64,000 nt of DNA from NCBI GenBank assembly GCA_963770895.1, contig CAVYRF010000001.1:1280001-1344000 (forward strand). Direction: 5' to 3'. How positions within the stretch are numbered: the stretch's first letter is position 1; every line of letters begins with the position of its first letter. Below, piece by piece: positions 1-64,000 of this stretch. The position numbers and the translations under genes are program-made. The DNA is from an uncultured Acidobacteriota bacterium. GTDB lineage: Bacteria > Acidobacteriota > Thermoanaerobaculia > Multivoradales > UBA5704. Under the pieces are notes generated by a model. The model was not told the origin of the DNA. It did not search any database and saw only the letters and a program-made list of their open reading frames with translations.

Positions 1-66
1 GGCGGCGACCATCCCAGCCGCCGTGCCTACACTCAGACACAGAAAATCACGCCGACTTGTAGCCAT
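1..66 (-). CDS. 5' end of a Tat-exported protein (runs off the window); possibly a multicopper oxidase
   Basis: Not in the ORF track. AAGGAG RBS then ATG at 66, translating MATSRRDFLCLSVGTAAGMVAA, a canonical twin-arginine SRRxFL signal. The product guess rests only on the upstream His/Cys-rich gene. Confidence 0.7.
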   Translation of the reverse strand, partial: MATSRRDFLCLSVGTAAGMVAA

Positions 67-222
67 CCCGAAGACTCCTTGCCGGTCCGCCATGCGGCAG
101 CAGGCCGCGCGCGGCAGGACCGTGCACGCACAGGTTGAGCAGAGCGCCTCCGGCCGGACGCAATCCGGCGCCGGCAGGGGGCTACCCGGCGAATACAGAC
201 ACCAGTGGGGGAGGGTTGAAGC

Positions 223-645
223 CTAAATGACGAGAGGGATGTGCTCGACGCCGCCGGCGAACGCGGAGAACGTCGCCGGCGTCGCTTCGGCGGGAGCCGC
301 AGCACCAGGCAGCGCCGCCAGAGCCAGCGGCCGCGCCAGCGCCAGCGCCGGCATCTGGCAGGCGTTCTGGCACAGGGCATCGCAGCAGCTCTTTGCCGGC
401 GACGTGGGCGATGCAGGAACCGTGGGCGACGTCGGCGAAATCAGCCCGGTTGCCGCAGCGGGCGCCGCCGGCGCCCGTTGCAAGCCGCCAGCGCGAGGGT
501 CTCCGGCCGCCGCCATGTTCATCCCATGGCACGAAGCGGGACGGCTCGCATGGTCCTCATGCCGCATCGCGCAGGGATGCGGACCGGCCAGCAAACCGGT
601 AGCCAACGTGGCAAGCAGGAGGAGAGCGGCGCAAATTCGCATCAA
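223..645 (-). CDS. Small exported His/Cys/Met-rich protein, putative metal-binding (DUF2946-like)
   Basis: Hydrophobic N-terminus, HPC..H..H...CH.M, CCxxxCxxxC and C-terminal EHIP; co-oriented upstream of the Tat gene. Confidence 0.55.
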   Translation of the reverse strand: MMRICAALLLLATLATGLLAGPHPCAMRHEDHASRPASCHGMNMAAAGDPRAGGLQRAPAAPAAATGLISPTSPTVPASPTSPAKSCCDALCQNACQMPALALARPLALAALPGAAAPAEATPATFSAFAGGVEHIPLVI

Positions 646-1084
646 ACGTGCCTTGGCGATTTCGCAGTAACGGGCAGCATCGGCGGTACCGTGCAGCGAC
701 GGCCAGAATCAGGCCCAGAATCAGGTAGTGACGGCGATCGCGGCATTTCAGCAGTCGCGCGCGGGTGCGCCACGGCCCTTTCGAGCCTCCTTACGATAGC
801 ACACGCGTCTGCAGTCGGAGTTGATGCGCCAACCTGCCCGGTGGCCGGCGCGGGCGCGCGATTTTTTGCGGATGGTGCGCCTGGCAGGTGGCCGCGGCGG
901 ACGCTCCGGTGGCTCCTGTAACGCGCGATGCGGTCGCGGCGCCTCACAAAGCAGCGTTCGCGTGCCTTGCGCGCGTTTGCCGCGGCTCGTTGGATCTGTC
1001 ACGATACCACCGGGCTGTAACAGTCGCCGCAGTCCGACGCCTTATCTCTCATTCGGATGGACTTGACCTCAAGGGGGTACTCTT

Positions 1085-2014
1085 ATGGTGTCCGCTCCAG
1101 CTCCAGCTTTGCACCGGTTCGCGCCGGCCGCTCTCGTCCTGGTTGCGTTGCTCGCCGTTGCCGCGCCGGTGCACGCCACGGTCTCGACGGTGTACAACTG
1201 TCCCAGCTCGGGCACGTCCGGCAATCATGACTTTCTCTACGACCCCTTCTATATCGCGACCCTGGCCGCGGTGAACATTCACCAGGTGACGCTGTTCTAC
1301 ACGGCCGACGCCGACGGCTCGTACGACCTGACGTTGAGCGCCACCAGCGGCTCGTATACCGGACCGGAGGTGGGTTCGCCGCTTAGCCAGACCGTGACGC
1401 TGACCAGCGGCGTGGATACGGCGGTCACCTGGAACTTCAACGACGCGGCGTTCACCTCCGGCAACTCGATCTACTTCCAACCCAACGGCAACGGCCCGGG
1501 CAGCATCCAGTACGAGATCACCAACCCTTCGGGCTGCCCGAACGACATCGAGACGGTGGGCGCCAGCACCAACGACAACGGCTACGCCGTCCCCGTCAAC
1601 ATCACCCAGAACACCGGCTCGTCGGGTGGCGGCAGCGGTTGCGTCGCCAACGCCACGACGCTTTGCATCGACAACAATACCGGTGACAAACGCTTTCAGA
1701 TCACCGCCGCCTATTCCACCTCGCAGGACGGTGGACGCTCGGGCAACGGCGGCGCCATCTCGCTTGCCCCGGTCAACGTGACGCAGGGCGGCATCTTCTG
1801 GTTCTTCGCCTCGACCAATCCGGAGATGCTGATCAAGGTGCTCAACGGCTGCGCCGTGGACGACAAGTTCTGGGTCTTCTATGCCGCCATGACCAACGTC
1901 GGTTTCACCGTCACCGTCAAGGACACCAAGACCAACGCCATCAAGACCTACAAGAACACCGACCTGACCGCGGCGCCGCCGGTTCAGGACACCGCCGCCT
2001 TCCCCTGCCCGTAA
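1085..2014 (+). CDS. Secreted protein with beta-rich N-domain and a Cys-bounded C-terminal domain
   Basis: Signal peptide (..APVHA), typical codon usage, Gly/Ser linker, then C..TLC..RF..FWFF..NPEMLIKVLNGC..FWVF.AAMTNV..TVKDT..QDTAAFPCP. Confidence 0.85.
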   Translation: MVSAPAPALHRFAPAALVLVALLAVAAPVHATVSTVYNCPSSGTSGNHDFLYDPFYIATLAAVNIHQVTLFYTADADGSYDLTLSATSGSYTGPEVGSPLSQTVTLTSGVDTAVTWNFNDAAFTSGNSIYFQPNGNGPGSIQYEITNPSGCPNDIETVGASTNDNGYAVPVNITQNTGSSGGGSGCVANATTLCIDNNTGDKRFQITAAYSTSQDGGRSGNGGAISLAPVNVTQGGIFWFFASTNPEMLIKVLNGCAVDDKFWVFYAAMTNVGFTVTVKDTKTNAIKTYKNTDLTAAPPVQDTAAFPCP

Positions 2015-2037
2015 CGGGCTGACCCGCCTGCCGCGCG

Positions 2038-2068
2038 CCCGGCCGTCGCTCCGTATGGGACGGCCGGG
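2038..2068. terminator. GC hairpin downstream of the secreted-protein gene
   Basis: cccggccgtc...gacggccggg inverted repeat about 25 nt after the stop; weak U tail. Confidence 0.45.
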
Positions 2069-2069
2069 T

Positions 2070-2372
2070 TCGACGTACCGATCGTCTATACCAGCACGCC
2101 AGGTGAGGTGCAGTCCTTGCTGACGGTGCCCGGCGCCGGGATCGCTTCTCCCGCGGCGACCAGTGTGGTCCCCGAAGTGCAACGCCAAAGGCCGATTGTC
2201 TGTGGACTGCAGATCCAGAACTTCGACACGGACGTTCGCCCTGACCGCCCGAAAGCCGAACTCATCTTCGTGGCGGGTCACGCCGACGGATCGAACCGAA
2301 GGATCGCTGGCGAAGATCTCAGCGGCCGCGGCTTCCACCTTCTGCAAAGCCCTGCTCGATGGGTACACCCAT
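2070..2372 (-). pseudogene. Rearranged gene remnant (frameshift plus internally inverted segment)
   Basis: Minus strand: GGAG RBS, ATG 2372, MGVPIEQ/(+1 G)/ALQKVEAAAAEIFASDPSVRSVGVTRHEDEFGFRAVR to about 2240. Plus strand about 2070-2240 reads VPIVYTSTPGEVQSLLTVPGAGIASPAATSVVPEVQRQRPIVCGLQIQNFDTDVR, protein-like but with no obvious own RBS or start. Confidence 0.5.
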
Positions 2373-2549
2373 GGTCCACTCCAGGCAAGGGCCGAACCTC
2401 AGGGTCCATCCCCCAAGGGCGGTCTTGCACACACCGAAATAGACGGAACTGCGAGGGGAATTCGCGCAAGCGCCGCGAGACTTGCCGGCCGGCCGAGGGA
2501 GGCTACCGGATTGTCAGTCGGATCATCAGCCGGCTGAGCGGCCGGATGT

Positions 2550-2801
2550 TCAGCCTGCCTTCAGCGGTTCTGGCAGCGTGAAGCCGGGGTGTACCAGGAT
2601 GGGAACGGTTTCGCCGTCGAGTACCAGGGACGTGGGGATCTGCGATGCGTCGGCTGCCGCGATCCGAACGCGAATTGCCAGCGCGGAAGGGTTGTTCGGC
2701 TGTGCAGTCAAGCCGATGGAATACCCACCTTCGTACCGGTTGAGGATCTGGCGCTGGATGTCAGGACGTTCGATCAGTTTCGCCAAGCGAGTGGCATCCA
2801 T
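2550..2801 (-). CDS. 83-aa hypothetical protein
   Basis: Tail of the spurious 784-aa ORF: MDATRLAKLIERPDIQRQILNRYEGGYSIGLT...IPTSLVLDGETVPILVHPGF; TACACT sits 6 nt before the ATG. Confidence 0.7.
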   Translation of the reverse strand: MDATRLAKLIERPDIQRQILNRYEGGYSIGLTAQPNNPSALAIRVRIAAADASQIPTSLVLDGETVPILVHPGFTLPEPLKAG

Positions 2802-2911
2802 TGTTCGAGTGTAGAAGCTGGTAATACGGAAAGCAAGGGGACCCCGCCGGCGGCGCCGGCGCGCGAGCGTAGTTCCGGAAGTGCCGAGGATGCGGGGGTG
2901 GCGCGTGCCGC

Positions 2912-5368
2912 CTACTCGTCGCGCAGCGCATCCAGCGGGTCCAGCTGACTGGCGCGGTGGGCGGGGATGGAGCTGGCCAGCAGGGCGACCAGGGCCAGCA
3001 GCGGCGGCGCGAGCAGGAAGGCGAGCGGATCGCGGGCGGTGACGCCGTAGAGCAGGCCGCCCAGCAGGCGGGTGGCGGCGAGGGCGCCGGCGATGCCGGC
3101 GACCAGGCCGGCCAGGACGGCTCCCATGCCCTGGCGCAGGACCAGGCGCAGGATCTGCGCGCCGGTGGCGCCCAGGGCCAGGCGCACGCCGATCTCGCGG
3201 GTGCGCTGGCCGACCAGGTAGGACAGCACGCCGTAGATGCCGAGCGACGCAAGGGCCAGGGCGAGCAGCGCCATGAGCGCCAGGAGCGCGGTGGCGAAGC
3301 GGCGTGATCCCAGGGATTCGCCGCGCACCGCGTCCATGGTCTTGACGTCGGTGACGGGCTGGTCGGGGTCGACGGCCCACACCTGGCGCGAGATGGTGGC
3401 GGCCAAGGCGGGGGAGGCGTCGGCGGTGCGCACCGCCAGGCTCATCGGCAGCAGGCCGACGAACATGTTGACCATCGGGTCGGGCAGTTGCGCCAGCGGC
3501 AGGTAGACCACCTTGGATGGATCGCGGTCCAGACCCTCTTCGTGCACGTCGCCGAGGACGCCGACGATGGTGCGCGGGCCGCGGTCGGTCATGGCGTCGC
3601 CGGTTGGCGGGCCGATGACGATGCGCTGGCCGATGGGGTCCTGGCCGGGCCAGCAGGTGTCGGCGGTCTTCCTGGTGACGATCGCGACCAGCGGCGCGCC
3701 CGCGCGGTCGGCGGCGGTGAAGGCGCGCCCGCTGCGCAGCGGGATGCGCAGGGTCTGGAAGTAGCCGGCGGTGACCGGCCGGTATTGGGCGTCGTAGTAG
3801 CCGCTGCCGTCGTCGCCGCCGCCCTTGCGGCCCGGGATGGCAAACGCCAGGTCGGGTCCGGACTCGAGCGGCAGGGTGGGGGTGATGGCCGCCTGCCGCA
3901 CCTCGGGCAGGGCGTGCAGGCGGTCGAGCACGGCGTCGCTGAAGCGTGCCAGCGCGCCGGCGCTGCCGTAGCGGCTGGCCGGCAGCGACATCTTGAAGGT
4001 CATGACCCCCTGCGGATCGAAGCCGGCGTCGGTCTGCAGCAGGCCGACGAAGCTGTGCACCAACATCGAGGCGCTGGTGATCAGCACCAGCGCCAGGGCG
4101 ACCTCGGCGGCCACCAGCAGGCGCCGCACCCACTGCCCGCCGGTGCTGCCGGCGGTGCGGTTGCCCCCCTCCTTGAGCGGCCCGCTCAGGTTGGCGCGCG
4201 CCATCTGCAGCGCCGGCGCCAGGCCGAAGAGCACCCCCGAAACGATCGACAGCGCCAGGGTGAACGCCAGCACCCGCCCGTCGATGGTGGCCTGGGCGAC
4301 GCGGTCCAGGCTCACCGGGCTGATCGCCAGCAGCGGCCGGATCGCCGCCGCTCCCAGCAGCAGGCCGACGGCGCCGCCGGCCAGCGACAGCAACACGCTT
4401 TCGGTCAGCAGCTGGCGCGCGATGCGCGCGGCGGTGGCGCCCAGCGCCGAGCGGATGGCGATCTCGCGCTGCCGCGCCGACGCCCGCGCCAGCTGCAGGT
4501 TGGCGATGTTGACGCAGGCGATCAGCAGCACCGCGCCGACCGCCGCCAGCAGCACCAGCAGCGCCGGCCGCGTCCGCCCGTAGAGGCGTTCCTGCAGCGG
4601 CTGGACGCTGAAGGATTCGTCGGCGGCCAGGTCTCTCGGGTAGGCGGCGTCGTAGGCGTGGCGGAGCGAGCGCACCATCGCCCGCGCGGTCGCCGCGGCG
4701 ACGCCCTGGCGCAGCCGCGCCACGATCTGGAAGTAGTTGGACTGCTGGGTGCTGCCGGGATCGAACTCGGACGGCGTCCACAGCTCGGCCACGCCCGGAA
4801 AGGCGAAGCCGGCCGGCATCACGCCGACGACCGTGTACAGGCCGCCGTTGAGCCGCAGCTGGCGGCCCAGGATGCGCGGATCGGCGCCAAAGCGCCGCTC
4901 CCACAGGCGGTGGCTGAGCACCAGCACCTGGCGCGCGCCGGGGCGGTCTTCCTCGGGCAGGAAGTCGCGGCCCAGCGCCGGCCGCACCCCCAGGGTGGCA
5001 AAGAAGTCGGCGCTCACCCGCGCCCCGCGCAGCCGCTCGGGCGCGCCCTGGCCGGCCAGGTTGAAGCCGGACCCCAGGTCCTCGTACGCGGCGGCCGTGA
5101 CGAACTCCCGCCGGGTGTGCTCGCGCAGGAACATGAACTTGGGTACCGACATCGCAACCGACTCGTAGGTCGGCCAGTGGCGCACCAGGACCATCAGGCT
5201 TGCGGCCTGGGGCAGCGGCAGGGGCTTGAGGATGAGCGCGTCGGCGACGCTGAAGATCGCGGTGTTGGCGCCGATCGCGAGCCCCAGGGTGAGCAGCGCC
5301 ACGGCGGTGAAGCCCGGTTCGCGCGCCAGGTTGCGCGCCGCGTAGGTCAGGTCGTTGCGTATCGACAT
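2912..5368 (-). CDS. ABC transporter permease, ADOP (duplicated MacB/FtsX) family
   Basis: DLTYAARNL..PGFT..LTLGLAIGANTAIFS, LLIACVNIANL, REIAIRSALGA, QRTREIGVRLALGA, DPLDALRDE; AGGAGG RBS before ATG 5368. Confidence 0.95.
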   Translation of the reverse strand: MSIRNDLTYAARNLAREPGFTAVALLTLGLAIGANTAIFSVADALILKPLPLPQAASLMVLVRHWPTYESVAMSVPKFMFLREHTRREFVTAAAYEDLGSGFNLAGQGAPERLRGARVSADFFATLGVRPALGRDFLPEEDRPGARQVLVLSHRLWERRFGADPRILGRQLRLNGGLYTVVGVMPAGFAFPGVAELWTPSEFDPGSTQQSNYFQIVARLRQGVAAATARAMVRSLRHAYDAAYPRDLAADESFSVQPLQERLYGRTRPALLVLLAAVGAVLLIACVNIANLQLARASARQREIAIRSALGATAARIARQLLTESVLLSLAGGAVGLLLGAAAIRPLLAISPVSLDRVAQATIDGRVLAFTLALSIVSGVLFGLAPALQMARANLSGPLKEGGNRTAGSTGGQWVRRLLVAAEVALALVLITSASMLVHSFVGLLQTDAGFDPQGVMTFKMSLPASRYGSAGALARFSDAVLDRLHALPEVRQAAITPTLPLESGPDLAFAIPGRKGGGDDGSGYYDAQYRPVTAGYFQTLRIPLRSGRAFTAADRAGAPLVAIVTRKTADTCWPGQDPIGQRIVIGPPTGDAMTDRGPRTIVGVLGDVHEEGLDRDPSKVVYLPLAQLPDPMVNMFVGLLPMSLAVRTADASPALAATISRQVWAVDPDQPVTDVKTMDAVRGESLGSRRFATALLALMALLALALASLGIYGVLSYLVGQRTREIGVRLALGATGAQILRLVLRQGMGAVLAGLVAGIAGALAATRLLGGLLYGVTARDPLAFLLAPPLLALVALLASSIPAHRASQLDPLDALRDE

Positions 5369-5519
5369 CGCCCCCCTCCTTGAGCCGGCCGTGATGAGCA
5401 ACTCTACGGCCGCCGGTGGAGCGGGGTTTCAGGCGCCTCCGGGTGGTCGTTCCCTCGCCTTTCGGCGGGCTGGCCGGGAGGCCCCGGCGGCGGCGCTCGG
5501 GGGCGCCGCGGGCTGGGCG

Positions 5520-6803
5520 CTACAGCGCGCGCGGGCGGCTGGCGGCGCGGTTTTGGGCGACGCGCAGCTCCTGGCCTTCGACCAGGGAATCGGGGGGATT
5601 GTCGACCACCTGCTGGCCGGGGGTGAGGCCGGCGACGACTTCGACCTGGGTGCCGTAGTCGCGGCCGACGGTGATCGGCGTCATGTGGGCGCGACTGTCG
5701 GCGCCCAGGGTGGCGACGCGCAGCCCCTCGGATTGGAAAATGAGCGCGCTGACCGGCACCAGCAGGGTGGGGAAGTCGCGCGGCAGCGAGAGATGGACCT
5801 GGGTGTAGGCGCCGGGCAGCAGCTCGCCCGTGGTGTTGTTGACGTCCACTTCCGCCAGCAGGGTGCGGCTGGCGGCCGAGATCGAGTTGGAGTTGCGCAC
5901 CAGCTTGCCGTCGAAGTGCTTGCCGGGAATCTCGGCCAGCGTCAGGTAGGCGGTCATGCCGGGCAGCGCCGAGCGCGAATCGATCTGCGGCACGTTGACG
6001 TAGACGCGCAGCGTGTTGATGGCGGCCATGTGGAATAGCTCGTGCGCCGTGCCGGTGGCGCTGCCCGAATCGATCAGCTGGCCGACGTCGGTGTCGCGCG
6101 CGGTGATCACGCCGTCGAATGGCGCATAGATTTTTTCGAAGGACTGGAGCTGTGCGAGGCGCCGCACGTTGGCTTGCGACGAGTTGACCATGGTGGCCTT
6201 GGCCTTGGCGTCGGCGACCGCGTTGTCGGTATCCTGCTGCGACACCGAATTGGTCTTGATCAGCTCCAGGTACCGCTTGGCGGTGATCTGCGACAGCTCC
6301 AGGTTGGCCTGGGCGGTCGCCAGGTCGGCGCGCGCCTGGTCGAGCTGCTGGTCGGCTTCGGGCGTCTCGATCTCGGCCAGCAGCTGCCCCTTCTTGACCC
6401 GCGCGCCAATGTCGGCATACCACTTCTTGAGGTAGCCGTTGGTGCGCGCGTAGATCGGCGCGTCGCTGAACGCCTGGATGTTGCCGGGCAGGACGATCTC
6501 CTGCTGCGGCGCGCCCAGCTTGGGCACCATCACCGTCACGGTGGCGATCGCCTTTTCGCGCGTCTGCTGCGCCAGCTCGTGATCCGCGTGCATGCGCGGC
6601 ACGATGCCGGCGACCGCCAGCGAGATGACCAGCACGCCGCCGATCGACAACAGCAGCACGCTGCGCGTGCGCGAGCGGCCGGCGGGGGCCGCGGCGGCGT
6701 CCGGCGGCGGCGCCGGGATCGCGGCCGGATGGCTGGAGTCGACCGCCGGGTTTTGCCGGCCGTCGTGAGAATTCAGATGGCGATCGCCATCGTCAGGATT
6801 CAT
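5520..6803 (-). CDS. RND efflux membrane fusion (periplasmic adaptor) protein
   Basis: TM anchor, APIYARTNGYL..DIGARVKKGQLLAEI lipoyl motif, APFDGVIT; start overlaps the RND stop (ATGA). Confidence 0.93.
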   Translation of the reverse strand: MNPDDGDRHLNSHDGRQNPAVDSSHPAAIPAPPPDAAAAPAGRSRTRSVLLLSIGGVLVISLAVAGIVPRMHADHELAQQTREKAIATVTVMVPKLGAPQQEIVLPGNIQAFSDAPIYARTNGYLKKWYADIGARVKKGQLLAEIETPEADQQLDQARADLATAQANLELSQITAKRYLELIKTNSVSQQDTDNAVADAKAKATMVNSSQANVRRLAQLQSFEKIYAPFDGVITARDTDVGQLIDSGSATGTAHELFHMAAINTLRVYVNVPQIDSRSALPGMTAYLTLAEIPGKHFDGKLVRNSNSISAASRTLLAEVDVNNTTGELLPGAYTQVHLSLPRDFPTLLVPVSALIFQSEGLRVATLGADSRAHMTPITVGRDYGTQVEVVAGLTPGQQVVDNPPDSLVEGQELRVAQNRAASRPRAL

Positions 6804-9800
6804 CGAGCTTTCTCCTCGCGATGCATGAGACTGAAGAACGCTGGAACGAAGGTCAAGGTTGCAACGGTCGCCAGCAGCAGGCCGCCGATCACCGCGCGTC
6901 CCAGCGGCGCGTTCTGTTCGCCGCCGTCGCCCAGCCCCAGGGCCATCGGCACCATGCCGATGATCATCGCCAGGGCGGTCATCAGGACGGGGCGGAAGCG
7001 GGTGAAGCCGGCCGACAGCGCCGCCTGGGCGGCGGTCATGCCGGCGTCCATCTGTTCCTTGGCGAAGCTGACCACCAGGATGCTGTTGGCGGTGGCGACT
7101 CCCATGCACATGATCGAACCGGTCAGGGCCGGCACGCTGATCCGCGTCCAGGTCAGGAACAGGAACCAGACGATGCCGCAAAGGGCCGCCGGCAGCGCCG
7201 CGATGATGATGAACGGATCGAGCCAGGACTGGAAGTTGATGACGATCAGCAGGTACACCAGCACGATCGACAGCAGCAGGCCGCCGAGCAGCCCGATGTA
7301 GGACAGGCGCATGGTCTGGATCTGGCCGCGCACGATGATCTGCGAGCCGCGCGGCAGGCTCTTCTTGCCGGCGGCGACGATCCTGTCGATCTGCCTGGCG
7401 ACGGTGGCGAGCGCCGTGCCCTCGACCGCGCCGTAGATGTCGATCACCGGCTGGACGTCGTAGTGGCTGACCGTGCCCGGCTCGGCGCCGCGCACGACCG
7501 ACGCGACGTTGCCGAGAATCTGCGGCGCCGCGCCGGTGCTACCGGTGATCGGTATGTTTTCAAGATCCTGCACGCTGGTCAGCCGGTATTGCGGCGATTG
7601 CACGGTCAGGTTGTAGGTCACGGCCTGCGGGCTCAGCCAGTAGGTGGGCTGGGTCTGGCCGCTGCCCGAGAGCGCCACCAGGAGGTTGCCCGCCACGTCG
7701 TGCTGGGTATAGCCGACCTGCTGCGCCAGGGTGCGGTCCACGTTGACGGTCAGCTTGGGCTGATCGAACGGCTGGTGGATGCGCAGATCGGTGGTGCCGG
7801 GGATCTCTCGCACCTGGGCCAGCATTTTTTCGGCGAAGGCGCGATTGCCTGTCAGGTTGTTGCCGACGATCTGGATGTCGATCGGCGCCGGCAGGCCGAA
7901 GTTGAGGATCTGGCTGACGATGTCGGTCGGCAGGTAGTAGAAGGTGGTGCCGGGAAACTCTTGCAACAGGCGGGTGCGCACCTGGCGCATGTACCCGCCG
8001 GTGGGATGGTGGTCGGGCGTCAGCGTCACCAGGATGTCGGCGTCGCCGGGGCCGATCGGCGCCGAGTTGCTGTAGGAAAGGTTGAGGCCGCTGTAGGGCA
8101 CGCCGATGTTGTCCAGCACGGCCACGATTTCATTGGGCGGCACGACCGAGCGGATGGTCTTGCCGATCTCGGCGCAGAGGCGTGCGGTCTCTTCGATGCG
8201 CGTGCCGGTGCGCGCCCGCACGTGCAGCTTGAACTGCCCGCCGTCGACCGAGGGAAAGAAGTCTTCCCCCAGCCACGGATAGAGCACCGCGGCGGACAGC
8301 GCGCAGAACCCCAGGAACACCAGGATGAACACGCCGCGATGGGCGATGACGCCTTCCAGCATGCGGTGATAGCCCTCGCGCAGGCGCTCGAAGCGCCGCT
8401 CGAAGGCGAGCTGCAGGCGGATGAACGGATTGCGGCTCTGCGCCGCAGCCGCGGCGGCGGTGTGCGAATGCTCCTTGAGCAGGTACTTGGCCATCGTCGG
8501 CACCAGCGTGCGCGACAGGAAATACGACGCCAGCATGGCAAAGACCACGGCTTCGGCGAGCGGCACGAACAGGTAGCGCGCCACGCCCGACAGAAAGAAC
8601 ATCGGCACGAAGACGATGCAGATGGCAAGCGTCGACACGAACGCCGGCACCGCGATCTGCGACGCGCCGTCCAGGATGGCGCGCTCGATCTCCTTGCCCT
8701 GTTCGAGGTTGCGGTTGATGTTTTCGATCTCCACCGTGGCGTCGTCGACCAGGATGCCGACCGCCAGCGCCAGCCCGCCCAGGGTCATGATGTTGATCGT
8801 TTCGCCCAGCGCGCTCATGGTGATGAGCGACACCAGGATCGACAGCGGGATCGACACCGCGATGATCACGGTGCTGCGCCAGCTGCCCAGGAACAGCAGG
8901 ATCATGGCGGCCGTCAGGCAGGCGGCGATGACCGCTTCGCGCACCACGCCGTCGATGGCGCTGCGCACGAACACCGACTGGTCGGCCAGCGGCGTGATGT
9001 TGAGGTTCGACGGCAGGGTGGTGGCGATGGCCGGCAGGCGCTCGCGCACCCGCTTGATGATGTCGAGCGTGGACGCGGCGCCGGTCTTGAGGATGGTCAG
9101 CACCGAGGCGCGCTGGCCGTTGACCAGCACGATGTTGGTCTGCGGCGGAAAGCCGTCGCGCACGTGCGCCACGTCGTGGACGTAGATGGTGGCGTTGCCG
9201 ACGGTCTTGATCGGCAGGTCGTTGAGCTCCTGGATGGTGACCGGGCTGCTGTTGGTTTCGATTTGATATTCGAAAGTGCCGATCTTGGCGGTGCCGGCGG
9301 GCAGGATGATGTTCTGCAGGCTGAAGGCGTTGACCACGTCGTTGGGAGACAGGCCCTTGGCCTGCAGCGCGGCGCTGTCCAGGTCCACCTGGATCTGGCG
9401 CGTCTTGCCGCCGTAGGGGAACGGGATGGCGGCGCCCTGCACCGTTGCCAGCTGGGTGCGGATGAAGTTCACGCCGTAGTCGCTCAGCTGCTGCTCGGAC
9501 AGCCCCTGCCCCGACAGCGCCAGCTGCAGCACCGGCACGGTCGAGGCGTTGTAGGTGATGACCAGCGGCGGCGTCGTGCCCGGCGGCGCCGAGCGCAGCT
9601 GGGTCTGCGCGATCGCGGTCACCTGCGCGATCGCCGACGCGATGCTGACGTTGGGCTGAAAGAAAATCTTCACCACCGAGATGCCGGAGAGCGTTTGCGA
9701 TTCGATGTGCTCGATGTCGTTGACCGTGGTGGTCAGACCGCGTTCGAAGTTGGTGACGATGCGGTTGGTCAGCTGTTCCGGCGACAGCCCGGCATAGTTC

Positions 9801-9946
9801 CAGATGACGCTGACGACGGGAATGTTGATGTTGGGAAAGATGTCGGTCGGCGTGCGCCCGATCACGATGGGAGCCAGGATCAGCAGCAGCAGCGCCAGGA
9901 CCACGAAGGTATAAGGCCGGCGCAAGGCCAGGCGTACGATCCACAT
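6800..9946 (-). CDS. RND efflux permease (AcrB/AcrD/AcrF family)
   Basis: MWIVRLALRRPY, GILVDDATVEIENI, TRFRPVLMT, PLGRAVIGGL; 1048 aa. Confidence 0.96.
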   Translation of the reverse strand: MWIVRLALRRPYTFVVLALLLLILAPIVIGRTPTDIFPNINIPVVSVIWNYAGLSPEQLTNRIVTNFERGLTTTVNDIEHIESQTLSGISVVKIFFQPNVSIASAIAQVTAIAQTQLRSAPPGTTPPLVITYNASTVPVLQLALSGQGLSEQQLSDYGVNFIRTQLATVQGAAIPFPYGGKTRQIQVDLDSAALQAKGLSPNDVVNAFSLQNIILPAGTAKIGTFEYQIETNSSPVTIQELNDLPIKTVGNATIYVHDVAHVRDGFPPQTNIVLVNGQRASVLTILKTGAASTLDIIKRVRERLPAIATTLPSNLNITPLADQSVFVRSAIDGVVREAVIAACLTAAMILLFLGSWRSTVIIAVSIPLSILVSLITMSALGETINIMTLGGLALAVGILVDDATVEIENINRNLEQGKEIERAILDGASQIAVPAFVSTLAICIVFVPMFFLSGVARYLFVPLAEAVVFAMLASYFLSRTLVPTMAKYLLKEHSHTAAAAAAQSRNPFIRLQLAFERRFERLREGYHRMLEGVIAHRGVFILVFLGFCALSAAVLYPWLGEDFFPSVDGGQFKLHVRARTGTRIEETARLCAEIGKTIRSVVPPNEIVAVLDNIGVPYSGLNLSYSNSAPIGPGDADILVTLTPDHHPTGGYMRQVRTRLLQEFPGTTFYYLPTDIVSQILNFGLPAPIDIQIVGNNLTGNRAFAEKMLAQVREIPGTTDLRIHQPFDQPKLTVNVDRTLAQQVGYTQHDVAGNLLVALSGSGQTQPTYWLSPQAVTYNLTVQSPQYRLTSVQDLENIPITGSTGAAPQILGNVASVVRGAEPGTVSHYDVQPVIDIYGAVEGTALATVARQIDRIVAAGKKSLPRGSQIIVRGQIQTMRLSYIGLLGGLLLSIVLVYLLIVINFQSWLDPFIIIAALPAALCGIVWFLFLTWTRISVPALTGSIMCMGVATANSILVVSFAKEQMDAGMTAAQAALSAGFTRFRPVLMTALAMIIGMVPMALGLGDGGEQNAPLGRAVIGGLLLATVATLTFVPAFFSLMHREEKAR

Positions 9947-10046
9947 GCCGCGCGTCTACTCCTTCGAGAGCCAACGATCAGGAGATAAGGTGTTCACGAT
10001 GGGTGTTTGGGGAAGGCCGGCGGTGCTCTGCGAACCCGCTCATCCT

Positions 10047-10075
10047 AACACGCCGCAACTCCGCGGCGGCGTGTT
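10047..10075. promoter_or_regulatory. 10-bp perfect inverted repeat upstream of the RND operon (terminator or operator)
   Basis: aacacgccgc-N9-gcggcgtgtt between the hydrolase stop and the RND start. Confidence 0.4.
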
Positions 10076-10107
10076 TTGGCAATTGGAACCCTTTGCTGTC
10101 TGGGGGG

Positions 10108-11025
10108 TTATAAAGCCGGGTGGATGTTCGCGATGTCCGCCGCCGGCGCGGCCTCCGCGGCCCCCGATCGGCTGCCTTCGGCGGCGGCGAACGTGGCCAG
10201 CGCGAGCGCCAGAATCCGCGCCCCCGCCAGCCGATACGCGCCCAGGTGATAAGCCGCCGGCACCACCAGGCAGCGGCCGCCGGCACGCCGTGCCAGGTCC
10301 GCGGTATCGGCGGCAAGCACGCCGGGGTCCTGCTCGCCGCTGACGTAGGCGACGGCGGCGGCGCCCAGGTGCGCGGCGTGGCGGCGCAGATCGAGAAAGC
10401 GATAGGCGCGCGGCAGCACGTGGCGTAGCGTCAGGTAGCCGGGGCGGCCGCGCGGCTCGGCCTTCCACGACCATTCGACCAGGTGCGGCGGCACGTCTTC
10501 GAAGACGGCGCCGGCGGCGAGGCGCATGCGGCTGAGCGCGAGCTGCACCCAGTAGCCGCCGCTGCTCACCCCCCACACGTGCAGCGGCAGCGCCGCGTCC
10601 AGGCGCTGGCGCAGGGCGCGCAGGCCCGCCGCCGCATCGCGATCGAGAAACCCCGCCGGCGGCGGCCCGCCGGGCAGGCCGGAAAAGTCGAGCGTCAGCA
10701 CGTGATAGCCGGCGGCGCGCAGGCTAGGCAGCCGCGACCCGCGGTGAAAGTACGCCTGGCCGACGCGCACCCACGGCGGCAGCAGCAGCACACCGCCGCG
10801 CGCCGGCGCGGTAGCCGGGTACCACGTGCCGGTCAGGATGCCGCCGCCCTCGTCGCGCGGCACCGGGACGTATTCCCAGGGTGCCAGCTCGGGCGCCGGC
10901 GGCAGGCCGGGCACGCGCTCAAGGCGCGGCGACAGAAACCGGAAGAGCCGGCTGGAGCAACGTTCCTCCCAGGCCGCGGGGCGGGGCGGTGCCCCCGAGC
11001 CACCGGCGGCGGATCCGAATCCCAT
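10108..11025 (-). CDS. Alpha/beta hydrolase fold protein
   Basis: GYHVLTLDF, nucleophile elbow WGVSSGG, GEQD and AYHL; start (MGFGS) inferred. Confidence 0.75.
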   Translation of the reverse strand: MGFGSAAGGSGAPPRPAAWEERCSSRLFRFLSPRLERVPGLPPAPELAPWEYVPVPRDEGGGILTGTWYPATAPARGGVLLLPPWVRVGQAYFHRGSRLPSLRAAGYHVLTLDFSGLPGGPPPAGFLDRDAAAGLRALRQRLDAALPLHVWGVSSGGYWVQLALSRMRLAAGAVFEDVPPHLVEWSWKAEPRGRPGYLTLRHVLPRAYRFLDLRRHAAHLGAAAVAYVSGEQDPGVLAADTADLARRAGGRCLVVPAAYHLGAYRLAGARILALALATFAAAEGSRSGAAEAAPAADIANIHPAL

Positions 11026-11072
11026 GGCGGTCGAGAGCGGGCGAGGCGAGACCGGTGGCGTACGGCGTACCG

Positions 11073-11624
11073 CTAGGCTGACGGCAGCGATGCCGCCACC
11101 AGCTCGCGCAGCAGCCGCTGGCCCTCGTGCCATTCGCCCAGGCCGGTGGCGGCGTTGATGTGGCCGGCGGCGCCGATCGCGGCGAAGCGGCTGCCCCAGG
11201 CGTCGGCGAACAGGCGGGCGCGGTCCGGGCTGACGAACGGGTCGTCGTCGCTCGCCACCACCAGGCTGGGAATCCGCAGCCGTTCGAGCGGCATCGGCTG
11301 GAAGCCGGTCGTGCCGGGCGGGAAGGATGGGGCGTCGACGTCGCTCGGCGCCACCAGGAAGGCGCAGCGCGCCGGCCGGTTGCTGCGGCGGCTCCAGTGC
11401 GCCACCGTGACGCAGCCCAGGCTGTGGGCGACCAGCACCGCGCCGTCGCCGACCTCCGCCACCGCCGCGTCGAGCGTCGCCACCCAATCGTCGCAGCGCG
11501 GGGAGCTCCAATCGGCCTGGACCAGCCGCCGGCAGTGCGGATCGAGGCCCTCCCACACGCTTTGCCAGTGGGTAGGGCCGGAGTCGTAGAGACCCGGAAT
11601 GAGTACGAGGGTGCAGGGCTGCAC
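11073..11624 (-). CDS. RBBP9/YdeN-family serine hydrolase
   Basis: IPGL..SG..HWQ, VAHSLGC, ASDDDPF, AGHIN..GLGEW; GGAGG RBS before GTG 11624. Confidence 0.92.
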   Translation of the reverse strand: MQPCTLVLIPGLYDSGPTHWQSVWEGLDPHCRRLVQADWSSPRCDDWVATLDAAVAEVGDGAVLVAHSLGCVTVAHWSRRSNRPARCAFLVAPSDVDAPSFPPGTTGFQPMPLERLRIPSLVVASDDDPFVSPDRARLFADAWGSRFAAIGAAGHINAATGLGEWHEGQRLLRELVAASLPSA

Positions 11625-11744
11625 GGTGGCCGCGTCCTCCCGAGGACGGTACCTATTGTTGCACGCCGCGTGCCGCGGCGCGACAGCCCGCCGCGCCCAT
11701 GGCACGACGCGGCGCAAGCGATGTCGCAATCGCGCCTTCACGGG

Positions 11745-11750
11745 TATAAT
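11745..11750 (+). promoter_or_regulatory. Candidate sigma70 -10 element for the CHAT gene
   Basis: Perfect TATAAT in a very GC-rich intergenic region; no clear -35. Confidence 0.4.
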
Positions 11751-11809
11751 CCGCCCTTCGATCGACTGTGGGTGTTGGCGTTGGGGGCTGTCCCGCGGCC
11801 TGGCTGCAG

Positions 11810-14800
11810 ATGCGTGGCCGCCGCGCCGAGGAGGAGGAATTGCTGCGGGAGCGCGCGCCAGGCATGGCGGCGGCCGTCTGCTGCCTTGTCGTGGCCCTTG
11901 CCCTTGCCGGCGCGGCGGCCGGGCGCGCGGCGTGCGGGCCGCGCGAGGAGCCGCCCAAGCCACCTGCGCCGGCGCCAGGCAGGGCGCTGCCGCGCGGCGA
12001 CGGCGCCCTGCACGGCCTGGCCGCCGGCGGCGACGACGTCTACGACGTCGACGTGCCGGCCGGCCAGGTGCTGTACGCCACCTTCAGACAGCTCGGCATC
12101 GACCTGTACGTCGACGTCTACGCTCCCGACGGGAAGCTGCTGTACACCGCCGACAACCTGCGCGGCGCCAAGGGCCTGGAGGAGGTGGTCGTGGTCGCCC
12201 CGCGGGCAGGCCGCTATCGCCTGGAGGTCAGGGCCTGCCTGGGGGTGCCCGGCGGACGGTACGTGGCGCGCCTTGCCGACCTGCGCCCGGCCAGCGCCGC
12301 CGACCGCCTGCGGGCCGCCGCCGAAAGCCTGATCGCGCAGGCGGTCGATTGGCCGCTCGCCCCGCGGACGCCGGCCAGGGACGCGGGCGCCGCCCTGCTG
12401 CGTGCCTGTGCGCTTTTCCATCAGGTCGGGGCGCGGCGCCGCGAGGCCGAAGGCTGGTACCGCCTGGGCAGGAAGCAGTTCGGCGCCCATGCCTATGCAG
12501 ACGCAATCGCGTCGTTCAACCAGGCAAATCCTCTCTACCGGGCGGTGGGCGACCGCGCCTTCGTCGCCAGCTCCTACAGCTGGATCGGCAGCTGCCACTA
12601 CGCGCTGGAGCAGCGGGAGCTGGCGCGCCGGTTCTACGCGTTGTCACTGGCGGAGTGGGCGACGCAGCCGCCCGGCGAAGGGCGCGCCAGGACGCTGGTC
12701 AGCCTGGGCAAGGTGCACGTCGACGCCGGCGAATGGACCGCGGCGCTGCGCTGCTACGCCGAGGCGATCGCCCTGCTGAGCCAGGTCGCGTCGCCCGACC
12801 GCGCCGAGGAGGCGCGGGCGAACACCCAGGTCAGCGCGATCTACCGCGCCCTCGGAGATTGGGACGATGCCCTGGCGGCGGCGCGTCGCGCCAGCACGTT
12901 GTGCGCCGCCGCTCCCTCCTGCCAGCAGGCCGCGGTGTGGAACGAGACGGCGCGGATCTACATCGACCTGGGCCAGCCCGGCGTCGCCGTCCCCTATTGC
13001 CTGCGCGCCCTGGAAACCGGGGACCCGGAGGAGCAGGCGGGCGCCCACACCGACCTGGGCGTCTGCTACCGCCGCCTGGGTTTCAGCGATCGCGCACTGG
13101 GGCAATACCTCACCGCGATCCAGATCTATCGACGGCTCCGCAAGAGACGCCTGGAAGCCATCGCCTGGCTCGATCTGGCGAGCCTTTTCCGCCGCACCGG
13201 ACAGCCGCGCAAAGCTGCCCACTGTTTCGCCAAGGCGCAGCAGCTGGCGCACGACACCACCAGCCGTCGCACCGAGGGGTTGGCCATGCTCGGCGCCGGT
13301 CTCGCCGCCCGCGACCTGGGCAACCTGCAGGAAGCCCTGGCCCACGGCAAGGAGGCGCTGCCCAACGTCGAGGCGCTGCGCGGCGGCGTGCAGCGGTCCG
13401 ACCTGCGCGATACCTTCCAGGCGCGCAGCGGCGACGCCTATGACTTTCTGATCGGCGTGCTCATGCAGCTGCACCTGACGGATCCCGGCCGCCGTTACGA
13501 CGTGCAGGCGCTGCAATATTGTGAGCAGTCGCGCAGCCGCACCCTGCTCGACCTGCTGTCCGTGCGGCAGGCGCCGGCCGCGGCGACGGCCCCCGATGCG
13601 GCGACGCTGGCGGCGTTCCAGAGCGTGGCGGCGGCGATCGCGGACAGCGACCGCGAGCTGCAGACGCCGGCGGCGTCGCCGGCGCGCCGCCGCTTCCTCA
13701 AGGAGCGGCTCGACGACCTGCTGGGAGAGGCCGCGGTCCTGGCGTTGCGTCTGCACGGCGCCACGGCTTCGCTGCCGTCGACGCCACCCTCCCCGCGATC
13801 GATCACCGATCTGCAGCACGGCCTGATCGATGCCGGCACCTTGCTGCTCGAATATCACGTGGGCGCGACGAAAAGCTTTCTGTGGGTGGTGAGCGATCGT
13901 GCGGTCAGCAGTTTCGAGCTGCCGGGACGCGACCGATTGGAGCCGCTGGCGCGCGCCGCGTACGGCCAGCTGGCGGGGGCGCGGCCGGCGACCGACATGG
14001 AGCGCGGCGAAGACCCGGTGGCACGTCTCAGCCAGATCCTGTTGGGGCAGGTCGCCGGCCGTCTGGGCAGCCAGCGCCTGGTCGTGGTCGCCGACGGCGT
14101 GCTGCAGTACATCCCTTTCGCGGCGCTGCCGGACCCCGACCCCCGCGGCGGCGGGCAGCTGCTGGTGGTCGAGCACGAGATCGATTACGCACCGTCGCTG
14201 GCGGTCGTGGCCGCGCTGCGGCGCGCGCCGCCGCCGCCGCTATCCACGGCTGCGGCCGCGGCCGCAGGGCCCGCCGGCACCGCGGGCTCAACGTCGAAGT
14301 CGATCGCGGTCGTCGCCGACCCGGTCTTCGCACCCGACGATCCGCGGCTGCGCCTCAAGGTGCCGCGCCAGACGCTGGCGGCGCTCGATCCGCGCCTCAC
14401 GATCCTGCAGCGCCTGCCGCGCACCCGTGACGAAGCCGGCGTGATCGCCTCCCTTGCCGGGCCGCGCCAGGTCTTCGCGGCGCTCGATTTCGACGCCAAC
14501 GCCAAGCTGGTGACCGGCGGCGGCCTGGCCGGCTGCCGCATCCTCCATGTCGCGACGCACGGCATCCTCCGTACCGACAAGCCAGGCCTGTCGGCGCTCG
14601 CCTTGTCCCAGCTCGACATGCAGGGACAGCCGCTGGACGGCTTCCTGTATGCCTTTCAGGTCGCCGCCTGCGACCTGCCCGCCGACCTGGTGGTGCTCAG
14701 CGGTTGTAAGACGGCCCTGGGCAAGGAGCTGGGCGGCGAGATGGTCGGCCTGCCGCGCGGTTTCCTCTGCGCCGGCGCCCGGCGGGTGCTGGTCAGCCTG

Positions 14801-14980
14801 TGGGACCTGGGCGACAGCTCCGCCGCCGAGCTGATGGGCGATTTCTATCGCGGCCTGCTCCGCGACCACCTGGCGCCGGGGGCGGCCCTGCACCGGGCGC
14901 AACTGGCGATGTTGCGGCGCGAGCCGTGGCGGCCGCCCTTTCGCTGGGCCTCTTTCCTGCTCGAAGGCGACTGGCGCTGA
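11810..14980 (+). CDS. Exported PPC-like/TPR/CHAT-domain protease
   Basis: Hydrophobic signal ending ..GRAAC, beta domain (DVYDVDVPAGQ..GIDLYVDVYAPDG), several TPRs, CHAT motifs DGVLQYIPFAAL, LHVATHG (His), LVVLSGCKT (Cys), VLVSLW, WASF. Start uncertain (11810, 11843 or 11864). Confidence 0.92.
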   Translation: MRGRRAEEEELLRERAPGMAAAVCCLVVALALAGAAAGRAACGPREEPPKPPAPAPGRALPRGDGALHGLAAGGDDVYDVDVPAGQVLYATFRQLGIDLYVDVYAPDGKLLYTADNLRGAKGLEEVVVVAPRAGRYRLEVRACLGVPGGRYVARLADLRPASAADRLRAAAESLIAQAVDWPLAPRTPARDAGAALLRACALFHQVGARRREAEGWYRLGRKQFGAHAYADAIASFNQANPLYRAVGDRAFVASSYSWIGSCHYALEQRELARRFYALSLAEWATQPPGEGRARTLVSLGKVHVDAGEWTAALRCYAEAIALLSQVASPDRAEEARANTQVSAIYRALGDWDDALAAARRASTLCAAAPSCQQAAVWNETARIYIDLGQPGVAVPYCLRALETGDPEEQAGAHTDLGVCYRRLGFSDRALGQYLTAIQIYRRLRKRRLEAIAWLDLASLFRRTGQPRKAAHCFAKAQQLAHDTTSRRTEGLAMLGAGLAARDLGNLQEALAHGKEALPNVEALRGGVQRSDLRDTFQARSGDAYDFLIGVLMQLHLTDPGRRYDVQALQYCEQSRSRTLLDLLSVRQAPAAATAPDAATLAAFQSVAAAIADSDRELQTPAASPARRRFLKERLDDLLGEAAVLALRLHGATASLPSTPPSPRSITDLQHGLIDAGTLLLEYHVGATKSFLWVVSDRAVSSFELPGRDRLEPLARAAYGQLAGARPATDMERGEDPVARLSQILLGQVAGRLGSQRLVVVADGVLQYIPFAALPDPDPRGGGQLLVVEHEIDYAPSLAVVAALRRAPPPPLSTAAAAAAGPAGTAGSTSKSIAVVADPVFAPDDPRLRLKVPRQTLAALDPRLTILQRLPRTRDEAGVIASLAGPRQVFAALDFDANAKLVTGGGLAGCRILHVATHGILRTDKPGLSALALSQLDMQGQPLDGFLYAFQVAACDLPADLVVLSGCKTALGKELGGEMVGLPRGFLCAGARRVLVSLWDLGDSSAAELMGDFYRGLLRDHLAPGAALHRAQLAMLRREPWRPPFRWASFLLEGDWR

Positions 14981-15052
14981 CCCGGCGCCCGGCCTGACCG
15001 CGCGGCCGCCAGCCTGATCGCGCGGTTGCCCCTCCCTGCCCGCCGGCGCGGC

Positions 15053-15078
15053 TAAACAAACCCCTGGCGCGCGTGTCT
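15053..15078 (+). promoter_or_regulatory. ECF-type promoter TAAAC-N15-GTGTCT upstream of the peptide gene
   Basis: ctaaacaaa...gtgtct; a near-identical motif occurs at 17446-17472. Confidence 0.6.
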
Positions 15079-15186
15079 CAGCCTGGCGTTACCGGCGCAG
15101 GAGACGGCCTGGCAACCGGCGGTTCCGCAGGCAGGCGACGGAACCGATTCCTGCGCATTATCAACCCACTCTGAGAGGAGGGAGTC

Positions 15187-15354
15187 ATGTCCAAGAAGGT
15201 GGAGCAGAAGCCTGAGGCACCGGCGCGCCAGGACGGCGAGGACGTGAACCGCAAGGTCCTGACTGTACCGGCAGGCGTCAGGGGCAGCGACACCGGTCCC
15301 AATGGCTCTCCAGGGACGGATCCCAGCGAAGATCCGCCGTCGCGGGGCATGTGA
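15187..15354 (+). CDS. 55-aa small peptide (below the ORF-track cutoff)
   Basis: GAGAGGAGGGAG RBS; MSKKVEQKPEAPARQDGEDVNRKVLTVPAGVRGSDTGPNGSPGTDPSEDPPSRGM*. Confidence 0.75.
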   Translation: MSKKVEQKPEAPARQDGEDVNRKVLTVPAGVRGSDTGPNGSPGTDPSEDPPSRGM

Positions 15355-15415
15355 GGTCCGCGGCGCACCCACGCGTTGCTGATCGGGCAGGACGACAAGG
15401 CAGGTAACGGCGGCG

Positions 15416-15952
15416 ATGGCGGCGATGGTGGCGAGAGTGACGGCAGCCTTGGTGCGGGGGCGGGGGGAAAGGTTGTCGGAGTGCTCCCATCGCCGCCGCG
15501 CCGCGGTCGCCTGCCTTGTCCGGGCCGTGGTGGTCGCGGTGGCGCTCTTCGCCCTGTCGAGCGGGTCCCTGGGCTGCGGCCGCGCCAGGAGGGGATCGTC
15601 GTTCGACCAGATCCGCAAGCTGGTGGTGGGCACGACCGAGGCCGAGGTGGAGACGCGCCTGGGGGCGCCCAACCAGTGCCGGCCATGGCTGGACGACAGC
15701 CAGGTGTGTGTCTGGCAGGCCTGCACGTTTCTGGATGGCCCGCAATACCCTGCCGCGATGCAGCACCAGGTGGTAAACCTGGCGATCACCTTCAAGCGCC
15801 CACCCGCGACCGCCGCCGGACCGCCGCCGTCGCTCGCGGTGTGGCGGGTGGCCGACCCGTTCGCGGTCAACTATTCGCTGCTGCCGGTCAGCGAATCCGC
15901 CGTCCCCGCCCCCGGCGGCCTGGGCGGCGACTTTGCCGCAGTGCTGCCCTGA
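15416..15952 (+). CDS. Putative lipoprotein with a SmpA/BamE-like start
   Basis: Hydrophobic stretch then SLGC lipobox; FDQIRKLVVGTTEAEVETRLGAP resembles the SmpA/OmlA motif. Start uncertain. Confidence 0.6.
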   Translation: MAAMVARVTAALVRGRGERLSECSHRRRAAVACLVRAVVVAVALFALSSGSLGCGRARRGSSFDQIRKLVVGTTEAEVETRLGAPNQCRPWLDDSQVCVWQACTFLDGPQYPAAMQHQVVNLAITFKRPPATAAGPPPSLAVWRVADPFAVNYSLLPVSESAVPAPGGLGGDFAAVLP

Positions 15953-15974
15953 TCCTTGCGGCCCGCGGCCGCCT

Positions 15975-16790
15975 TCAGGGCTCGACGACTTGCAGCGGAT
16001 ATTCGCCGAGCGGTTCCGCCGCCGGCCCTGGCTCGGGACCGACGACCCGCAGCTGATAGGCACCCGGAGCCAGCTGGCGGCGGTTGAGGACCACCACCGC
16101 GACGCTTGCCTCGACCGCCGCGAAGTTGGCCTCCAGCGGGCGCCACGCGCGGTCGGCGGCCGGGTTGACGCTGTCGGCGCGCACCTGCAGGTGGATGCGG
16201 ACGTCCGGCACCTGTTGCGCCAGGTGCAGGATCAGGGTGGTGGTGACGGCGTCGGCGTGCACGATCGTCGCCGGCGGCGCTTCCGGACCGCGCAGGACCT
16301 GAGGCGGGTCCAGCTGGAGGAGATCTGCCTGCCGCGCGGCGGGTGGGCGGCCGAGCCTTGTCAGCCAGCCGGCCGCCGCCAGGATGGTCATCACGATCAG
16401 CGCCGCAGCCAGGTAGGGCACCAGCCCCAGCCGTGACGGACGCGCGCCGGGGAATCGCGCCACGGCCCGGCGGCCGGCTGGCGGGCCGCCGGCGGCGGGC
16501 GTGGCGGGCGCGGCGGGTACCCCCGGCGTCGCCGGGGCAGCGGGTGCCGCCGCTGCATCCTCCGGCGCCGCCAGAAAGCTGTCCAGGTCGAGCAGCAGGT
16601 GCGCGCAGTGGGGGCAGACCGCAAGATGATCCTGCAGCGCATCGGCGTCGTCGGCGGACAGCTCTCCCGCGTGATAGGCGATCAGCGCTTCGGGTTGCGC
16701 ATGGCGCTCGGCCCCCTGGCGCCGACGCTCTTCGGTCACCAGCCTGGCGAGCGTCGCCCGCACCTCGGAGTCTTTGTCCTGGTCGTTCAT
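15975..16790 (-). CDS. zf-HC2 membrane anti-sigma factor
   Basis: H...LIAYHAGEL...HLAVCPHC (HxxxCxxC), one TM helix, beta-rich C-domain; ATGA-coupled to the sigma gene. Confidence 0.88.
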   Translation of the reverse strand: MNDQDKDSEVRATLARLVTEERRRQGAERHAQPEALIAYHAGELSADDADALQDHLAVCPHCAHLLLDLDSFLAAPEDAAAAPAAPATPGVPAAPATPAAGGPPAGRRAVARFPGARPSRLGLVPYLAAALIVMTILAAAGWLTRLGRPPAARQADLLQLDPPQVLRGPEAPPATIVHADAVTTTLILHLAQQVPDVRIHLQVRADSVNPAADRAWRPLEANFAAVEASVAVVVLNRRQLAPGAYQLRVVGPEPGPAAEPLGEYPLQVVEP

Positions 16791-17440
16791 GCATCACCTT
16801 CCATCTCGCCTGGCCGCTCGCTCAGCGTCATCTTGAGCCGTTTCTGGGCTTGGTGCAGGTGCGCCTTCACCGTTTCGATCGAAATGAGCAATATTTTCGA
16901 TATTTCGCGATACTTGAGATCTTGCAGGCGCAGGGTCACGCAGCGGCGCATCTGCGGCGGCAGCTGGCCCAGGGCGGAGCGCAGGCTTGCGCTCCGCTCC
17001 CGGTCCAGGGCCCCCTCCAGCGGACTGGGATCGGCCGACGCCAGCCAGCCCCGCGCGCCGGCGCGATTGCCGTGCCCGTCGTCGGCCTGGTCGTCGATCG
17101 ATTCCTCGAAGGCGTCACGCTTGGCGGCACCGCGCCGGCGCAGTTCGTTGCGATAGATGTTGATCATCATTTCGAACAGCCAGCTCATGAATCGAGACGG
17201 GTCACGCAGCGTCCCGATATTGGAGAAGACCCGAATGAACGTGTCTTGGGTGAGCTCCGCCGCTTCGTCGGTGGAAAAACCGCGCTTCGTATAGAAGCCG
17301 CGCACGCGGTGGCGGAACATCCGGTCGAGCTCTTCGCAGCCGCCCTGGTAGTCGATTCCCGCCTGGATCTGCTCCACCAGCACGCGCCAACGGTCGGCGG
17401 GCGCCGGCGCGGTCGTGCTCTGGCTGCGGTCCTGGTTCAT
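16787..17440 (-). CDS. ECF RNA polymerase sigma factor
   Basis: Region 2 AAELTQDTFIRV..FMSWLF; region 4 LPPQMRRC..YREIS..ISIETVKAHLHQA. Confidence 0.93.
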   Translation of the reverse strand: MNQDRSQSTTAPAPADRWRVLVEQIQAGIDYQGGCEELDRMFRHRVRGFYTKRGFSTDEAAELTQDTFIRVFSNIGTLRDPSRFMSWLFEMMINIYRNELRRRGAAKRDAFEESIDDQADDGHGNRAGARGWLASADPSPLEGALDRERSASLRSALGQLPPQMRRCVTLRLQDLKYREISKILLISIETVKAHLHQAQKRLKMTLSERPGEMEGDA

Positions 17441-17445
17441 GGCTC

Positions 17446-17472
17446 TAAACAAAAGCCGGCACGCCGGTGTCT
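17446..17472 (+). promoter_or_regulatory. ECF-type promoter TAAAC-N16-GTGTCT upstream of the caspase gene
   Basis: ctaaacaaa...gtgtct in the 68-bp sigma/caspase divergent spacer; matches 15053-15078. Confidence 0.6.
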
Positions 17473-17508
17473 GGCAGGTTTGGCACCGTGGAAAGGAGTG
17501 TAGCGCAA

Positions 17509-18489
17509 ATGCCAGTCCAACCAACTTCAGGCGCCCGCCGCGCCCTGCTCATCGGCATCGATCGCTATGAAAACCTGCCGCCGGACAAACAGTTGACCGG
17601 CTGCGTCAACGACGCCGACGCTCTTGCCGGCCTGCTCACCGAGCGGTTCTGCTTTGCCGCCGGCAACGTCGAGCGCCTGCTCGACCGCGACGCGACGCGC
17701 GCCGGCATCCGCGCAGCGGTCGAGCGCCTGATCGAGCGCACCGCGGCCGGCGACGTGGTGGTGATCCATTACAGCGGCCACGGTTCGCAGAGCGTCGATC
17801 CCACCTCCCCTTCCGGCACGATCGAAACCATCGTGCCGTGCGACAGCGGCCGCAACGGCCACCCCAACCGCGATATTGCCGATCTCGAGGTCCGCCACTG
17901 GCTGCTGCGCCTGTGCGACCGCGGCAGTCATCTCACGCTGATCTTCGACAGCTGCCACTCCGGCCATATCCTGCGCGACGGCTTCGGCGCCCCCGAGCGC
18001 TGGGTGGCGCCGCACAGCCAGCCGGTGCAGCTGCCGCCGGAGGTGGTGGCTGCCCAGGGAGTGCCCGGCGCCAGTCGCGACGGGCGCGGCGGCGGTGACG
18101 GTGCCGGCGGGTTGCGGCTGCCGCTCGCCCAGTGCTACGTGCTGCTGGCGGCCTGCGCCAGCAAGGAGTCGGCTTTCGAAGTGGTCGGCCAGGATGCCGC
18201 CGGCGCGCGGCACGGCGCCTTCAGCTACTTTCTGTGCCAGGAGCTGGCGCAGGCCAGCGCGGTGACCACGTTCCGCGACGTCTTCGAGATCGTCGCGCCG
18301 CGGGTCAGCGCCCTCTACCCCAACCAGCATCCACAGCTGGAAGGGGCGCGCGACCAGCAGGTCTTCGGCCTCGATTCGTTCCCGCCGATGCTCGATGCGG
18401 CTGCTGCCCGGCTGAGCGCCGGCGCCATTCGACAGCCCGTGCGGCAGTCGGATAGCCTGCGGCCATGGCCTCGCGCTACAGCCGGGTGA
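17509..18489 (+). CDS. Caspase-family (peptidase C14) protein
   Basis: ALLIGIDRY, GCVNDA, HYSGHGS (His), DSCHSG (Cys), HGAFSYFL, QHPQLEG; AAAGGAG RBS. Confidence 0.93.
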   Translation: MPVQPTSGARRALLIGIDRYENLPPDKQLTGCVNDADALAGLLTERFCFAAGNVERLLDRDATRAGIRAAVERLIERTAAGDVVVIHYSGHGSQSVDPTSPSGTIETIVPCDSGRNGHPNRDIADLEVRHWLLRLCDRGSHLTLIFDSCHSGHILRDGFGAPERWVAPHSQPVQLPPEVVAAQGVPGASRDGRGGGDGAGGLRLPLAQCYVLLAACASKESAFEVVGQDAAGARHGAFSYFLCQELAQASAVTTFRDVFEIVAPRVSALYPNQHPQLEGARDQQVFGLDSFPPMLDAAAARLSAGAIRQPVRQSDSLRPWPRATAG

Positions 18490-19262
18490 TCGGCATCGTC
18501 GGCGGTCTGGGGCCGCACGCTCACATCGACTTCGAGCGGCGGCTGCTGGCGGCCGTGGCGGCGCCGAGCCGCGACCAGGACTATCCCGACTGGCTGCTTT
18601 CGGCGTGCAGCAGCACGCCGGACCGCACCGAGTCGCTGAGCGGCGGCGGTCCGTCGCCGGTGCCCGGCCTGGTGCAGAGCCTCACCCGGCTGGAGGGGCG
18701 CGCGGACTTCGCGGTGATCGTCTGCATCACGGCGCACGCCTTCCTCGATCAGCTGCGGCCGCGCGTCCAGATCCCCATTCTCGACGTCGTCGCCGCGACC
18801 TTTGCCCGCTGCCGGCCGGGCGACAGGGTGGGGCTGCTGGCGACGACGGGTACGCTCGACAGCGGCCTTTTCCAGCGCACGGCGCGGCGGGTCGAGGCGG
18901 GGCCGGAGGTGGTGTCGTTGCGCGACCTGCCGGCGGGCCGGGAGCTGCAGGAAGAGCTGGTCATGCGGCCGATCTACGGCCCGCTGCAAGGCGATGGTTC
19001 CCGTCTCGGCGGCGGTCTCAAGGTGGGCGGCGACCGCGACCCGCTGACCGGGGTGCCGCACCTGGCGACGCTGACGCGCGCCGCCGCGCTGCTGGCCGGC
19101 GCCGGCGCCGCGGCGGTGATCGCCGGCTGCACGGAGATCTCCCTGGTCTTTGGCGGCTGCGGCGGCACGGTCGCCGGGCTGCCGCTGCTCGACTGCATGG
19201 ACATCGCGGCGGGCGCCGCCCTGGGCATCGCGCGCGGCGACCTGCCGCTGCCGCCCGGCTGA
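18465..19262 (+). CDS. Aspartate/glutamate racemase family protein
   Basis: IGIVGGLGP, DQDY, TPDRT, VCITAH and AGCTEI catalytic Cys pair, GLLATTGT. Confidence 0.9.
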   Translation: MASRYSRVIGIVGGLGPHAHIDFERRLLAAVAAPSRDQDYPDWLLSACSSTPDRTESLSGGGPSPVPGLVQSLTRLEGRADFAVIVCITAHAFLDQLRPRVQIPILDVVAATFARCRPGDRVGLLATTGTLDSGLFQRTARRVEAGPEVVSLRDLPAGRELQEELVMRPIYGPLQGDGSRLGGGLKVGGDRDPLTGVPHLATLTRAAALLAGAGAAAVIAGCTEISLVFGGCGGTVAGLPLLDCMDIAAGAALGIARGDLPLPPG

Positions 19263-19437
19263 GGCCGGCGGCCGTCGCCCCGGCCGGGGGGCGGCTTGCC
19301 GGAGGCTCGGCTCGTGGACACCAGGCCGGCGCCCCCTGACGGCCTGACGGCGCAGATTTATGCACAAGGTACAGAGAGGTATAGAATTAGGTGCACTGGT
19401 TGTGTCCCGCCAGTCCACTCAAAGAGGACCGACGACC

Positions 19438-20772
19438 ATGGCAATCAACAAGATTGCGACGCTGCTGCTGTTGGGTACGCTGACCGCGGCCGGCATCGCG
19501 AAGGCTCAGGATCCACCTCCCTATCCCGGCGGCGACTCCGCCGCGCCGCCGCCGGCGGACCAGGCCAACCCGGCGCCGCCGCCGCCCGACGCGGGGGCGG
19601 CTGCCGACCCGGCCGCTGCCGGCATCGACTATTTCCACGGCCAGCTTTCGCCCTACGGCCAGTGGGTCATCCGGCCCGGCTACGGCGAGGTGTGGGTGCC
19701 CAACGTGACGGTCGGCTGGCGGCCCTACACCACCGGGCATTGGATCTACACCGACCAGGGGTGGGCCTGGGCCGCCGACGAGCCCTGGGGCTGGGCGCCC
19801 TTCCACTATGGGCGCTGGTATTACGACGCGCAGATCGGTTGGGGCTGGGTGCCGGGGTACACCTGGGCGCCGGCGTGGGTGGCCTGGCGCCACGGCGGCG
19901 GCTACCTGGGCTGGGCGGCGCTGCCGCCCTCGGTCGGCTTCAGGGTCGGCGTCGGTCTGGCCTTCGGCTCGGTGACCATCGGCACCGGCTACTACACCTT
20001 CTGCGGCGAGCGGGACATTCTGGCGCCGCACATCGGCGGCTTCATCGTGCCCAGCTCGCGCAACGTCACGTTCATCAACAACACCACCAACATCACCAAC
20101 TACACGGTGGTCAACAACCGCATCGTCAACGTCGGCATCCCCGGCGCGCAGGTGGCGCAGGTGGTCGGCCATCCGGTGCAGCCGGTCGCGGTCGCGTCGC
20201 TGACCTCCGCCGGCGCCGGGGGACGGGGAGCGTTCTACCAGCCGGCGATCATCGCCCGCGCGGCGCGGGCCACGCCCAATGAGTTTGGCCACGCCCTGAC
20301 GGCGCAGGTGGCGGTGCAGCAGCACAGCAGCTCCTGGGCGGCGCTCAAGTCGACCCCGGCCGGCGCCGGCCGCCTGACGGCGCGCAGCGCGACCGCCACG
20401 GCTCCCGGCGGTACGCATCCCGGCGCGACGCATCTCGGCGGCTCTCACCCCGCCGGCAGCACCGGCACCGGCAGCAGCACCGGCAACACCCACCACCGCA
20501 GCACGGGCGCCGGCGCCGGCACCGTCCCGCACAGCATTCCCGGTGCCGGTTCGCCCAACACTTCCAAGTCCACCGGCACGTCGCAGGGCACCAGCTCGAC
20601 CGGTCATGGCTCGACCGCCAGCAGCACCGGTTCGACGGGCGCGACAGGGTCCAACCGCTCGACCAGGGCGGGCACGCCGCCGCCGCAGGGCGCCAAGAGC
20701 TCGCCGCCGCCGCCCGGCAAGGGCCAGTCGTCGGCAAGCGAAAAGGGACACAAGCCGCCGCCCGCGGCCTGA
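19438..20772 (+). CDS. Secreted DUF6600-like Trp/Gly-rich protein with low-complexity tail
   Basis: Signal peptide; LSPYGQW..GWRPY..GHW..EPWGWAPFHYGRW..WAPAWVAW; Ser/Thr/Gly tail. Confidence 0.82.
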   Translation: MAINKIATLLLLGTLTAAGIAKAQDPPPYPGGDSAAPPPADQANPAPPPPDAGAAADPAAAGIDYFHGQLSPYGQWVIRPGYGEVWVPNVTVGWRPYTTGHWIYTDQGWAWAADEPWGWAPFHYGRWYYDAQIGWGWVPGYTWAPAWVAWRHGGGYLGWAALPPSVGFRVGVGLAFGSVTIGTGYYTFCGERDILAPHIGGFIVPSSRNVTFINNTTNITNYTVVNNRIVNVGIPGAQVAQVVGHPVQPVAVASLTSAGAGGRGAFYQPAIIARAARATPNEFGHALTAQVAVQQHSSSWAALKSTPAGAGRLTARSATATAPGGTHPGATHLGGSHPAGSTGTGSSTGNTHHRSTGAGAGTVPHSIPGAGSPNTSKSTGTSQGTSSTGHGSTASSTGSTGATGSNRSTRAGTPPPQGAKSSPPPPGKGQSSASEKGHKPPPAA

Positions 20773-20857
20773 TCGCCCAGGGGTGCGCGCCGACGCGCCG
20801 CTGCCGTTGCCTCCACGCTCCGGCCGCACCCCGTCCTACCTTCTTTTCGTTGGTCTT

Positions 20858-21664
20858 CTAGAACAGGTGCGGGTTCCTGGATCGGTAGCGGCGGCTCCAG
20901 GTGAGCACGGTGCCGTTGCGCAGGATGACGCGGGCGTCGCCGTGAAACCAGGGTTGCAGCTCGCCGATGGCGTCCAGGCGCACCAGCTCCGAACGGTTGA
21001 TGCGCAAAAACTGGCTCGGGTCCAGGCGGGTTTCCATGTCCTGCAGGGTGCCGCGGCGGCGAAACTCGCCGCGCCCGGTGTGGACGCGCAGGTAGTTGCC
21101 CTCGGCGCGCACCAGGTCGATCTCGCCGGGGGCGACCAGGACCTGCCGATCCGGGTCGCGCTCCACCAGGATCTGGCGCGGGTACTCCGTCGCGGGGCGC
21201 ACGGCGGCCAGCAGGTGCTCGATACGCGCCGCCAGGTCGCCACCGCCGGGCTGGGCGCCGGGCGACCCGGCGTCGGAGGCGGGGTCGATGCTGGCGCCGG
21301 CGCCGGCCAGCTGGCGGCGCAGGCGGCCGGCCAGCTGTTCGAATCGCGACGGCGCGAAGGGCTTGAGCAGGTAGTCCAGGGCGTGGACCTCGAAGGCTCG
21401 CAGCGCATGCTGGTCGAAGGCGGTGACGAAGACCACCAGCGGCATCGCCGCGACCCCCACCTCCGCGATCACGCCGAAGCCGTCCAGGCGCGGCATCTGG
21501 ATGTCGAGGAACACCACGTCCGGCTTGACGCCGCGGATGGCCTCGACCGCCTGCACGCCGTCGGCGGCCTCCGCCGCCACTTCGAAGTCGCCCTCGCGGG
21601 CCAGCAGGCGGCGCAGCTTGCGGCGCGCCGGCAGCTCGTCGTCGGCGATCAGCGTCCGGATCAT
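20858..21664 (-). CDS. LytTR-family response regulator
   Basis: IADDE, FLDIQMP, TAFDQHA..DYLLKPF receiver; FLRINRS LytTR domain. Confidence 0.95.
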   Translation of the reverse strand: MIRTLIADDELPARRKLRRLLAREGDFEVAAEAADGVQAVEAIRGVKPDVVFLDIQMPRLDGFGVIAEVGVAAMPLVVFVTAFDQHALRAFEVHALDYLLKPFAPSRFEQLAGRLRRQLAGAGASIDPASDAGSPGAQPGGGDLAARIEHLLAAVRPATEYPRQILVERDPDRQVLVAPGEIDLVRAEGNYLRVHTGRGEFRRRGTLQDMETRLDPSQFLRINRSELVRLDAIGELQPWFHGDARVILRNGTVLTWSRRYRSRNPHLF

Positions 21665-22983
21665 CGATCGCTGCCGTCGGGAGCGGCCGGGAGGCCGGCG
21701 GGGGCATGCGGCGCCGGGCGCGCCGGCACCGTGGCGCGCACCAGGAAGCCGCCCGCGGCGCCGCTGGCGGCGCGCCAGGTATGGCGGTCGCCGTATAGCA
21801 GCTGCAGGCGGCCGGCGGTGGCGGCCAGGCCGACGCCACCGCCCGTATCGGTCACCGGTGGCGCTCCTGGGCCGTCGTCCTCCACCTCCAGCGCCAGCTG
21901 CTCGGCCTCGCGGTGGGCGCGCACGACGATGCTGCCGCGGCCCTGGCGCTCGGCGTTGCCGTGGCGGATGGCGTTCTCCACCAGGGGCTGGAGAAACAGC
22001 GACGGCACCAGCAGGCGCTCCACCCCCGGTTCGATCTGCAGGCGGATGTCCAGGCGGTCGCCGAAGCGGGCGCGCTGGATGGCGACGTAGCGGCCCAGCA
22101 GCGCCAGCTCGTCGTCGAGCGGCACCTCGTCGGCGCGCGCGGTGGACAGCGACAGGCGCAGCAGCTCCGCCAGCTGCGCCAGCATCTCGTCGGCGGCGGC
22201 GGGATCGTCGTACATCGTCGCCGAGATGGTGTGCAACGCGTTGAACAGGAAGTGCGGCTGGAGCTGCAGCCGCAGGTTGTGCAGCTGCGCGCGGGCCAGG
22301 CTGGTTTCGACGCGGGCGATGCGCAGCTCGCGGGCGCGGGCGCGGTCGAGCGCCGCCAGGGCGTGCAGGCCGGCGGCCATCAGCACCAGCACCAGCAGCT
22401 CCAGGGGGAGCTCCATCACGTAGCGAAACGGCATGACGCCGTAGTCGAAGGCGCCCAGCCCGGCGAGCGGATACAGCACGCTGCGCAGCCCCCACATCAA
22501 CGACGTCGCCGCGGCGCCGCAGGCGACCATCGCCGCCGCGTACAGCGGCAACCGCCGCGCCCGCCGGCCCGGCGCCAGCGGCAGCCGGCGCACCAGCCAG
22601 CGCATGGGCAGGAGCATCAGGCCGACGGCAAACGCGCCGGTCGATTCGTTGATCAGTTGCGGCAGCGCCGGGCCCGGATGGCGCGAGGCGACGTCGGCCA
22701 GGTAGTGGTACAGAAAAAACACCAGGCCGACGACACCGACCGCCGCAAGCCACGTGGCGACGGCGAGCGGCAGGCCGCGCGCAAGCGGCATGCGCTCACC
22801 GGCCGGCGGCGGCAGCGCCGCCGCCGCCGCGACGTCGGCCGGCCGGCGCGGCAGCGTCGCCACCGCGACTCCGGGCAGTTGCGGCGCAACCGCCGCGACT
22901 TCGGGCGGGTCCGGCGTCGCCGCCGCGACCTGGGCAGGGCGGCGTGATGGCGGCGCGGGCGCCGGCTGAGGCAGGTCAGTCAT
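21661..22983 (-). CDS. LytS-type sensor histidine kinase
   Basis: 4 TM, LQLQPHFLFNALHTI, LQPLVENAIRHG, DDGPG, GVGL. Confidence 0.95.
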   Translation of the reverse strand: MTDLPQPAPAPPSRRPAQVAAATPDPPEVAAVAPQLPGVAVATLPRRPADVAAAAALPPPAGERMPLARGLPLAVATWLAAVGVVGLVFFLYHYLADVASRHPGPALPQLINESTGAFAVGLMLLPMRWLVRRLPLAPGRRARRLPLYAAAMVACGAAATSLMWGLRSVLYPLAGLGAFDYGVMPFRYVMELPLELLVLVLMAAGLHALAALDRARARELRIARVETSLARAQLHNLRLQLQPHFLFNALHTISATMYDDPAAADEMLAQLAELLRLSLSTARADEVPLDDELALLGRYVAIQRARFGDRLDIRLQIEPGVERLLVPSLFLQPLVENAIRHGNAERQGRGSIVVRAHREAEQLALEVEDDGPGAPPVTDTGGGVGLAATAGRLQLLYGDRHTWRAASGAAGGFLVRATVPARPAPHAPAGLPAAPDGSDR

Positions 22984-24640
22984 ATTTCTTCAGCTGCGGC
23001 CATTCGGTAGCCATCACGAAGCGCGGGCCGCGGCAGACGAAGACGTCGAAGTGCTGGTAGGGCATCGAGTAGGGGTGGTCGACGTGGCCGGCCAGCTCGA
23101 CGCTCCTGAACAGCTTCAGCAGCACCTCGCGGCGGTCGTCCAGGACGATCATGACGTCGCCAGTGTAGCCGCGCGGGCCCCACAGGAAGTAGGACAGGTG
23201 GCCGCTCAGCGCCGGCGGCAGGCCGAGCGCCGGCCCGAACAGGTCGATGGCGCCCGCCTGGCCGTAATTCTGGCCGAAGATGGCGGCACGCGCGCGGTCG
23301 CCGGCGGGCAGGGCGTCGTAGATGCGCGCCACCTCGCGCGCCATCTCCGGCCAGCCGAAGCGGTCCGCCATCAGCTGCGGCAGCGGCCCCAGGCGGTGGT
23401 TCTCGACGCGCGGCTGCGACAGGCCGATGGCAGCGGAGTAGCGGATCAGGGCTTCCGGCGGCAGCAGCGGCATGGCCAGCGGCGCCAGCGCCGCGCCGGC
23501 GAGCGCCAGCACCGCGACGTAGGCCGCCTTGGCGAAACGCCAGCGCGGAGCGGCCAGCCAGCGCTCGCAGGCGACCGCCCCCGCGGCGAGCAGCATGGGG
23601 TACGCCGGGGCGGGGTAGTAGGTGCGTCCGTTGAGCAGGAACATCTCGGCCAGCACCCCCAGGTAGGTCAACCCGAGCACCCGGTAGCGCCGCCCCTGGC
23701 GGTCGGCGAGCAGCCAGCCCAGGCCGCCCGCCCATAGCGGCAGCGCCAGCGGGTTGAGCACCAGCACCTGCTCGGCCATGAAGCGCAGCGGCCCCAGCTG
23801 CGTGTCGCGGCCGTCGCGCTTGATGTTGGCGAGCTGCTCGAGATGCGGGAAATGATGCGCCACCACCCACACCGCGTACGGCAGCACCAGCAGACCGGCG
23901 GCGCCGGCCCCCAGCCACAGCCAGCGGGACGCCAGCGCCCGCCGCTCGCGCGTCAGCAGCAGGGCGGCGGCCAGCGGCACGGCAAAGAACAGCATCGACT
24001 CCTTGTTGAGCAGGCCCAGGCCGGCGACCACACCGAACAGCAGCCATAGCCGTTCGGCCCGCTGCCGCTCCGCCGCCTCCACCGGGCGCAGGATGCGGAT
24101 CACGATCCAGGCGCTGCAGCTCCAGAACAGCTGGTCGAGCGCGTTCATCGTGTGGATGCTGTGCAGGGTCAGCCAGATCGGCGCCGTGATCACCGCCAGC
24201 GCGGCCAGCCCCTGCGCGAACCGGCGCCCGCCCAGGTCGCGCGCCATCAACCCGGTCACCACCACCAGCGCGGCGCCGGCCAGGGCCGGCATCAGGCGGA
24301 TCGCCGGCAGCGTCTGGCCGCAGACGATGCGCACCACCGCGGTCAGCGCCGGAAACAGCGGCGGCATGTCGACAAATCCCCACGCCAGGTGCCGCGAACA
24401 GGCCAGGTAGTACAGCTCGTCGACAAAAAACCCGTAGCCGAACAGGCCGGTCGTGGCCAGGTGCAGCACCAGCTTGAACCCGGCCAGCGCCAGCACCACG
24501 CCCAGACCGCCGGCCAACGCCACCCGCCGCCTCGCGACCCTGGCGGCCGCGGGCTGGGAAAGGTTGAAACTCGCGGAATCCGCCGGCGCGCCTTCCGGAG
24601 CCGCGGCGGCGGGTGCGATGATCGATGCGTTCACGCTCAT
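22976..24640 (-). CDS. Glycosyltransferase family 39 (ArnT/PMT-like)
   Basis: FVDELYYLAC..LAWGFVDMPP, GLLNK, NYGQAGA..WGP; GGAGGAG RBS. Confidence 0.9.
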   Translation of the reverse strand: MSVNASIIAPAAAAPEGAPADSASFNLSQPAAARVARRRVALAGGLGVVLALAGFKLVLHLATTGLFGYGFFVDELYYLACSRHLAWGFVDMPPLFPALTAVVRIVCGQTLPAIRLMPALAGAALVVVTGLMARDLGGRRFAQGLAALAVITAPIWLTLHSIHTMNALDQLFWSCSAWIVIRILRPVEAAERQRAERLWLLFGVVAGLGLLNKESMLFFAVPLAAALLLTRERRALASRWLWLGAGAAGLLVLPYAVWVVAHHFPHLEQLANIKRDGRDTQLGPLRFMAEQVLVLNPLALPLWAGGLGWLLADRQGRRYRVLGLTYLGVLAEMFLLNGRTYYPAPAYPMLLAAGAVACERWLAAPRWRFAKAAYVAVLALAGAALAPLAMPLLPPEALIRYSAAIGLSQPRVENHRLGPLPQLMADRFGWPEMAREVARIYDALPAGDRARAAIFGQNYGQAGAIDLFGPALGLPPALSGHLSYFLWGPRGYTGDVMIVLDDRREVLLKLFRSVELAGHVDHPYSMPYQHFDVFVCRGPRFVMATEWPQLKKYD

Positions 24641-24722
24641 GATTGTCTCCTCCGGCGCCACCAGCGCGCCACCCTGCGATGCCGCCAGCATGCCCCGCGG
24701 CAGCGGCGCGCACCAACCGCCC

Positions 24723-24756
24723 CGGGACCAGCGGGACCGCGGCGGGACGAGCGGGA
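24723..24756 (-). promoter_or_regulatory. Candidate LytTR binding direct repeat
   Basis: tcccgctcgtcccg-N6-tcccgctggtcccg, about 30 nt upstream of a CATGCT -10-like hexamer of the GT39-HK-RR operon. Confidence 0.55.
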
Positions 24757-24876
24757 GCAGGAGCGAGGTGGACGTACGCGCAGCGACGTTGGGATTGCTT
24801 CGCGGCCGTGGCCTCGCCATGTGTGGGCCGCGGCGGCCGGCCCGGAGGGTGGCGCGGTTGGGAGGGGTGAGCTCTT

Positions 24877-27800
24877 CTACTTCTGCAAGGCCCGCAGCGC
24901 CGGCTCAAGCCACGAGGAAACCATGCTCCCGATCTGCGGGAACTGTGCGGCCACGAAGCTGGCGACCGGTAGGGCGACGAACGACCCTGTGCGCATCCAG
25001 AAATCCGCCCCCAGCTCGCCAACCTTGGTGTTGGTAATCTTGCTCAGGGTCGCGTCGCGATGCATCTGCGCAAAGACCCCCGTCACGGCTCCCACCACAC
25101 CCAACAACACCAGCAGCAGCAGCGCGTCGATCGGTCCGCGCGGCTGGAAGGGATAGACCGTCAAGGCGAACAGGATGAAGACGTACATCCCCCCGATCGC
25201 CATCGTCAGCGTCCGAATCCGCACCAGCACCGCCAGCAGGAAGACCACGTACACCAGGCACACAAAGCGCTCGCAGGCGCGAATCGCCAGATCCGGCTTG
25301 CTCAGGTCGCTGGCTGCTCGCGGCTGGCCCTCTTCTTGCTCATGCCACACCTTCGCCAGACAGGTTAGAACCTGGCCCGCGGCCCGCGCGATGTGCCCGA
25401 GCATCGCCTGGGCGTCACCCAACACCTTCCACTCCAGCTCGCGCCGCTCCAAGGCCCTGGTTCCGAACCTTCCGTTCATGGCAAGGGTGTGCGCCAGCTG
25501 GTCCAGGATGTCCATGCGTTGCGCCAGGATCGTCTCCCTGCCATGCAATGCCGCGATCAGGGACGTCGCGTCGACTGCATTCCCTGGAGCGTTCGGCCTT
25601 TTGCCGCCGATCTTTCTCAAGGTGGCTTCCGCCTGCCCCATCGCCTCAAGCTCTCTTGCGACAAGTTTTCTGAAATCCGCCATTCCGCCGGCGCCGAGCC
25701 GCCAGATCGGCGTCCATGAAAAGCCTTGCAACTTTTCGAAGCCGCGGCGCAGCGGCAGGGCATCGAGACTCACGAGCAGGCGCCGGGTCTCGAGCCAGAG
25801 GCCCCAAAGTCGGAAAGTCGCACCAGCCAGGAGGAAAAGCGCGAGCGCTAGCAGCGCGGGTAGCAGCGCCTTTTCAAACCACGCGGGTTCGACGCCGCGC
25901 AACGGCGGCCAGCTGCTGTTGAACACCAGGTACAGGCCCCCGCCCACGGCCAGGATCAGGAAATAGTGGGCTGGTGACGACGGTCCAGGCAGCAACGAAT
26001 CGAGCAACCTGTTGGTCGTGTAATACCGGTGATCGCGTGGTATGGACTGCCGGCCATCGGGCGGCCAGGCTCTCCTGCGCGTGTAACCCGGATCTTCACA
26101 GAGCAGCCGCAAACTATCACTCCCGTTTCCAGACGGCAGGTATGGGCGGCGCTCGTCGAGCAGCGCATAGCCCCCGGCCATGCAATAGGTCCACCATAGA
26201 CAGGCGCCGACCAGAAGCAGCAATGGCATCTCGCAGGAGAGCCCCGACGTGATCTGAACGGCCCGTAACACCATGAAGCGCCGGATGCCCGACAGCGAGT
26301 CGGCCAGCGACTCGCTGTCGGGCGCCAGGGCGATCAAGAGCTCGATCGTGAACCCGACGACCAGGAGCACAATGGGAGCCCAGCTGCTGACGCGAACCTT
26401 CTTATGGGCCTTCCATCCCACCCTGAAATGGCACGCCACTTCCAGGATCGATGCCGCCATCATCGCCAGCATTGCCGCCCAGAGGATCCGACGCAGGGCC
26501 GCGGCGTGGTCGATGCTCCAGCCAGCCTCCTCGGCATGGCGTAGCGGCCACAGCAGATACAACAGGATCAATCCATGCAGCAGCGCCGCGCCGACAATCA
26601 GAAACTCGCGCGCGGCCAGCCGCCCTGTGGCGAATTGCGCCAGCAAACTCGACGCCGAGGAAATGGATGAGAACCAGAGCACCATGGCAAAGCCGACCGC
26701 AAGAGCCGCGCCGATCAGCACGGTGACGATCCACGAGGTCGGTGGCACCAGGCGCTGCGGTTGCGGTTGCATGTGCGGAGCGCCAGCGCCGCCCAGCTGG
26801 CCGGCTGGCTGTGGTGGCGCCATGGAATCCCGCATGTGCGTTGGTGTTTGCTGTTGCAACTGCGGACTGTCGATCGCGGGCAGCAGGGAGTGGGCGGCGC
26901 CGTCCAGATTCGGGCCGAGGCTGGCAACCGGCCAGAAGTCGTCGCCGCCCAGAGCCAGCAGGTGTACCGGCGGGCGATTGAAAAGCACGCTGGGGAAGCA
27001 GATGCGAGCTCCGTTTCGAAATCCGTCCGGCCACCCGTATTGGTACAGGTACAGCTCCGGCTCTTCCCGGAGTGCACAGTAGCGATCCCTGGTTGTGTTG
27101 GGCCCGCCCGCCGAGACTCTTAGAGCGCGCAGCGCATTGTAGACTCCCGGTTCGGACGAGCTGGGGAAAATGCGTTCGCCATTTCCTTGCCAATAGCTCA
27201 TGAAGAGATGATTGGAAATCGGCGCCAGAGAATAGGTGGACAGCGCCAGTACGCCGCGCAGCTGCTTGTCCTGCACCTCGCGGCGGAAGAGCAGGTCGGC
27301 GCCGATCGTCACGATCTGCCCGCGCGGGTAGGCCACGGTCAGGTAGCGGGTCAGGAACAGGGTGTCGAGCGGGTCGGACGCGCGCACGATCACGTAACGG
27401 ATGTCGTGCTTGCGCAGCTCCGACACGATCCCCAGCAGCACGGCATCCTGCGACAGCGGTGTCTGTTTCTGTGAGAACGCAGGCACGGTGTCGCCGTCGT
27501 CGCCGCTCACCTCCAGGTTGAGAGGAAGGGTCCCCTGCGGCTCGGTCGCTGAGTCCTGCCCGGTGGATCTGGTTCCATGCGCCTGGTAGGCGGCGCGAAG
27601 GCGTGAGATCTCTCTGGGGAAATAGAGTTGGAGAGGCAATCCCCTGGGCATCGGCGCAACGTGTGAGGCGCACGGCTGGGCAGCGACAACGTGAAGCCGG
27701 GGAGCGTTGCTGACAGGCGGCGATGTGGCTGACGCCGCGGCTGCATGTGGCACTGACGAGAACTTCCCATATTCCGTTTCGTCCTCGGACAGGACGGCAA

Positions 27801-28905
27801 CGGTATCCGTCACGCATGGGAGCTGTTCGCTGTCCTTCCTGCTCAGGTAGTTGATAAACCGATCGATCGCCACTTCGTCAGCCTCCTGGAAGGAGGCGAA
27901 CCGCACCGAAGGCAGACGCAACGTGTGGTGCAGGAAGCTTTTGACCGCGGCCTGGCTGCTGACAAAGCCGCTGTAGACGACCGCGGAGTCCGACGCGGGG
28001 TTCTGGATGACTTCGGCCAGGAGCTGCGCAAGGGAAGGCAACGACCCGGAGAAAGTGGGTCCCAGGACCTTGAGCGGCGGCCTCTTGGGGCAAGTGGTGC
28101 AGTTGGCGTCGGTCATCGCGGGCCGGATGAGTTGGACGGCGTGGCGGAACTGCTTCTTGTTGATTCCGGCGGTGGGGGATTCGCCGACAATCAGGATATG
28201 CAGGTACTCGCTCCTGGGCACCACGGAGTCGCCGCCCTTCGGTAGCGCGGTGTCGCCAACGTTCGGTGGGGTGGAGTCGCCGGCCTTTGGTGGCGCGGGA
28301 TCGCCGGCCTTTGGTGGTGCAGGGTCGCTGGCATTTTCCGGCGCCGGCGTGGTGCGGCGGAAGGTCATCCATCCGGGCCAATCCTGCTTGCCTTCTTCAT
28401 ACCATTGCTGCTTCAAGCGCTTTTCGAAGTCGTCGGGCTCGGGATGCGCTTTGGGGTCCCATGGCAACGTCGCCTTGACGAAGGTGTAGCCCGAGTCCTG
28501 TAAGGCTTCCTGGATCGCCTCGATGGCGCGGTCGAACAGGAGCCCGAAGTGGGTGTGGGCCGGGTCTGGCAGCAGCGCGATGATGCTGTTGTCCGGCTGG
28601 ACGCACTGTGCGAAAAGCGTGTCCGGCTGCAAGGGCGCGCCGCCCTCGCCACAAGCGGCATCCACCGGGGCTTGCAGGTCTTCCTGGTAGTCGCGGCCAG
28701 CTCTTTCCGCCATCTCCTCGCGGCTTGGAAAGGCCTTGTCGGCGGTCGCGGTCTTGGCGTCGATCGCCTTGGCGGCCGCGGATGCGGCGCCATCGCTTTG
28801 CGACGCAGCCGCCGCGCCGACGGGCGATGCCGTGGGGCTCAGCCCCGGCAGCAGCCAGCCCGCCAGAACCACGGCGCCGGCGAGCCCCGCGCCGCTACGC
28901 CGCAT
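24877..28905 (-). CDS. 1342-aa membrane protein: signal peptide, large extracytoplasmic domain, about 11 TM helices
   Basis: Long uninterrupted ORF; hydrophobic segments confined to the C-terminal half. Confidence 0.85.
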   Translation of the reverse strand: MRRSGAGLAGAVVLAGWLLPGLSPTASPVGAAAASQSDGAASAAAKAIDAKTATADKAFPSREEMAERAGRDYQEDLQAPVDAACGEGGAPLQPDTLFAQCVQPDNSIIALLPDPAHTHFGLLFDRAIEAIQEALQDSGYTFVKATLPWDPKAHPEPDDFEKRLKQQWYEEGKQDWPGWMTFRRTTPAPENASDPAPPKAGDPAPPKAGDSTPPNVGDTALPKGGDSVVPRSEYLHILIVGESPTAGINKKQFRHAVQLIRPAMTDANCTTCPKRPPLKVLGPTFSGSLPSLAQLLAEVIQNPASDSAVVYSGFVSSQAAVKSFLHHTLRLPSVRFASFQEADEVAIDRFINYLSRKDSEQLPCVTDTVAVLSEDETEYGKFSSVPHAAAASATSPPVSNAPRLHVVAAQPCASHVAPMPRGLPLQLYFPREISRLRAAYQAHGTRSTGQDSATEPQGTLPLNLEVSGDDGDTVPAFSQKQTPLSQDAVLLGIVSELRKHDIRYVIVRASDPLDTLFLTRYLTVAYPRGQIVTIGADLLFRREVQDKQLRGVLALSTYSLAPISNHLFMSYWQGNGERIFPSSSEPGVYNALRALRVSAGGPNTTRDRYCALREEPELYLYQYGWPDGFRNGARICFPSVLFNRPPVHLLALGGDDFWPVASLGPNLDGAAHSLLPAIDSPQLQQQTPTHMRDSMAPPQPAGQLGGAGAPHMQPQPQRLVPPTSWIVTVLIGAALAVGFAMVLWFSSISSASSLLAQFATGRLAAREFLIVGAALLHGLILLYLLWPLRHAEEAGWSIDHAAALRRILWAAMLAMMAASILEVACHFRVGWKAHKKVRVSSWAPIVLLVVGFTIELLIALAPDSESLADSLSGIRRFMVLRAVQITSGLSCEMPLLLLVGACLWWTYCMAGGYALLDERRPYLPSGNGSDSLRLLCEDPGYTRRRAWPPDGRQSIPRDHRYYTTNRLLDSLLPGPSSPAHYFLILAVGGGLYLVFNSSWPPLRGVEPAWFEKALLPALLALALFLLAGATFRLWGLWLETRRLLVSLDALPLRRGFEKLQGFSWTPIWRLGAGGMADFRKLVARELEAMGQAEATLRKIGGKRPNAPGNAVDATSLIAALHGRETILAQRMDILDQLAHTLAMNGRFGTRALERRELEWKVLGDAQAMLGHIARAAGQVLTCLAKVWHEQEEGQPRAASDLSKPDLAIRACERFVCLVYVVFLLAVLVRIRTLTMAIGGMYVFILFALTVYPFQPRGPIDALLLLVLLGVVGAVTGVFAQMHRDATLSKITNTKVGELGADFWMRTGSFVALPVASFVAAQFPQIGSMVSSWLEPALRALQK
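28225..28328 (-). repeat. Degenerate 24-bp coding tandem repeat (about 4x PPKAGDxx)
   Basis: DPAPPKAG-DPAPPKAG-DSTPPNVG-DTALPKGG-DS. Confidence 0.8.
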
Positions 28906-29104
28906 GCTCTTGCGCAGCGCGCGCGGCGGTCGGCGCGCCTGGTCGGGGGACGGTGTCGTGGCGGGAAGGCGTGGGAGGTCCGGCTGCGGTCATGTTCACG
29001 GAAGACGGACACGGCGGACGGTTTCCCTCACGCCGGCGCCTTGCCTGCCTGCCAACCTTCAAGGTGCTGGAACCGCCCCCCAAGGTGTGCAGACCGCAAT
29101 CGCC

Positions 29105-29133
29105 TTGACAGACCTGCCACCGGTTCATAGTCT
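29105..29133 (+). promoter_or_regulatory. Sigma70 promoter for the amidohydrolase
   Basis: TTGACA-N17-TAGTCT, 41 nt before the ATG. Confidence 0.75.
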
Positions 29134-29174
29134 GCGCTGCGAGCTGCCGCGCCGCCACTACGGAAGGACGACCG

Positions 29175-32100
29175 ATGACCAGACTGCGTGCTCTGTGTTC
29201 AGCCCTCCTGTTGCTTGCCGCCGCCGGGGCCCTGGCCGGGTCCGGACAGGGCGTGCCGGCGACGACGCCGGCCGCCGCGGTGGCCTTTGCCGTCGGCGGC
29301 GCCGGCACGCCCGCTGGGGCAGGTCCTGCCGGCGCGGCGCCCGCTGCGGCCATGCCGCCTGCCGGTACTGCTACCGCGGCGGCGGATGCCGGCGGGGCGG
29401 GCAGCGGCAAGGATGCCAAGGAGGAGGCGCCCAAGTGGGATGTGAACAACCCGCCGGGGCCGTCGTCGGAGGTGGAGATCAACGTCCAGGACGGGACCTG
29501 GATGAGCCTGGACGTGTCGCCGGACGGACGGGAGATCGTGTTTGACCTGCTGGGGGACCTGTACACGATTCCGATCGAGGGCGGCCCTGCGCATGCGCTG
29601 ACCCACGACGTGGCCTGGCAGATGCAGCCGCGCTACAGCCCGGACGGCAAGAGCATCGCGTTTACCAGCGACCAGGGGGGCGGCGACAACCTGTGGGTGA
29701 TGGACCGCGACGGCAGCCACCAGCGGGCGGTGACCAAGGAGACGTTCCGGCTGCTCAACAGCCCGGCGTGGAGCCCGGATGGCGAATACCTCGTGGGGCG
29801 CAAGCATTTCACCGCCACGCGCTCGCTCGGCGCGGGCGAGATGTGGCTGTACCACCGCAGCGGCGGCGAGGGTGTGCAGCTGACCAAGAAGCGCACCGAC
29901 CAGAAGGATGCCGGCGAGCCGGTGTTCTCGCCGGACGGGCGCTACCTCTACTACAGCGAAGACGTGACGCCGGGCGAGATCTTTGCCTACAACAAGGACT
30001 CCAACGGCGAGATCTACGTCATCCAGCGCCTGGACCTGGTCAAGGGTGACGTGGAACGGTTCGTCACCGGCCCCGGCGGCGCGGTGCGGCCGACGCCGTC
30101 GCCGGACGGCACGCGGTTGGCGTTCGTGCGGCGGGTGCGCGGCAAGAGCGTGCTCCACCTGATGGACCTGCGGTCGGGCGAGGTGTGGCCGGTCTACGAC
30201 AAGCTCGACCGCGACATGCAGGAAACCTGGTCGATCCACGGCCTGTACCCGACCATGGCCTGGACTCCGGATTCGCGGTCGCTGGTGTTCTGGGCCGGCG
30301 GCCAGATCTGGCGGCTGGACGTCGCCAGCGGCCAGGTGCGCGAAATCCCCTTTACCGTGCGCACGACGCGGCGCGTGACGCAGGCGGTGCGCTTTCCGGT
30401 CGCGGTCGCGCCCGACAGGTTCGACGTCAAGATGCTGCGCTGGGTGCGGGTGTCGCCGGGCGGCGATCGCGTCGTCTATCAGGCGCTCGGCAAGCTCTGG
30501 GTGAAGGCGCTGCCCGACGGCGCGCCGCGGCGGCTGACGCACCAGGAGCAGCACCTGGAGATGTTCCCGTCGTTTTCACGCGACGGCCGCTCGATCGTCT
30601 ATACCACCTGGAACGACCGCGAGCTGGGCAGCGTCCGCATCGTCCCGGCAGCCGGCGGCGAAGGCCGCGCCCTCAGCATCGGTCCCGGCCACTACGTCGA
30701 GCCGGTGTTCACTCCGGACGGCACGCAGGTGGTGTACCGGCGCACCACCGGCGGCGAGCTGCGCTCCTCGGCGTGGGGGCGGGAGCCGGGTATCTATCGC
30801 ATCCCGGTCACCGCGGCCGGCGCCGGCGGGGCGCCGGTGCTGGTCACCAAGGACGGCGAGCGGCCGCAGTTCGGCGCCGACGGCGATCGCGTGTACCTGT
30901 ACCAGACGGACGACGATGGGCTGAAAGGCAAGCTGGTGTCGGTCGCCCTGGACGGCCGCGAGCCGCGCAGCGAGTTGGCGAGCGAACGGGGCACCGACTT
31001 CGCCGTGGCGCCCGACGGCCGCTGGATCGCCTGGAGCGAAGGGTTCAACGCCTACGTCGCGCCGTTGCCCCGCACCGGCAAGTCGATCGACCTGGGACCT
31101 GACGCCAAGAACCTGCCGGTCGCCAAGGTGACGCACGACGCCGGCGAATCGCTGCAGTGGTCGGGCGACTCGCAGCAGCTGCACTGGTCGCTGGGGCCGA
31201 CGCTCTACACGCGGGCGCTGCGCGACTCCTTTGCGTTTCTGGCCGGCGCGCCCGAGCACCTGCCGGAGCCGCCCGGCAAGGGGGTCGCGATCGGCTTCCA
31301 GGCGGCGTCCGACGTGCCGACCGGCGCCGTGGCCGTGGTGGGCGGGCGGGTGATCACCATGCGCGGCGACGAGGTGATCGAAGATGGCACGGTGGTGATC
31401 GAAGGCAACCGCATTCGCGCCGTGGGCAAGGCCGGCGAAGTGGCGGTGCCGGCCGGAGCGTACGTCGTCGACGCGCACGGCAAGACCGTCATCCCCGGCC
31501 TCATCGACGTTCATTGGCACGGCAGCTTCGGCAGCGAAGGCATCCTGCCGCAGCAGAGCTGGATCAGCGCCGCCTCGCTGGCGTTCGGCGTCACCACGCT
31601 GCACGACCCTTCGAACGACACCGACACGGTGTTCGCCGCCAGCGAGATGGCCAAGGCCGGTCTCCTCATGTCGCCGCGCATCTTTTCGACCGGCACCGTC
31701 CTGTACGGCGCCAACGCCCCGTTCAAGGCCGAGATCAACAGCCTGGACGACGCGCGCTTCCACCTGCGGCGCATGCAGGCGGTGGGGGCGATCAGCGTCA
31801 AGAGTTACAACCAGCCGCGCCGCGACCAGCGCCAGATGGTGATCGCCGCGGCGCGCGAGCTGGGCATGATGGTGGTGCCCGAGGGCGGATCGCTGTTCCA
31901 GCACAACATGACGATGGTGGTGGACGGCCACACCGGCGTCGAGCACTCGCTGCCGGTGGCGCGCGTCTACCAGGACGTGCTGGCGCTGTGGGGCGGCACT
32001 CAGGTCGGCTACACGCCGACGCTGGGCGTCGCCTACGGCGGCATCTGGGGCGAAAACTACTGGTACGACAAGACGCGGGTGTGGGAGGACGAGCGCCTGC

Positions 32101-32609
32101 TGGCCTTCGTGCCGCGCGAGATCATCGACCAGCGGGCGCGCCGCCGGGTGACCGCGCCGATCGAGGAGTACAACCACTTCAATGCCGCGCGCAACGCCCG
32201 CGCTCTGGGAAGTGCCGGCGTCAAGGTCAACCTCGGCGCCCACGGCCAGCGCGAAGGGCTGGCCGCCCACTGGGAAATGTGGATGCTGGTCGACGGCCAC
32301 ATGACGCCCCACGAAGCGCTGCGCTGCGCCACCCTCAACGGCGCCCACTACCTGGGCATGGACCGCGACCTGGGCAGCCTCGAGCCCGGCAAGTTGGCGG
32401 ACCTGGTGGTGCTGGACGCCAACCCCCTGGACGACATCCACAACACCAAGTCGCTGCGCTGGGTCATCCAGAACGGCCGCATCTACGATTCGATGACCCT
32501 GGACCAGCTGGGCAACCATCCCAAAAAGCGCGACCCCTTCTTCTGGCAGCTGCCGCGCCCGGCCTTCAGCCCCACCCCCTCCGGCCACCCCCAGGCCCTC
32601 GACGACTGA
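29175..32609 (+). CDS. Secreted TolB/PD40-repeat amidohydrolase
   Basis: Many SPDG repeats; PGLIDVHWH, GHTGVEH, GAHGQ, GSLEPGKLADLVVL. Confidence 0.93.
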   Translation: MTRLRALCSALLLLAAAGALAGSGQGVPATTPAAAVAFAVGGAGTPAGAGPAGAAPAAAMPPAGTATAAADAGGAGSGKDAKEEAPKWDVNNPPGPSSEVEINVQDGTWMSLDVSPDGREIVFDLLGDLYTIPIEGGPAHALTHDVAWQMQPRYSPDGKSIAFTSDQGGGDNLWVMDRDGSHQRAVTKETFRLLNSPAWSPDGEYLVGRKHFTATRSLGAGEMWLYHRSGGEGVQLTKKRTDQKDAGEPVFSPDGRYLYYSEDVTPGEIFAYNKDSNGEIYVIQRLDLVKGDVERFVTGPGGAVRPTPSPDGTRLAFVRRVRGKSVLHLMDLRSGEVWPVYDKLDRDMQETWSIHGLYPTMAWTPDSRSLVFWAGGQIWRLDVASGQVREIPFTVRTTRRVTQAVRFPVAVAPDRFDVKMLRWVRVSPGGDRVVYQALGKLWVKALPDGAPRRLTHQEQHLEMFPSFSRDGRSIVYTTWNDRELGSVRIVPAAGGEGRALSIGPGHYVEPVFTPDGTQVVYRRTTGGELRSSAWGREPGIYRIPVTAAGAGGAPVLVTKDGERPQFGADGDRVYLYQTDDDGLKGKLVSVALDGREPRSELASERGTDFAVAPDGRWIAWSEGFNAYVAPLPRTGKSIDLGPDAKNLPVAKVTHDAGESLQWSGDSQQLHWSLGPTLYTRALRDSFAFLAGAPEHLPEPPGKGVAIGFQAASDVPTGAVAVVGGRVITMRGDEVIEDGTVVIEGNRIRAVGKAGEVAVPAGAYVVDAHGKTVIPGLIDVHWHGSFGSEGILPQQSWISAASLAFGVTTLHDPSNDTDTVFAASEMAKAGLLMSPRIFSTGTVLYGANAPFKAEINSLDDARFHLRRMQAVGAISVKSYNQPRRDQRQMVIAAARELGMMVVPEGGSLFQHNMTMVVDGHTGVEHSLPVARVYQDVLALWGGTQVGYTPTLGVAYGGIWGENYWYDKTRVWEDERLLAFVPREIIDQRARRRVTAPIEEYNHFNAARNARALGSAGVKVNLGAHGQREGLAAHWEMWMLVDGHMTPHEALRCATLNGAHYLGMDRDLGSLEPGKLADLVVLDANPLDDIHNTKSLRWVIQNGRIYDSMTLDQLGNHPKKRDPFFWQLPRPAFSPTPSGHPQALDD

Positions 32610-32702
32610 CCCCGAGCTCCCGGCGCCGGCCCGCGGCCGCCCGCCGTACTGCGGGGACCGCGGGCGCCGCGCTGGGGGCCGGCCGCCGGGGCAGCGGCAG
32701 CG

Positions 32703-32900
32703 TCAGGGTTCGCGGTGCGGCGGCGGTGCAACCAGGTGCCCGAACTGGCGCTCCAGCAGGGCCAGCATCTGCAGGAGCCACCGCACGCGCTGGTCCGGCG
32801 TCAACGCCGCGAAGCGCGCCCGGTCCTCGTCCGTCGGCGTCGCAACCGGCCGCGGAAACGGCCAGTGGCTCTCGGGAGTCCCCCAGGTTTGCTCAGGCAA
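32703..32900 (-). CDS. About 65-aa partner of the nucleotidyltransferase
   Basis: TTG start overlapping the NTase stop; FAALTPDQRVRWL amphipathic helix. Confidence 0.55.
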   Translation of the reverse strand: MPEQTWGTPESHWPFPRPVATPTDEDRARFAALTPDQRVRWLLQMLALLERQFGHLVAPPPHREP

Positions 32901-33366
32901 GGCGTTCCAGCTCCCGCACATCCACCAGGTCCTTTTCCCGGCCAGCCGCGCGCTTGAGGCGGATCAGCTCCTCCCGTCGCAGGACCGGCACCTTGAGCCC
33001 GAACAGCTCAACCTCCTGGCACGCCGCAAGCGAGTTGCTGAAGCCTGCGCCCACCAGCAGATCCACGATGACGAACGGGTGGGTGGAGTGCACCCAGGAG
33101 AGCGCCTGCATGTTCTTTTCCAGGGCGAGAGCGGCAAGCCGCTCGGCCGAAACACCTTCCTGCTTCCGCAGCGGCTGCTGGGTGACGAACCCCAGACCCT
33201 GGAGGGTGTCCCACACACGGAGCAGGTTCTGGTCGCTCATCTCGACGACCAGGTCGAGATCCAGCGTGACCCGCACCACGCCGTGCGCCAGGCAGGCAAA
33301 GCCGCCGGCGACGGCAAAGCGGGCACCGCTGCTGGTGAGAGCCTGCAGGACGTCGGTGTAGTCCAT
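32893..33366 (-). CDS. Pol-beta-superfamily nucleotidyltransferase (DUF6036-like)
   Basis: AVAGGFA..HG..RVTLDLDL; LIRLKRAAGREKDLVD. Confidence 0.85.
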   Translation of the reverse strand: MDYTDVLQALTSSGARFAVAGGFACLAHGVVRVTLDLDLVVEMSDQNLLRVWDTLQGLGFVTQQPLRKQEGVSAERLAALALEKNMQALSWVHSTHPFVIVDLLVGAGFSNSLAACQEVELFGLKVPVLRREELIRLKRAAGREKDLVDVRELERLA

Positions 33367-33595
33367 GGCGTCATGCTACTTGAAGATCGCGGAGGCGAAC
33401 GGGCTGGGGCGCGGGGCGGTGAGCGCGCCGAGTGGATGGCGGCCGCGGTGGCGTGGGTTGGGATGCCTCAAGATTTGACTCCTGGGGCGTGAAATCCGCC
33501 CTGTTGGCGGGCGGGGTGTGTCGGGTACCATCGCGTATTCCGCAAAACGCCAGCGCCAATGCGTCAATGCAGATGGAAGGGTCGCCCGAGAGACC

Positions 33596-36500
33596 ATGAG
33601 TGACGGGCTGTCCAGGGAGGATGCGGCGACGCCGTCGCGGCCGCCGTCGGAGGTGGACTGCGGCGTCGATGCGCGGCTGACGGCCTGTGTGCGCGGCGCG
33701 GTGGCGCGCGTCCTGGGCCTGGATGCGGCGCGGGTGCCGATGGAGCGGTCGCTGGTGGCGCTGGGCTTGGATTCGCTGGCCGCGGCGGAGCTGGCGGGGG
33801 CGATCGAGGAGGAGCTGGGGGTGGCGGTGCCGCTGGCCGGCCTGCTGGCCGGCGCGAGCCTGGCGGAGCTGGCCGCCCAGGTGCGACAGCTGTCGGTGCC
33901 TGTCGCTGCCGGCGGCGACGCGGCAGGGGTTGCGCCCTGGGAGCCGGCGGCCTTGGGCGAGGCGGCGGGCGGCGGGCCGCTGTCGTACGGTCAGCGGGCG
34001 ATCCTTGCCCTGGATCGGCTGGCGCCGGGCAATGCGGCCTACGTCATCGCCGGGGCGGCGTGGCTGGAGGGCGATCTGCCGGCGGCGCGGCTGCGGTGGG
34101 CGCTGTCGGCGCTGGTGGCGCGCCATGCGGCGCTGCGGGTCACCTTCGGCGAGCTGGACGGCGAGGGCGTGCAGACGGTGGCGCCCCAGGGCGGCGCCGA
34201 GTGGGTGGAGCAGGACGGCCAGGGCTGGGGTGCGGAGCGGCGGCAGGAGTGGCTGGCGCTCCAGGCGCACCGCTCGTTCGACCTGGCGCGCGGGCCGCTG
34301 TTGCGCCTGGCGCTGCTGCGGCTGGGCGCCGGCCCACCCTTGGCGGTGCTGGCGGTGCATCACCTGGTGGCGGACTTCCAGTCGCTGGCGGTGATGCTCG
34401 CGGAGCTGGGGGCGTTGGTGCACGGCCGGGAGCTGCCGGCGCCGCCGGGGTTGGGATACGCCGACTTCGTGCGCCGCGAGGCGGCATGGGTGGCGGGGGC
34501 GGCGGGCAATCTGCAGGCCGCGTACTGGCGCGAGCTGCTGGCGCGTGGGGCGCCGGCGCTGGCGCTGCCGGCCGATCGGCCGCGGCCGGCGCTGCCGACG
34601 TGGCGCGGCGGGTCCTGCGCGGTGCAGCTGGACGCGGCGGCGGGCCGCGCGCTGGAGGCGGCCGGGCGGGCGGCGGGTGCGACGCCGTTCATGACGCTGC
34701 TGGCGGTGTTCCAGACGCTGCTCCACCGTCTCAGCGGACAGGACCACGTCTGGGTGGGGACGCCGGCGGCGGGGCTCCGGGGAGCTGACTTCGCCGGGGT
34801 GGTGGGCTATTTCGTCAATCCGCTCGCGGTGCGCGGCGACCTGGCGGGGCGGCCGCGGTTCGAGCAGCTGCTGGGGCGCGTGCGCGAGGCGTCGGTCGCG
34901 GCCTTCGCCCACCAGGAGCTGCCCTTCGCGCTGGTGGCGGAGCAGCTGGCAGGTCCCCGCGATCCGAGCCGGCCGCCGATCTTTCAGGCCATGTTCGTGC
35001 TCTACCGCGAGCGTCAGGGCGAGTGCGGCATGGGTGCGCTGGCGCTCGGCCGGGAGGGCGCGGCGTGCACCCTGGGAGGCTTGGCGGTGCGGCCGGCGGC
35101 GCTGCCGCGCCGGGCGGCCCAGATGGACCTCACCCTGCAGGTGGCGCAGGTCGACGGCGCCCCGGCGGCGGCGCTGCAGTTCAACAGCGACCTGATCGAC
35201 GCGGCGACCGCCAGGCGCTGGGCGGAACAGTTGCGGGCGCTGCACGCCGGCGCCGCCGCCGATCCGTCGCGGCGGCTGGACGAGCTGCCGCTGCTGAGCC
35301 CGAGCGAGCGCCACCAGGTGTCGCTGGAGTGGAACGACACGGCCTCCGGGTTCGAAGGGTGGGGAGGGCCGGGGCAGCTGGAGGGGCAGCGGCAGGGGCG
35401 AGGCCGCCAGGGGCGGCAGCCGCTGGGCCGGGATCCAGGCCGGCGGCGCGAGGCTGCGGAGAGCTGCCTGCACGAGCTGGTCGAAGACCAGGTGCGGCGC
35501 ACCCCCGATGCGATCGCCGTGGCGGACGCGGAGGGGCGGTGCTTGAGCTTCGGCGCGCTCAACGCCGGCGCCAACCAGCTGGCGCGCCGGCTGCGGCGCT
35601 GGGGAGTGGGGCGCGAATCGGTGGTCGCGATCTGCGCCGAGCGTGCCGCCGCCGCGATGGTCGGCCTGATCGCCATCCTGAAAGCCGGCGGCGCCTACCT
35701 GCCGCTCGATCCCGGCTATCCCGCGGAACGCCTGCGCTTCATGCTGGAGGATTCCGGCGCCACGGTGCTCTTGGCGCAGCGCCGGCTCGCCGCGCGCCTG
35801 GGGGAGCCGCTGCCGGCGGCGCTGCGCACGCTGTGGCTCGACGACGTCGGCGCCGCGGGGGCCGGCGGCGCGGCCTGGCGGCGCGGCGCGGCGCGCAACC
35901 TGCCGGCGGCCGCGACGCCGGACAACCTGGCGTACGTGATCTACACGTCGGGCTCTACCGGGCGGCCCAAGGGGACGATGAACAGCCACCGCGGCATCGT
36001 CAACCGCCTGCTGTGGATGCAGCAGCGCTACGGCCTGGCGGGCGACGACCGGGTGCTGCAGAAGACGCCGTGGAGCTTCGACGTTTCGGTCTGGGAGCTG
36101 TTCTGGCCGCTGCTCACCGGCGCCCGCCTGGTGATGGCGCTGCCCGGCGCCCACGGCGATCCGGCCTACCTGCGGCGCGCCATCGCCGCCGAGGCGATCA
36201 CCACCCTGCACTTCGTGCCGGCGATGCTGGCGGCGTTCGTCGCCGCCCTGCCCGCCCCGTCCGGCGGCATGGCGCCCGGCGCGCCCTGTCCGGCCGCCGC
36301 CGGTGCGGCCACGGCGGCAGGATCGCCGGACCTGGCGACGCTGCGGCGGGTGATGGCGAGCGGCGAGGCGCTGCCTTACGAGCTGCAGCAGCAGCACGCT
36401 TGGGCGATCGGGGCGCCGCTGCACAATCTGTACGGGCCGACCGAGGCGGCGGTGGACGTGACCAGCTGGGCGACGGAGCCGGACGGCGCGCGCCGGCTGG

Positions 36501-39500
36501 CTGTGCCACCGGCCGTATCGGTGGTGCCGATCGGCCGGCCGGTGGCCAACACCTGGGTGCGCCTGCTGGGCGCCGCGGGCGAGGAAGTGCCGATCGGGGC
36601 GGCGGGGGAGCTGTGCATCGGCGGCGTCCAGGTGTGCCGCGGCTACCTGGGACGGCCCGGCCTGACGGCGGAGCGGTTCGTGCCCGACCTGGTGGGCATG
36701 GGCCGCGCCCGCGGCGGACGGCTCTACCGCACCGGCGACCTGGCGCGCCACCTGCCGGACGGCGCCATCGACTACCTGGGCCGCATCGACGGCCAGGTGA
36801 AGGTGCGCGGCTTCCGCGTGGAGCTGGGCGAGATCGAGGCGGCGCTGCGGTCGCATCCGGCGGTGGGCGGCGCCGCCGTGGCGCTGCGCGCCCTGTCGGC
36901 GGCAACGGGCGCGCCCGAAGCGCTGGTCGGCTACCTGACCGGCGATGCGGGCGGCGAGCGGCCGGACGGCGAGGCGCTGCGCGGCTTCCTGGCCGCACGG
37001 CTGCCGCACTTCATGCTGCCGGCGGCGTTTGTCTGGCTCGACCGGCTGCCGCTGTCGCCCGCCGGCAAGCTGGACCGCCGGGCGCTGCCACCGCCCCCGG
37101 CAGCCGGCCAAGCAGATGCGGCGACTTCTGCGGCCGCCGGCGGCCTGTCGGCACGGCTGCCGGCGACGCCGGCCGAAGAGTTGGTGGCGTCGCTGTTCGC
37201 GGAGCTGCTGGCCCTGCCGGCTGTCGGGCGCGACGACGACTTCTTTGCCCTGGGCGGCCATTCGCTGCTCGCCACCAGTCTGGTGTCGCGCCTGCGCCAG
37301 CGGCGCGGCGTCGAGCTGCCGCTGCGCCGCATCTTCGAAACCCGGACCGTGGCCGCGGTTGCGCGGCTGCTCGACCAGGCCATGGACGACGCGGCGGCTG
37401 CACGGGCGATGAACGGCACTGTGACCGTCCCAGCTACCGACGCCCCGCCATCTGACCTGCCGACCAGCGGCGCGGCTGGTGGCCCGGCGGTGGACAGCAC
37501 TGTGGCCGCCCCGGCTACCGACCCCGCGACGGCGGGCCGGCCGACGGGCGGCGCGGCGGCTCTCCTGGCGCCGCCGATCCTGCCGGTGCCGCGCGACCGG
37601 CCGCTGCCGCTGTCGTTTGCGCAGCAGCGGTTGTGGTTTCTCGACCGTCTGACGCCCGGCAGTCCCCTTTACAACCTGCCGCTGGCGCTGCGCCTCGACG
37701 GGCCGCTGGCGCCCGCCCGCCTGGCGGCGGCGCTGTCCGCCCTGGTCCGCCGCCACGAGGCGCTGCGCACCGTCTTTGCGCTCGGCGACGACGGCGAGCC
37801 GCGCCAGCGCGTCCTGGTCGCGGCGCCGGTGGCGCTGCCGGCCGTCGACCTTGGTGGTGTGGCGCCCGCCCGCCGCGACCCGCTGGCCGCCGCCCTGGTC
37901 GCGCAGCTGGCGCTGCGGCCGTTCGACCTGGCGCACGGCCCGCTGCTGCGCGCCTGGCTGCTGCGCCTCGACTCGCGCCGCCACGTCCTCATGCTCGCCT
38001 TGCACCACGTCGCCGGCGACGGCTGGTCCCTCGGGCTGATCGTGCAGGAGCTGCTGCACCTATACGCGGCGGCCGGTGACGGCGCTGCGGTCGCCGGGGA
38101 GCCGCTGCCCGATCTGCCGATCCAGTACGCCGATTTTGCGGTGTGGCAGCGGCAGTGGCTGCGCGGCGCGGCGCTCGACGCCCAGCTTGCCTACTGGCGG
38201 GGCCAGCTGGCGGGGGCGCCAGGGCAGATCGAGCTGCCGGCCGACCGGCCCCGGCCGGCGCTGCACAGCGGGCGCGGCGGGGCGCGGCCCTTCGCCTGCG
38301 ACGCCGCCTGCACGGCGGCGCTGCGGCGGCTGGCGCAGGCGGCTGGCGGCACCCTGTTCATGACGCTCGCGGCGGCATTCCAGCTGCTCCTGGCGCGCTT
38401 TGCGGGCCAGCTGGACGTGAGCGTGGGGGTGCCCATCGCCAACCGCACCCGCGGCGAGACCGAGGGGCTGGTCGGCATGTTCGTCAACACCCTGGTGCTG
38501 CGCACGCGGGTCGCGCCCGAGGCCGACTTCGCGGCGCTGCTGGCGAGCGTCCGCGAGACCATGCTGGCCGCCTACGCCAACCAGGACCTGCCGTTCGAGC
38601 GGCTGGTCGCCGAGCTGCAGCCCGAGCGCGTGCGCTCGCAGTCGCCGCTGTTCCAGGTGATGCTGGCGCTGCAGAACCCGATGGCGCTGCCGCCGCCCGC
38701 CGGCGGCCTGTCGCTGGGGCTGTTCGCGGCGCCTTCGACCGGCGCCAAGTTCGATCTCACGCTGGCGCTGCGCGAATCCAGCGCCGGGTTGGAAGGCTCG
38801 CTCGAATACAGCCGCGACCTCTACGATCCCGCCACCGCCGAGCGCCTGGCGGGCTGCTTCGGCCACCTGTTGCACGCGGCCGCCGGCGAGGCCGCGCCAG
38901 CCGCCGGCAAGGCCGCGAACGGCGCACCTCCGCCGCCAGGTCTGCCGGTTTTCGCTCTCGACCTGGCCGGCGCCGCGATGCGCCACCAGCTGCTCGCGGA
39001 ATGGGGAGCCGGGCCGGTGGTGCGGCGTCCCGCTGGCCGCCTGGAGCATCTGGTTGCCGAGCAGGTGCGGCGCACCCCCGCCGCGGTGGCGGTGGTGCAG
39101 GGCACGGAGGCCCTGAGCTTCGGCGAGCTGGACGCGCGGGCGGCGCGGCTCGCCGCCCGTTTGCGCGCGCTGGGGGTGGGCGCCGAGGTGCCGGTCGGCA
39201 TCTGCGCCGAGCGCTCGCCGGCGCTGGTCGTGGGCCTGCTCGCCATCCTCAAGGCCGGCGGCGCCTGGCTGCCGCTCGATCCCAGCTACCCCGCGGCACG
39301 TCTGGCCCTGATGGCCGACGATGCGCGGATCCCGGTGCTGCTGCACGACGCCGCCGGCGCCCGCATCGCCGGCCTTGCCCCCGGCGCCGTCCGCATCGAC
39401 CTGGCCGCCGCCGTCGCCGGCCGGTTCGCGCCCGGCGCCGGTGCGCCGGTGCCGGCACTCGCACCGGCGCCGGCGGACCTGGACAGCGCCGCCTACGTGA

Positions 39501-42500
39501 TCTACACGTCGGGTTCGACCGGCAAGCCCAAGGGGGTGGTGATCTCCCAGCGCGCCATCTGCAACCACATGCTGTGGATGCGGCGCGCCATGCCGATGGG
39601 CCTTGACGATGCCCTGCTGCAACGCACGCCGTACAGCTTCGACGCGTCGGTATGGGAATTCTTGCTGCCGCTCATCACCGGCGCGCGCATCGCCCTGATC
39701 GAGCCCGCGGCGCACGGCGACGCCGACCGCGTGCTGCAGGCGATCGCCGACCACCAGGTGACCCTGGTGCAGATGGTGCCGGCGCTGCTCGACGTGCTGC
39801 TGGAACGGCCGCGCCTGGCCGCACGCTGCGCCACCCTGCGCGTCCTGCTCTGCGGCGGCGAGCCGCTCACCGCGGAGCTGGCGCGCCGCTTCGGCCAACG
39901 CCTTGGCGGACCGGCCGGCGTGACGCTCTGGAACATGTACGGCCCCACCGAGGCCACCATCGAAGTGACCAGCTGGCACTGGCGGCCGGGCGACGAAAGC
40001 GAGCGCGGCGTGCCGATCGGGCGGCCGCTCGACAACGTGACGGTGGCGGTGCTGGACGCCACGGGGCGCCTGGCGCCGCCGGGGGCGGCGGGCGAGCTGG
40101 TCCTGGGGGGCCCCGGCGTCGCCCGCGGCTACCTGGGGCAGCCCGAGCGCACCGCCGAGCGGTTCGTGCCCGATCCCCTGGGCCGCCACCCCGGCGACCG
40201 CCTGTACCGTACCGGCGACCTGGTGCGGTTCCGCCCCGACGGCGGCGTCGAGTTCCTGGGCCGCGCCGACAACCAGGTGAAGCTGCGCGGCTTTCGCATC
40301 GAGCTGGGCGAGATCGAGGCCGCCCTGCGCGCGCAGCCCGGCGTCGAGCAGGCCGCGGTGCTGGTCGTGGCGGCGCCGGACCGGCGGCTGGTCGCCTGCG
40401 TCGCCGGCCCCGGCTCCGGCGGCGCCCCCATCGACCCGCTGGCCCTGCGCCGCGGGCTGCGCGAGCGCCTGCCGGAGCACATGGTTCCGGCCGCCTTCGC
40501 GGTGCTGCCGGCGCTGCCGCTGACCGTCCACGGCAAGCTCGACCGCCGCGCCCTGGAGCGGGTCGCAGCGGCCACGACGGCGGCGACCGCCGCGCCGCCG
40601 GCGACCCCTGAGGCCGGCGCCGGCGACGCGCCGCCGGCGCTCAGCCCCTACGAAGAGCTGGTCGCGGGGGTCTGGCAGCAGGTGCTGGGCGGCGCCCGGC
40701 CGCGGCCCGCGGACCACTTCTTCGAGCTGGGCGGCCACTCGCTGCTCGCCACCCAGCTGGTCTCGCGCCTGGGCGCGACGCTCGACGTCGACCTGCCGCT
40801 GGCGCGGGTTTTCGAGTCGCCGACCCTGGCGGGCCTTGCCGCGGCCGTGGCGGCGGCGCAAGGCCAGCCGGCGCGGGCGCCCATCCGCCGCGCGCCGCGG
40901 TGGCAGGGGGCGGCGCCGCTCTCCCATGCGCAGGAAGGGCTGTGGTTCCTGGATCGCCTGGAGCCCGGCCGGGGCACCTACAACATGCCGGTGGCGTACA
41001 CCGTCCTGGGCCACCTGGTGCCCGCCCGCTTCGACGCCGCGCTGAGCGAGATCGTGCGGCGCCACGAGATCCTGCGCACCCATTTCGTCGAGGCCGGCGA
41101 CCAGCCCCAGCAACGCGTCCTGCCGCCGTCGCGCGTGCGCCTGCCGCTGCTGGATCTGGGCGGGTTGCCCGCGGCGCGGCGCGCGCCCGAAGCGCTGCGC
41201 CTCGCAGGCGTTGAGGCGCGGCGGCCGTTCGACCTGGCGCGCGGTCCGCTGCTGCGCGGCGCCCTGCTGCGCGGCGCCGGAGCCGGCGCCGGCGAGCACG
41301 CGCTGGTGCTCAACCTGCACCACATCGTCGCCGACGGGTGGTCGGTGGCAGTGCTGGTCGAAGAGATGGACGTGCTCTACCGCGCTGCCCGCGCCGGCAC
41401 GCCAAGCCCGCTGCCCGAGCTGCCGATCCAGTACGGCGACGTCGCGCTCTGGCAGCGCCAGTGGCTGGACCAGCCGGAGCTGGATCGCCAGCTGGCCTGG
41501 TGGCGCCAGCGGCTGGCGGCGGCGCCGGCGGCGATCGAGCTGCCCACCGACCGGCCGCGGCCGGCGGCGCAGAGCTACCGCGGCGGCGGCGCCCAGCTGC
41601 TGCTCGATGCGCCGGCCGCGGCGCGCCTGGCGGCCTGCGGCAGGCGCCACGGTGCGACCCTGTTCATGACGCTCCTGGCCGGCTGCGCCGCCCTGCTCGC
41701 CCGCTGGAGCCGCCAGGACGAGGTGGTGGTGGGGACGCCGATCGCCAACCGCCACCACCCTGAAACCGAGCGGCTGATCGGCTTTTTCGTCAACACCCTG
41801 GCGCTGCGCTGCGACCTGACCGGCGATCCTTCGGCCGCCGAGCTGCTGGCCCGCGTGCGCGCGACGGCGCTAGCCGCCTATGCCCACCAGGACCTGCCCT
41901 TCGACCGCCTGGTGGCCGACCTGCGACCCCAGCGCCTGCTCGGTCAGAACCCCGTCTTCCAGGTGATGTGCGCGCTGCAGAACGCGCCGCGGGCGGAGGT
42001 GCGCCTGGCGGACCTGCGGCTGGTGCCGCTGGCGCTGCCGGCGCCCACCGCCAAGTTCGACCTGGCGCTGTCGTGGGAAGAGCGCGCCGGCGCCGGCGAA
42101 GGGGAAAGCGCCGGCGCCGGCGGCCCGCACCTGCTGGCCAGGCTTTCGTACGCCGCCGACCTGTTCGACGCCGCGACGATGGCGCGCCTGCTCGGCCAGC
42201 TGCGCCACCTGCTCGCCGGCCTGGTCGACCATCCCGACCGCCGGGTCGGCGAGCTGCCGCTCCTGGGTGCCGCCGAGCGCCACCAGCTGTTGTGCGAATG
42301 GAACCACTCGCCCTGGCGGGAGGGCGCCGCCGCGGGTGCCGCAGACCTGGTGCACTCGCCTTTCGAGCGCCGCGCGGCGCAGCAGCCGGACGCCACGGCC
42401 GTGGTCGCCGGCGACCGGAGCCTGTCCTATGGCCAGCTGGCGACGCAAGCGCGCACCGTGGCGCGCCGGCTGCGCGCGCTGGGGGTGGGAAGCGAAAGCC

Positions 42501-45154
42501 TGGTGGCGATCTGTGCCGAAACTTCCTTTGCCGCCGTGGCGGCGCTCTTCGGCGTCCTGCGCGCCGGCGCCGCCTATCTGCCGCTCGATCCCGCCCATCC
42601 GCCCGAGCGCCTGGCGCGCCTGCTGGCCGCCGCGGGCGCCGTGGCCGTCCTTGCCGACGATGCCGCCGCCCGGTTGCTGCCCCCGACAGCGCTGGTGCTG
42701 CGCCTGGATGAGGTGGCAGGAGAGATGGGAAGCCGTTTGCCGGTGCATGCGGACGCGGCGCCGCCGCGGATCGATGCCGACAACGTGGCGTACGTCTTTT
42801 TCACCTCGGGTTCGACCGGCACGCCGAAGGGCGTGGTGGTGTCGCATCGCGCGGTGAGCAATCGCCTGCGCTTCCAGGTCGCCCGCGACCTGGCGCCGGG
42901 CGCCCGCGTGTTGCAGCGCAGCCGCCTGGCGTTCGACATCTCGGTGATCGAAATCTTTGCGCCGCTGTGGGCGGGGGCGACGCTGGTGCTGGCGCCGGCG
43001 GCCGGCGCGCAGGACCCGGCCCTGCTGGCGCGCCTGCTGGTCGAACAGCAGGTGACCAACACCAACGTGCCCCCCGGCATGCTGCCGGCGCTGCTGGGCG
43101 AAGAGGCGCTGCGCGGCGGCGCGGCCTTGCGCCGCGTCACCACCGGCGGCGAAAGCGTGCCGGCCGACCTGCCGCGCCTCTTCGCCGCGGCCTTCGCCGG
43201 CATGCCGGCGCCGCCGCTGCTGCAATCGCGCTATGGACCGACGGAGGCCGCGGTGTCGGTCAGCGAATGGGACTGCCGCGTGCCGCACGGCGGCTCCACG
43301 GTCCCCCTGGGGCGCCCGATCGCCGGCAGCCGCCTGTACGTCGTCGACCGCGGCTTTGGCGCGGCGCCGCCGGGCGTCGCCGGCGAGCTGTGCATCGGCG
43401 GCGTCTGCCTGGCGCGCTGCTATCACGATCGGCCCGACCTGACCGCGGCGGCGTTCGTTCCCGACCCCTTTGCCGGCGCGCCCGGCGCGCTTGACGCAGC
43501 CGGTGTGCCCGGCCCGGCGGGCGGCAGGCTCTATCGCACCGGCGACCTGGCAAGGCGGCAGCCTGACGGCGCCCTCGTCTTTCTGGGCCGCATCGACTGG
43601 CAGGTCAAGGTGCGCGGCTTCCGCATCGAGACGGGTGAGATCCAGAGCGTGCTCGCCCGCCATCCGCAGGTGAGCCAGGCGGCGGTGGTGGCCCGCGCCG
43701 GCGGGCAGGCAGGTGCCGACGCGGCGCTGCACCTGGTCGCCTATGTCGTGCCCCACGCAACGCCGCCTGCCGGCACGGCGACGGCGGCGACCGACCTGGT
43801 GGCGGAGCTGCGCCGCCACGCCGCGGCCGAGCTGCCGGACTACATGGTGCCGGCCGCGTTCGTGGTGCTCGACCAGCTGCCGCTGACCGCCAACGGCAAG
43901 CTGGACCGCGCCGCCCTGCCGGCGCCCGACCTGGCGCGGCAGGCCGCCGCACGTCCTTACACCGCCCCGCGCACGCCGATCGAGCTGGGCCTGGCCGAGG
44001 TCTGGCAGGACCTGCTGGGCATCGATCGCGCCGACCGCGCCGGTCGCATCGGTGTTCAGGACAGCTTCTTCGAGCTGGGCGGGCATTCGCTGCTGGCGGC
44101 CCGGCTGATGGCGCGCATCCGCCAGCGCTTCGGCCGCGAGCTGCCGGTCGCCACCCTGTTCCGCGCCGACACCATCGAGCGCCTTGCGGCGCTGCTGGAA
44201 TCCGGCGCCGGCGCGCCCGTCCGCGCCGCCCTGGTGACGCTGACGCCGCCGGCGCAAAGCGCCGCGGGCCGGGCGGCGACGCTGCCCCTGTTCTGCGTCC
44301 ACCCGGCCGGTGGCAACGTCCTTTGCTACGCCGAGCTGGCGCGCGCCCTGGGGCCGTGCCAGGCGTTTTACGGTCTGCAGCTGCCGGACCCCAAGCTGCT
44401 GGGTACGGACCCCACCATCGAGACCATCGCCGCCGTTTATGTCGCGGAGCTGATCCAGGCGGCGCCGGCCGGCCCCTGCGCCCTGGCCGGCTGGTCGCTC
44501 GGCGGCGCCATCGCCTTCGAAATGGCGCGCCAGCTGCAGCTTGCCGGCCGCGTCGTGCACCTGCTGGCGCTGATCGATCCGTCCCCGGTCACCCGCTGTG
44601 ACGCCGCCTGCGCGGCGCCCGCGGCTCCCCTGGCGGAATCGCGCCTGGCTGCCGAGTTCGCCTACGATCTGGTGGCGCTGGCCGGCCACGGCGGAGAGCG
44701 CGATGTGCAGCACTTGGCGGTGGCGCAGGAGATCCAGGGCGGAATGCTCGGGGTGCGGGACCTGGCTGCCGCGGCGCAGGCCGCCGGCCTGCTTTCGGAG
44801 GATTTGACGGCAGACGATGTCGAGCGCCTTTTCGCGCTGTACCGCACCTGCCGCCAGGCCCTGCATCGCTACCGGCCGCAGCCCTATGGAGGACCGCTCA
44901 CTCTCCTGGTCGCCGCCGATCCGCTGGCCCTGCCGGCGCCGGGCGTGCCGCCGGCCCTGCCGGCCGCGCCGCCGCGCCAGGCCGGCAGGTTTGCCGGGGC
45001 GCATGCCGCCGCCGCCAGCTGGGTGGCGCTGGCCGCCGGCAAGGCCGAGATCGAGCTGCTGCCGGGCGACCACTATTCGATCGTGCGCGCGCCGGCGGTG
45101 GCGGCGCTGGCCAGCCGCCTGCGGCGGCGTCTGGCCGCGCCGCGCACGGCGTAG
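33596..45154 (+). CDS. NRPS, T-C-A-T-C-A-T-C-A-T-TE
   Basis: LGLDSL carrier; C motifs HHLVAD, HHVAGD, HHIVAD; three A domains (TSGSTG.PKG, YGPTE, YRTGDL); three GGHSL carriers; TE GWSLG and GDHY. Confidence 0.96.
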   Translation: MSDGLSREDAATPSRPPSEVDCGVDARLTACVRGAVARVLGLDAARVPMERSLVALGLDSLAAAELAGAIEEELGVAVPLAGLLAGASLAELAAQVRQLSVPVAAGGDAAGVAPWEPAALGEAAGGGPLSYGQRAILALDRLAPGNAAYVIAGAAWLEGDLPAARLRWALSALVARHAALRVTFGELDGEGVQTVAPQGGAEWVEQDGQGWGAERRQEWLALQAHRSFDLARGPLLRLALLRLGAGPPLAVLAVHHLVADFQSLAVMLAELGALVHGRELPAPPGLGYADFVRREAAWVAGAAGNLQAAYWRELLARGAPALALPADRPRPALPTWRGGSCAVQLDAAAGRALEAAGRAAGATPFMTLLAVFQTLLHRLSGQDHVWVGTPAAGLRGADFAGVVGYFVNPLAVRGDLAGRPRFEQLLGRVREASVAAFAHQELPFALVAEQLAGPRDPSRPPIFQAMFVLYRERQGECGMGALALGREGAACTLGGLAVRPAALPRRAAQMDLTLQVAQVDGAPAAALQFNSDLIDAATARRWAEQLRALHAGAAADPSRRLDELPLLSPSERHQVSLEWNDTASGFEGWGGPGQLEGQRQGRGRQGRQPLGRDPGRRREAAESCLHELVEDQVRRTPDAIAVADAEGRCLSFGALNAGANQLARRLRRWGVGRESVVAICAERAAAAMVGLIAILKAGGAYLPLDPGYPAERLRFMLEDSGATVLLAQRRLAARLGEPLPAALRTLWLDDVGAAGAGGAAWRRGAARNLPAAATPDNLAYVIYTSGSTGRPKGTMNSHRGIVNRLLWMQQRYGLAGDDRVLQKTPWSFDVSVWELFWPLLTGARLVMALPGAHGDPAYLRRAIAAEAITTLHFVPAMLAAFVAALPAPSGGMAPGAPCPAAAGAATAAGSPDLATLRRVMASGEALPYELQQQHAWAIGAPLHNLYGPTEAAVDVTSWATEPDGARRLAVPPAVSVVPIGRPVANTWVRLLGAAGEEVPIGAAGELCIGGVQVCRGYLGRPGLTAERFVPDLVGMGRARGGRLYRTGDLARHLPDGAIDYLGRIDGQVKVRGFRVELGEIEAALRSHPAVGGAAVALRALSAATGAPEALVGYLTGDAGGERPDGEALRGFLAARLPHFMLPAAFVWLDRLPLSPAGKLDRRALPPPPAAGQADAATSAAAGGLSARLPATPAEELVASLFAELLALPAVGRDDDFFALGGHSLLATSLVSRLRQRRGVELPLRRIFETRTVAAVARLLDQAMDDAAAARAMNGTVTVPATDAPPSDLPTSGAAGGPAVDSTVAAPATDPATAGRPTGGAAALLAPPILPVPRDRPLPLSFAQQRLWFLDRLTPGSPLYNLPLALRLDGPLAPARLAAALSALVRRHEALRTVFALGDDGEPRQRVLVAAPVALPAVDLGGVAPARRDPLAAALVAQLALRPFDLAHGPLLRAWLLRLDSRRHVLMLALHHVAGDGWSLGLIVQELLHLYAAAGDGAAVAGEPLPDLPIQYADFAVWQRQWLRGAALDAQLAYWRGQLAGAPGQIELPADRPRPALHSGRGGARPFACDAACTAALRRLAQAAGGTLFMTLAAAFQLLLARFAGQLDVSVGVPIANRTRGETEGLVGMFVNTLVLRTRVAPEADFAALLASVRETMLAAYANQDLPFERLVAELQPERVRSQSPLFQVMLALQNPMALPPPAGGLSLGLFAAPSTGAKFDLTLALRESSAGLEGSLEYSRDLYDPATAERLAGCFGHLLHAAAGEAAPAAGKAANGAPPPPGLPVFALDLAGAAMRHQLLAEWGAGPVVRRPAGRLEHLVAEQVRRTPAAVAVVQGTEALSFGELDARAARLAARLRALGVGAEVPVGICAERSPALVVGLLAILKAGGAWLPLDPSYPAARLALMADDARIPVLLHDAAGARIAGLAPGAVRIDLAAAVAGRFAPGAGAPVPALAPAPADLDSAAYVIYTSGSTGKPKGVVISQRAICNHMLWMRRAMPMGLDDALLQRTPYSFDASVWEFLLPLITGARIALIEPAAHGDADRVLQAIADHQVTLVQMVPALLDVLLERPRLAARCATLRVLLCGGEPLTAELARRFGQRLGGPAGVTLWNMYGPTEATIEVTSWHWRPGDESERGVPIGRPLDNVTVAVLDATGRLAPPGAAGELVLGGPGVARGYLGQPERTAERFVPDPLGRHPGDRLYRTGDLVRFRPDGGVEFLGRADNQVKLRGFRIELGEIEAALRAQPGVEQAAVLVVAAPDRRLVACVAGPGSGGAPIDPLALRRGLRERLPEHMVPAAFAVLPALPLTVHGKLDRRALERVAAATTAATAAPPATPEAGAGDAPPALSPYEELVAGVWQQVLGGARPRPADHFFELGGHSLLATQLVSRLGATLDVDLPLARVFESPTLAGLAAAVAAAQGQPARAPIRRAPRWQGAAPLSHAQEGLWFLDRLEPGRGTYNMPVAYTVLGHLVPARFDAALSEIVRRHEILRTHFVEAGDQPQQRVLPPSRVRLPLLDLGGLPAARRAPEALRLAGVEARRPFDLARGPLLRGALLRGAGAGAGEHALVLNLHHIVADGWSVAVLVEEMDVLYRAARAGTPSPLPELPIQYGDVALWQRQWLDQPELDRQLAWWRQRLAAAPAAIELPTDRPRPAAQSYRGGGAQLLLDAPAAARLAACGRRHGATLFMTLLAGCAALLARWSRQDEVVVGTPIANRHHPETERLIGFFVNTLALRCDLTGDPSAAELLARVRATALAAYAHQDLPFDRLVADLRPQRLLGQNPVFQVMCALQNAPRAEVRLADLRLVPLALPAPTAKFDLALSWEERAGAGEGESAGAGGPHLLARLSYAADLFDAATMARLLGQLRHLLAGLVDHPDRRVGELPLLGAAERHQLLCEWNHSPWREGAAAGAADLVHSPFERRAAQQPDATAVVAGDRSLSYGQLATQARTVARRLRALGVGSESLVAICAETSFAAVAALFGVLRAGAAYLPLDPAHPPERLARLLAAAGAVAVLADDAAARLLPPTALVLRLDEVAGEMGSRLPVHADAAPPRIDADNVAYVFFTSGSTGTPKGVVVSHRAVSNRLRFQVARDLAPGARVLQRSRLAFDISVIEIFAPLWAGATLVLAPAAGAQDPALLARLLVEQQVTNTNVPPGMLPALLGEEALRGGAALRRVTTGGESVPADLPRLFAAAFAGMPAPPLLQSRYGPTEAAVSVSEWDCRVPHGGSTVPLGRPIAGSRLYVVDRGFGAAPPGVAGELCIGGVCLARCYHDRPDLTAAAFVPDPFAGAPGALDAAGVPGPAGGRLYRTGDLARRQPDGALVFLGRIDWQVKVRGFRIETGEIQSVLARHPQVSQAAVVARAGGQAGADAALHLVAYVVPHATPPAGTATAATDLVAELRRHAAAELPDYMVPAAFVVLDQLPLTANGKLDRAALPAPDLARQAAARPYTAPRTPIELGLAEVWQDLLGIDRADRAGRIGVQDSFFELGGHSLLAARLMARIRQRFGRELPVATLFRADTIERLAALLESGAGAPVRAALVTLTPPAQSAAGRAATLPLFCVHPAGGNVLCYAELARALGPCQAFYGLQLPDPKLLGTDPTIETIAAVYVAELIQAAPAGPCALAGWSLGGAIAFEMARQLQLAGRVVHLLALIDPSPVTRCDAACAAPAAPLAESRLAAEFAYDLVALAGHGGERDVQHLAVAQEIQGGMLGVRDLAAAAQAAGLLSEDLTADDVERLFALYRTCRQALHRYRPQPYGGPLTLLVAADPLALPAPGVPPALPAAPPRQAGRFAGAHAAAASWVALAAGKAEIELLPGDHYSIVRAPAVAALASRLRRRLAAPRTA
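37417..37560 (+). repeat. Imperfect tandem duplication (about 80 bp) in the NRPS T1-C2 linker
   Basis: gcactgtgaccgtcccagctaccgac versus gcactgtggccgccccggctaccgac. Confidence 0.65.
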
Positions 45155-45222
45155 CCCAGCCGCCGACGGTCAGAACCGCCGGCGCCGCCCGCCACCACCG
45201 GCGCGGCACCGTCCGGTCCCGA

Positions 45223-45774
45223 TCAGTAGTCCTGCGGCGGCACGCCCATGTAGGCGCCGGCGGCGCGCAGGGCGTTCCACATGTTGTTGGGCTCGCGCTG
45301 GAAGGACTGCGTGAACAGCTGTTCGGCGCGGGCGCGGTCGCCCTTGAGCAGGTAGTAGGCGCCGATCTCGGCCTGCCAGTCCTCGTCGTCGGGCTTCAGC
45401 TGCAGCACCTTGTCGAAGGCGACGCGGGCCTTGTCCCACTCGCCGGCTTCGCGGTACGTCCGCCCGATGCGCATCCAGTCGCCGGCTTCCGCCTTCTTGC
45501 CGTTGGTGATCGAATCGAAGATGGCCTGGCCCGCCGCCTTCTGTTTGCCCAGGTAGTAGACGCGGCCGATGCCGATGTTCTCCCAGCTGCCCTTTTCGGC
45601 CAGCACCTTGGCGGCGTCGAGCAGCGACGCCGCGGCGTCCTGCGGCGTCTTGCCGGTATACAGCGCCGGCGTCACGGTGTCCTTCTTGGCCCAGGCCCCC
45701 GCCGCCAGGCCGAGCACGAACGTCGCGGCGAACGCGGCGGCCATCGCCACCGGAAAGCGCTTGCTTCCTGTCAT
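45223..45774 (-). CDS. Secreted TPR protein
   Basis: Signal peptide (AWA), TPR-like helices, AAGGAG RBS. Confidence 0.82.
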   Translation of the reverse strand: MTGSKRFPVAMAAAFAATFVLGLAAGAWAKKDTVTPALYTGKTPQDAAASLLDAAKVLAEKGSWENIGIGRVYYLGKQKAAGQAIFDSITNGKKAEAGDWMRIGRTYREAGEWDKARVAFDKVLQLKPDDEDWQAEIGAYYLLKGDRARAEQLFTQSFQREPNNMWNALRAAGAYMGVPPQDY

Positions 45775-45904
45775 CGTCGTCTCCTTGGATCGGGTAAAAA
45801 ACGACCGCAGTCTATAAGAGTGCTCCCGGCTTGCGTGCCGGCCTCCACGCCCGCCTGCTGCCGACAGCCGCCGCGGCGTGTGGCAGAATGCCGGCAGCTA
45901 GCCG

Positions 45905-47125
45905 ATGCCCTCGAAGCGCTCAGCCGCCGGCGGACCGCGCCGCTCCCGCCGCCTGCGCTGGGACGCCGCCAGCAACGCCCTGACCCGCGCCGCCGCTGAG
46001 CGCCGCGAGCGGCGCCTGCCGGTCTTCGACCTGACCCAGAGCAACCCGACGCGGGTCGGCCTGGACTACCCCGACGACCATCTGGCCGAGATCCTGCGCC
46101 GGGCCGCGCCGCCGGCCTACGATCCGCAGCCGCGCGGCCTGCCCGCCGCACGCGAAGCGCTGGCCGCCGCCCTGTCGCGGCCGGGCGACGCGGTGGACCC
46201 GGGCGACCTGGTGCTGACCGCCTCGACCAGCGAGGCGTACTCCCACCTGTTCAAGCTGTTCGCCGATCCGGGCGGCCAGGTGCTGACCGGCGCCCCCGCC
46301 TATCCGCTGCTGGACATGCTGACCGCGCTCGACTCGCTGTCGCTGCGCCACTTCCGCATGGAGCCGGGCCGCCGGCGTTTCGCCCTGGATCCGGGCGCGG
46401 TGGCGCGGGCCGTGTCGCCGCGTACCCGCCTGCTGGTCGTCGTCCATCCCGGCAATCCCACCGGCAGCTACCTGTCGGAAGCCGAGCATCGCGCGGTCGA
46501 TGCGCTCTGCGCGCGCCGCGGCCTGCCGCTGGTCTCGGACGAAGTCTTTCTGGACTATCCCCTGCACGCTGCGCCCGCCCCGCGCAGCCTTGCCGCGGCC
46601 GGCTGCCAGGCGGTCACCCTGGCGCTCGGTGGCTTGTCGAAGAGCGCCGTCCTGCCGTCCTGGAAGCTGGGCTGGATCCGCGTCGCCGGCCCCCCCCGCG
46701 CGCGGCGCCGCTGGCTCGCCGGCCTGGACCTGATCGCCGACAGCTACCTGTCCGTGTCGGCCCCGATCCAGCGCGCCCTGCCGGAGCTCCTGGCCCTCGC
46801 CCCGCGCCTGCGCGCCCCGCTGCAGCAGCGGTTGCGGGCCAATTTCGGCCGCCTGAACGCCGCCTTCGCCCAGCTGCCCGCGGTCGAAGTCCTCACCCCC
46901 GAAGGCGGCTGGTCCGCCGTGCTGCGCGTCCCCCGCGTCGCCAGCGACGACGAGCTGACCCTTGGCCTGCTGGCCCGCACCGGCGTCCTGGTCCACCCCG
47001 GCTATTTCTACGACTTTCCGGGCGACGGCTACCTGGTCGTCTCGCTGCTGCCCGAACCGACTCTCTTTGCGGACGGGGCGAGCCGGCTTGCGGCCCACCT
47101 GACCGAGCTGCTGCACCTGCCGTAG
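45905..47125 (+). CDS. PLP-dependent aminotransferase class I/II
   Basis: PGNPTG, SDEVF, GGLSKS..KLGW. Confidence 0.9.
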   Translation: MPSKRSAAGGPRRSRRLRWDAASNALTRAAAERRERRLPVFDLTQSNPTRVGLDYPDDHLAEILRRAAPPAYDPQPRGLPAAREALAAALSRPGDAVDPGDLVLTASTSEAYSHLFKLFADPGGQVLTGAPAYPLLDMLTALDSLSLRHFRMEPGRRRFALDPGAVARAVSPRTRLLVVVHPGNPTGSYLSEAEHRAVDALCARRGLPLVSDEVFLDYPLHAAPAPRSLAAAGCQAVTLALGGLSKSAVLPSWKLGWIRVAGPPRARRRWLAGLDLIADSYLSVSAPIQRALPELLALAPRLRAPLQQRLRANFGRLNAAFAQLPAVEVLTPEGGWSAVLRVPRVASDDELTLGLLARTGVLVHPGYFYDFPGDGYLVVSLLPEPTLFADGASRLAAHLTELLHLP

Positions 47126-47270
47126 CTCCGCGCGCGGCACGGTCTGGGGGCGTTTGCCGCCGCGGCAGGCTCAGGGCCGTGCCGGACGCGGCAACGCCCG
47201 CGGCGCGCGTCCGGCGGCGCCGCGGGCGTCCCTGCGGCCGCGTGCGGCCGCGGTGCAAGGTGTGCCGCGC

Positions 47271-48446
47271 CTACGGGCCGAAGTGGCGCGGCGTGCAGGC
47301 GCTGTCGTAGCGCACGGCGTTGTTGCCCAACGTCAAGCTGCTGGACACCGTCCACGACTCCATCACCCACGCCTGGGCGACGGTGGAGTCGAACGGCGGG
47401 TCCGGTATGCCGGAGACGCTGTTGTTGAGGTCGAGGTAGTACCAGCCGGATGTGTAGGGCGTGGGCAGCGCCGAGCTGCCGACGACGACCTTCTGCGCCA
47501 CGGCGGGGAAGGGCTTGGTGGACAGCAGGCTGTAGGCGCCGGCGTCGGAGATGGCGTAGGCGGACTCCTGGCCGAGGGGATACCACGTCGGCAGGGTGCC
47601 GCAGGTAAAGGACCCCTGCGCCACCTTGGAGTCGCGCCAGACGATCAGCGAAGTGCCGGCCGGCACGAAGCGGGCGGCGAAGATGGTGGCCAGCGGCTCG
47701 CGGTTGTCGACCGCCGTCCAAGCGTCGTACTCACCGTAGAAGGTGTACTTGCCGGAGGTGGAGGTGCTGGCGTTGGTGCTGTCGGCGACGATGTGGACCA
47801 GCGGGTGGTTCTCCGACAGGTTGGTCGAGGTGGTGACGTATTGGAAGTCGCCGAACAGCGAATTCTGATTCGCGAAGATCGCCGAGCCGCCGGCAGCGAA
47901 TACGCCGGGGTCGGTCTGGATCTCCAGCGTGCAGGAGTTCACCGTGTCGAACGTGACGTAGCCGCGGGCCACGGTGTCGCCCAGGTAGCGGCCGCCGCAC
48001 TTGCCGCTCCACAGCGGGCTGGCCTGGCCGAACAGCGCCAGCTGGTAGTTGTCGATCTGCGTGCCGGTGAGGTTGGCCGGCGGCAGAAATCCCGTGCACG
48101 AGCTATACGACGCGGGGGCGCTGGTCGACGGCAGCACGCCGCGCTCCAGGATGTCGCGCATGTTGAAATGGATGTCCTGATAGGGGTTCAAATAGAAATC
48201 GAAGCTGAACACCGGCACCCCCAGGTCGGTCCACACCACCGCTTCGACCAGGGCGCCCGAGCCGAAGGCGTTGCCGACGGTGACCTGGGTGGTCCTGCCG
48301 GTGCTGGTGCTCAGGTCGACCTCGAAGTAGGGCAGCAGCAGCGTTGCCGCCGGGGTTTCCTGGATGGCGCAGGCGTCGAGCGCCGAGCCGGTACGGCAGA
48401 CGATGGCAAACGCGAACGTCGCCAGAGCGATCGCTTTACGATTCAT
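47271..48446 (-). CDS. Secreted hypothetical protein (PAATLLLPYFEVD motif)
   Basis: AGGAGGAGG RBS, signal peptide, Cys-containing beta-rich sequence. Confidence 0.82.
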   Translation of the reverse strand: MNRKAIALATFAFAIVCRTGSALDACAIQETPAATLLLPYFEVDLSTSTGRTTQVTVGNAFGSGALVEAVVWTDLGVPVFSFDFYLNPYQDIHFNMRDILERGVLPSTSAPASYSSCTGFLPPANLTGTQIDNYQLALFGQASPLWSGKCGGRYLGDTVARGYVTFDTVNSCTLEIQTDPGVFAAGGSAIFANQNSLFGDFQYVTTSTNLSENHPLVHIVADSTNASTSTSGKYTFYGEYDAWTAVDNREPLATIFAARFVPAGTSLIVWRDSKVAQGSFTCGTLPTWYPLGQESAYAISDAGAYSLLSTKPFPAVAQKVVVGSSALPTPYTSGWYYLDLNNSVSGIPDPPFDSTVAQAWVMESWTVSSSLTLGNNAVRYDSACTPRHFGP

Positions 48447-48666
48447 GAGTCGCCTCCTCCTTGGTAATCGGCGGCGCCGATGGCGCCGCCGCCTGAAACC
48501 TTGCGAACCGGCAGGGAGGCAGGCCGCGACGTGGCTGCCGCTCAACCGCTCCCGATCCGGAGATGCGGAGATAGGCGGCCGGCGGGGACAGGATGTTACG
48601 GCGGAGGAAGGAAAAGGGGGGCCGGCGGCGCGACCGGCCTGCCGACCGGCCCCCAAGGTTGTAAGG

Positions 48667-50301
48667 TTACAACCTCTTGCTGGCGGCAGCGGTACCGGCC
48701 GGCGCCGCGACCGCCTTGGCCAGGGCGGCGCGGATGTCCTGCCAGGGCGTCAGGCCGTAATGCATGCCGAACACCGTGCGCACCGCCAGGTGCTCGCGCT
48801 CGACCGCGGCGACCGCTTCGGCCAGGTATTCGGGAGTGAACCAGGCGGCGTCGCCGGCGGGCGCGAACAGGTCGCTGGTGTACAGCAGCTGCGTCGCCGG
48901 GAAGTAGACGATCATCTGCCGCTCGCCGGTCTGGCTGCGATAGGGATAGAGCACCACCCGGTTGGCGCCGTCGCCCACCGCGGTCGCCGCGGCGACCAGG
49001 CGCAGGTCGGCGGCGCGCGGATGGCGCGCCAGCTCGTCCGGGCGCGCGGTGTGCGACGCCGCGGACAGCCGCTGCAGGATCGGCCGGTCCAGGTCGAGCG
49101 CGTACACCGGGATGCCGTGCGCCACGTATTCGCGCAGGCCGCCGATGTGCGGCCACGAATCGGACGTGGTGATCACTCCCTTGACCGGCAGCGCCGGGAA
49201 ACGGCGCGCCGCCTCCGCCAGCACCTTGACCGAATAGCCGGACGAAATAGGCCCCTCCAGGACCAGCACGCCGTCGCTCTGGGCGATCAGCGTCACGTTC
49301 CACGAGCCCGGAATGTGCACCACGCCGGGCGCCAGGTCGGTGGCGGGCTGCTGCGGCGAGCCCAGCGGGATCTCGTCGATGGTGTGCCGGCCCTTGATCG
49401 ATGCGTCGCGCACCTCGGCCGGGACGGCAAACTCCGCCGGCTTGAGCCGTGGATTGAGCACCACCGAGGTGATCGTGAGGCTCGAGTCGGGGAGTCCGTT
49501 GCGCTCGACCGTCCACTGCCGCGGGTAGCGCAGGCCGCCGGGCTCCAGGCTCCAGGTGGACCACACGGTGCGGGTGGTGATGTCGCCCCAGACGTTCCAG
49601 AACACGTCGTAGGGGCGGGGCCGCCGCAGCTCGATGGCGGTGGGTAGCGCGGTGTAGCCGTTGAGGAACACGCGCACCGGGGCGCCGGACCAGGTCCAGG
49701 CGACGACGTGATGGGTGAAGCCGTGCAGGTTGCTATCTGCCGCCACGGTCAGGTCGGGCGCCGCCAGCGCGGTGAGCAGCAACCGCTCGGGGCCGAGCGC
49801 CAGGTCCTCTTCCGCGTCCTGCACCGTCGCGCTGCTGTAGCGCACGAACTTGCCGTCCTGCTCGAGCGCCGAGGCGCCGCCGGTGACCACGAAGGTCGTC
49901 GGCGTCCAGCTGGTCGATTGCAGCCACCAGTCGGGCGACGAATAGCCGCGGTCGGCGGAGGTGACGCGCAGCTGCCCGCCGGCCAGGTCGCGGATCTCGT
50001 GCAGCTGGTAGTAGTCCTGGAACCACGGCCCTTCGGGGCGCTCCGACTGCTCCAGCATGTTGCGGTTGCCGACCGCCTCGATCTCCACGGCGTCGACCGA
50101 GCGCAGCACCGTCTCGCCGCCCATCGCCTTGACCGACTTGCGCACCAGGTCCAGCGCGCGCTGGTGGTCGGCCGCCGTCGCGCCCGGCGCCTGGGCGCCT
50201 GCCGGGGCGGCCCCTGTCGCGACCATCGCCAGCGCCGCCACCATCACCGCCATCGCCGCGCCGGTCCCTCGTCGCCGTGCCGGCTGATCCATGCTCATCA
50301 T
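48667..50301 (-). CDS. Secreted metallo-beta-lactamase-fold protein with a degenerate metal motif
   Basis: Signal peptide; LAPGV..GVLVLEGP, ITTSDSWPHIGG, LLYTSDL, GMH. Confidence 0.75.
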   Translation of the reverse strand: MMSMDQPARRRGTGAAMAVMVAALAMVATGAAPAGAQAPGATAADHQRALDLVRKSVKAMGGETVLRSVDAVEIEAVGNRNMLEQSERPEGPWFQDYYQLHEIRDLAGGQLRVTSADRGYSSPDWWLQSTSWTPTTFVVTGGASALEQDGKFVRYSSATVQDAEEDLALGPERLLLTALAAPDLTVAADSNLHGFTHHVVAWTWSGAPVRVFLNGYTALPTAIELRRPRPYDVFWNVWGDITTRTVWSTWSLEPGGLRYPRQWTVERNGLPDSSLTITSVVLNPRLKPAEFAVPAEVRDASIKGRHTIDEIPLGSPQQPATDLAPGVVHIPGSWNVTLIAQSDGVLVLEGPISSGYSVKVLAEAARRFPALPVKGVITTSDSWPHIGGLREYVAHGIPVYALDLDRPILQRLSAASHTARPDELARHPRAADLRLVAAATAVGDGANRVVLYPYRSQTGERQMIVYFPATQLLYTSDLFAPAGDAAWFTPEYLAEAVAAVEREHLAVRTVFGMHYGLTPWQDIRAALAKAVAAPAGTAAASKRL

Positions 50302-50446
50302 GTCGTCTCCTTCTGCCAGGTCGGCCGCGGGTGGCGGCCTGGGGCAGAGGAACGCAGCGCGGCGGCGAAAGTTGCGTTGCCGGCGGCGACCGGGCGGCTG
50401 CGCGGCGGATGAAACATTGCCGCGCAGCGCGGCGTAGGATCGAGGC

Positions 50447-52948
50447 ATGAGCGACTTTCGCCAGGACGTGCAGTTCGCCATCCGGACTCTCGCCAAGCAA
50501 CCCGCCCTGGCGGTGGCGGCGATCCTCACCCTGGCGCTCGGGATCGGCGCCAACACCGCCATCTTCAGCGTCGTCGATGCGGCGCTGCTCAAGCCGCCGC
50601 CGTTTCGCGAACCGGGCCGGCTGGTGATCGCCTGGTCTTCCAATCCCGACCTGGCAAGGCAGGCGGGCCTCAAGGACAAGCTGCCGGTGTCGTACGGCGA
50701 CTTTTACGACTGGCAGCGGTCGCTGCGCTCGTTCTCGCACCTGGCGCTGGCGGGCGGCTCGCACGTCACCATGTCCGGCGCAGGGGAGCCGGTGCAGCTG
50801 GGCGCCGTCGCCGCGACCGCCGACTTTGCCGCCACCCTGGGCACGCCGGCGCTGCTCGGCCGCACCCTGCTGCCCGCCGACGACGTGCCGGGCGACCCCA
50901 GCGTCATGGTGCTGTCCTACAACTTCTGGCAGCATCGCTTCGGCGGCGACCCGCGGGTGCTCGGCCGCAAGGTCTACCTGGATCGGCATCCGGCCACGAT
51001 CGTCGGGGTGATGCCGCCGCGCTTCGCGTTTCCGCGCGGTTCCGACATGCCGGCGGGCTTCGGCTTCGCCGGCGATCCGGACGCCTGGATCCCGCTCGGC
51101 CTCACTGCCGAGCAGCGGCAGAACCGCGGCGGGCACAGCGCCATCGCCTTCGGCCGCCTGCGGCCGGGGGTGGGGATCGCCGGCGCCGAAAAAGAGCTGC
51201 GGGCGCTCTGCGGGCGCCTGAGCCGCGAGCACGCCGACACCGAAACCGGCTGGAGCGCCTACCTGTCGCCGCTCGGCGAAGAGCTGGTGAGCAACATCCG
51301 GCCGGCGCTGCTGGTGCTGTGGGCCGCCGTCGGCTGCGTGCTGCTGATCGCCTGCGCCAACGTCGCCAACCTGCTGCTGGCCCGCGCCGCCTCGCGCCAC
51401 AAGGAGATCGCCGTGCGCACCGCGATCGGCGCCAGCCGCGGCCGCCTGGTGCGCCAGCTGCTGACCGAATGCGGCCTGCTGGCCCTGGGCGGCGGCATCC
51501 TGGGCGTCGGCCTGGCGGCGGTCGGGCTGCGGGTTTTCGGCGCCCTGGTGCCGGCCGGCCTGGCCGGCGCCGCCACCTACACGCTCGACCTGGGAGTGCT
51601 GGCCTGGACGGCCGGGCTGTGCTTTGTCGCCACGCTGCTGGCCGGCCTTGTGCCCGCCCTGCAGATGAGCCGCCCCGACCTGGCCGAGGCGCTCCGCGAG
51701 GGGACGCGGGCCGGCGCCGGCGGCGTCGGCAGCCGGCGCACGCGCGGCGCTCTGGTGATGGCGGAGGTGGCGCTGGCCGTGGTGCTGCTGATCGGCGCCG
51801 GGCTCCTGCTGCGCAGCTTCGAGCGCATCCTGGACGTGGACCCCGGCTTTCGCACCGCGCAGGTGCTGTCGTTCCAGCTGGACCAGGCGCGCGACCAGCG
51901 GCCGGGTCCGCAGCTCGAACGGTTCTTCGAGCGCATGAACGCGCGCCTGCAGTCCCTGCCGGGGGTGGTCGCCGCCGGTGCGGTGTCCAACCTGCCGCTG
52001 GGCGGCGACGACGACATCAACGGCTACAACCTGGAAGGGCGGCCGATGGCCAATCCCAACGATTTCGTCGTCGCCGACGACCGCGAGATCCTGCCGGGCT
52101 ACTTCGAGACCATGGGCATCCCGCTCAAGCGCGGGCGCTATCTGGGTGCCTCCGACACCGCGAGCGCGCCCAAGGTCGCGGTCATCAACGACGCCATGGC
52201 GCGCACCTACTGGCCGGACCAGGACGCCATCGGCAAGCGCTTCCGCAGCGCGGCGCCCGAAAAGTCCCAGGCCGAGGACCCGAAGAACCCCTGGGTCACC
52301 ATCGTCGGCGTGGTGGGCAGCGTCCGCCACAGCAGCCTCAACGCCGACCCCCGCCCGCAGGTCTACAAGCCGGCGGCGCAGGTCACCGAACACATGGTGC
52401 CCAGCGAATTCGACTTCGTGCTGCGCACCGGCGGCGATCCCGCCGCGCTCACCACCGCGGTGCGCCGCGCCGTCCACGAGCTGGACCCCGACGCGGCGGT
52501 GTCCCGCATCCGCACCCTCGACCAGGTGGTTGCCTCGTCGGTCGCCCCCCGCCGCTTCAACCTCCTGCTGCTGGGGCTGTTCGCCGGCCTCGCTCTGGCC
52601 CTGGCGGCGGTGGGGATCTACGGCATCACCTCCTACGCCGTGGTGCAGCGCACCCGCGAGCTGGGCCTGCGCCTGGCCCTGGGCGCGCGCCCCAGCGCGC
52701 TGCTGCGCCTGCTGCTGGTGGAAGCCCTCTGGCTGGCCGCGGCAGGCCTCATCGCCGGCCTGGCCGCCGCCCTGGTGCTGACCCGCGTCCTCACCTCGCT
52801 GCTCTACGGCGTCGGCTCGACCGACCCCCTGACCTTCGCCGCCGTCTCCCTGGGCCTGCTGCTCATCGCCCTGCTATCCGCCTGGGTCCCCGGCCGCCGC
52901 GCCACCCAGCTCGACCCGATGATCGCCCTGCGCGCCGACGCCATCTGA
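50447..52948 (+). CDS. ABC transporter permease, ADOP family
   Basis: QDVQFAIRTL, LALGIGANTAIFS, LLIACANVANLLL, QRTRELGLRLALGA, DPMIALR. Confidence 0.95.
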   Translation: MSDFRQDVQFAIRTLAKQPALAVAAILTLALGIGANTAIFSVVDAALLKPPPFREPGRLVIAWSSNPDLARQAGLKDKLPVSYGDFYDWQRSLRSFSHLALAGGSHVTMSGAGEPVQLGAVAATADFAATLGTPALLGRTLLPADDVPGDPSVMVLSYNFWQHRFGGDPRVLGRKVYLDRHPATIVGVMPPRFAFPRGSDMPAGFGFAGDPDAWIPLGLTAEQRQNRGGHSAIAFGRLRPGVGIAGAEKELRALCGRLSREHADTETGWSAYLSPLGEELVSNIRPALLVLWAAVGCVLLIACANVANLLLARAASRHKEIAVRTAIGASRGRLVRQLLTECGLLALGGGILGVGLAAVGLRVFGALVPAGLAGAATYTLDLGVLAWTAGLCFVATLLAGLVPALQMSRPDLAEALREGTRAGAGGVGSRRTRGALVMAEVALAVVLLIGAGLLLRSFERILDVDPGFRTAQVLSFQLDQARDQRPGPQLERFFERMNARLQSLPGVVAAGAVSNLPLGGDDDINGYNLEGRPMANPNDFVVADDREILPGYFETMGIPLKRGRYLGASDTASAPKVAVINDAMARTYWPDQDAIGKRFRSAAPEKSQAEDPKNPWVTIVGVVGSVRHSSLNADPRPQVYKPAAQVTEHMVPSEFDFVLRTGGDPAALTTAVRRAVHELDPDAAVSRIRTLDQVVASSVAPRRFNLLLLGLFAGLALALAAVGIYGITSYAVVQRTRELGLRLALGARPSALLRLLLVEALWLAAAGLIAGLAAALVLTRVLTSLLYGVGSTDPLTFAAVSLGLLLIALLSAWVPGRRATQLDPMIALRADAI

Positions 52949-52958
52949 TCCCCGCCGC

Positions 52959-52979
52959 CGCTGCGCGGGAAGCGCAGCG
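52959..52979. terminator. Hairpin between convergent genes
   Basis: cgctgcgc-gggaa-gcgcagcg. Confidence 0.4.
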
Positions 52980-52990
52980 TAGCGCATGGC

Positions 52991-53203
52991 TCAGCGCGCG
53001 GTGCGAGGTCGCCGTGCCTCTTCGATCCTCGCCAGGTCGAGCGCCCCAGACCCTCGCAGCCGCTCGACGTGCCGCATCACCCTCTGATCATCCACGAGCC
53101 GTTGCAGGGCGGCATTCACGGTCTCCTTGCTGGAGCCGCTCCCGGAGACGCTCCGCGCCCGCGCCAGCAGGTCGTCATCGATCTCGACAAGTCGTTTGGT
53201 CAT
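52991..53203 (-). CDS. vapB: VapB-family antitoxin (no adjacent toxin)
   Basis: MTKRLVEIDDDLLARAR...KETVNAAL ribbon-helix-helix signature. Confidence 0.75.
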   Translation of the reverse strand: MTKRLVEIDDDLLARARSVSGSGSSKETVNAALQRLVDDQRVMRHVERLRGSGALDLARIEEARRPRTAR

Positions 53204-53236
53204 GCGGCACCCGCAGCGCGGAGGCCGGCGGGCCGT

Positions 53237-54367
53237 TCAGTGCGTCAGGTCGTCTGGGGCTGGCTCCGCACCGGGTGCGCGGAGCGCCTGGGAGAGGCGG
53301 CGCAGGCCCTCCGCGACGTCGGCGGGAACGGTGGCGAAGCCCAGCCGGAAATGGCGCGGGGCGTCGAAGAAGCGGCCGGGCACGATCGAGGTGTCCAGCC
53401 GGCGCAGGCGATCGTGCAGCGCCGTGCTGTCGTCTTCGCGCAGCAGCCGCGGGAAGATCATCATGGCGCGGTCGGGCAGCACGGCGTCGAGCCAGTCCCG
53501 GTGCTCGGCCAGGAAGTCGCGCATGCGGTTCCAGTTGGGATCGATGATGGCGCGGGCGCGCGCGGCCAGGCGCGGCAGCTGGCGGAAGGCGGCCAGCGCC
53601 AGGGCGTCGCTCGGCATCGAATTGGTGGCGGCCATGAAGTCGTGCAGGCGCCGCAGCCGCGCGATGACGTCCGGCGCGCCCAGCACCCAGCCGCAGCGCA
53701 GGCCGCTCAAGCCGTAGCACTTGGTGAGGCTGCCGGTGGCCAGCACGTGCGGCCCCAGGTGGACGTGGCTCAGCGGCGCCAGGTCGCCCCACAGGTCCTT
53801 GTACACCTCGTCGACCAGCAGGTGCGCTCCCGCCCGCTCGGCCAGCCGCGCCACCTCCGCCACCTCGTCGTGGCTGGCGAGCACGCCGCTCGGGTTGTGC
53901 GGATTGGTCAGCACCACCAGGCGGACGTGGCCATCCAGCTGGGCGCGCAGCTCGCCCGCGTCCCAGCGCCAGCCGTGCTGGAAGCGGCGGCGGAAGCGGC
54001 GCAGGCGCGCCCCCAGCCAGGACAGCGCGGCCAGCAGCGGCTCGTAGGCCGGCTGCTCGACGAGCACCGTGTCGCCGGGCGAAACCAGCGTGGCGAAGGC
54101 CAGGAAGTTGGCGCCCGACGTCCCCGGCGCGGTGATCACCTGGCGCGCCTGGACGCCGTAGCGCTCGCCGATGGCGGCGAGCAGCGGCGCGTAGCCGTCG
54201 TGGTTGGGACCGTTGACCTGGATGTCCGCCGGCGCCAGCTCCAGGTCTTCGGTGGTGCAGCCGGCCAGGCCGCTGTTGGCCAGGTTGTAAGGCGCCGCCG
54301 CGTGATCCTTGGCCCAGCGCATGTAGACGCTGCCGCTGACGCGGGCCGGCTGTTCGTGCTCAATCAT
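53237..54367 (-). CDS. PLP-dependent aminotransferase class I/II
   Basis: TNPHNPSG, VDEVY, SLTKCYGLSGLRCGW. Confidence 0.92.
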   Translation of the reverse strand: MIEHEQPARVSGSVYMRWAKDHAAAPYNLANSGLAGCTTEDLELAPADIQVNGPNHDGYAPLLAAIGERYGVQARQVITAPGTSGANFLAFATLVSPGDTVLVEQPAYEPLLAALSWLGARLRRFRRRFQHGWRWDAGELRAQLDGHVRLVVLTNPHNPSGVLASHDEVAEVARLAERAGAHLLVDEVYKDLWGDLAPLSHVHLGPHVLATGSLTKCYGLSGLRCGWVLGAPDVIARLRRLHDFMAATNSMPSDALALAAFRQLPRLAARARAIIDPNWNRMRDFLAEHRDWLDAVLPDRAMMIFPRLLREDDSTALHDRLRRLDTSIVPGRFFDAPRHFRLGFATVPADVAEGLRRLSQALRAPGAEPAPDDLTH

Positions 54368-55766
54368 TGGAGGCATTGGTGGAGGCATTGGAGGCGGGAG
54401 CGGGCGGCGTGGCGGCGGCCAGGCGGCGGGCGCCGGCGGCGCGCCACAGCAGGTAGGCGGGGACACCCATCGCCATCACCGCGGCGGCCAGCAGGGCGTC
54501 GCGCGGCGCGGCGAAGAACAGGTTGACGACGATCGCCACCCCGGCCAGGCTGAACAGCAGCGGCACCCAGGGGTAGCCGGGAGTGGGGAAGGGGCGCGGC
54601 GCGGCCGGCAGCTTGCGGCGGAAGACCAGCAGCGACACTCCCGCCAGGGCAAAAAAGATCCAGTCGGCAAAGACGGCGTAGCTGAGCAGCCGTTCGTAGC
54701 TGTGGCTGAGGGCCAGGGCGGCCGCCAGGGCGCCCTGCAGCAGGATGGCGGCTACCGGCACGCGGAAGCGTGGGCTGATGCGGGCGATGGCGCGAAAGAA
54801 CAGGCCGTCGGCGGCCATGGCGTAATAGACGCGCGGCGCGGTCAGCAGCGCGTGGTTGAGGAAGCCGAAGGTCGACACCACGATCAGGGCGCTGATCGCG
54901 CTGCCGCCGGCGCGCCCGAGCACGCGCGTGGCGGCGTCCGCCGCCGGCGTGCGGGTGGCGGCCAGCACCGGCGCCGACAGGATGTGGAGGTAGGCGAAGT
55001 TGGCGCCCACGTACAGCACGATCACCACCGCGACGCCGATCAGGATGGCCCGCGGCAGGTTGCGCTGCGGGTCGCGCACCTCCTCGGCGACGTAGTTCAC
55101 CGTCTGCCAGCCGCCGTAGGAAAACATCGTCGGCACCAGGCCGGCAAAGAAGGCCGAAAACAGCAGCCAGCCGTGCAGGCCCGGCGGCGTCAGCGGCCGC
55201 ATCGGCAAGCCCGCGGAGCGCGAAAAGGCGAACACGGCGACGATCAGCGCGCCCAGCGCCAGCACCTTGGCGGTGGTGATGACGTTGATCACCATCGATC
55301 CGGGCCGCACCCCCAGCGCGTGGAAACCGGCGAGCGACAGCACCACCGCGGCCCCCAGCCACGGCACCACCGCTTCCGGCAGGCCGAACAGCGGCACCAG
55401 GTACTGGGCGAAAGCCACCGCCACCGCCGCGGTGGCGCCCGATTCGATGATCAGCAGCAGCGACCAGCCGTGCAGGAACGCCACCAGCGGGTGGAACGCC
55501 TCGCGGAAGAAGGCGTACTGGCCGCCGACCCGCGGCATCACCGTGCTCAGCTCGGCAAACACGAACGCCCCGGCGAGCGCCAGCGCCCCGCCCGCCACCC
55601 AGACCCCCAGGATCAGGAAGGGTGTGCCGACGGCCCGCGCCACCACGTACGGATTGATGAAGATGCCCGAGCCGACGATGCCGGCCACCACGATCATCGT
55701 GGTGTCGAACAGGTTGAGCCGCCGCGCAAAGGTGGCGGCCTCGGGGGTGGGCGCGCTGGGCTCCAT
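54360..55766 (-). CDS. APC-family amino acid permease
   Basis: GIVGSGIF, AEL..P..GG.Y, FSYGGW..AEEVRDP, RVYYAMA.DG. Confidence 0.94.
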   Translation of the reverse strand: MEPSAPTPEAATFARRLNLFDTTMIVVAGIVGSGIFINPYVVARAVGTPFLILGVWVAGGALALAGAFVFAELSTVMPRVGGQYAFFREAFHPLVAFLHGWSLLLIIESGATAAVAVAFAQYLVPLFGLPEAVVPWLGAAVVLSLAGFHALGVRPGSMVINVITTAKVLALGALIVAVFAFSRSAGLPMRPLTPPGLHGWLLFSAFFAGLVPTMFSYGGWQTVNYVAEEVRDPQRNLPRAILIGVAVVIVLYVGANFAYLHILSAPVLAATRTPAADAATRVLGRAGGSAISALIVVSTFGFLNHALLTAPRVYYAMAADGLFFRAIARISPRFRVPVAAILLQGALAAALALSHSYERLLSYAVFADWIFFALAGVSLLVFRRKLPAAPRPFPTPGYPWVPLLFSLAGVAIVVNLFFAAPRDALLAAAVMAMGVPAYLLWRAAGARRLAAATPPAPASNASTNASND

Positions 55767-55837
55767 GGACTGGCGCGCCAACCCTATCACGGCCGCCGGC
55801 GGCGGCCGCGACAGCAGGCGCCGGCGGCCATGCCCCC

Positions 55838-57520
55838 TTACCGCCGGGGGGTCGGGGTGGCGGGCGCGGTGTTGTCCGGGTTCGCCGGGTTCGCCTGCTG
55901 CGCCGCCGGCGCGGCCTTGGGCGCCAGCGGATCGCCGCTGTCGGCGCGGGCGGCGCGCGACAGGACGGCGCCGGCCGACGGCAGATCGCCGGCGGTCCAG
56001 CCGCCGCCCAGGGCCTTGACCAGGTTGACGGCGGCGGTCATGCGGCGGGTCTGGATGGTGACGGCGGTGTTCTCGTTGGAAAGCGCAATGGCCTGGGCGG
56101 TGATGACTTCCAGGTAGGTGGTGATGCCGCCCTCGTAGCGGTTGGTCGACAGCGCCAGCGACTTTTCGGCGGCGGTCACCGCGGCGGCCTGTTGCGTCGT
56201 TTCGAGCGACAGCACGCGCAGCGCCGACAGGTTGTCTTCGACGTCCTGGAAGGCGGCCAGCACCGTCTGGCGGTAGCCGGCGACGGCGGCGTCGTAGGTC
56301 GCCCGCGCCTGCTCGACGCCGGCGCGCCGCGCGCCGCCGTCGAAGATGGTCTGCGCCAGCGAGGCGCCCAGGGACCAGAAGCGGTCAGGCCAGTTGAACA
56401 GGGTCGACAGCAGCGTGCTCTCGAAGCCGCCGGCGCCGGTGAGCGAGATCGTCGGGTAGTAGGCGGCCATCTGCACGCCGATCTGGGCATTGGCCGCCGC
56501 CATCTGGCGCTCGGCGGCGGCGATGTCGGGCCGCCGTTCCAGCAGCGCCGACGGCACCGCCAGCGGGATCTCCGGCGGCGTCACGTCGAGCGGCGACCGG
56601 GGGATGCTCAGCGCGGCGGGAGGCTTGCCGGTGAGCATCGCGATGGCGTGCTCGAATTGCGTGCGGGCGACGTCCAGGTCGATCGACTGGGCGCGCGTCT
56701 GCTCCAGCTGCGTCTGCGCCTGCGCCACGTCGACGCCCGAGGCGATGCCCTGCTTGTAGCGGTTGGTGGTCAGGTCGAGCGCCTTTTGATAGGCGACGGC
56801 GGTGGAATCGAGCAGCTTTTTCTGCGCGTCGGAGCCGCGCAGCGAAAAGTAGTCGGCGGCCAGCTCCGCCTGCATGCTGAGCCGCATCACCTCGACCTGG
56901 GCGGCGCTCGCCTGGGCGGTGGCGACGTTGGACTCGATCATGCGTCGTACCTTGCCCCATACGTCCGCTTCGTAGTTGATCTCCAGCGGCACTTCGAAGA
57001 CGCTGGTGGTGGCGCCCGGCACGACGATCGTCGGGGTGGTGGACGTGGTGGTGCTGCCGGTGCCGCCCGTGCCGCCGGTGCCGGTCCCGGTGGTGGTGGT
57101 GACCGTCGGGGCCACGGCGCGGCCCGTCGTGCTGTAGGAGCGCGAGGCCGAAGGCGCCACGCCGACGGTGGGGAACAGGCCGGCGCGGGCGATCTGCGCC
57201 GCGGCGCGCGCGGCGCGGTACTGCGCTTCGGCCTGCGCCACCGACTGGTTGGAAACCGCGACCTGCTCTTCCAGCTGGTTGAGCAGCGGATCGCCGAACA
57301 GCTCCCACCACTTGCCGCGCGGCAGCAGGTCCTGCGGCTGCGCCTGCTTCCAGTCGCCCGGCGGCGACTCCTTGAAGGCGGCCGGCGTGGTGACCGGCGG
57401 CTTTTGATACTGCGGTCCGACCATGCACGCCGCCGCCGCGAGCGACAGCGCGGTAACTGCGGCAAGCGCCGCCGCCTGCCGGCACCGCGTCCAAGCCGTG
57501 GGAACCCTTTTGGATGTCAT
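55838..57520 (-). CDS. NodT/OprM-family outer membrane efflux lipoprotein
   Basis: Lipobox AAAC-MVGP, YEADVWG, LLERRPDIAAAER, KALGGGW. Confidence 0.94.
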   Translation of the reverse strand: MTSKRVPTAWTRCRQAAALAAVTALSLAAAACMVGPQYQKPPVTTPAAFKESPPGDWKQAQPQDLLPRGKWWELFGDPLLNQLEEQVAVSNQSVAQAEAQYRAARAAAQIARAGLFPTVGVAPSASRSYSTTGRAVAPTVTTTTGTGTGGTGGTGSTTTSTTPTIVVPGATTSVFEVPLEINYEADVWGKVRRMIESNVATAQASAAQVEVMRLSMQAELAADYFSLRGSDAQKKLLDSTAVAYQKALDLTTNRYKQGIASGVDVAQAQTQLEQTRAQSIDLDVARTQFEHAIAMLTGKPPAALSIPRSPLDVTPPEIPLAVPSALLERRPDIAAAERQMAAANAQIGVQMAAYYPTISLTGAGGFESTLLSTLFNWPDRFWSLGASLAQTIFDGGARRAGVEQARATYDAAVAGYRQTVLAAFQDVEDNLSALRVLSLETTQQAAAVTAAEKSLALSTNRYEGGITTYLEVITAQAIALSNENTAVTIQTRRMTAAVNLVKALGGGWTAGDLPSAGAVLSRAARADSGDPLAPKAAPAAQQANPANPDNTAPATPTPRR

Positions 57521-57527
57521 GAGCGCT

Positions 57528-60500
57528 TCAAGCCTCCTGGCTGGCGGGCCTGGTCTTGGCCTGCGGCCGGCGATGCCGGCCGCGCAGCCGCTCCCAGCGC
57601 AGCCGGAATCGATCGAGATAGAGATAGACCACGGGAGTGGTGTACAGGGTCAACGCCTGGCTGAACAGCAATCCGCCGACGATCGAGATGCCCAGCGGGC
57701 GGCGCAGCTCGGCGCCGGTGCCGCGGCTGATGGCGAGCGGCAGGCCGCCCAGCATCGCCGCCATGGTGGTCATGGTGATCGGCCGGAAGCGCAGCAGGCA
57801 GGCCTGGAAGATCGCCTGCTCGGGGGATTTGCCGCTCGCGTTCTTCCTCGATCGCAAAATCGATCATCAGGATGGCGTTCTTTTTGACGATTCCGATGAG
57901 CAGGATGATGCCGATTAGGGCGATGACCGATCAGTTCCGTGCGGGTCACCAGCAGCGCCAGCAGCGCGCCGACGCCCGCCGACGGCAGCGTCGACAGGAT
58001 GGTGATCGGGTGGATGACGCTTTCGTACAGCACGCCCAGCACGATGTAGACCGTCACCAGCGCCGCCGCGATCAGCAGCGGCTCGTTGGCGAGCGACGCC
58101 TGAAACGCCTGCGCCGTCCCCTGGAAGCTGCCGCGGATGTCGGAGGGCAGTCCGATCTTGCGCTCCGCCTGTTCGATCGCCGTCACCGCCGGCCCCAGCG
58201 CCTGGTTGGCGGGCAGGTTGAACGAGATGGTGACCGATGGGAACACGCCGGAATGGTTGACCGCGAGCGAGGTGGTCGACGACGCGTAATGGGTGAAGGC
58301 GGACAGCGGCACCAGCGTCCCGTTCGGACTGTTGGCGTTCCTGCCCTTGACGTACAGGTAGCGCAGCCCGTCGGGATTCTGCCAGAACTGCGGCGCCACC
58401 TCCATCACCACGTGGTACTGGTTGAGCGGCTGAAACATGGTCGAGACCTGCCGCTGGCCGAAGGCGTCGTACAGCGTGTCGTCGATCGTCTGGGCGCTGA
58501 TCCCCATGCGGGACGCGGTGGAGCGATCGATCACCAGCGACGATTCCAGCCCGCGGTCCTGCTGGTCGGTGTTGACGTCGGCCAGGATCGGCAGCGCGCG
58601 CAGGGTCTGCAGCACCTTGGGCGCCCAGCGCAGCAGCTCGTCGGTGTTGTCGCCCTGCAGGGTGTATTGATATTGCGCGGCGCTCGCCCGGCCGCCCACC
58701 CGCAGGTCCTGCACCGGTTGCAGATAGAGGTTGAGCCCCGGCACGCGCGCCAGGTGCGGGCGCATCCGGGCGATGATCTGGTCGGCGTTCAGATTGCGCT
58801 TGCCGCGCTCGCCCACCGCCTTCAGGTTGACGAACATCCGCCCCTGGTTGACCGCCTGGCCGCCGATGAAGGCCGACACCGAATCGACCGCCGGGTCTTT
58901 TTGCACGATCCCGACCATGGTGGCAAGACGCGTCTTCATCGCCTGGAACGAAGTGTCCTGGTCGGCCACCAGCTGGCCGGTCAGGCGCCCGGTGTCCTGC
59001 TGCGGGAAAAAGCCCTTGGGCACGGCGATGTACAGGTACACCGTCGCCGCCATGGTGAGGATCGTCACCATCAAAGTCAGCGGCTGGTGGCGCAGCACCC
59101 AGGCGAGCGAGGCGCGGTAGCCGCTGAGGATGCGCTCGAATCCCCGTTCGCTCAGGTTGTAAAGCCGGCCGTGCCGCTCGCCGGCGTGCTCGCGCAGCAG
59201 GCGCGCGCACATCATCGGCGTGGTGGTCAGCGAGATGACCAACGACACGGCGATGGCCACCGACAGGGTGACGGCGAACTCGCGGAACAGCCGGCCGACG
59301 ATGCCGCCCATCAGCAGGATGGGGATGAACACCGCCACCAGCGAGATGCTGATCGACATGACGGTAAAGCCGATCTCCGCGGCGCCGCGCAGCGCCGCTT
59401 CGTGCGGTTTCATCCCCGCCTCCAGGTGGCGGGTGATGTTTTCGATCACCACGATGGCGTCGTCGACGACGAAGCCGGTGGCGATGGTGAGCGCCATCAG
59501 CGACAGGTTGTCGATGCTGTAGCCGCACAGGTACATGATGCCGAAGGTGCCGATCAGCGACGCCGGCACCGCGACGCTCGGGATGAGCGTGGCGCGGACG
59601 TTGCGCAGGAAGACGAACACCACCAGGATCACCAGGATGATCGAGATGGTGAGCGTCCGTTCGACGTCCTTGACCGAAGCGCGGATGGTGCGCGTGGCGG
59701 TCGATCAGGACGTCGAGCGAGATGACCGGCGGCACGGACGCCTGCAGTTGCGGCAGCACCGCACGCACGCGGTCGACGGTGTCGATGATGTTGGCGCCGG
59801 GCTGGCGGAAGATGATGATCGATGACGGCGGGCTTGCCGTTGGTGAGGCCGCCGGTGCGGATGTCCTCTACCGAATCGATGACGCTGGCGATGTCCGACA
59901 GGCGCACCGCGGCGCCGGTAGTGCGGTTGTAGGCGACGATCTGCGGCTGGTATTCGACCGCCTTGAGCAGCTGGTCGGTGGTGCTGATCGACCAGTTGCG
60001 CCGCATGTCGCCGACCGCCCCCTTGGGGTTGTTGGCGTTGGCGCTGGCCAGCGCGGCGCGCACGTCTTCCAGGCTCAGCCCCTTGGCGTTGAGCTCGGTG
60101 GGGTTGACCTCCACCCGCACCGCCGGCAGCGCGCCGCCGCCGACGATGACCTGGCCGACGCCGCGGCACCTGCGACAGCTTCTGCTCCAGGATGGTCGAG
60201 GCCAGCGTCGTAGATCCGCCCCCGGCTCACCATGTCGGACGTCAGGCGCCATCAATCATGATCGGCGCGTCGGCCGGATTCACCTTGCGGTACCAGTGGG
60301 TTGGAGGGCAGGTTGGTGGGCAGCTGGCCGCGGGCGGCGTTGATCGCCGCCTGGACGTCGCGCGCCGCGGCGTCGATGTTGCGGCTGAGGTCGAACTGCA
60401 GGGTGACCGCGGTGGCGCCCAGCGTGCTGGACGAAGTCATTTCCGTGACGCCGGCGATGCGGCCGAACTGCCGTTCGAGCGGCGTGGCGACCGACGAAGC

Positions 60501-60678
60501 CATGGTCTCGGGGCTGGCGCCGGGCAGCGACGCCTGACACGCTGATGGTGGGAAAGTCGACCTGCGGCAGCGGCGACACCGGCAGCACGGTGTAGGCGAT
60601 GGCGCCGGCCAACACCAGCGCCACCGTCAGCAGCGTGGTGGCGATCGGCCGCTCGATGAAGGGAGTCGAGATGCTCAT
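57528..60678 (-). CDS. mdtC: MdtC-like RND permease (multiple frameshifts)
   Basis: [51 protein letters not shown], spread over several frames. Confidence 0.85.
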
Positions 60679-63600
60679 GCGTTGGCCCCCTCCGCCGGCT
60701 GCAGCCGCCCGGCTTCACGCTCCTGCCGGCGCCGGCTCATCCGCCGCGCTAGGCGATCGAAGGCCAGGTAGATCGACCGGCGTGGTGAACAGGGTCAGCA
60801 CCTGGCTGAAGATCAGGCCGCCGACGATGGCGATGCCCAGCGGCCGGCGCAGCTCGGCGCCGATGCCGCTGCCGAGCGCCAGCGGCACGCCGCCCAGCAG
60901 CGCCGCCATGGTGGTCATGACGATGGGGCGGAAGCGCAGCAGGCACGCCTGGTAGATCGCCTCTTCCGGCGCCTTGCCCTCCTTGCGCTCGGCGTCGAGC
61001 GCAAAGTCGATCATCATGATGGCGTTTTTTTCGACGATGCCGATGAGCAGGATGATGCCGATGAGCGCGATGACGCTGAAGTCGGCGTGGCACAGCATCA
61101 GCGCCAGCAGCGCGCCGACGCCGGCCGACGGCAGCGTCGACAGGATGGTGAGCGGGTGGATGTAGCTTTCGTACAGCACGCCCAGCACGATGTACACCGT
61201 CACCACCGCCGCCAGGATCAGCAGCGGCTCGTTGGCCAGCGAGGCCTGGAACGCTTCGGCGGTGCCCTGGAAGCTGGCCTGGATGCTGGCAGGCATGGCG
61301 ACCTCCTGCTGCACCTTGTTGACGGCGTTGACCGCTTCGCCGAGCGCGGCGCCGGGCGCCAGGTTGAACGAGATCGTGGTGACCGGGAACTGGCCCTGGT
61401 GGTTGACCGACAGCGGCGTGTTGGCCTGCTCGAAGCGGGTGAAGGCGCTCAGCGGCACCGACCCGCCGGTGGCCGACTGCAGGTAGAGGTTGCCCAGGTC
61501 CTGGGGCTTGTTCTGGAAGTCGGGCTGCGCTTCCAGGATCACGTGGTACTGGTTGAGCTGGGTGAACATCGATCGAGACCTGGCGCTGGCCGAAGGCGTC
61601 GTACAGCGCATCGTCGGTCATTTGCGGCGTGATGCCCAGGCGTGAGGCGGTGTAGCGGTCGAGGACCAGCCGCGCCTGCAGGCCGTCGTTCTGCTGGTCG
61701 CTCGCCACGTCGCGCAGCTCGGGCAGCGCCTGCAGCTTGGCGACGAACCTGGGCACCCAGACCGCCAGCTCGTCGCCGTTGGGGTCTTCCAGGCTGTATT
61801 GGAACTCGGTGCGGCTCACCCGGTCCTCGACGGTCAGGTCCTGGATCGGCTGCATGAACAGGGTGATGCCGTCCACCTTGGCCAGGCTGGTCGACAGCCG
61901 CCGGATGATGTCGCTGGCGCTCGACGCTGTCGCGCTCGTCGAGCGGCTTGAGGTTGATCTGAATGCGGCCGCTGTTGAGCGTCGTGTTGGTGCCGTCGAC
62001 GCCGATGAAGGACGACAGGCTCTCCACCGCCGGGTCTTCCAGGATGACGTTGGCCAGCGCCTGCTGGCGCTCGGCCATGGCGGGGAAGGAGATCGATCTG
62101 CGCCGCCTCCGAGATGCCCAGGATCACGCCGGTGTCCTGCACCGGGAAGAAGCCCTTGGGGATCCATGATGTAGAGCAGGATCGTCAGCACCAGCGTGGC
62201 GACGGCGACGACCAGCGTCGCCGGCTGGTGGCGCAGCACGACGCTGCAGCGTCGCGGCCGTAGAAGGCGATGATGCGTTCGAACACCCGCTCCGAGGCGC
62301 GGTAGAAGCGCCCCTGCTCGGACGGTTTTTTGTGGCGCAGGAGCTTGGCGCACATCATCGGCGTCAGGGTCAGCGACACCGACCGCCGATACCAGGATGG
62401 TGACCGCTCAGCGTCACCGCGAATTCGCGGAACAGGCGGCCCACGATGTCGCCCATGAACAGCAGCGGAATCAGCACCGCGATCAGCGACACGGTGAGCG
62501 ACAGGATGGTGAAGCCGATCTGCTCCGATCCCTTGAGCGCCGCGTCGAGCGGCCGCATCGCCCTCTTCGATGTAGCGCGATGATGTTTTCGATCATCACG
62601 ATCGCGTCGTCGACGACGAAGCCGGTCGAGATGGTCAGCGCCATCAAGCGTCAGGTTGTTCAGGCTATAGCCGAGCAGCGTACATGGCGGCAAAGGTGCC
62701 GACCAGCGACAGCGGCACGGCGACGCTGGGGATGATGGTGGCGGCCAGGTTGCGCAGAAACAGGAAGATCACCATCACAACCAGGGCGATGGTCAGCAGC
62801 AGCTCGAACTCGCACGTCCGCCACCGAGGCGCGGATGGTGATGGTGCGGTCGGTCAAGGTGGTGACCTTGATCGCCGCCGGGCAGCGAGGCGCGCAGCTG
62901 CGGCAGCAGCTTGTTGACGCGGTCCACCACCGAGATGATGTTGGCGCCCGGCTGGCGCTGGATGTTGACGATGACCGCCGGCATCTTGTTCATCCAGGCG
63001 GCCAGCTTGACGTTCTCGGCGGCATCGACGACGTTGGCGACGTCCGACAGGTGCACCGGGTTGCCGTTGCGGTAGGCGATGATCAGCGGCCGGTAGTCGG
63101 CGCTGGTCAGCAGCTGGTCGTTGGCGTCGATGGTGTAGGACTGGCGGCTGCCGTCGAAGGTGCCCTTGGCCTGGTTGACGGTGGAACCGGTGATGGCGGC
63201 GCGGATGTCCTCCATGGTCAGGCCGTAGGACGACAGCCGCGGTGGGGTTGACCTGGATGCGCACCGCCGGCTTCTGACCGCCGCTGATGCTCACCAGGCC
63301 GACGCCGGGCAGCTGCGAGATCTTCTGCGCCAGGCGGGTGTCGGCAAGGTCCTCGACCTTGGCCAGCGGCAGCGTCGCCGACGTCAGCGCCAGCGTCATG
63401 ATCGGCGCGTCGGCGGGGTTGGTCTTGCTGTAGATCGGCGGGTTGGGCAGGATCGCTCGGCAGATAGGTGCCGGCGGCGTTGATGGCGGCCTGCACCTCC
63501 TGCTCGGCGACGTCGATGTTCAAGTCCAGGGTGAACTGCAGGGTGATGATCGAGCTGCCCTCGGAGCTGGTCGAGGTCATCTGGTTGAGCCCCGGCACCT

Positions 63601-63817
63601 GGCCGAACTGCCGTTCCAGCGGCGCGGTCACCGCCGAAGCCATGACGTCGGGACTGGCGCCGGGATAGAACGTCACCACCTGGATGGTGGGGTAGTCCAC
63701 TTCCGGCAGCGCCGAAACCGGCAGCTGGCGGAAGGCCACGATGCCCACCAGCAGCAGTCCCGCCATCAGCAGCGACGTGGCGATGGGCCGCAGGATGAAC
63801 GGGCGCGACAGGTTCAT
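60675..63817 (-). CDS. mdtB: MdtB-like RND permease (multiple frameshifts)
   Basis: [56 protein letters not shown], spread over many frames. Confidence 0.85.
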
Positions 63818-64000
63818 TTTGCGGTCCCCGGCGCCGCCTGGCCGGCCGGCGCGGCCGGTGCGGCGTCAGCCATGGTCGCGGCCACCTTGAGGCCGGGACG
63901 CAGCCGATCCACGCCGTCGACGACCACCACGTCGCCGGCGGCGACGCCGCGGCGCACGGCGGTGACGTCGCCTTCGGTCAGCTGCAATTCGACGTTCTGC
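63814..64000 (-). CDS. mdtA: C-terminus of an MdtA-like membrane fusion protein (partial)
   Basis: ..[26 protein letters not shown]; stop overlaps the mdtB ATG (ATGA). Confidence 0.8.

Follow-up and report, generated by a model that had tools for sequence, protein, structure and literature searches.

A cluster of six adjacent genes in an uncultured acidobacterium of the Thermoanaerobaculia is a real system that is undescribed in the literature we searched. It encodes a TPR-CHAT protease with a predicted export signal, an ECF sigma factor, a zinc-binding anti-sigma factor, a small peptide, a lipoprotein and a caspase (Table 1), and sequence comparison with relatives supports the six as a conserved functional unit in soil acidobacteria. 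Our main reading, to which we give a probability of about one in two, is that of an envelope-to-cytoplasm signalling cluster: CHAT, anti-sigma and sigma would form a sensor arm, with peptide, lipoprotein and caspase as its output arm. The window (i.e. the whole 64,000-nucleotide stretch of DNA analysed) already had an initial annotation, and the seven genes, domains and catalytic residues that it listed for this region were recovered with Pfam and by motif position. Gene calls relied on codon-position GC and a codon model, with domains assigned by Pfam.

Table 1. Features of the cluster and its neighbour at positions 11810–19262 of the window.
Feature	Position	Strand	Basis
Predicted exported protease with PPC-like, TPR and CHAT domains, 1056 aa, His917/Cys966	11810..14980	+	Pfam, homologue alignment
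Promoter-like motif TAAACAA-N13-GTGTC, 110 nt 5′ of peptide ATG	15053..15077	+	Locus alignment, strict pattern
Small hydrophilic peptide, 55 aa, without signal peptide, C-terminus PPSRGM	15187..15354	+	ORF and RBS conservation
BamE-like lipoprotein, start 15416 or 15527, lipobox SLGC	15416..15952	+	13-orthologue alignment, ESM Atlas
Anti-sigma factor: zinc-binding N-domain, TM helix 124–146, predicted outer Ig-like beta-sandwich 156–269	15975..16790	-	Pfam, AlphaFold2
ECF sigma factor, 217 aa	16787..17440	-	Pfam, NCBIfam
Promoter-like motif, copy 2, TAAACAA-N14-GTGTC, 38 nt 5′ of caspase ATG	17446..17471	+	Pattern scan
Metacaspase-like C14 protease, short form, 326 aa, His91/Cys149, without signal peptide	17509..18489	+	Pfam
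Asp/Glu-type racemase, neighbour outside the system	18465..19262	+	Pfam, NCBIfam

Beyond TPR models and one generic model for caspases PADLOC gave no match, and NCBIfam supplied only generic names for the cluster proteins. An Rfam search over positions 11000–21000 returned no meaningful match, and a scan for sigma-70 promoters gave a single, uninformative site within the caspase gene. The window's called genes include no Cas, CRISPR or cyclase genes, in agreement with the earlier view of the cluster as CRISPR-independent.

By domain and dyad, the CHAT protein belongs to a clan CD protease family. Its CHAT domain (PF12770, E = 1.7e-53) carries the catalytic motifs ATHG (residues 915–918) and SGC (964–966), and several TPR families match in the same protein. 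The dyad is kept, as the initial annotation had stated, with both residues invariant in thirteen homologues. Export, also claimed there, is predicted from a hydrophobic N-terminal segment behind basic residues; most sigma-linked CHATs have a hydrophobic segment there. A PPC-like domain matches just under the Pfam cut-off (E = 8.5e-4, or 3.3e-5 with the domain excised). This domain tracks the module: seven of the nine CHATs with a PPC-like domain in this genome are sigma-linked, as against two of the twelve without.

The sigma stop codon overlaps the anti-sigma start, placing a cognate ECF sigma next to its anti-sigma. The sigma factor has regions 2 and 4 only (Pfam Sigma70_r2, r4_2 and Sigma70_ECF), scores above the cut-off of NCBIfam sigma70-ECF TIGR02937 (E = 1.6e-23), and has SigH, SigE and RpoE as nearest solved relatives. 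The anti-sigma matches zf-HC2 (E = 7e-07), and in a twenty-sequence alignment assembled from individual loci H55, C59 and C62 of its HxxxCxxC zinc motif are nearly invariant, as is R167 in an Arg-Gly pair. Its AlphaFold2 model (mean pLDDT 76.5, above 90 for the helical N-domain) has the membrane helix proposed earlier and a beta-sandwich in place of the proposed outward C-domain, and Foldseek with the outer domain returned generic Ig-like folds only. In this model the Ig-like domain begins some ten residues past the helix, and R167 sits between its first two strands with no long free linker; we count both features against the cleavage scheme given below. Four Peptidase_M50 matches in the genome are candidates for a site-2 protease.

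On the output side, a peptide ORF lies between CHAT and lipoprotein in 13/13 loci examined. It is 49–57 aa long (138–142 aa in two genomes) and follows a GGAGG-type RBS, AGGAGG in 9/13, that ends 5–7 nt ahead of the ATG. The lipobox Cys is invariant across thirteen lipoprotein orthologues. The nearest ESM Atlas cluster to the lipoprotein (score 0.93) has BamE in 26 per cent of its members, and a Pfam search that included the BamE/SmpA_OmlA profile gave no match at E <= 1. The caspase matches Peptidase_C14 (E = 1.8e-25) with SGHG at 89–92 and DSC at 147–149, and its dyad is likewise retained, H91 and C149 being invariant in fifteen homologues. The best solved relatives of its orthologue in genome G003 are plant metacaspases 4 and 9. 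None of twenty-three caspase homologues, including five reading frames that extend upstream of the likely start, has a signal-like N-terminal segment before the first caspase strand, which upholds the annotation of this protein as lacking a signal peptide. A candidate Tat-type export signal was rejected, since the stretch in question (SRRALLIGI) forms the opening strand of the caspase fold.

The core module of exported PPC-TPR-CHAT protein, ECF sigma and zinc anti-sigma is present nine times in this genome. Nine of its twenty-one CHAT ORFs adjoin both a sigma and an anti-sigma, and its 8.16 Mb contain only 41 matches to Sigma70_r2 and 18 to zf-HC2. A neighbourhood survey linked C14 caspases and small ORFs to homologous sigma/anti-sigma/CHAT loci elsewhere, as the initial grouping would predict. 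Within 8 kb of forty-nine caspase-centred loci from sixty relatives we found CHAT in thirty-six cases, sigma in thirty-one, anti-sigma in twenty-six and all three in twenty-two. In other genera the genes share one strand: nine distinct loci run sigma, anti-sigma, CHAT, lipoprotein and caspase (L042, L043, L084, L086, L087, L089, L091, L099 and L117; L038 is the same place as L091). Gene order is rearranged within the window's genus, as in L034–L036. Of the seven genes first put forward as one system, CHAT, anti-sigma, ECF, peptide, lipoprotein and caspase are conserved across genera and families, and only the racemase falls away. This gene (Asp_Glu_race, E = 6.8e-25) overlaps the 3′ end of the caspase gene by 25 nt and so may be co-transcribed with it; it is absent from same-genus orthologous loci, and synteny stops inside the caspase gene. 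In one relative, G016, a single ORF of 1348 aa reads zinc anti-sigma, TM helix, Ig, PPC, TPR and CHAT, without a signal peptide where the two parts join and with the CHAT dyad region retained. A public gene call (P0003) gives the same fusion protein. Its anti-sigma part was covered by the query's own record alone within the best 150 of 8662 representatives.

A promoter-like motif, T[AC]AACAA-N12-15-GT[GT]TC, precedes the peptide in 12/13 loci by strict pattern and in 13/13 by alignment. The strict pattern matches only eight times in the whole 8.16 Mb genome, and the pattern tried on 100 shuffles of the window matched none of them. The motif also stands ahead of the caspase gene in the window as well as in L086 and L089, with a related form in the same-genus loci L034–L036. 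The ECF-type label of such a motif rests on the AAC/CGT consensus. Since this ECF-like motif lies ahead of both peptide and caspase, both look like outputs, and the suggestion that the sigma factor switches on the two genes gains support from a sequence common to them. A search upstream of sigma in the one-strand operons did not turn up the motif, which counts against the scheme; the seven such loci examined have a TTGACA-type sequence there. ECF sigma operons without their own motif upstream of sigma are unusual. A DUF6600 gene considered as a further member was set aside as neither conserved nor syntenic. DUF6600 paralogues lie 5–7 kb from two other modules of the genome, with no motif before them.

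From gene content, conservation, the fusion, the motif and predicted topology we infer the following biochemical steps for the main reading. The predicted trans-envelope topology agrees with that first proposed, with CHAT and lipoprotein outside and sigma and caspase inside. The ECF sigma would be held by the transmembrane zinc anti-sigma, whose Ig-like domain would face the periplasm, and CHAT and anti-sigma together would be a split version of DdvA from Myxococcus xanthus. An envelope cue would activate CHAT, and the anti-sigma would then lose its outer domain, with CHAT as the likely site-1 protease and the conserved Arg-Gly at R167 as a candidate cleavage site. An RseP-type site-2 protease, together with proteases of the cytoplasm, would next release sigma, which would transcribe the peptide and BamE-like lipoprotein, and the caspase, from two copies of one motif. 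The likely effector would be the caspase, for which the peptide may serve as substrate or pseudo-substrate: the caspase inter-domain linker (PPSPIP..RG.LDGGRD) resembles the peptide C-terminus (PP.RGGDGDD). Counted against this link, the Arg of the peptide motif is present in only about 9/13 peptides.

The initial annotation had named Csx29/Csx30 of type III-E CRISPR as a precedent. DdvA/DdvS of M. xanthus is closer (PMC11506125). DdvA is an anti-sigma fused to a periplasmic TPR-CHAT with a His-Cys dyad, which was proposed as a built-in site-1 protease ahead of RseP; CHAT-dependent autoproteolysis is undemonstrated, dyad mutants behave like wild type and phage Mx4 elicits no cleavage. Both systems place an ECF sigma under a transmembrane HxxxCxxC anti-sigma, and the G016 fusion has the DdvA architecture, whereas the window encodes anti-sigma and TPR-CHAT as separate genes. 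Unlike DdvA, the window's anti-sigma ends in an Ig-like domain, its CHAT begins with a signal peptide and PPC-like domain, and its predicted regulon is peptide, lipoprotein and caspase rather than CBASS and CRISPR; the module is also nine-fold in one genome. PDB sequence searches with the CHAT protein, two profiles and the G016 fusion returned no DdvA chain, so that no sequence similarity to DdvA was detected. The Craspase of type III-E reportedly uses the TPR-CHAT Csx29 to cleave Csx30 and release an ECF-like sigma (PMC10028731). The likeness is a TPR-CHAT protease that controls sigma by cutting its binding partner, but Craspase is described as RNA-guided and cytoplasmic and the window has no Cas genes among its called genes. 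Our CHAT profile matched Craspase CHAT chains marginally (E about 0.006–0.012).

CHAT, a C14 caspase and a sigma are also encoded together in the SAVED-CHAT/PCaspase/PCc-sigma cascade of Haliangium ochraceum type III-B CRISPR (bioRxiv 10.1101/2023.06.23.546230). A further likeness is that its caspase is a broad executioner controlled by a small protein, PCi. That cascade is presented as wholly cytoplasmic, triggered by cA3 via SAVED and relayed by direct cleavage, whereas the window's CHAT is predicted to be exported, its link to the caspase appears transcriptional, and Pfam found no SAVED domain on it. In the ECF54 group of Actinobacteria (PMC7826278 supplement, PMC8999054), CHAT and TPR proteins are conserved beside the ECF and proteolytic control has been proposed. 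As described, ECF54 differs from the acidobacterial locus: it lacks an anti-sigma and has subtilase and carboxypeptidase-regulatory-like (CarboxypepD_reg) genes, whereas here a ZAS anti-sigma is always present and the locus has no subtilase.

An unlikely alternative to the main reading is that CHAT is a periplasmic partner or sensor and not the anti-sigma's protease. It would bind a ligand or cut other envelope proteins, perhaps the lipoprotein; the anti-sigma would detect this with its Ig-like domain, and sigma would be freed by a different site-1 protease or by a change of conformation. Both TPR arrays and PPC-like domains serve as binding modules, the PPC-like domain follows module membership, CHAT cleavage in DdvA itself is unproven (PMC11506125), and the anti-sigma linker is short in the model. 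Against this, a dyad invariant in 13/13 aligned module CHATs argues, at the level of sequence, for catalysis, and the G016 fusion keeps the dyad region. We consider it very improbable that the essential link is a direct CHAT-to-caspase cascade of the SAVED-CHAT/PCaspase kind, with sigma and anti-sigma only setting expression. H. ochraceum offers a precedent, other phyla have CHAT–caspase gene pairs that lack both sigma and anti-sigma (L088, L090, L095, L133 and L136), P0121 fuses TPR-CHAT to a C25-like protease, and one ORF in G050 joins signal peptide, TPR, CHAT and caspase. This G050 ORF, with a signal peptide ahead of the fused domains, is a hint that one compartment can house both CHAT and caspase, and we count it against the main reading. 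In the window, however, only the first of the two proteins carries a predicted export signal, so they are predicted to occupy different compartments. The CHATs of L088, L090 and L133 lack a hydrophobic N-terminus, which points to a different, cytoplasmic arrangement.

The cluster in this genome could instead be a decaying relic whose sensor arm may work while its outputs are no longer useful, which we regard as improbable. The output arm does look weakened here. The caspase is 326 aa against 680–713 aa in same-genus orthologues, whose C-terminal domain of about 400 aa has no match anywhere in this genome and gives way to the unrelated racemase; the lipoprotein lacks the conserved GDERWIWWNYT and VHLEITF motifs; the peptide lacks the acidic tail of its orthologues; and both flanks differ from those in G003. 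Yet every frame of the cluster is open and has high GC at third codon positions, the catalytic domain of the caspase is intact, as are the two promoter motifs, and G028, whose cluster is otherwise complete, has a naturally short caspase of about 283 aa.

The main reading has a bolder form, possible though doubtful, in which the cluster is a trans-envelope caspase relay. Periplasmic CHAT would read an envelope or phage cue and clip the Ig-domain anti-sigma, and the ECF would induce a cytoplasmic metacaspase executioner with a pseudo-substrate peptide and a feedback lipoprotein. Acidobacteria would have rewired the direct cytoplasmic CHAT-to-caspase cascade of other phyla across the membrane via transcription, and then multiplied the sensor module to about nine parallel envelope sensors per genome.

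If the mechanism is true, CHAT proteases would make up a general class of site-1 protease acting in ECF sigma signalling. In the literature searched, this role has so far been suggested for a single fused protein of myxobacteria, without demonstration. Here the proposed protease and its substrate are two different proteins, so cleavage is directly testable, and more easily than with DdvA. A bacterial metacaspase would also be tied to a defined transcriptional trigger and a candidate small-peptide regulator, which would bear on how bacterial caspase-like proteases are restrained. Most related genomes have 10–32 or more CHAT matches, and together with the nine modules found here this suggests that soil Acidobacteriota have a large sensor family that is still uncharted.

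The window is about 71 per cent GC, so raw ORF lists are unreliable; genes were called by GC at third codon positions together with a codon model fitted to the window's own genome, and named by Pfam. The CHAT and caspase catalytic motifs reported in the initial annotation were found in the window proteins and are invariant across homologues. Elsewhere in the window, an NRPS of 3852 aa (3 condensation, 3 adenylation, and 4 carrier-domain matches plus a thioesterase) sits within a 75-77 per cent GC stretch, an ORF of 1342 aa whose coding signal is good matches no Pfam family at E ≤ 1e-5, and two AcrB-like pieces may stem from an efflux pump gene that was disrupted or duplicated in part.

Positions of the genes, motifs, and neighbouring features discussed in the text (L numbers are fetched loci)
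Feature	Sequence	Position	Strand	Remarks
CHAT protein, 1056 aa	window	11810-14980	+	N-terminal hydrophobic segment, PPC-like beta domain, TPR array, CHAT domain
Promoter-like motif, peptide copy	window	15053-15077
Small ORF (peptide), 55 aa	window	15187-15354	+
Lipoprotein-like ORF	window	15416/15527-15952	+	two possible starts
zf-HC2 anti-sigma	window	15975-16790	-
ECF sigma	window	16787-17440	-	overlaps anti-sigma start
Promoter-like motif, second copy	window	17446-17471		38 nt before caspase start, just past divergent sigma gene
Peptidase_C14 caspase	window	17509-18489	+
Asp/Glu racemase	window	18465-19262	+
DUF6600 protein	window	19360-20772	+	near module
ORF, 1342 aa	window	24877-28905	-
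NRPS	window	33596-45154	+
AcrB-like piece	window	57770-59632	-	profile positions 345-913
AcrB-like piece	window	60715-61569	-	profile positions 752-1015
DUF6600 gene near module	L002	319-1665	-
DUF6600 gene near module	L003	1975-3543	+
Separate PPC-like ORF	L004 (G000:C1:1739000-1755000)	5515-6096	+	immediately 5' of CHAT gene
Closest paralogous module, feature	L005 (G000:C1:1106000-1123000)	6160-6939	-
Closest paralogous module, feature	L005 (G000:C1:1106000-1123000)	8271-8462	-
Further motif copy	L034	9124-9149	-	3' of anti-sigma gene
Further motif copy	L035	5189-5214	+	3' of anti-sigma gene
CHAT + FGE-sulfatase fusion	L038	15191-17113	+	downstream of caspase

A neighbourhood survey supported the proposed linkage of the C14 caspase to CHAT, sigma, and anti-sigma genes. 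The caspase query matched 39 of 61 genomes (60 relatives plus the window's own), and 49 caspase-centred loci were fetched and scanned with custom-built profiles. Within 8 kb of the caspase, 36/49 loci carried a CHAT gene, 31/49 a sigma, and 26/49 an anti-sigma; all three were present in 22/49, and in 14/49 all three lay 5' of the caspase on the same strand. Two genomes of the same genus (G003 and G001) keep the window arrangement, with caspases of 680-713 aa. The contig from a third (G008, locus L036) stops past the anti-sigma side, so that CHAT and lipoprotein cannot be seen there. Other genera have the genes on a single strand in the order sigma > anti-sigma > CHAT > lipoprotein > caspase (L084, L086, L087, L089, L091 [the same place as L038], L099, L117, L042, and L043); L085 and L100 are partial clusters. 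Synteny between G003 and the window's genome is confined to the cluster, with both flanks different and the match stopping at caspase residue 294. This makes bystanders of the racemase and DUF6600 genes. The racemase had been put forward as a member of the system, which was not borne out: it lies outside this synteny. The eight paralogous modules (exported CHAT, ECF sigma, and anti-sigma) of the window's own genome have neither a caspase nor a racemase.

Both small members held up, with peptide and lipoprotein genes present in 13/13 distinct orthologous loci. The peptide ORF always lies between CHAT and lipoprotein; it encodes 49-57 aa, except in G003 and G001 (138-142 aa), and its GGAGG-type ribosome-binding site ends 5-7 nt 5' of the ATG (AGGAGG in 9/13). 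For several loci, the source genome is at only 56-60 per cent GC. The peptides are hydrophilic, proline- and acid-rich, and without a signal sequence. Towards the C-terminus, about 9/13 have an Arg in a motif of the P-P-x-R-G type; four of the 13 end in P-P-x-R-G-G-D-G/D-D, and the window peptide stops at PPSRGM. Because this C-terminus resembles the linker joining the two halves of the caspase domain, the comparison suggests that the peptide may serve an Arg-specific metacaspase-like enzyme as substrate or pseudo-substrate. The lipoprotein aligns well over the 13 loci, with an invariant lipobox Cys and no Pfam match; its nearest ESM Atlas cluster has BamE in 26 per cent of members. The lipoprotein family is narrow, found in 9/401 genomes sampled across the class and in 7/13 within the window's taxonomic family.

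Aligning the DNA 5' of the peptide gene revealed a single conserved block in 13/13 loci, T(A/C)AACAA, 13-14 nt, (C/G)GT(G/T)TC, a putative ECF-type promoter motif judging by the AAC/CGT consensus. A related form of the second, caspase-proximal copy is retained in three same-genus loci, and L086 and L089 have strict copies 5' of their caspase genes. Genome-wide, 8 strict matches were counted where base composition predicts about 1; two of the 8 are at the window locus and one stands before the sigma gene of the closest paralogous module (L005). In all seven one-strand loci examined, a TTGACA-type sequence stands 5' of the sigma gene. Our reading, from sequence, is that the sensors would be made constitutively and that peptide, lipoprotein, and caspase would be the sigma-dependent outputs. 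Same-genus relatives have a further motif copy 3' of the anti-sigma gene (L034 and L035), which in L035 precedes an ORF of 157 aa; the window has no counterpart of this ORF, its anti-sigma and lipoprotein ends being 23 bp apart. L084, L089, L091, and L117 also have CHAT-profile matches about 4.5-6 kb 3' of the caspase, in the same relative place as the L038 sulfatase fusion. Since the L084 match has a promoter-like motif about 650 nt 5' of it, this gene may be a further member of the regulon.

The window caspase lacks the accessory C-terminal region of its orthologues (about 400 aa, with a weak, sub-threshold DUF4384 match only). An otherwise complete cluster in G028 also has a short caspase of about 283 aa, so being short need not mean that the caspase is non-functional.

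The window's genome (8.16 Mb, 3 contigs) has 34 CHAT matches but only 5 Peptidase_C14 matches. Nine of the 21 ORFs matching our custom CHAT profile adjoin both an ECF sigma and a zinc-binding anti-sigma; with only 41 Sigma70_r2 and 18 zf-HC2 matches in the genome, we calculate chance adjacency at about 5 per cent per gene. The nine anti-sigmas share a common plan: a zinc motif, a single TM helix, a linker that varies, and, at the C-terminus, a domain of about 100 aa that ends in L-x-P-G-x-Y-x-L. An N-terminal hydrophobic segment is present in eight of the nine CHATs and immediately follows an Arg run in five. The PPC-like domain goes with module membership: 7/9 CHATs with the domain are sigma-linked, versus 2/12 without it. 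In L005, the anti-sigma C-terminus reads as low-complexity sequence, as if frameshifted, and 3' of the CHAT gene comes an ORF of 63 aa whose ribosome-binding site is strong. In L004, the PPC-like N-terminal part of the CHAT protein is encoded by an ORF of its own, perhaps through a frameshift or because the gene is split. In L002, L004, and L006, another small conserved protein of 113-158 aa, which has the motifs FIG.W/Y and G.WGAD and lacks a signal peptide, adjoins the sigma/anti-sigma genes in place of peptide and lipoprotein. Three modules have a DUF6600 gene (one of 7 paralogues in the genome) within about 2-7 kb, with no promoter-like motif found before it; this nearness could be chance or a loose link.

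The AlphaFold2 model of the window anti-sigma (mean pLDDT 76.5) has helices, a TM helix (124-146), and a beta-sandwich (156-269) for which Foldseek returned generic Ig-like folds only. In G016, the zinc motif, TM helix, and Ig-like domain of the anti-sigma and the PPC-like domain, TPR array, and CHAT domain of the protease are encoded together in a single ORF of 1348 aa, and the junction of the two parts has no signal peptide; the public gene call P0003 is the same protein. This is the architecture of DdvA, the fused anti-sigma-TPR-CHAT protein of Myxococcus xanthus, and it speaks for joint action of the separate anti-sigma and CHAT proteins outside the membrane. Such fusions are rare: of 8662 representatives (E ≤ 1e-30), the best 150 include no other protein that covers the anti-sigma part, and the 11 long matches checked only had longer TPR arrays, one with a C25-like end.

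The best-supported model is that the cluster is a split DdvA-like switch, in which the exported CHAT, together with the Ig-domain anti-sigma, would gate the ECF sigma, whose regulon would be peptide, lipoprotein, and caspase. It is supported by RseP-type proteases encoded in the genome (4 Peptidase_M50 matches), by a nearly invariant Arg-Gly of the anti-sigma just outside the membrane (R167), and by the resemblance of peptide to caspase linker. Against it, similarity to DdvA is not detectable by sequence, CHAT cleavage is unproven for DdvA itself (PMC11506125), and the structural model places R167 between the first two strands of the Ig-like domain rather than in a free linker. A direct CHAT-caspase cascade is a less likely alternative, suggested by an ORF of 1648 aa in G050 that joins signal peptide, TPR, CHAT, and then caspase. 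Chloroflexota, Cyanobacteria, Calditrichia, and Rhodothermales have CHAT>caspase pairs that lack a sigma, and the CHATs of three of these pairs (L088, L090, and L133) have no hydrophobic N-terminus.

For the proposed split DdvA-like switch, the nearest literature comprises the DdvA papers (one from 2018; PMC11506125), an H. ochraceum preprint (10.1101/2023.06.23.546230), Craspase (PMC10028731), and ECF54-related work. In the literature searched, later ECF groups excepted, no account was found of a split module of ECF sigma, anti-sigma, and exported CHAT that comes with a caspase, a peptide, and a lipoprotein.
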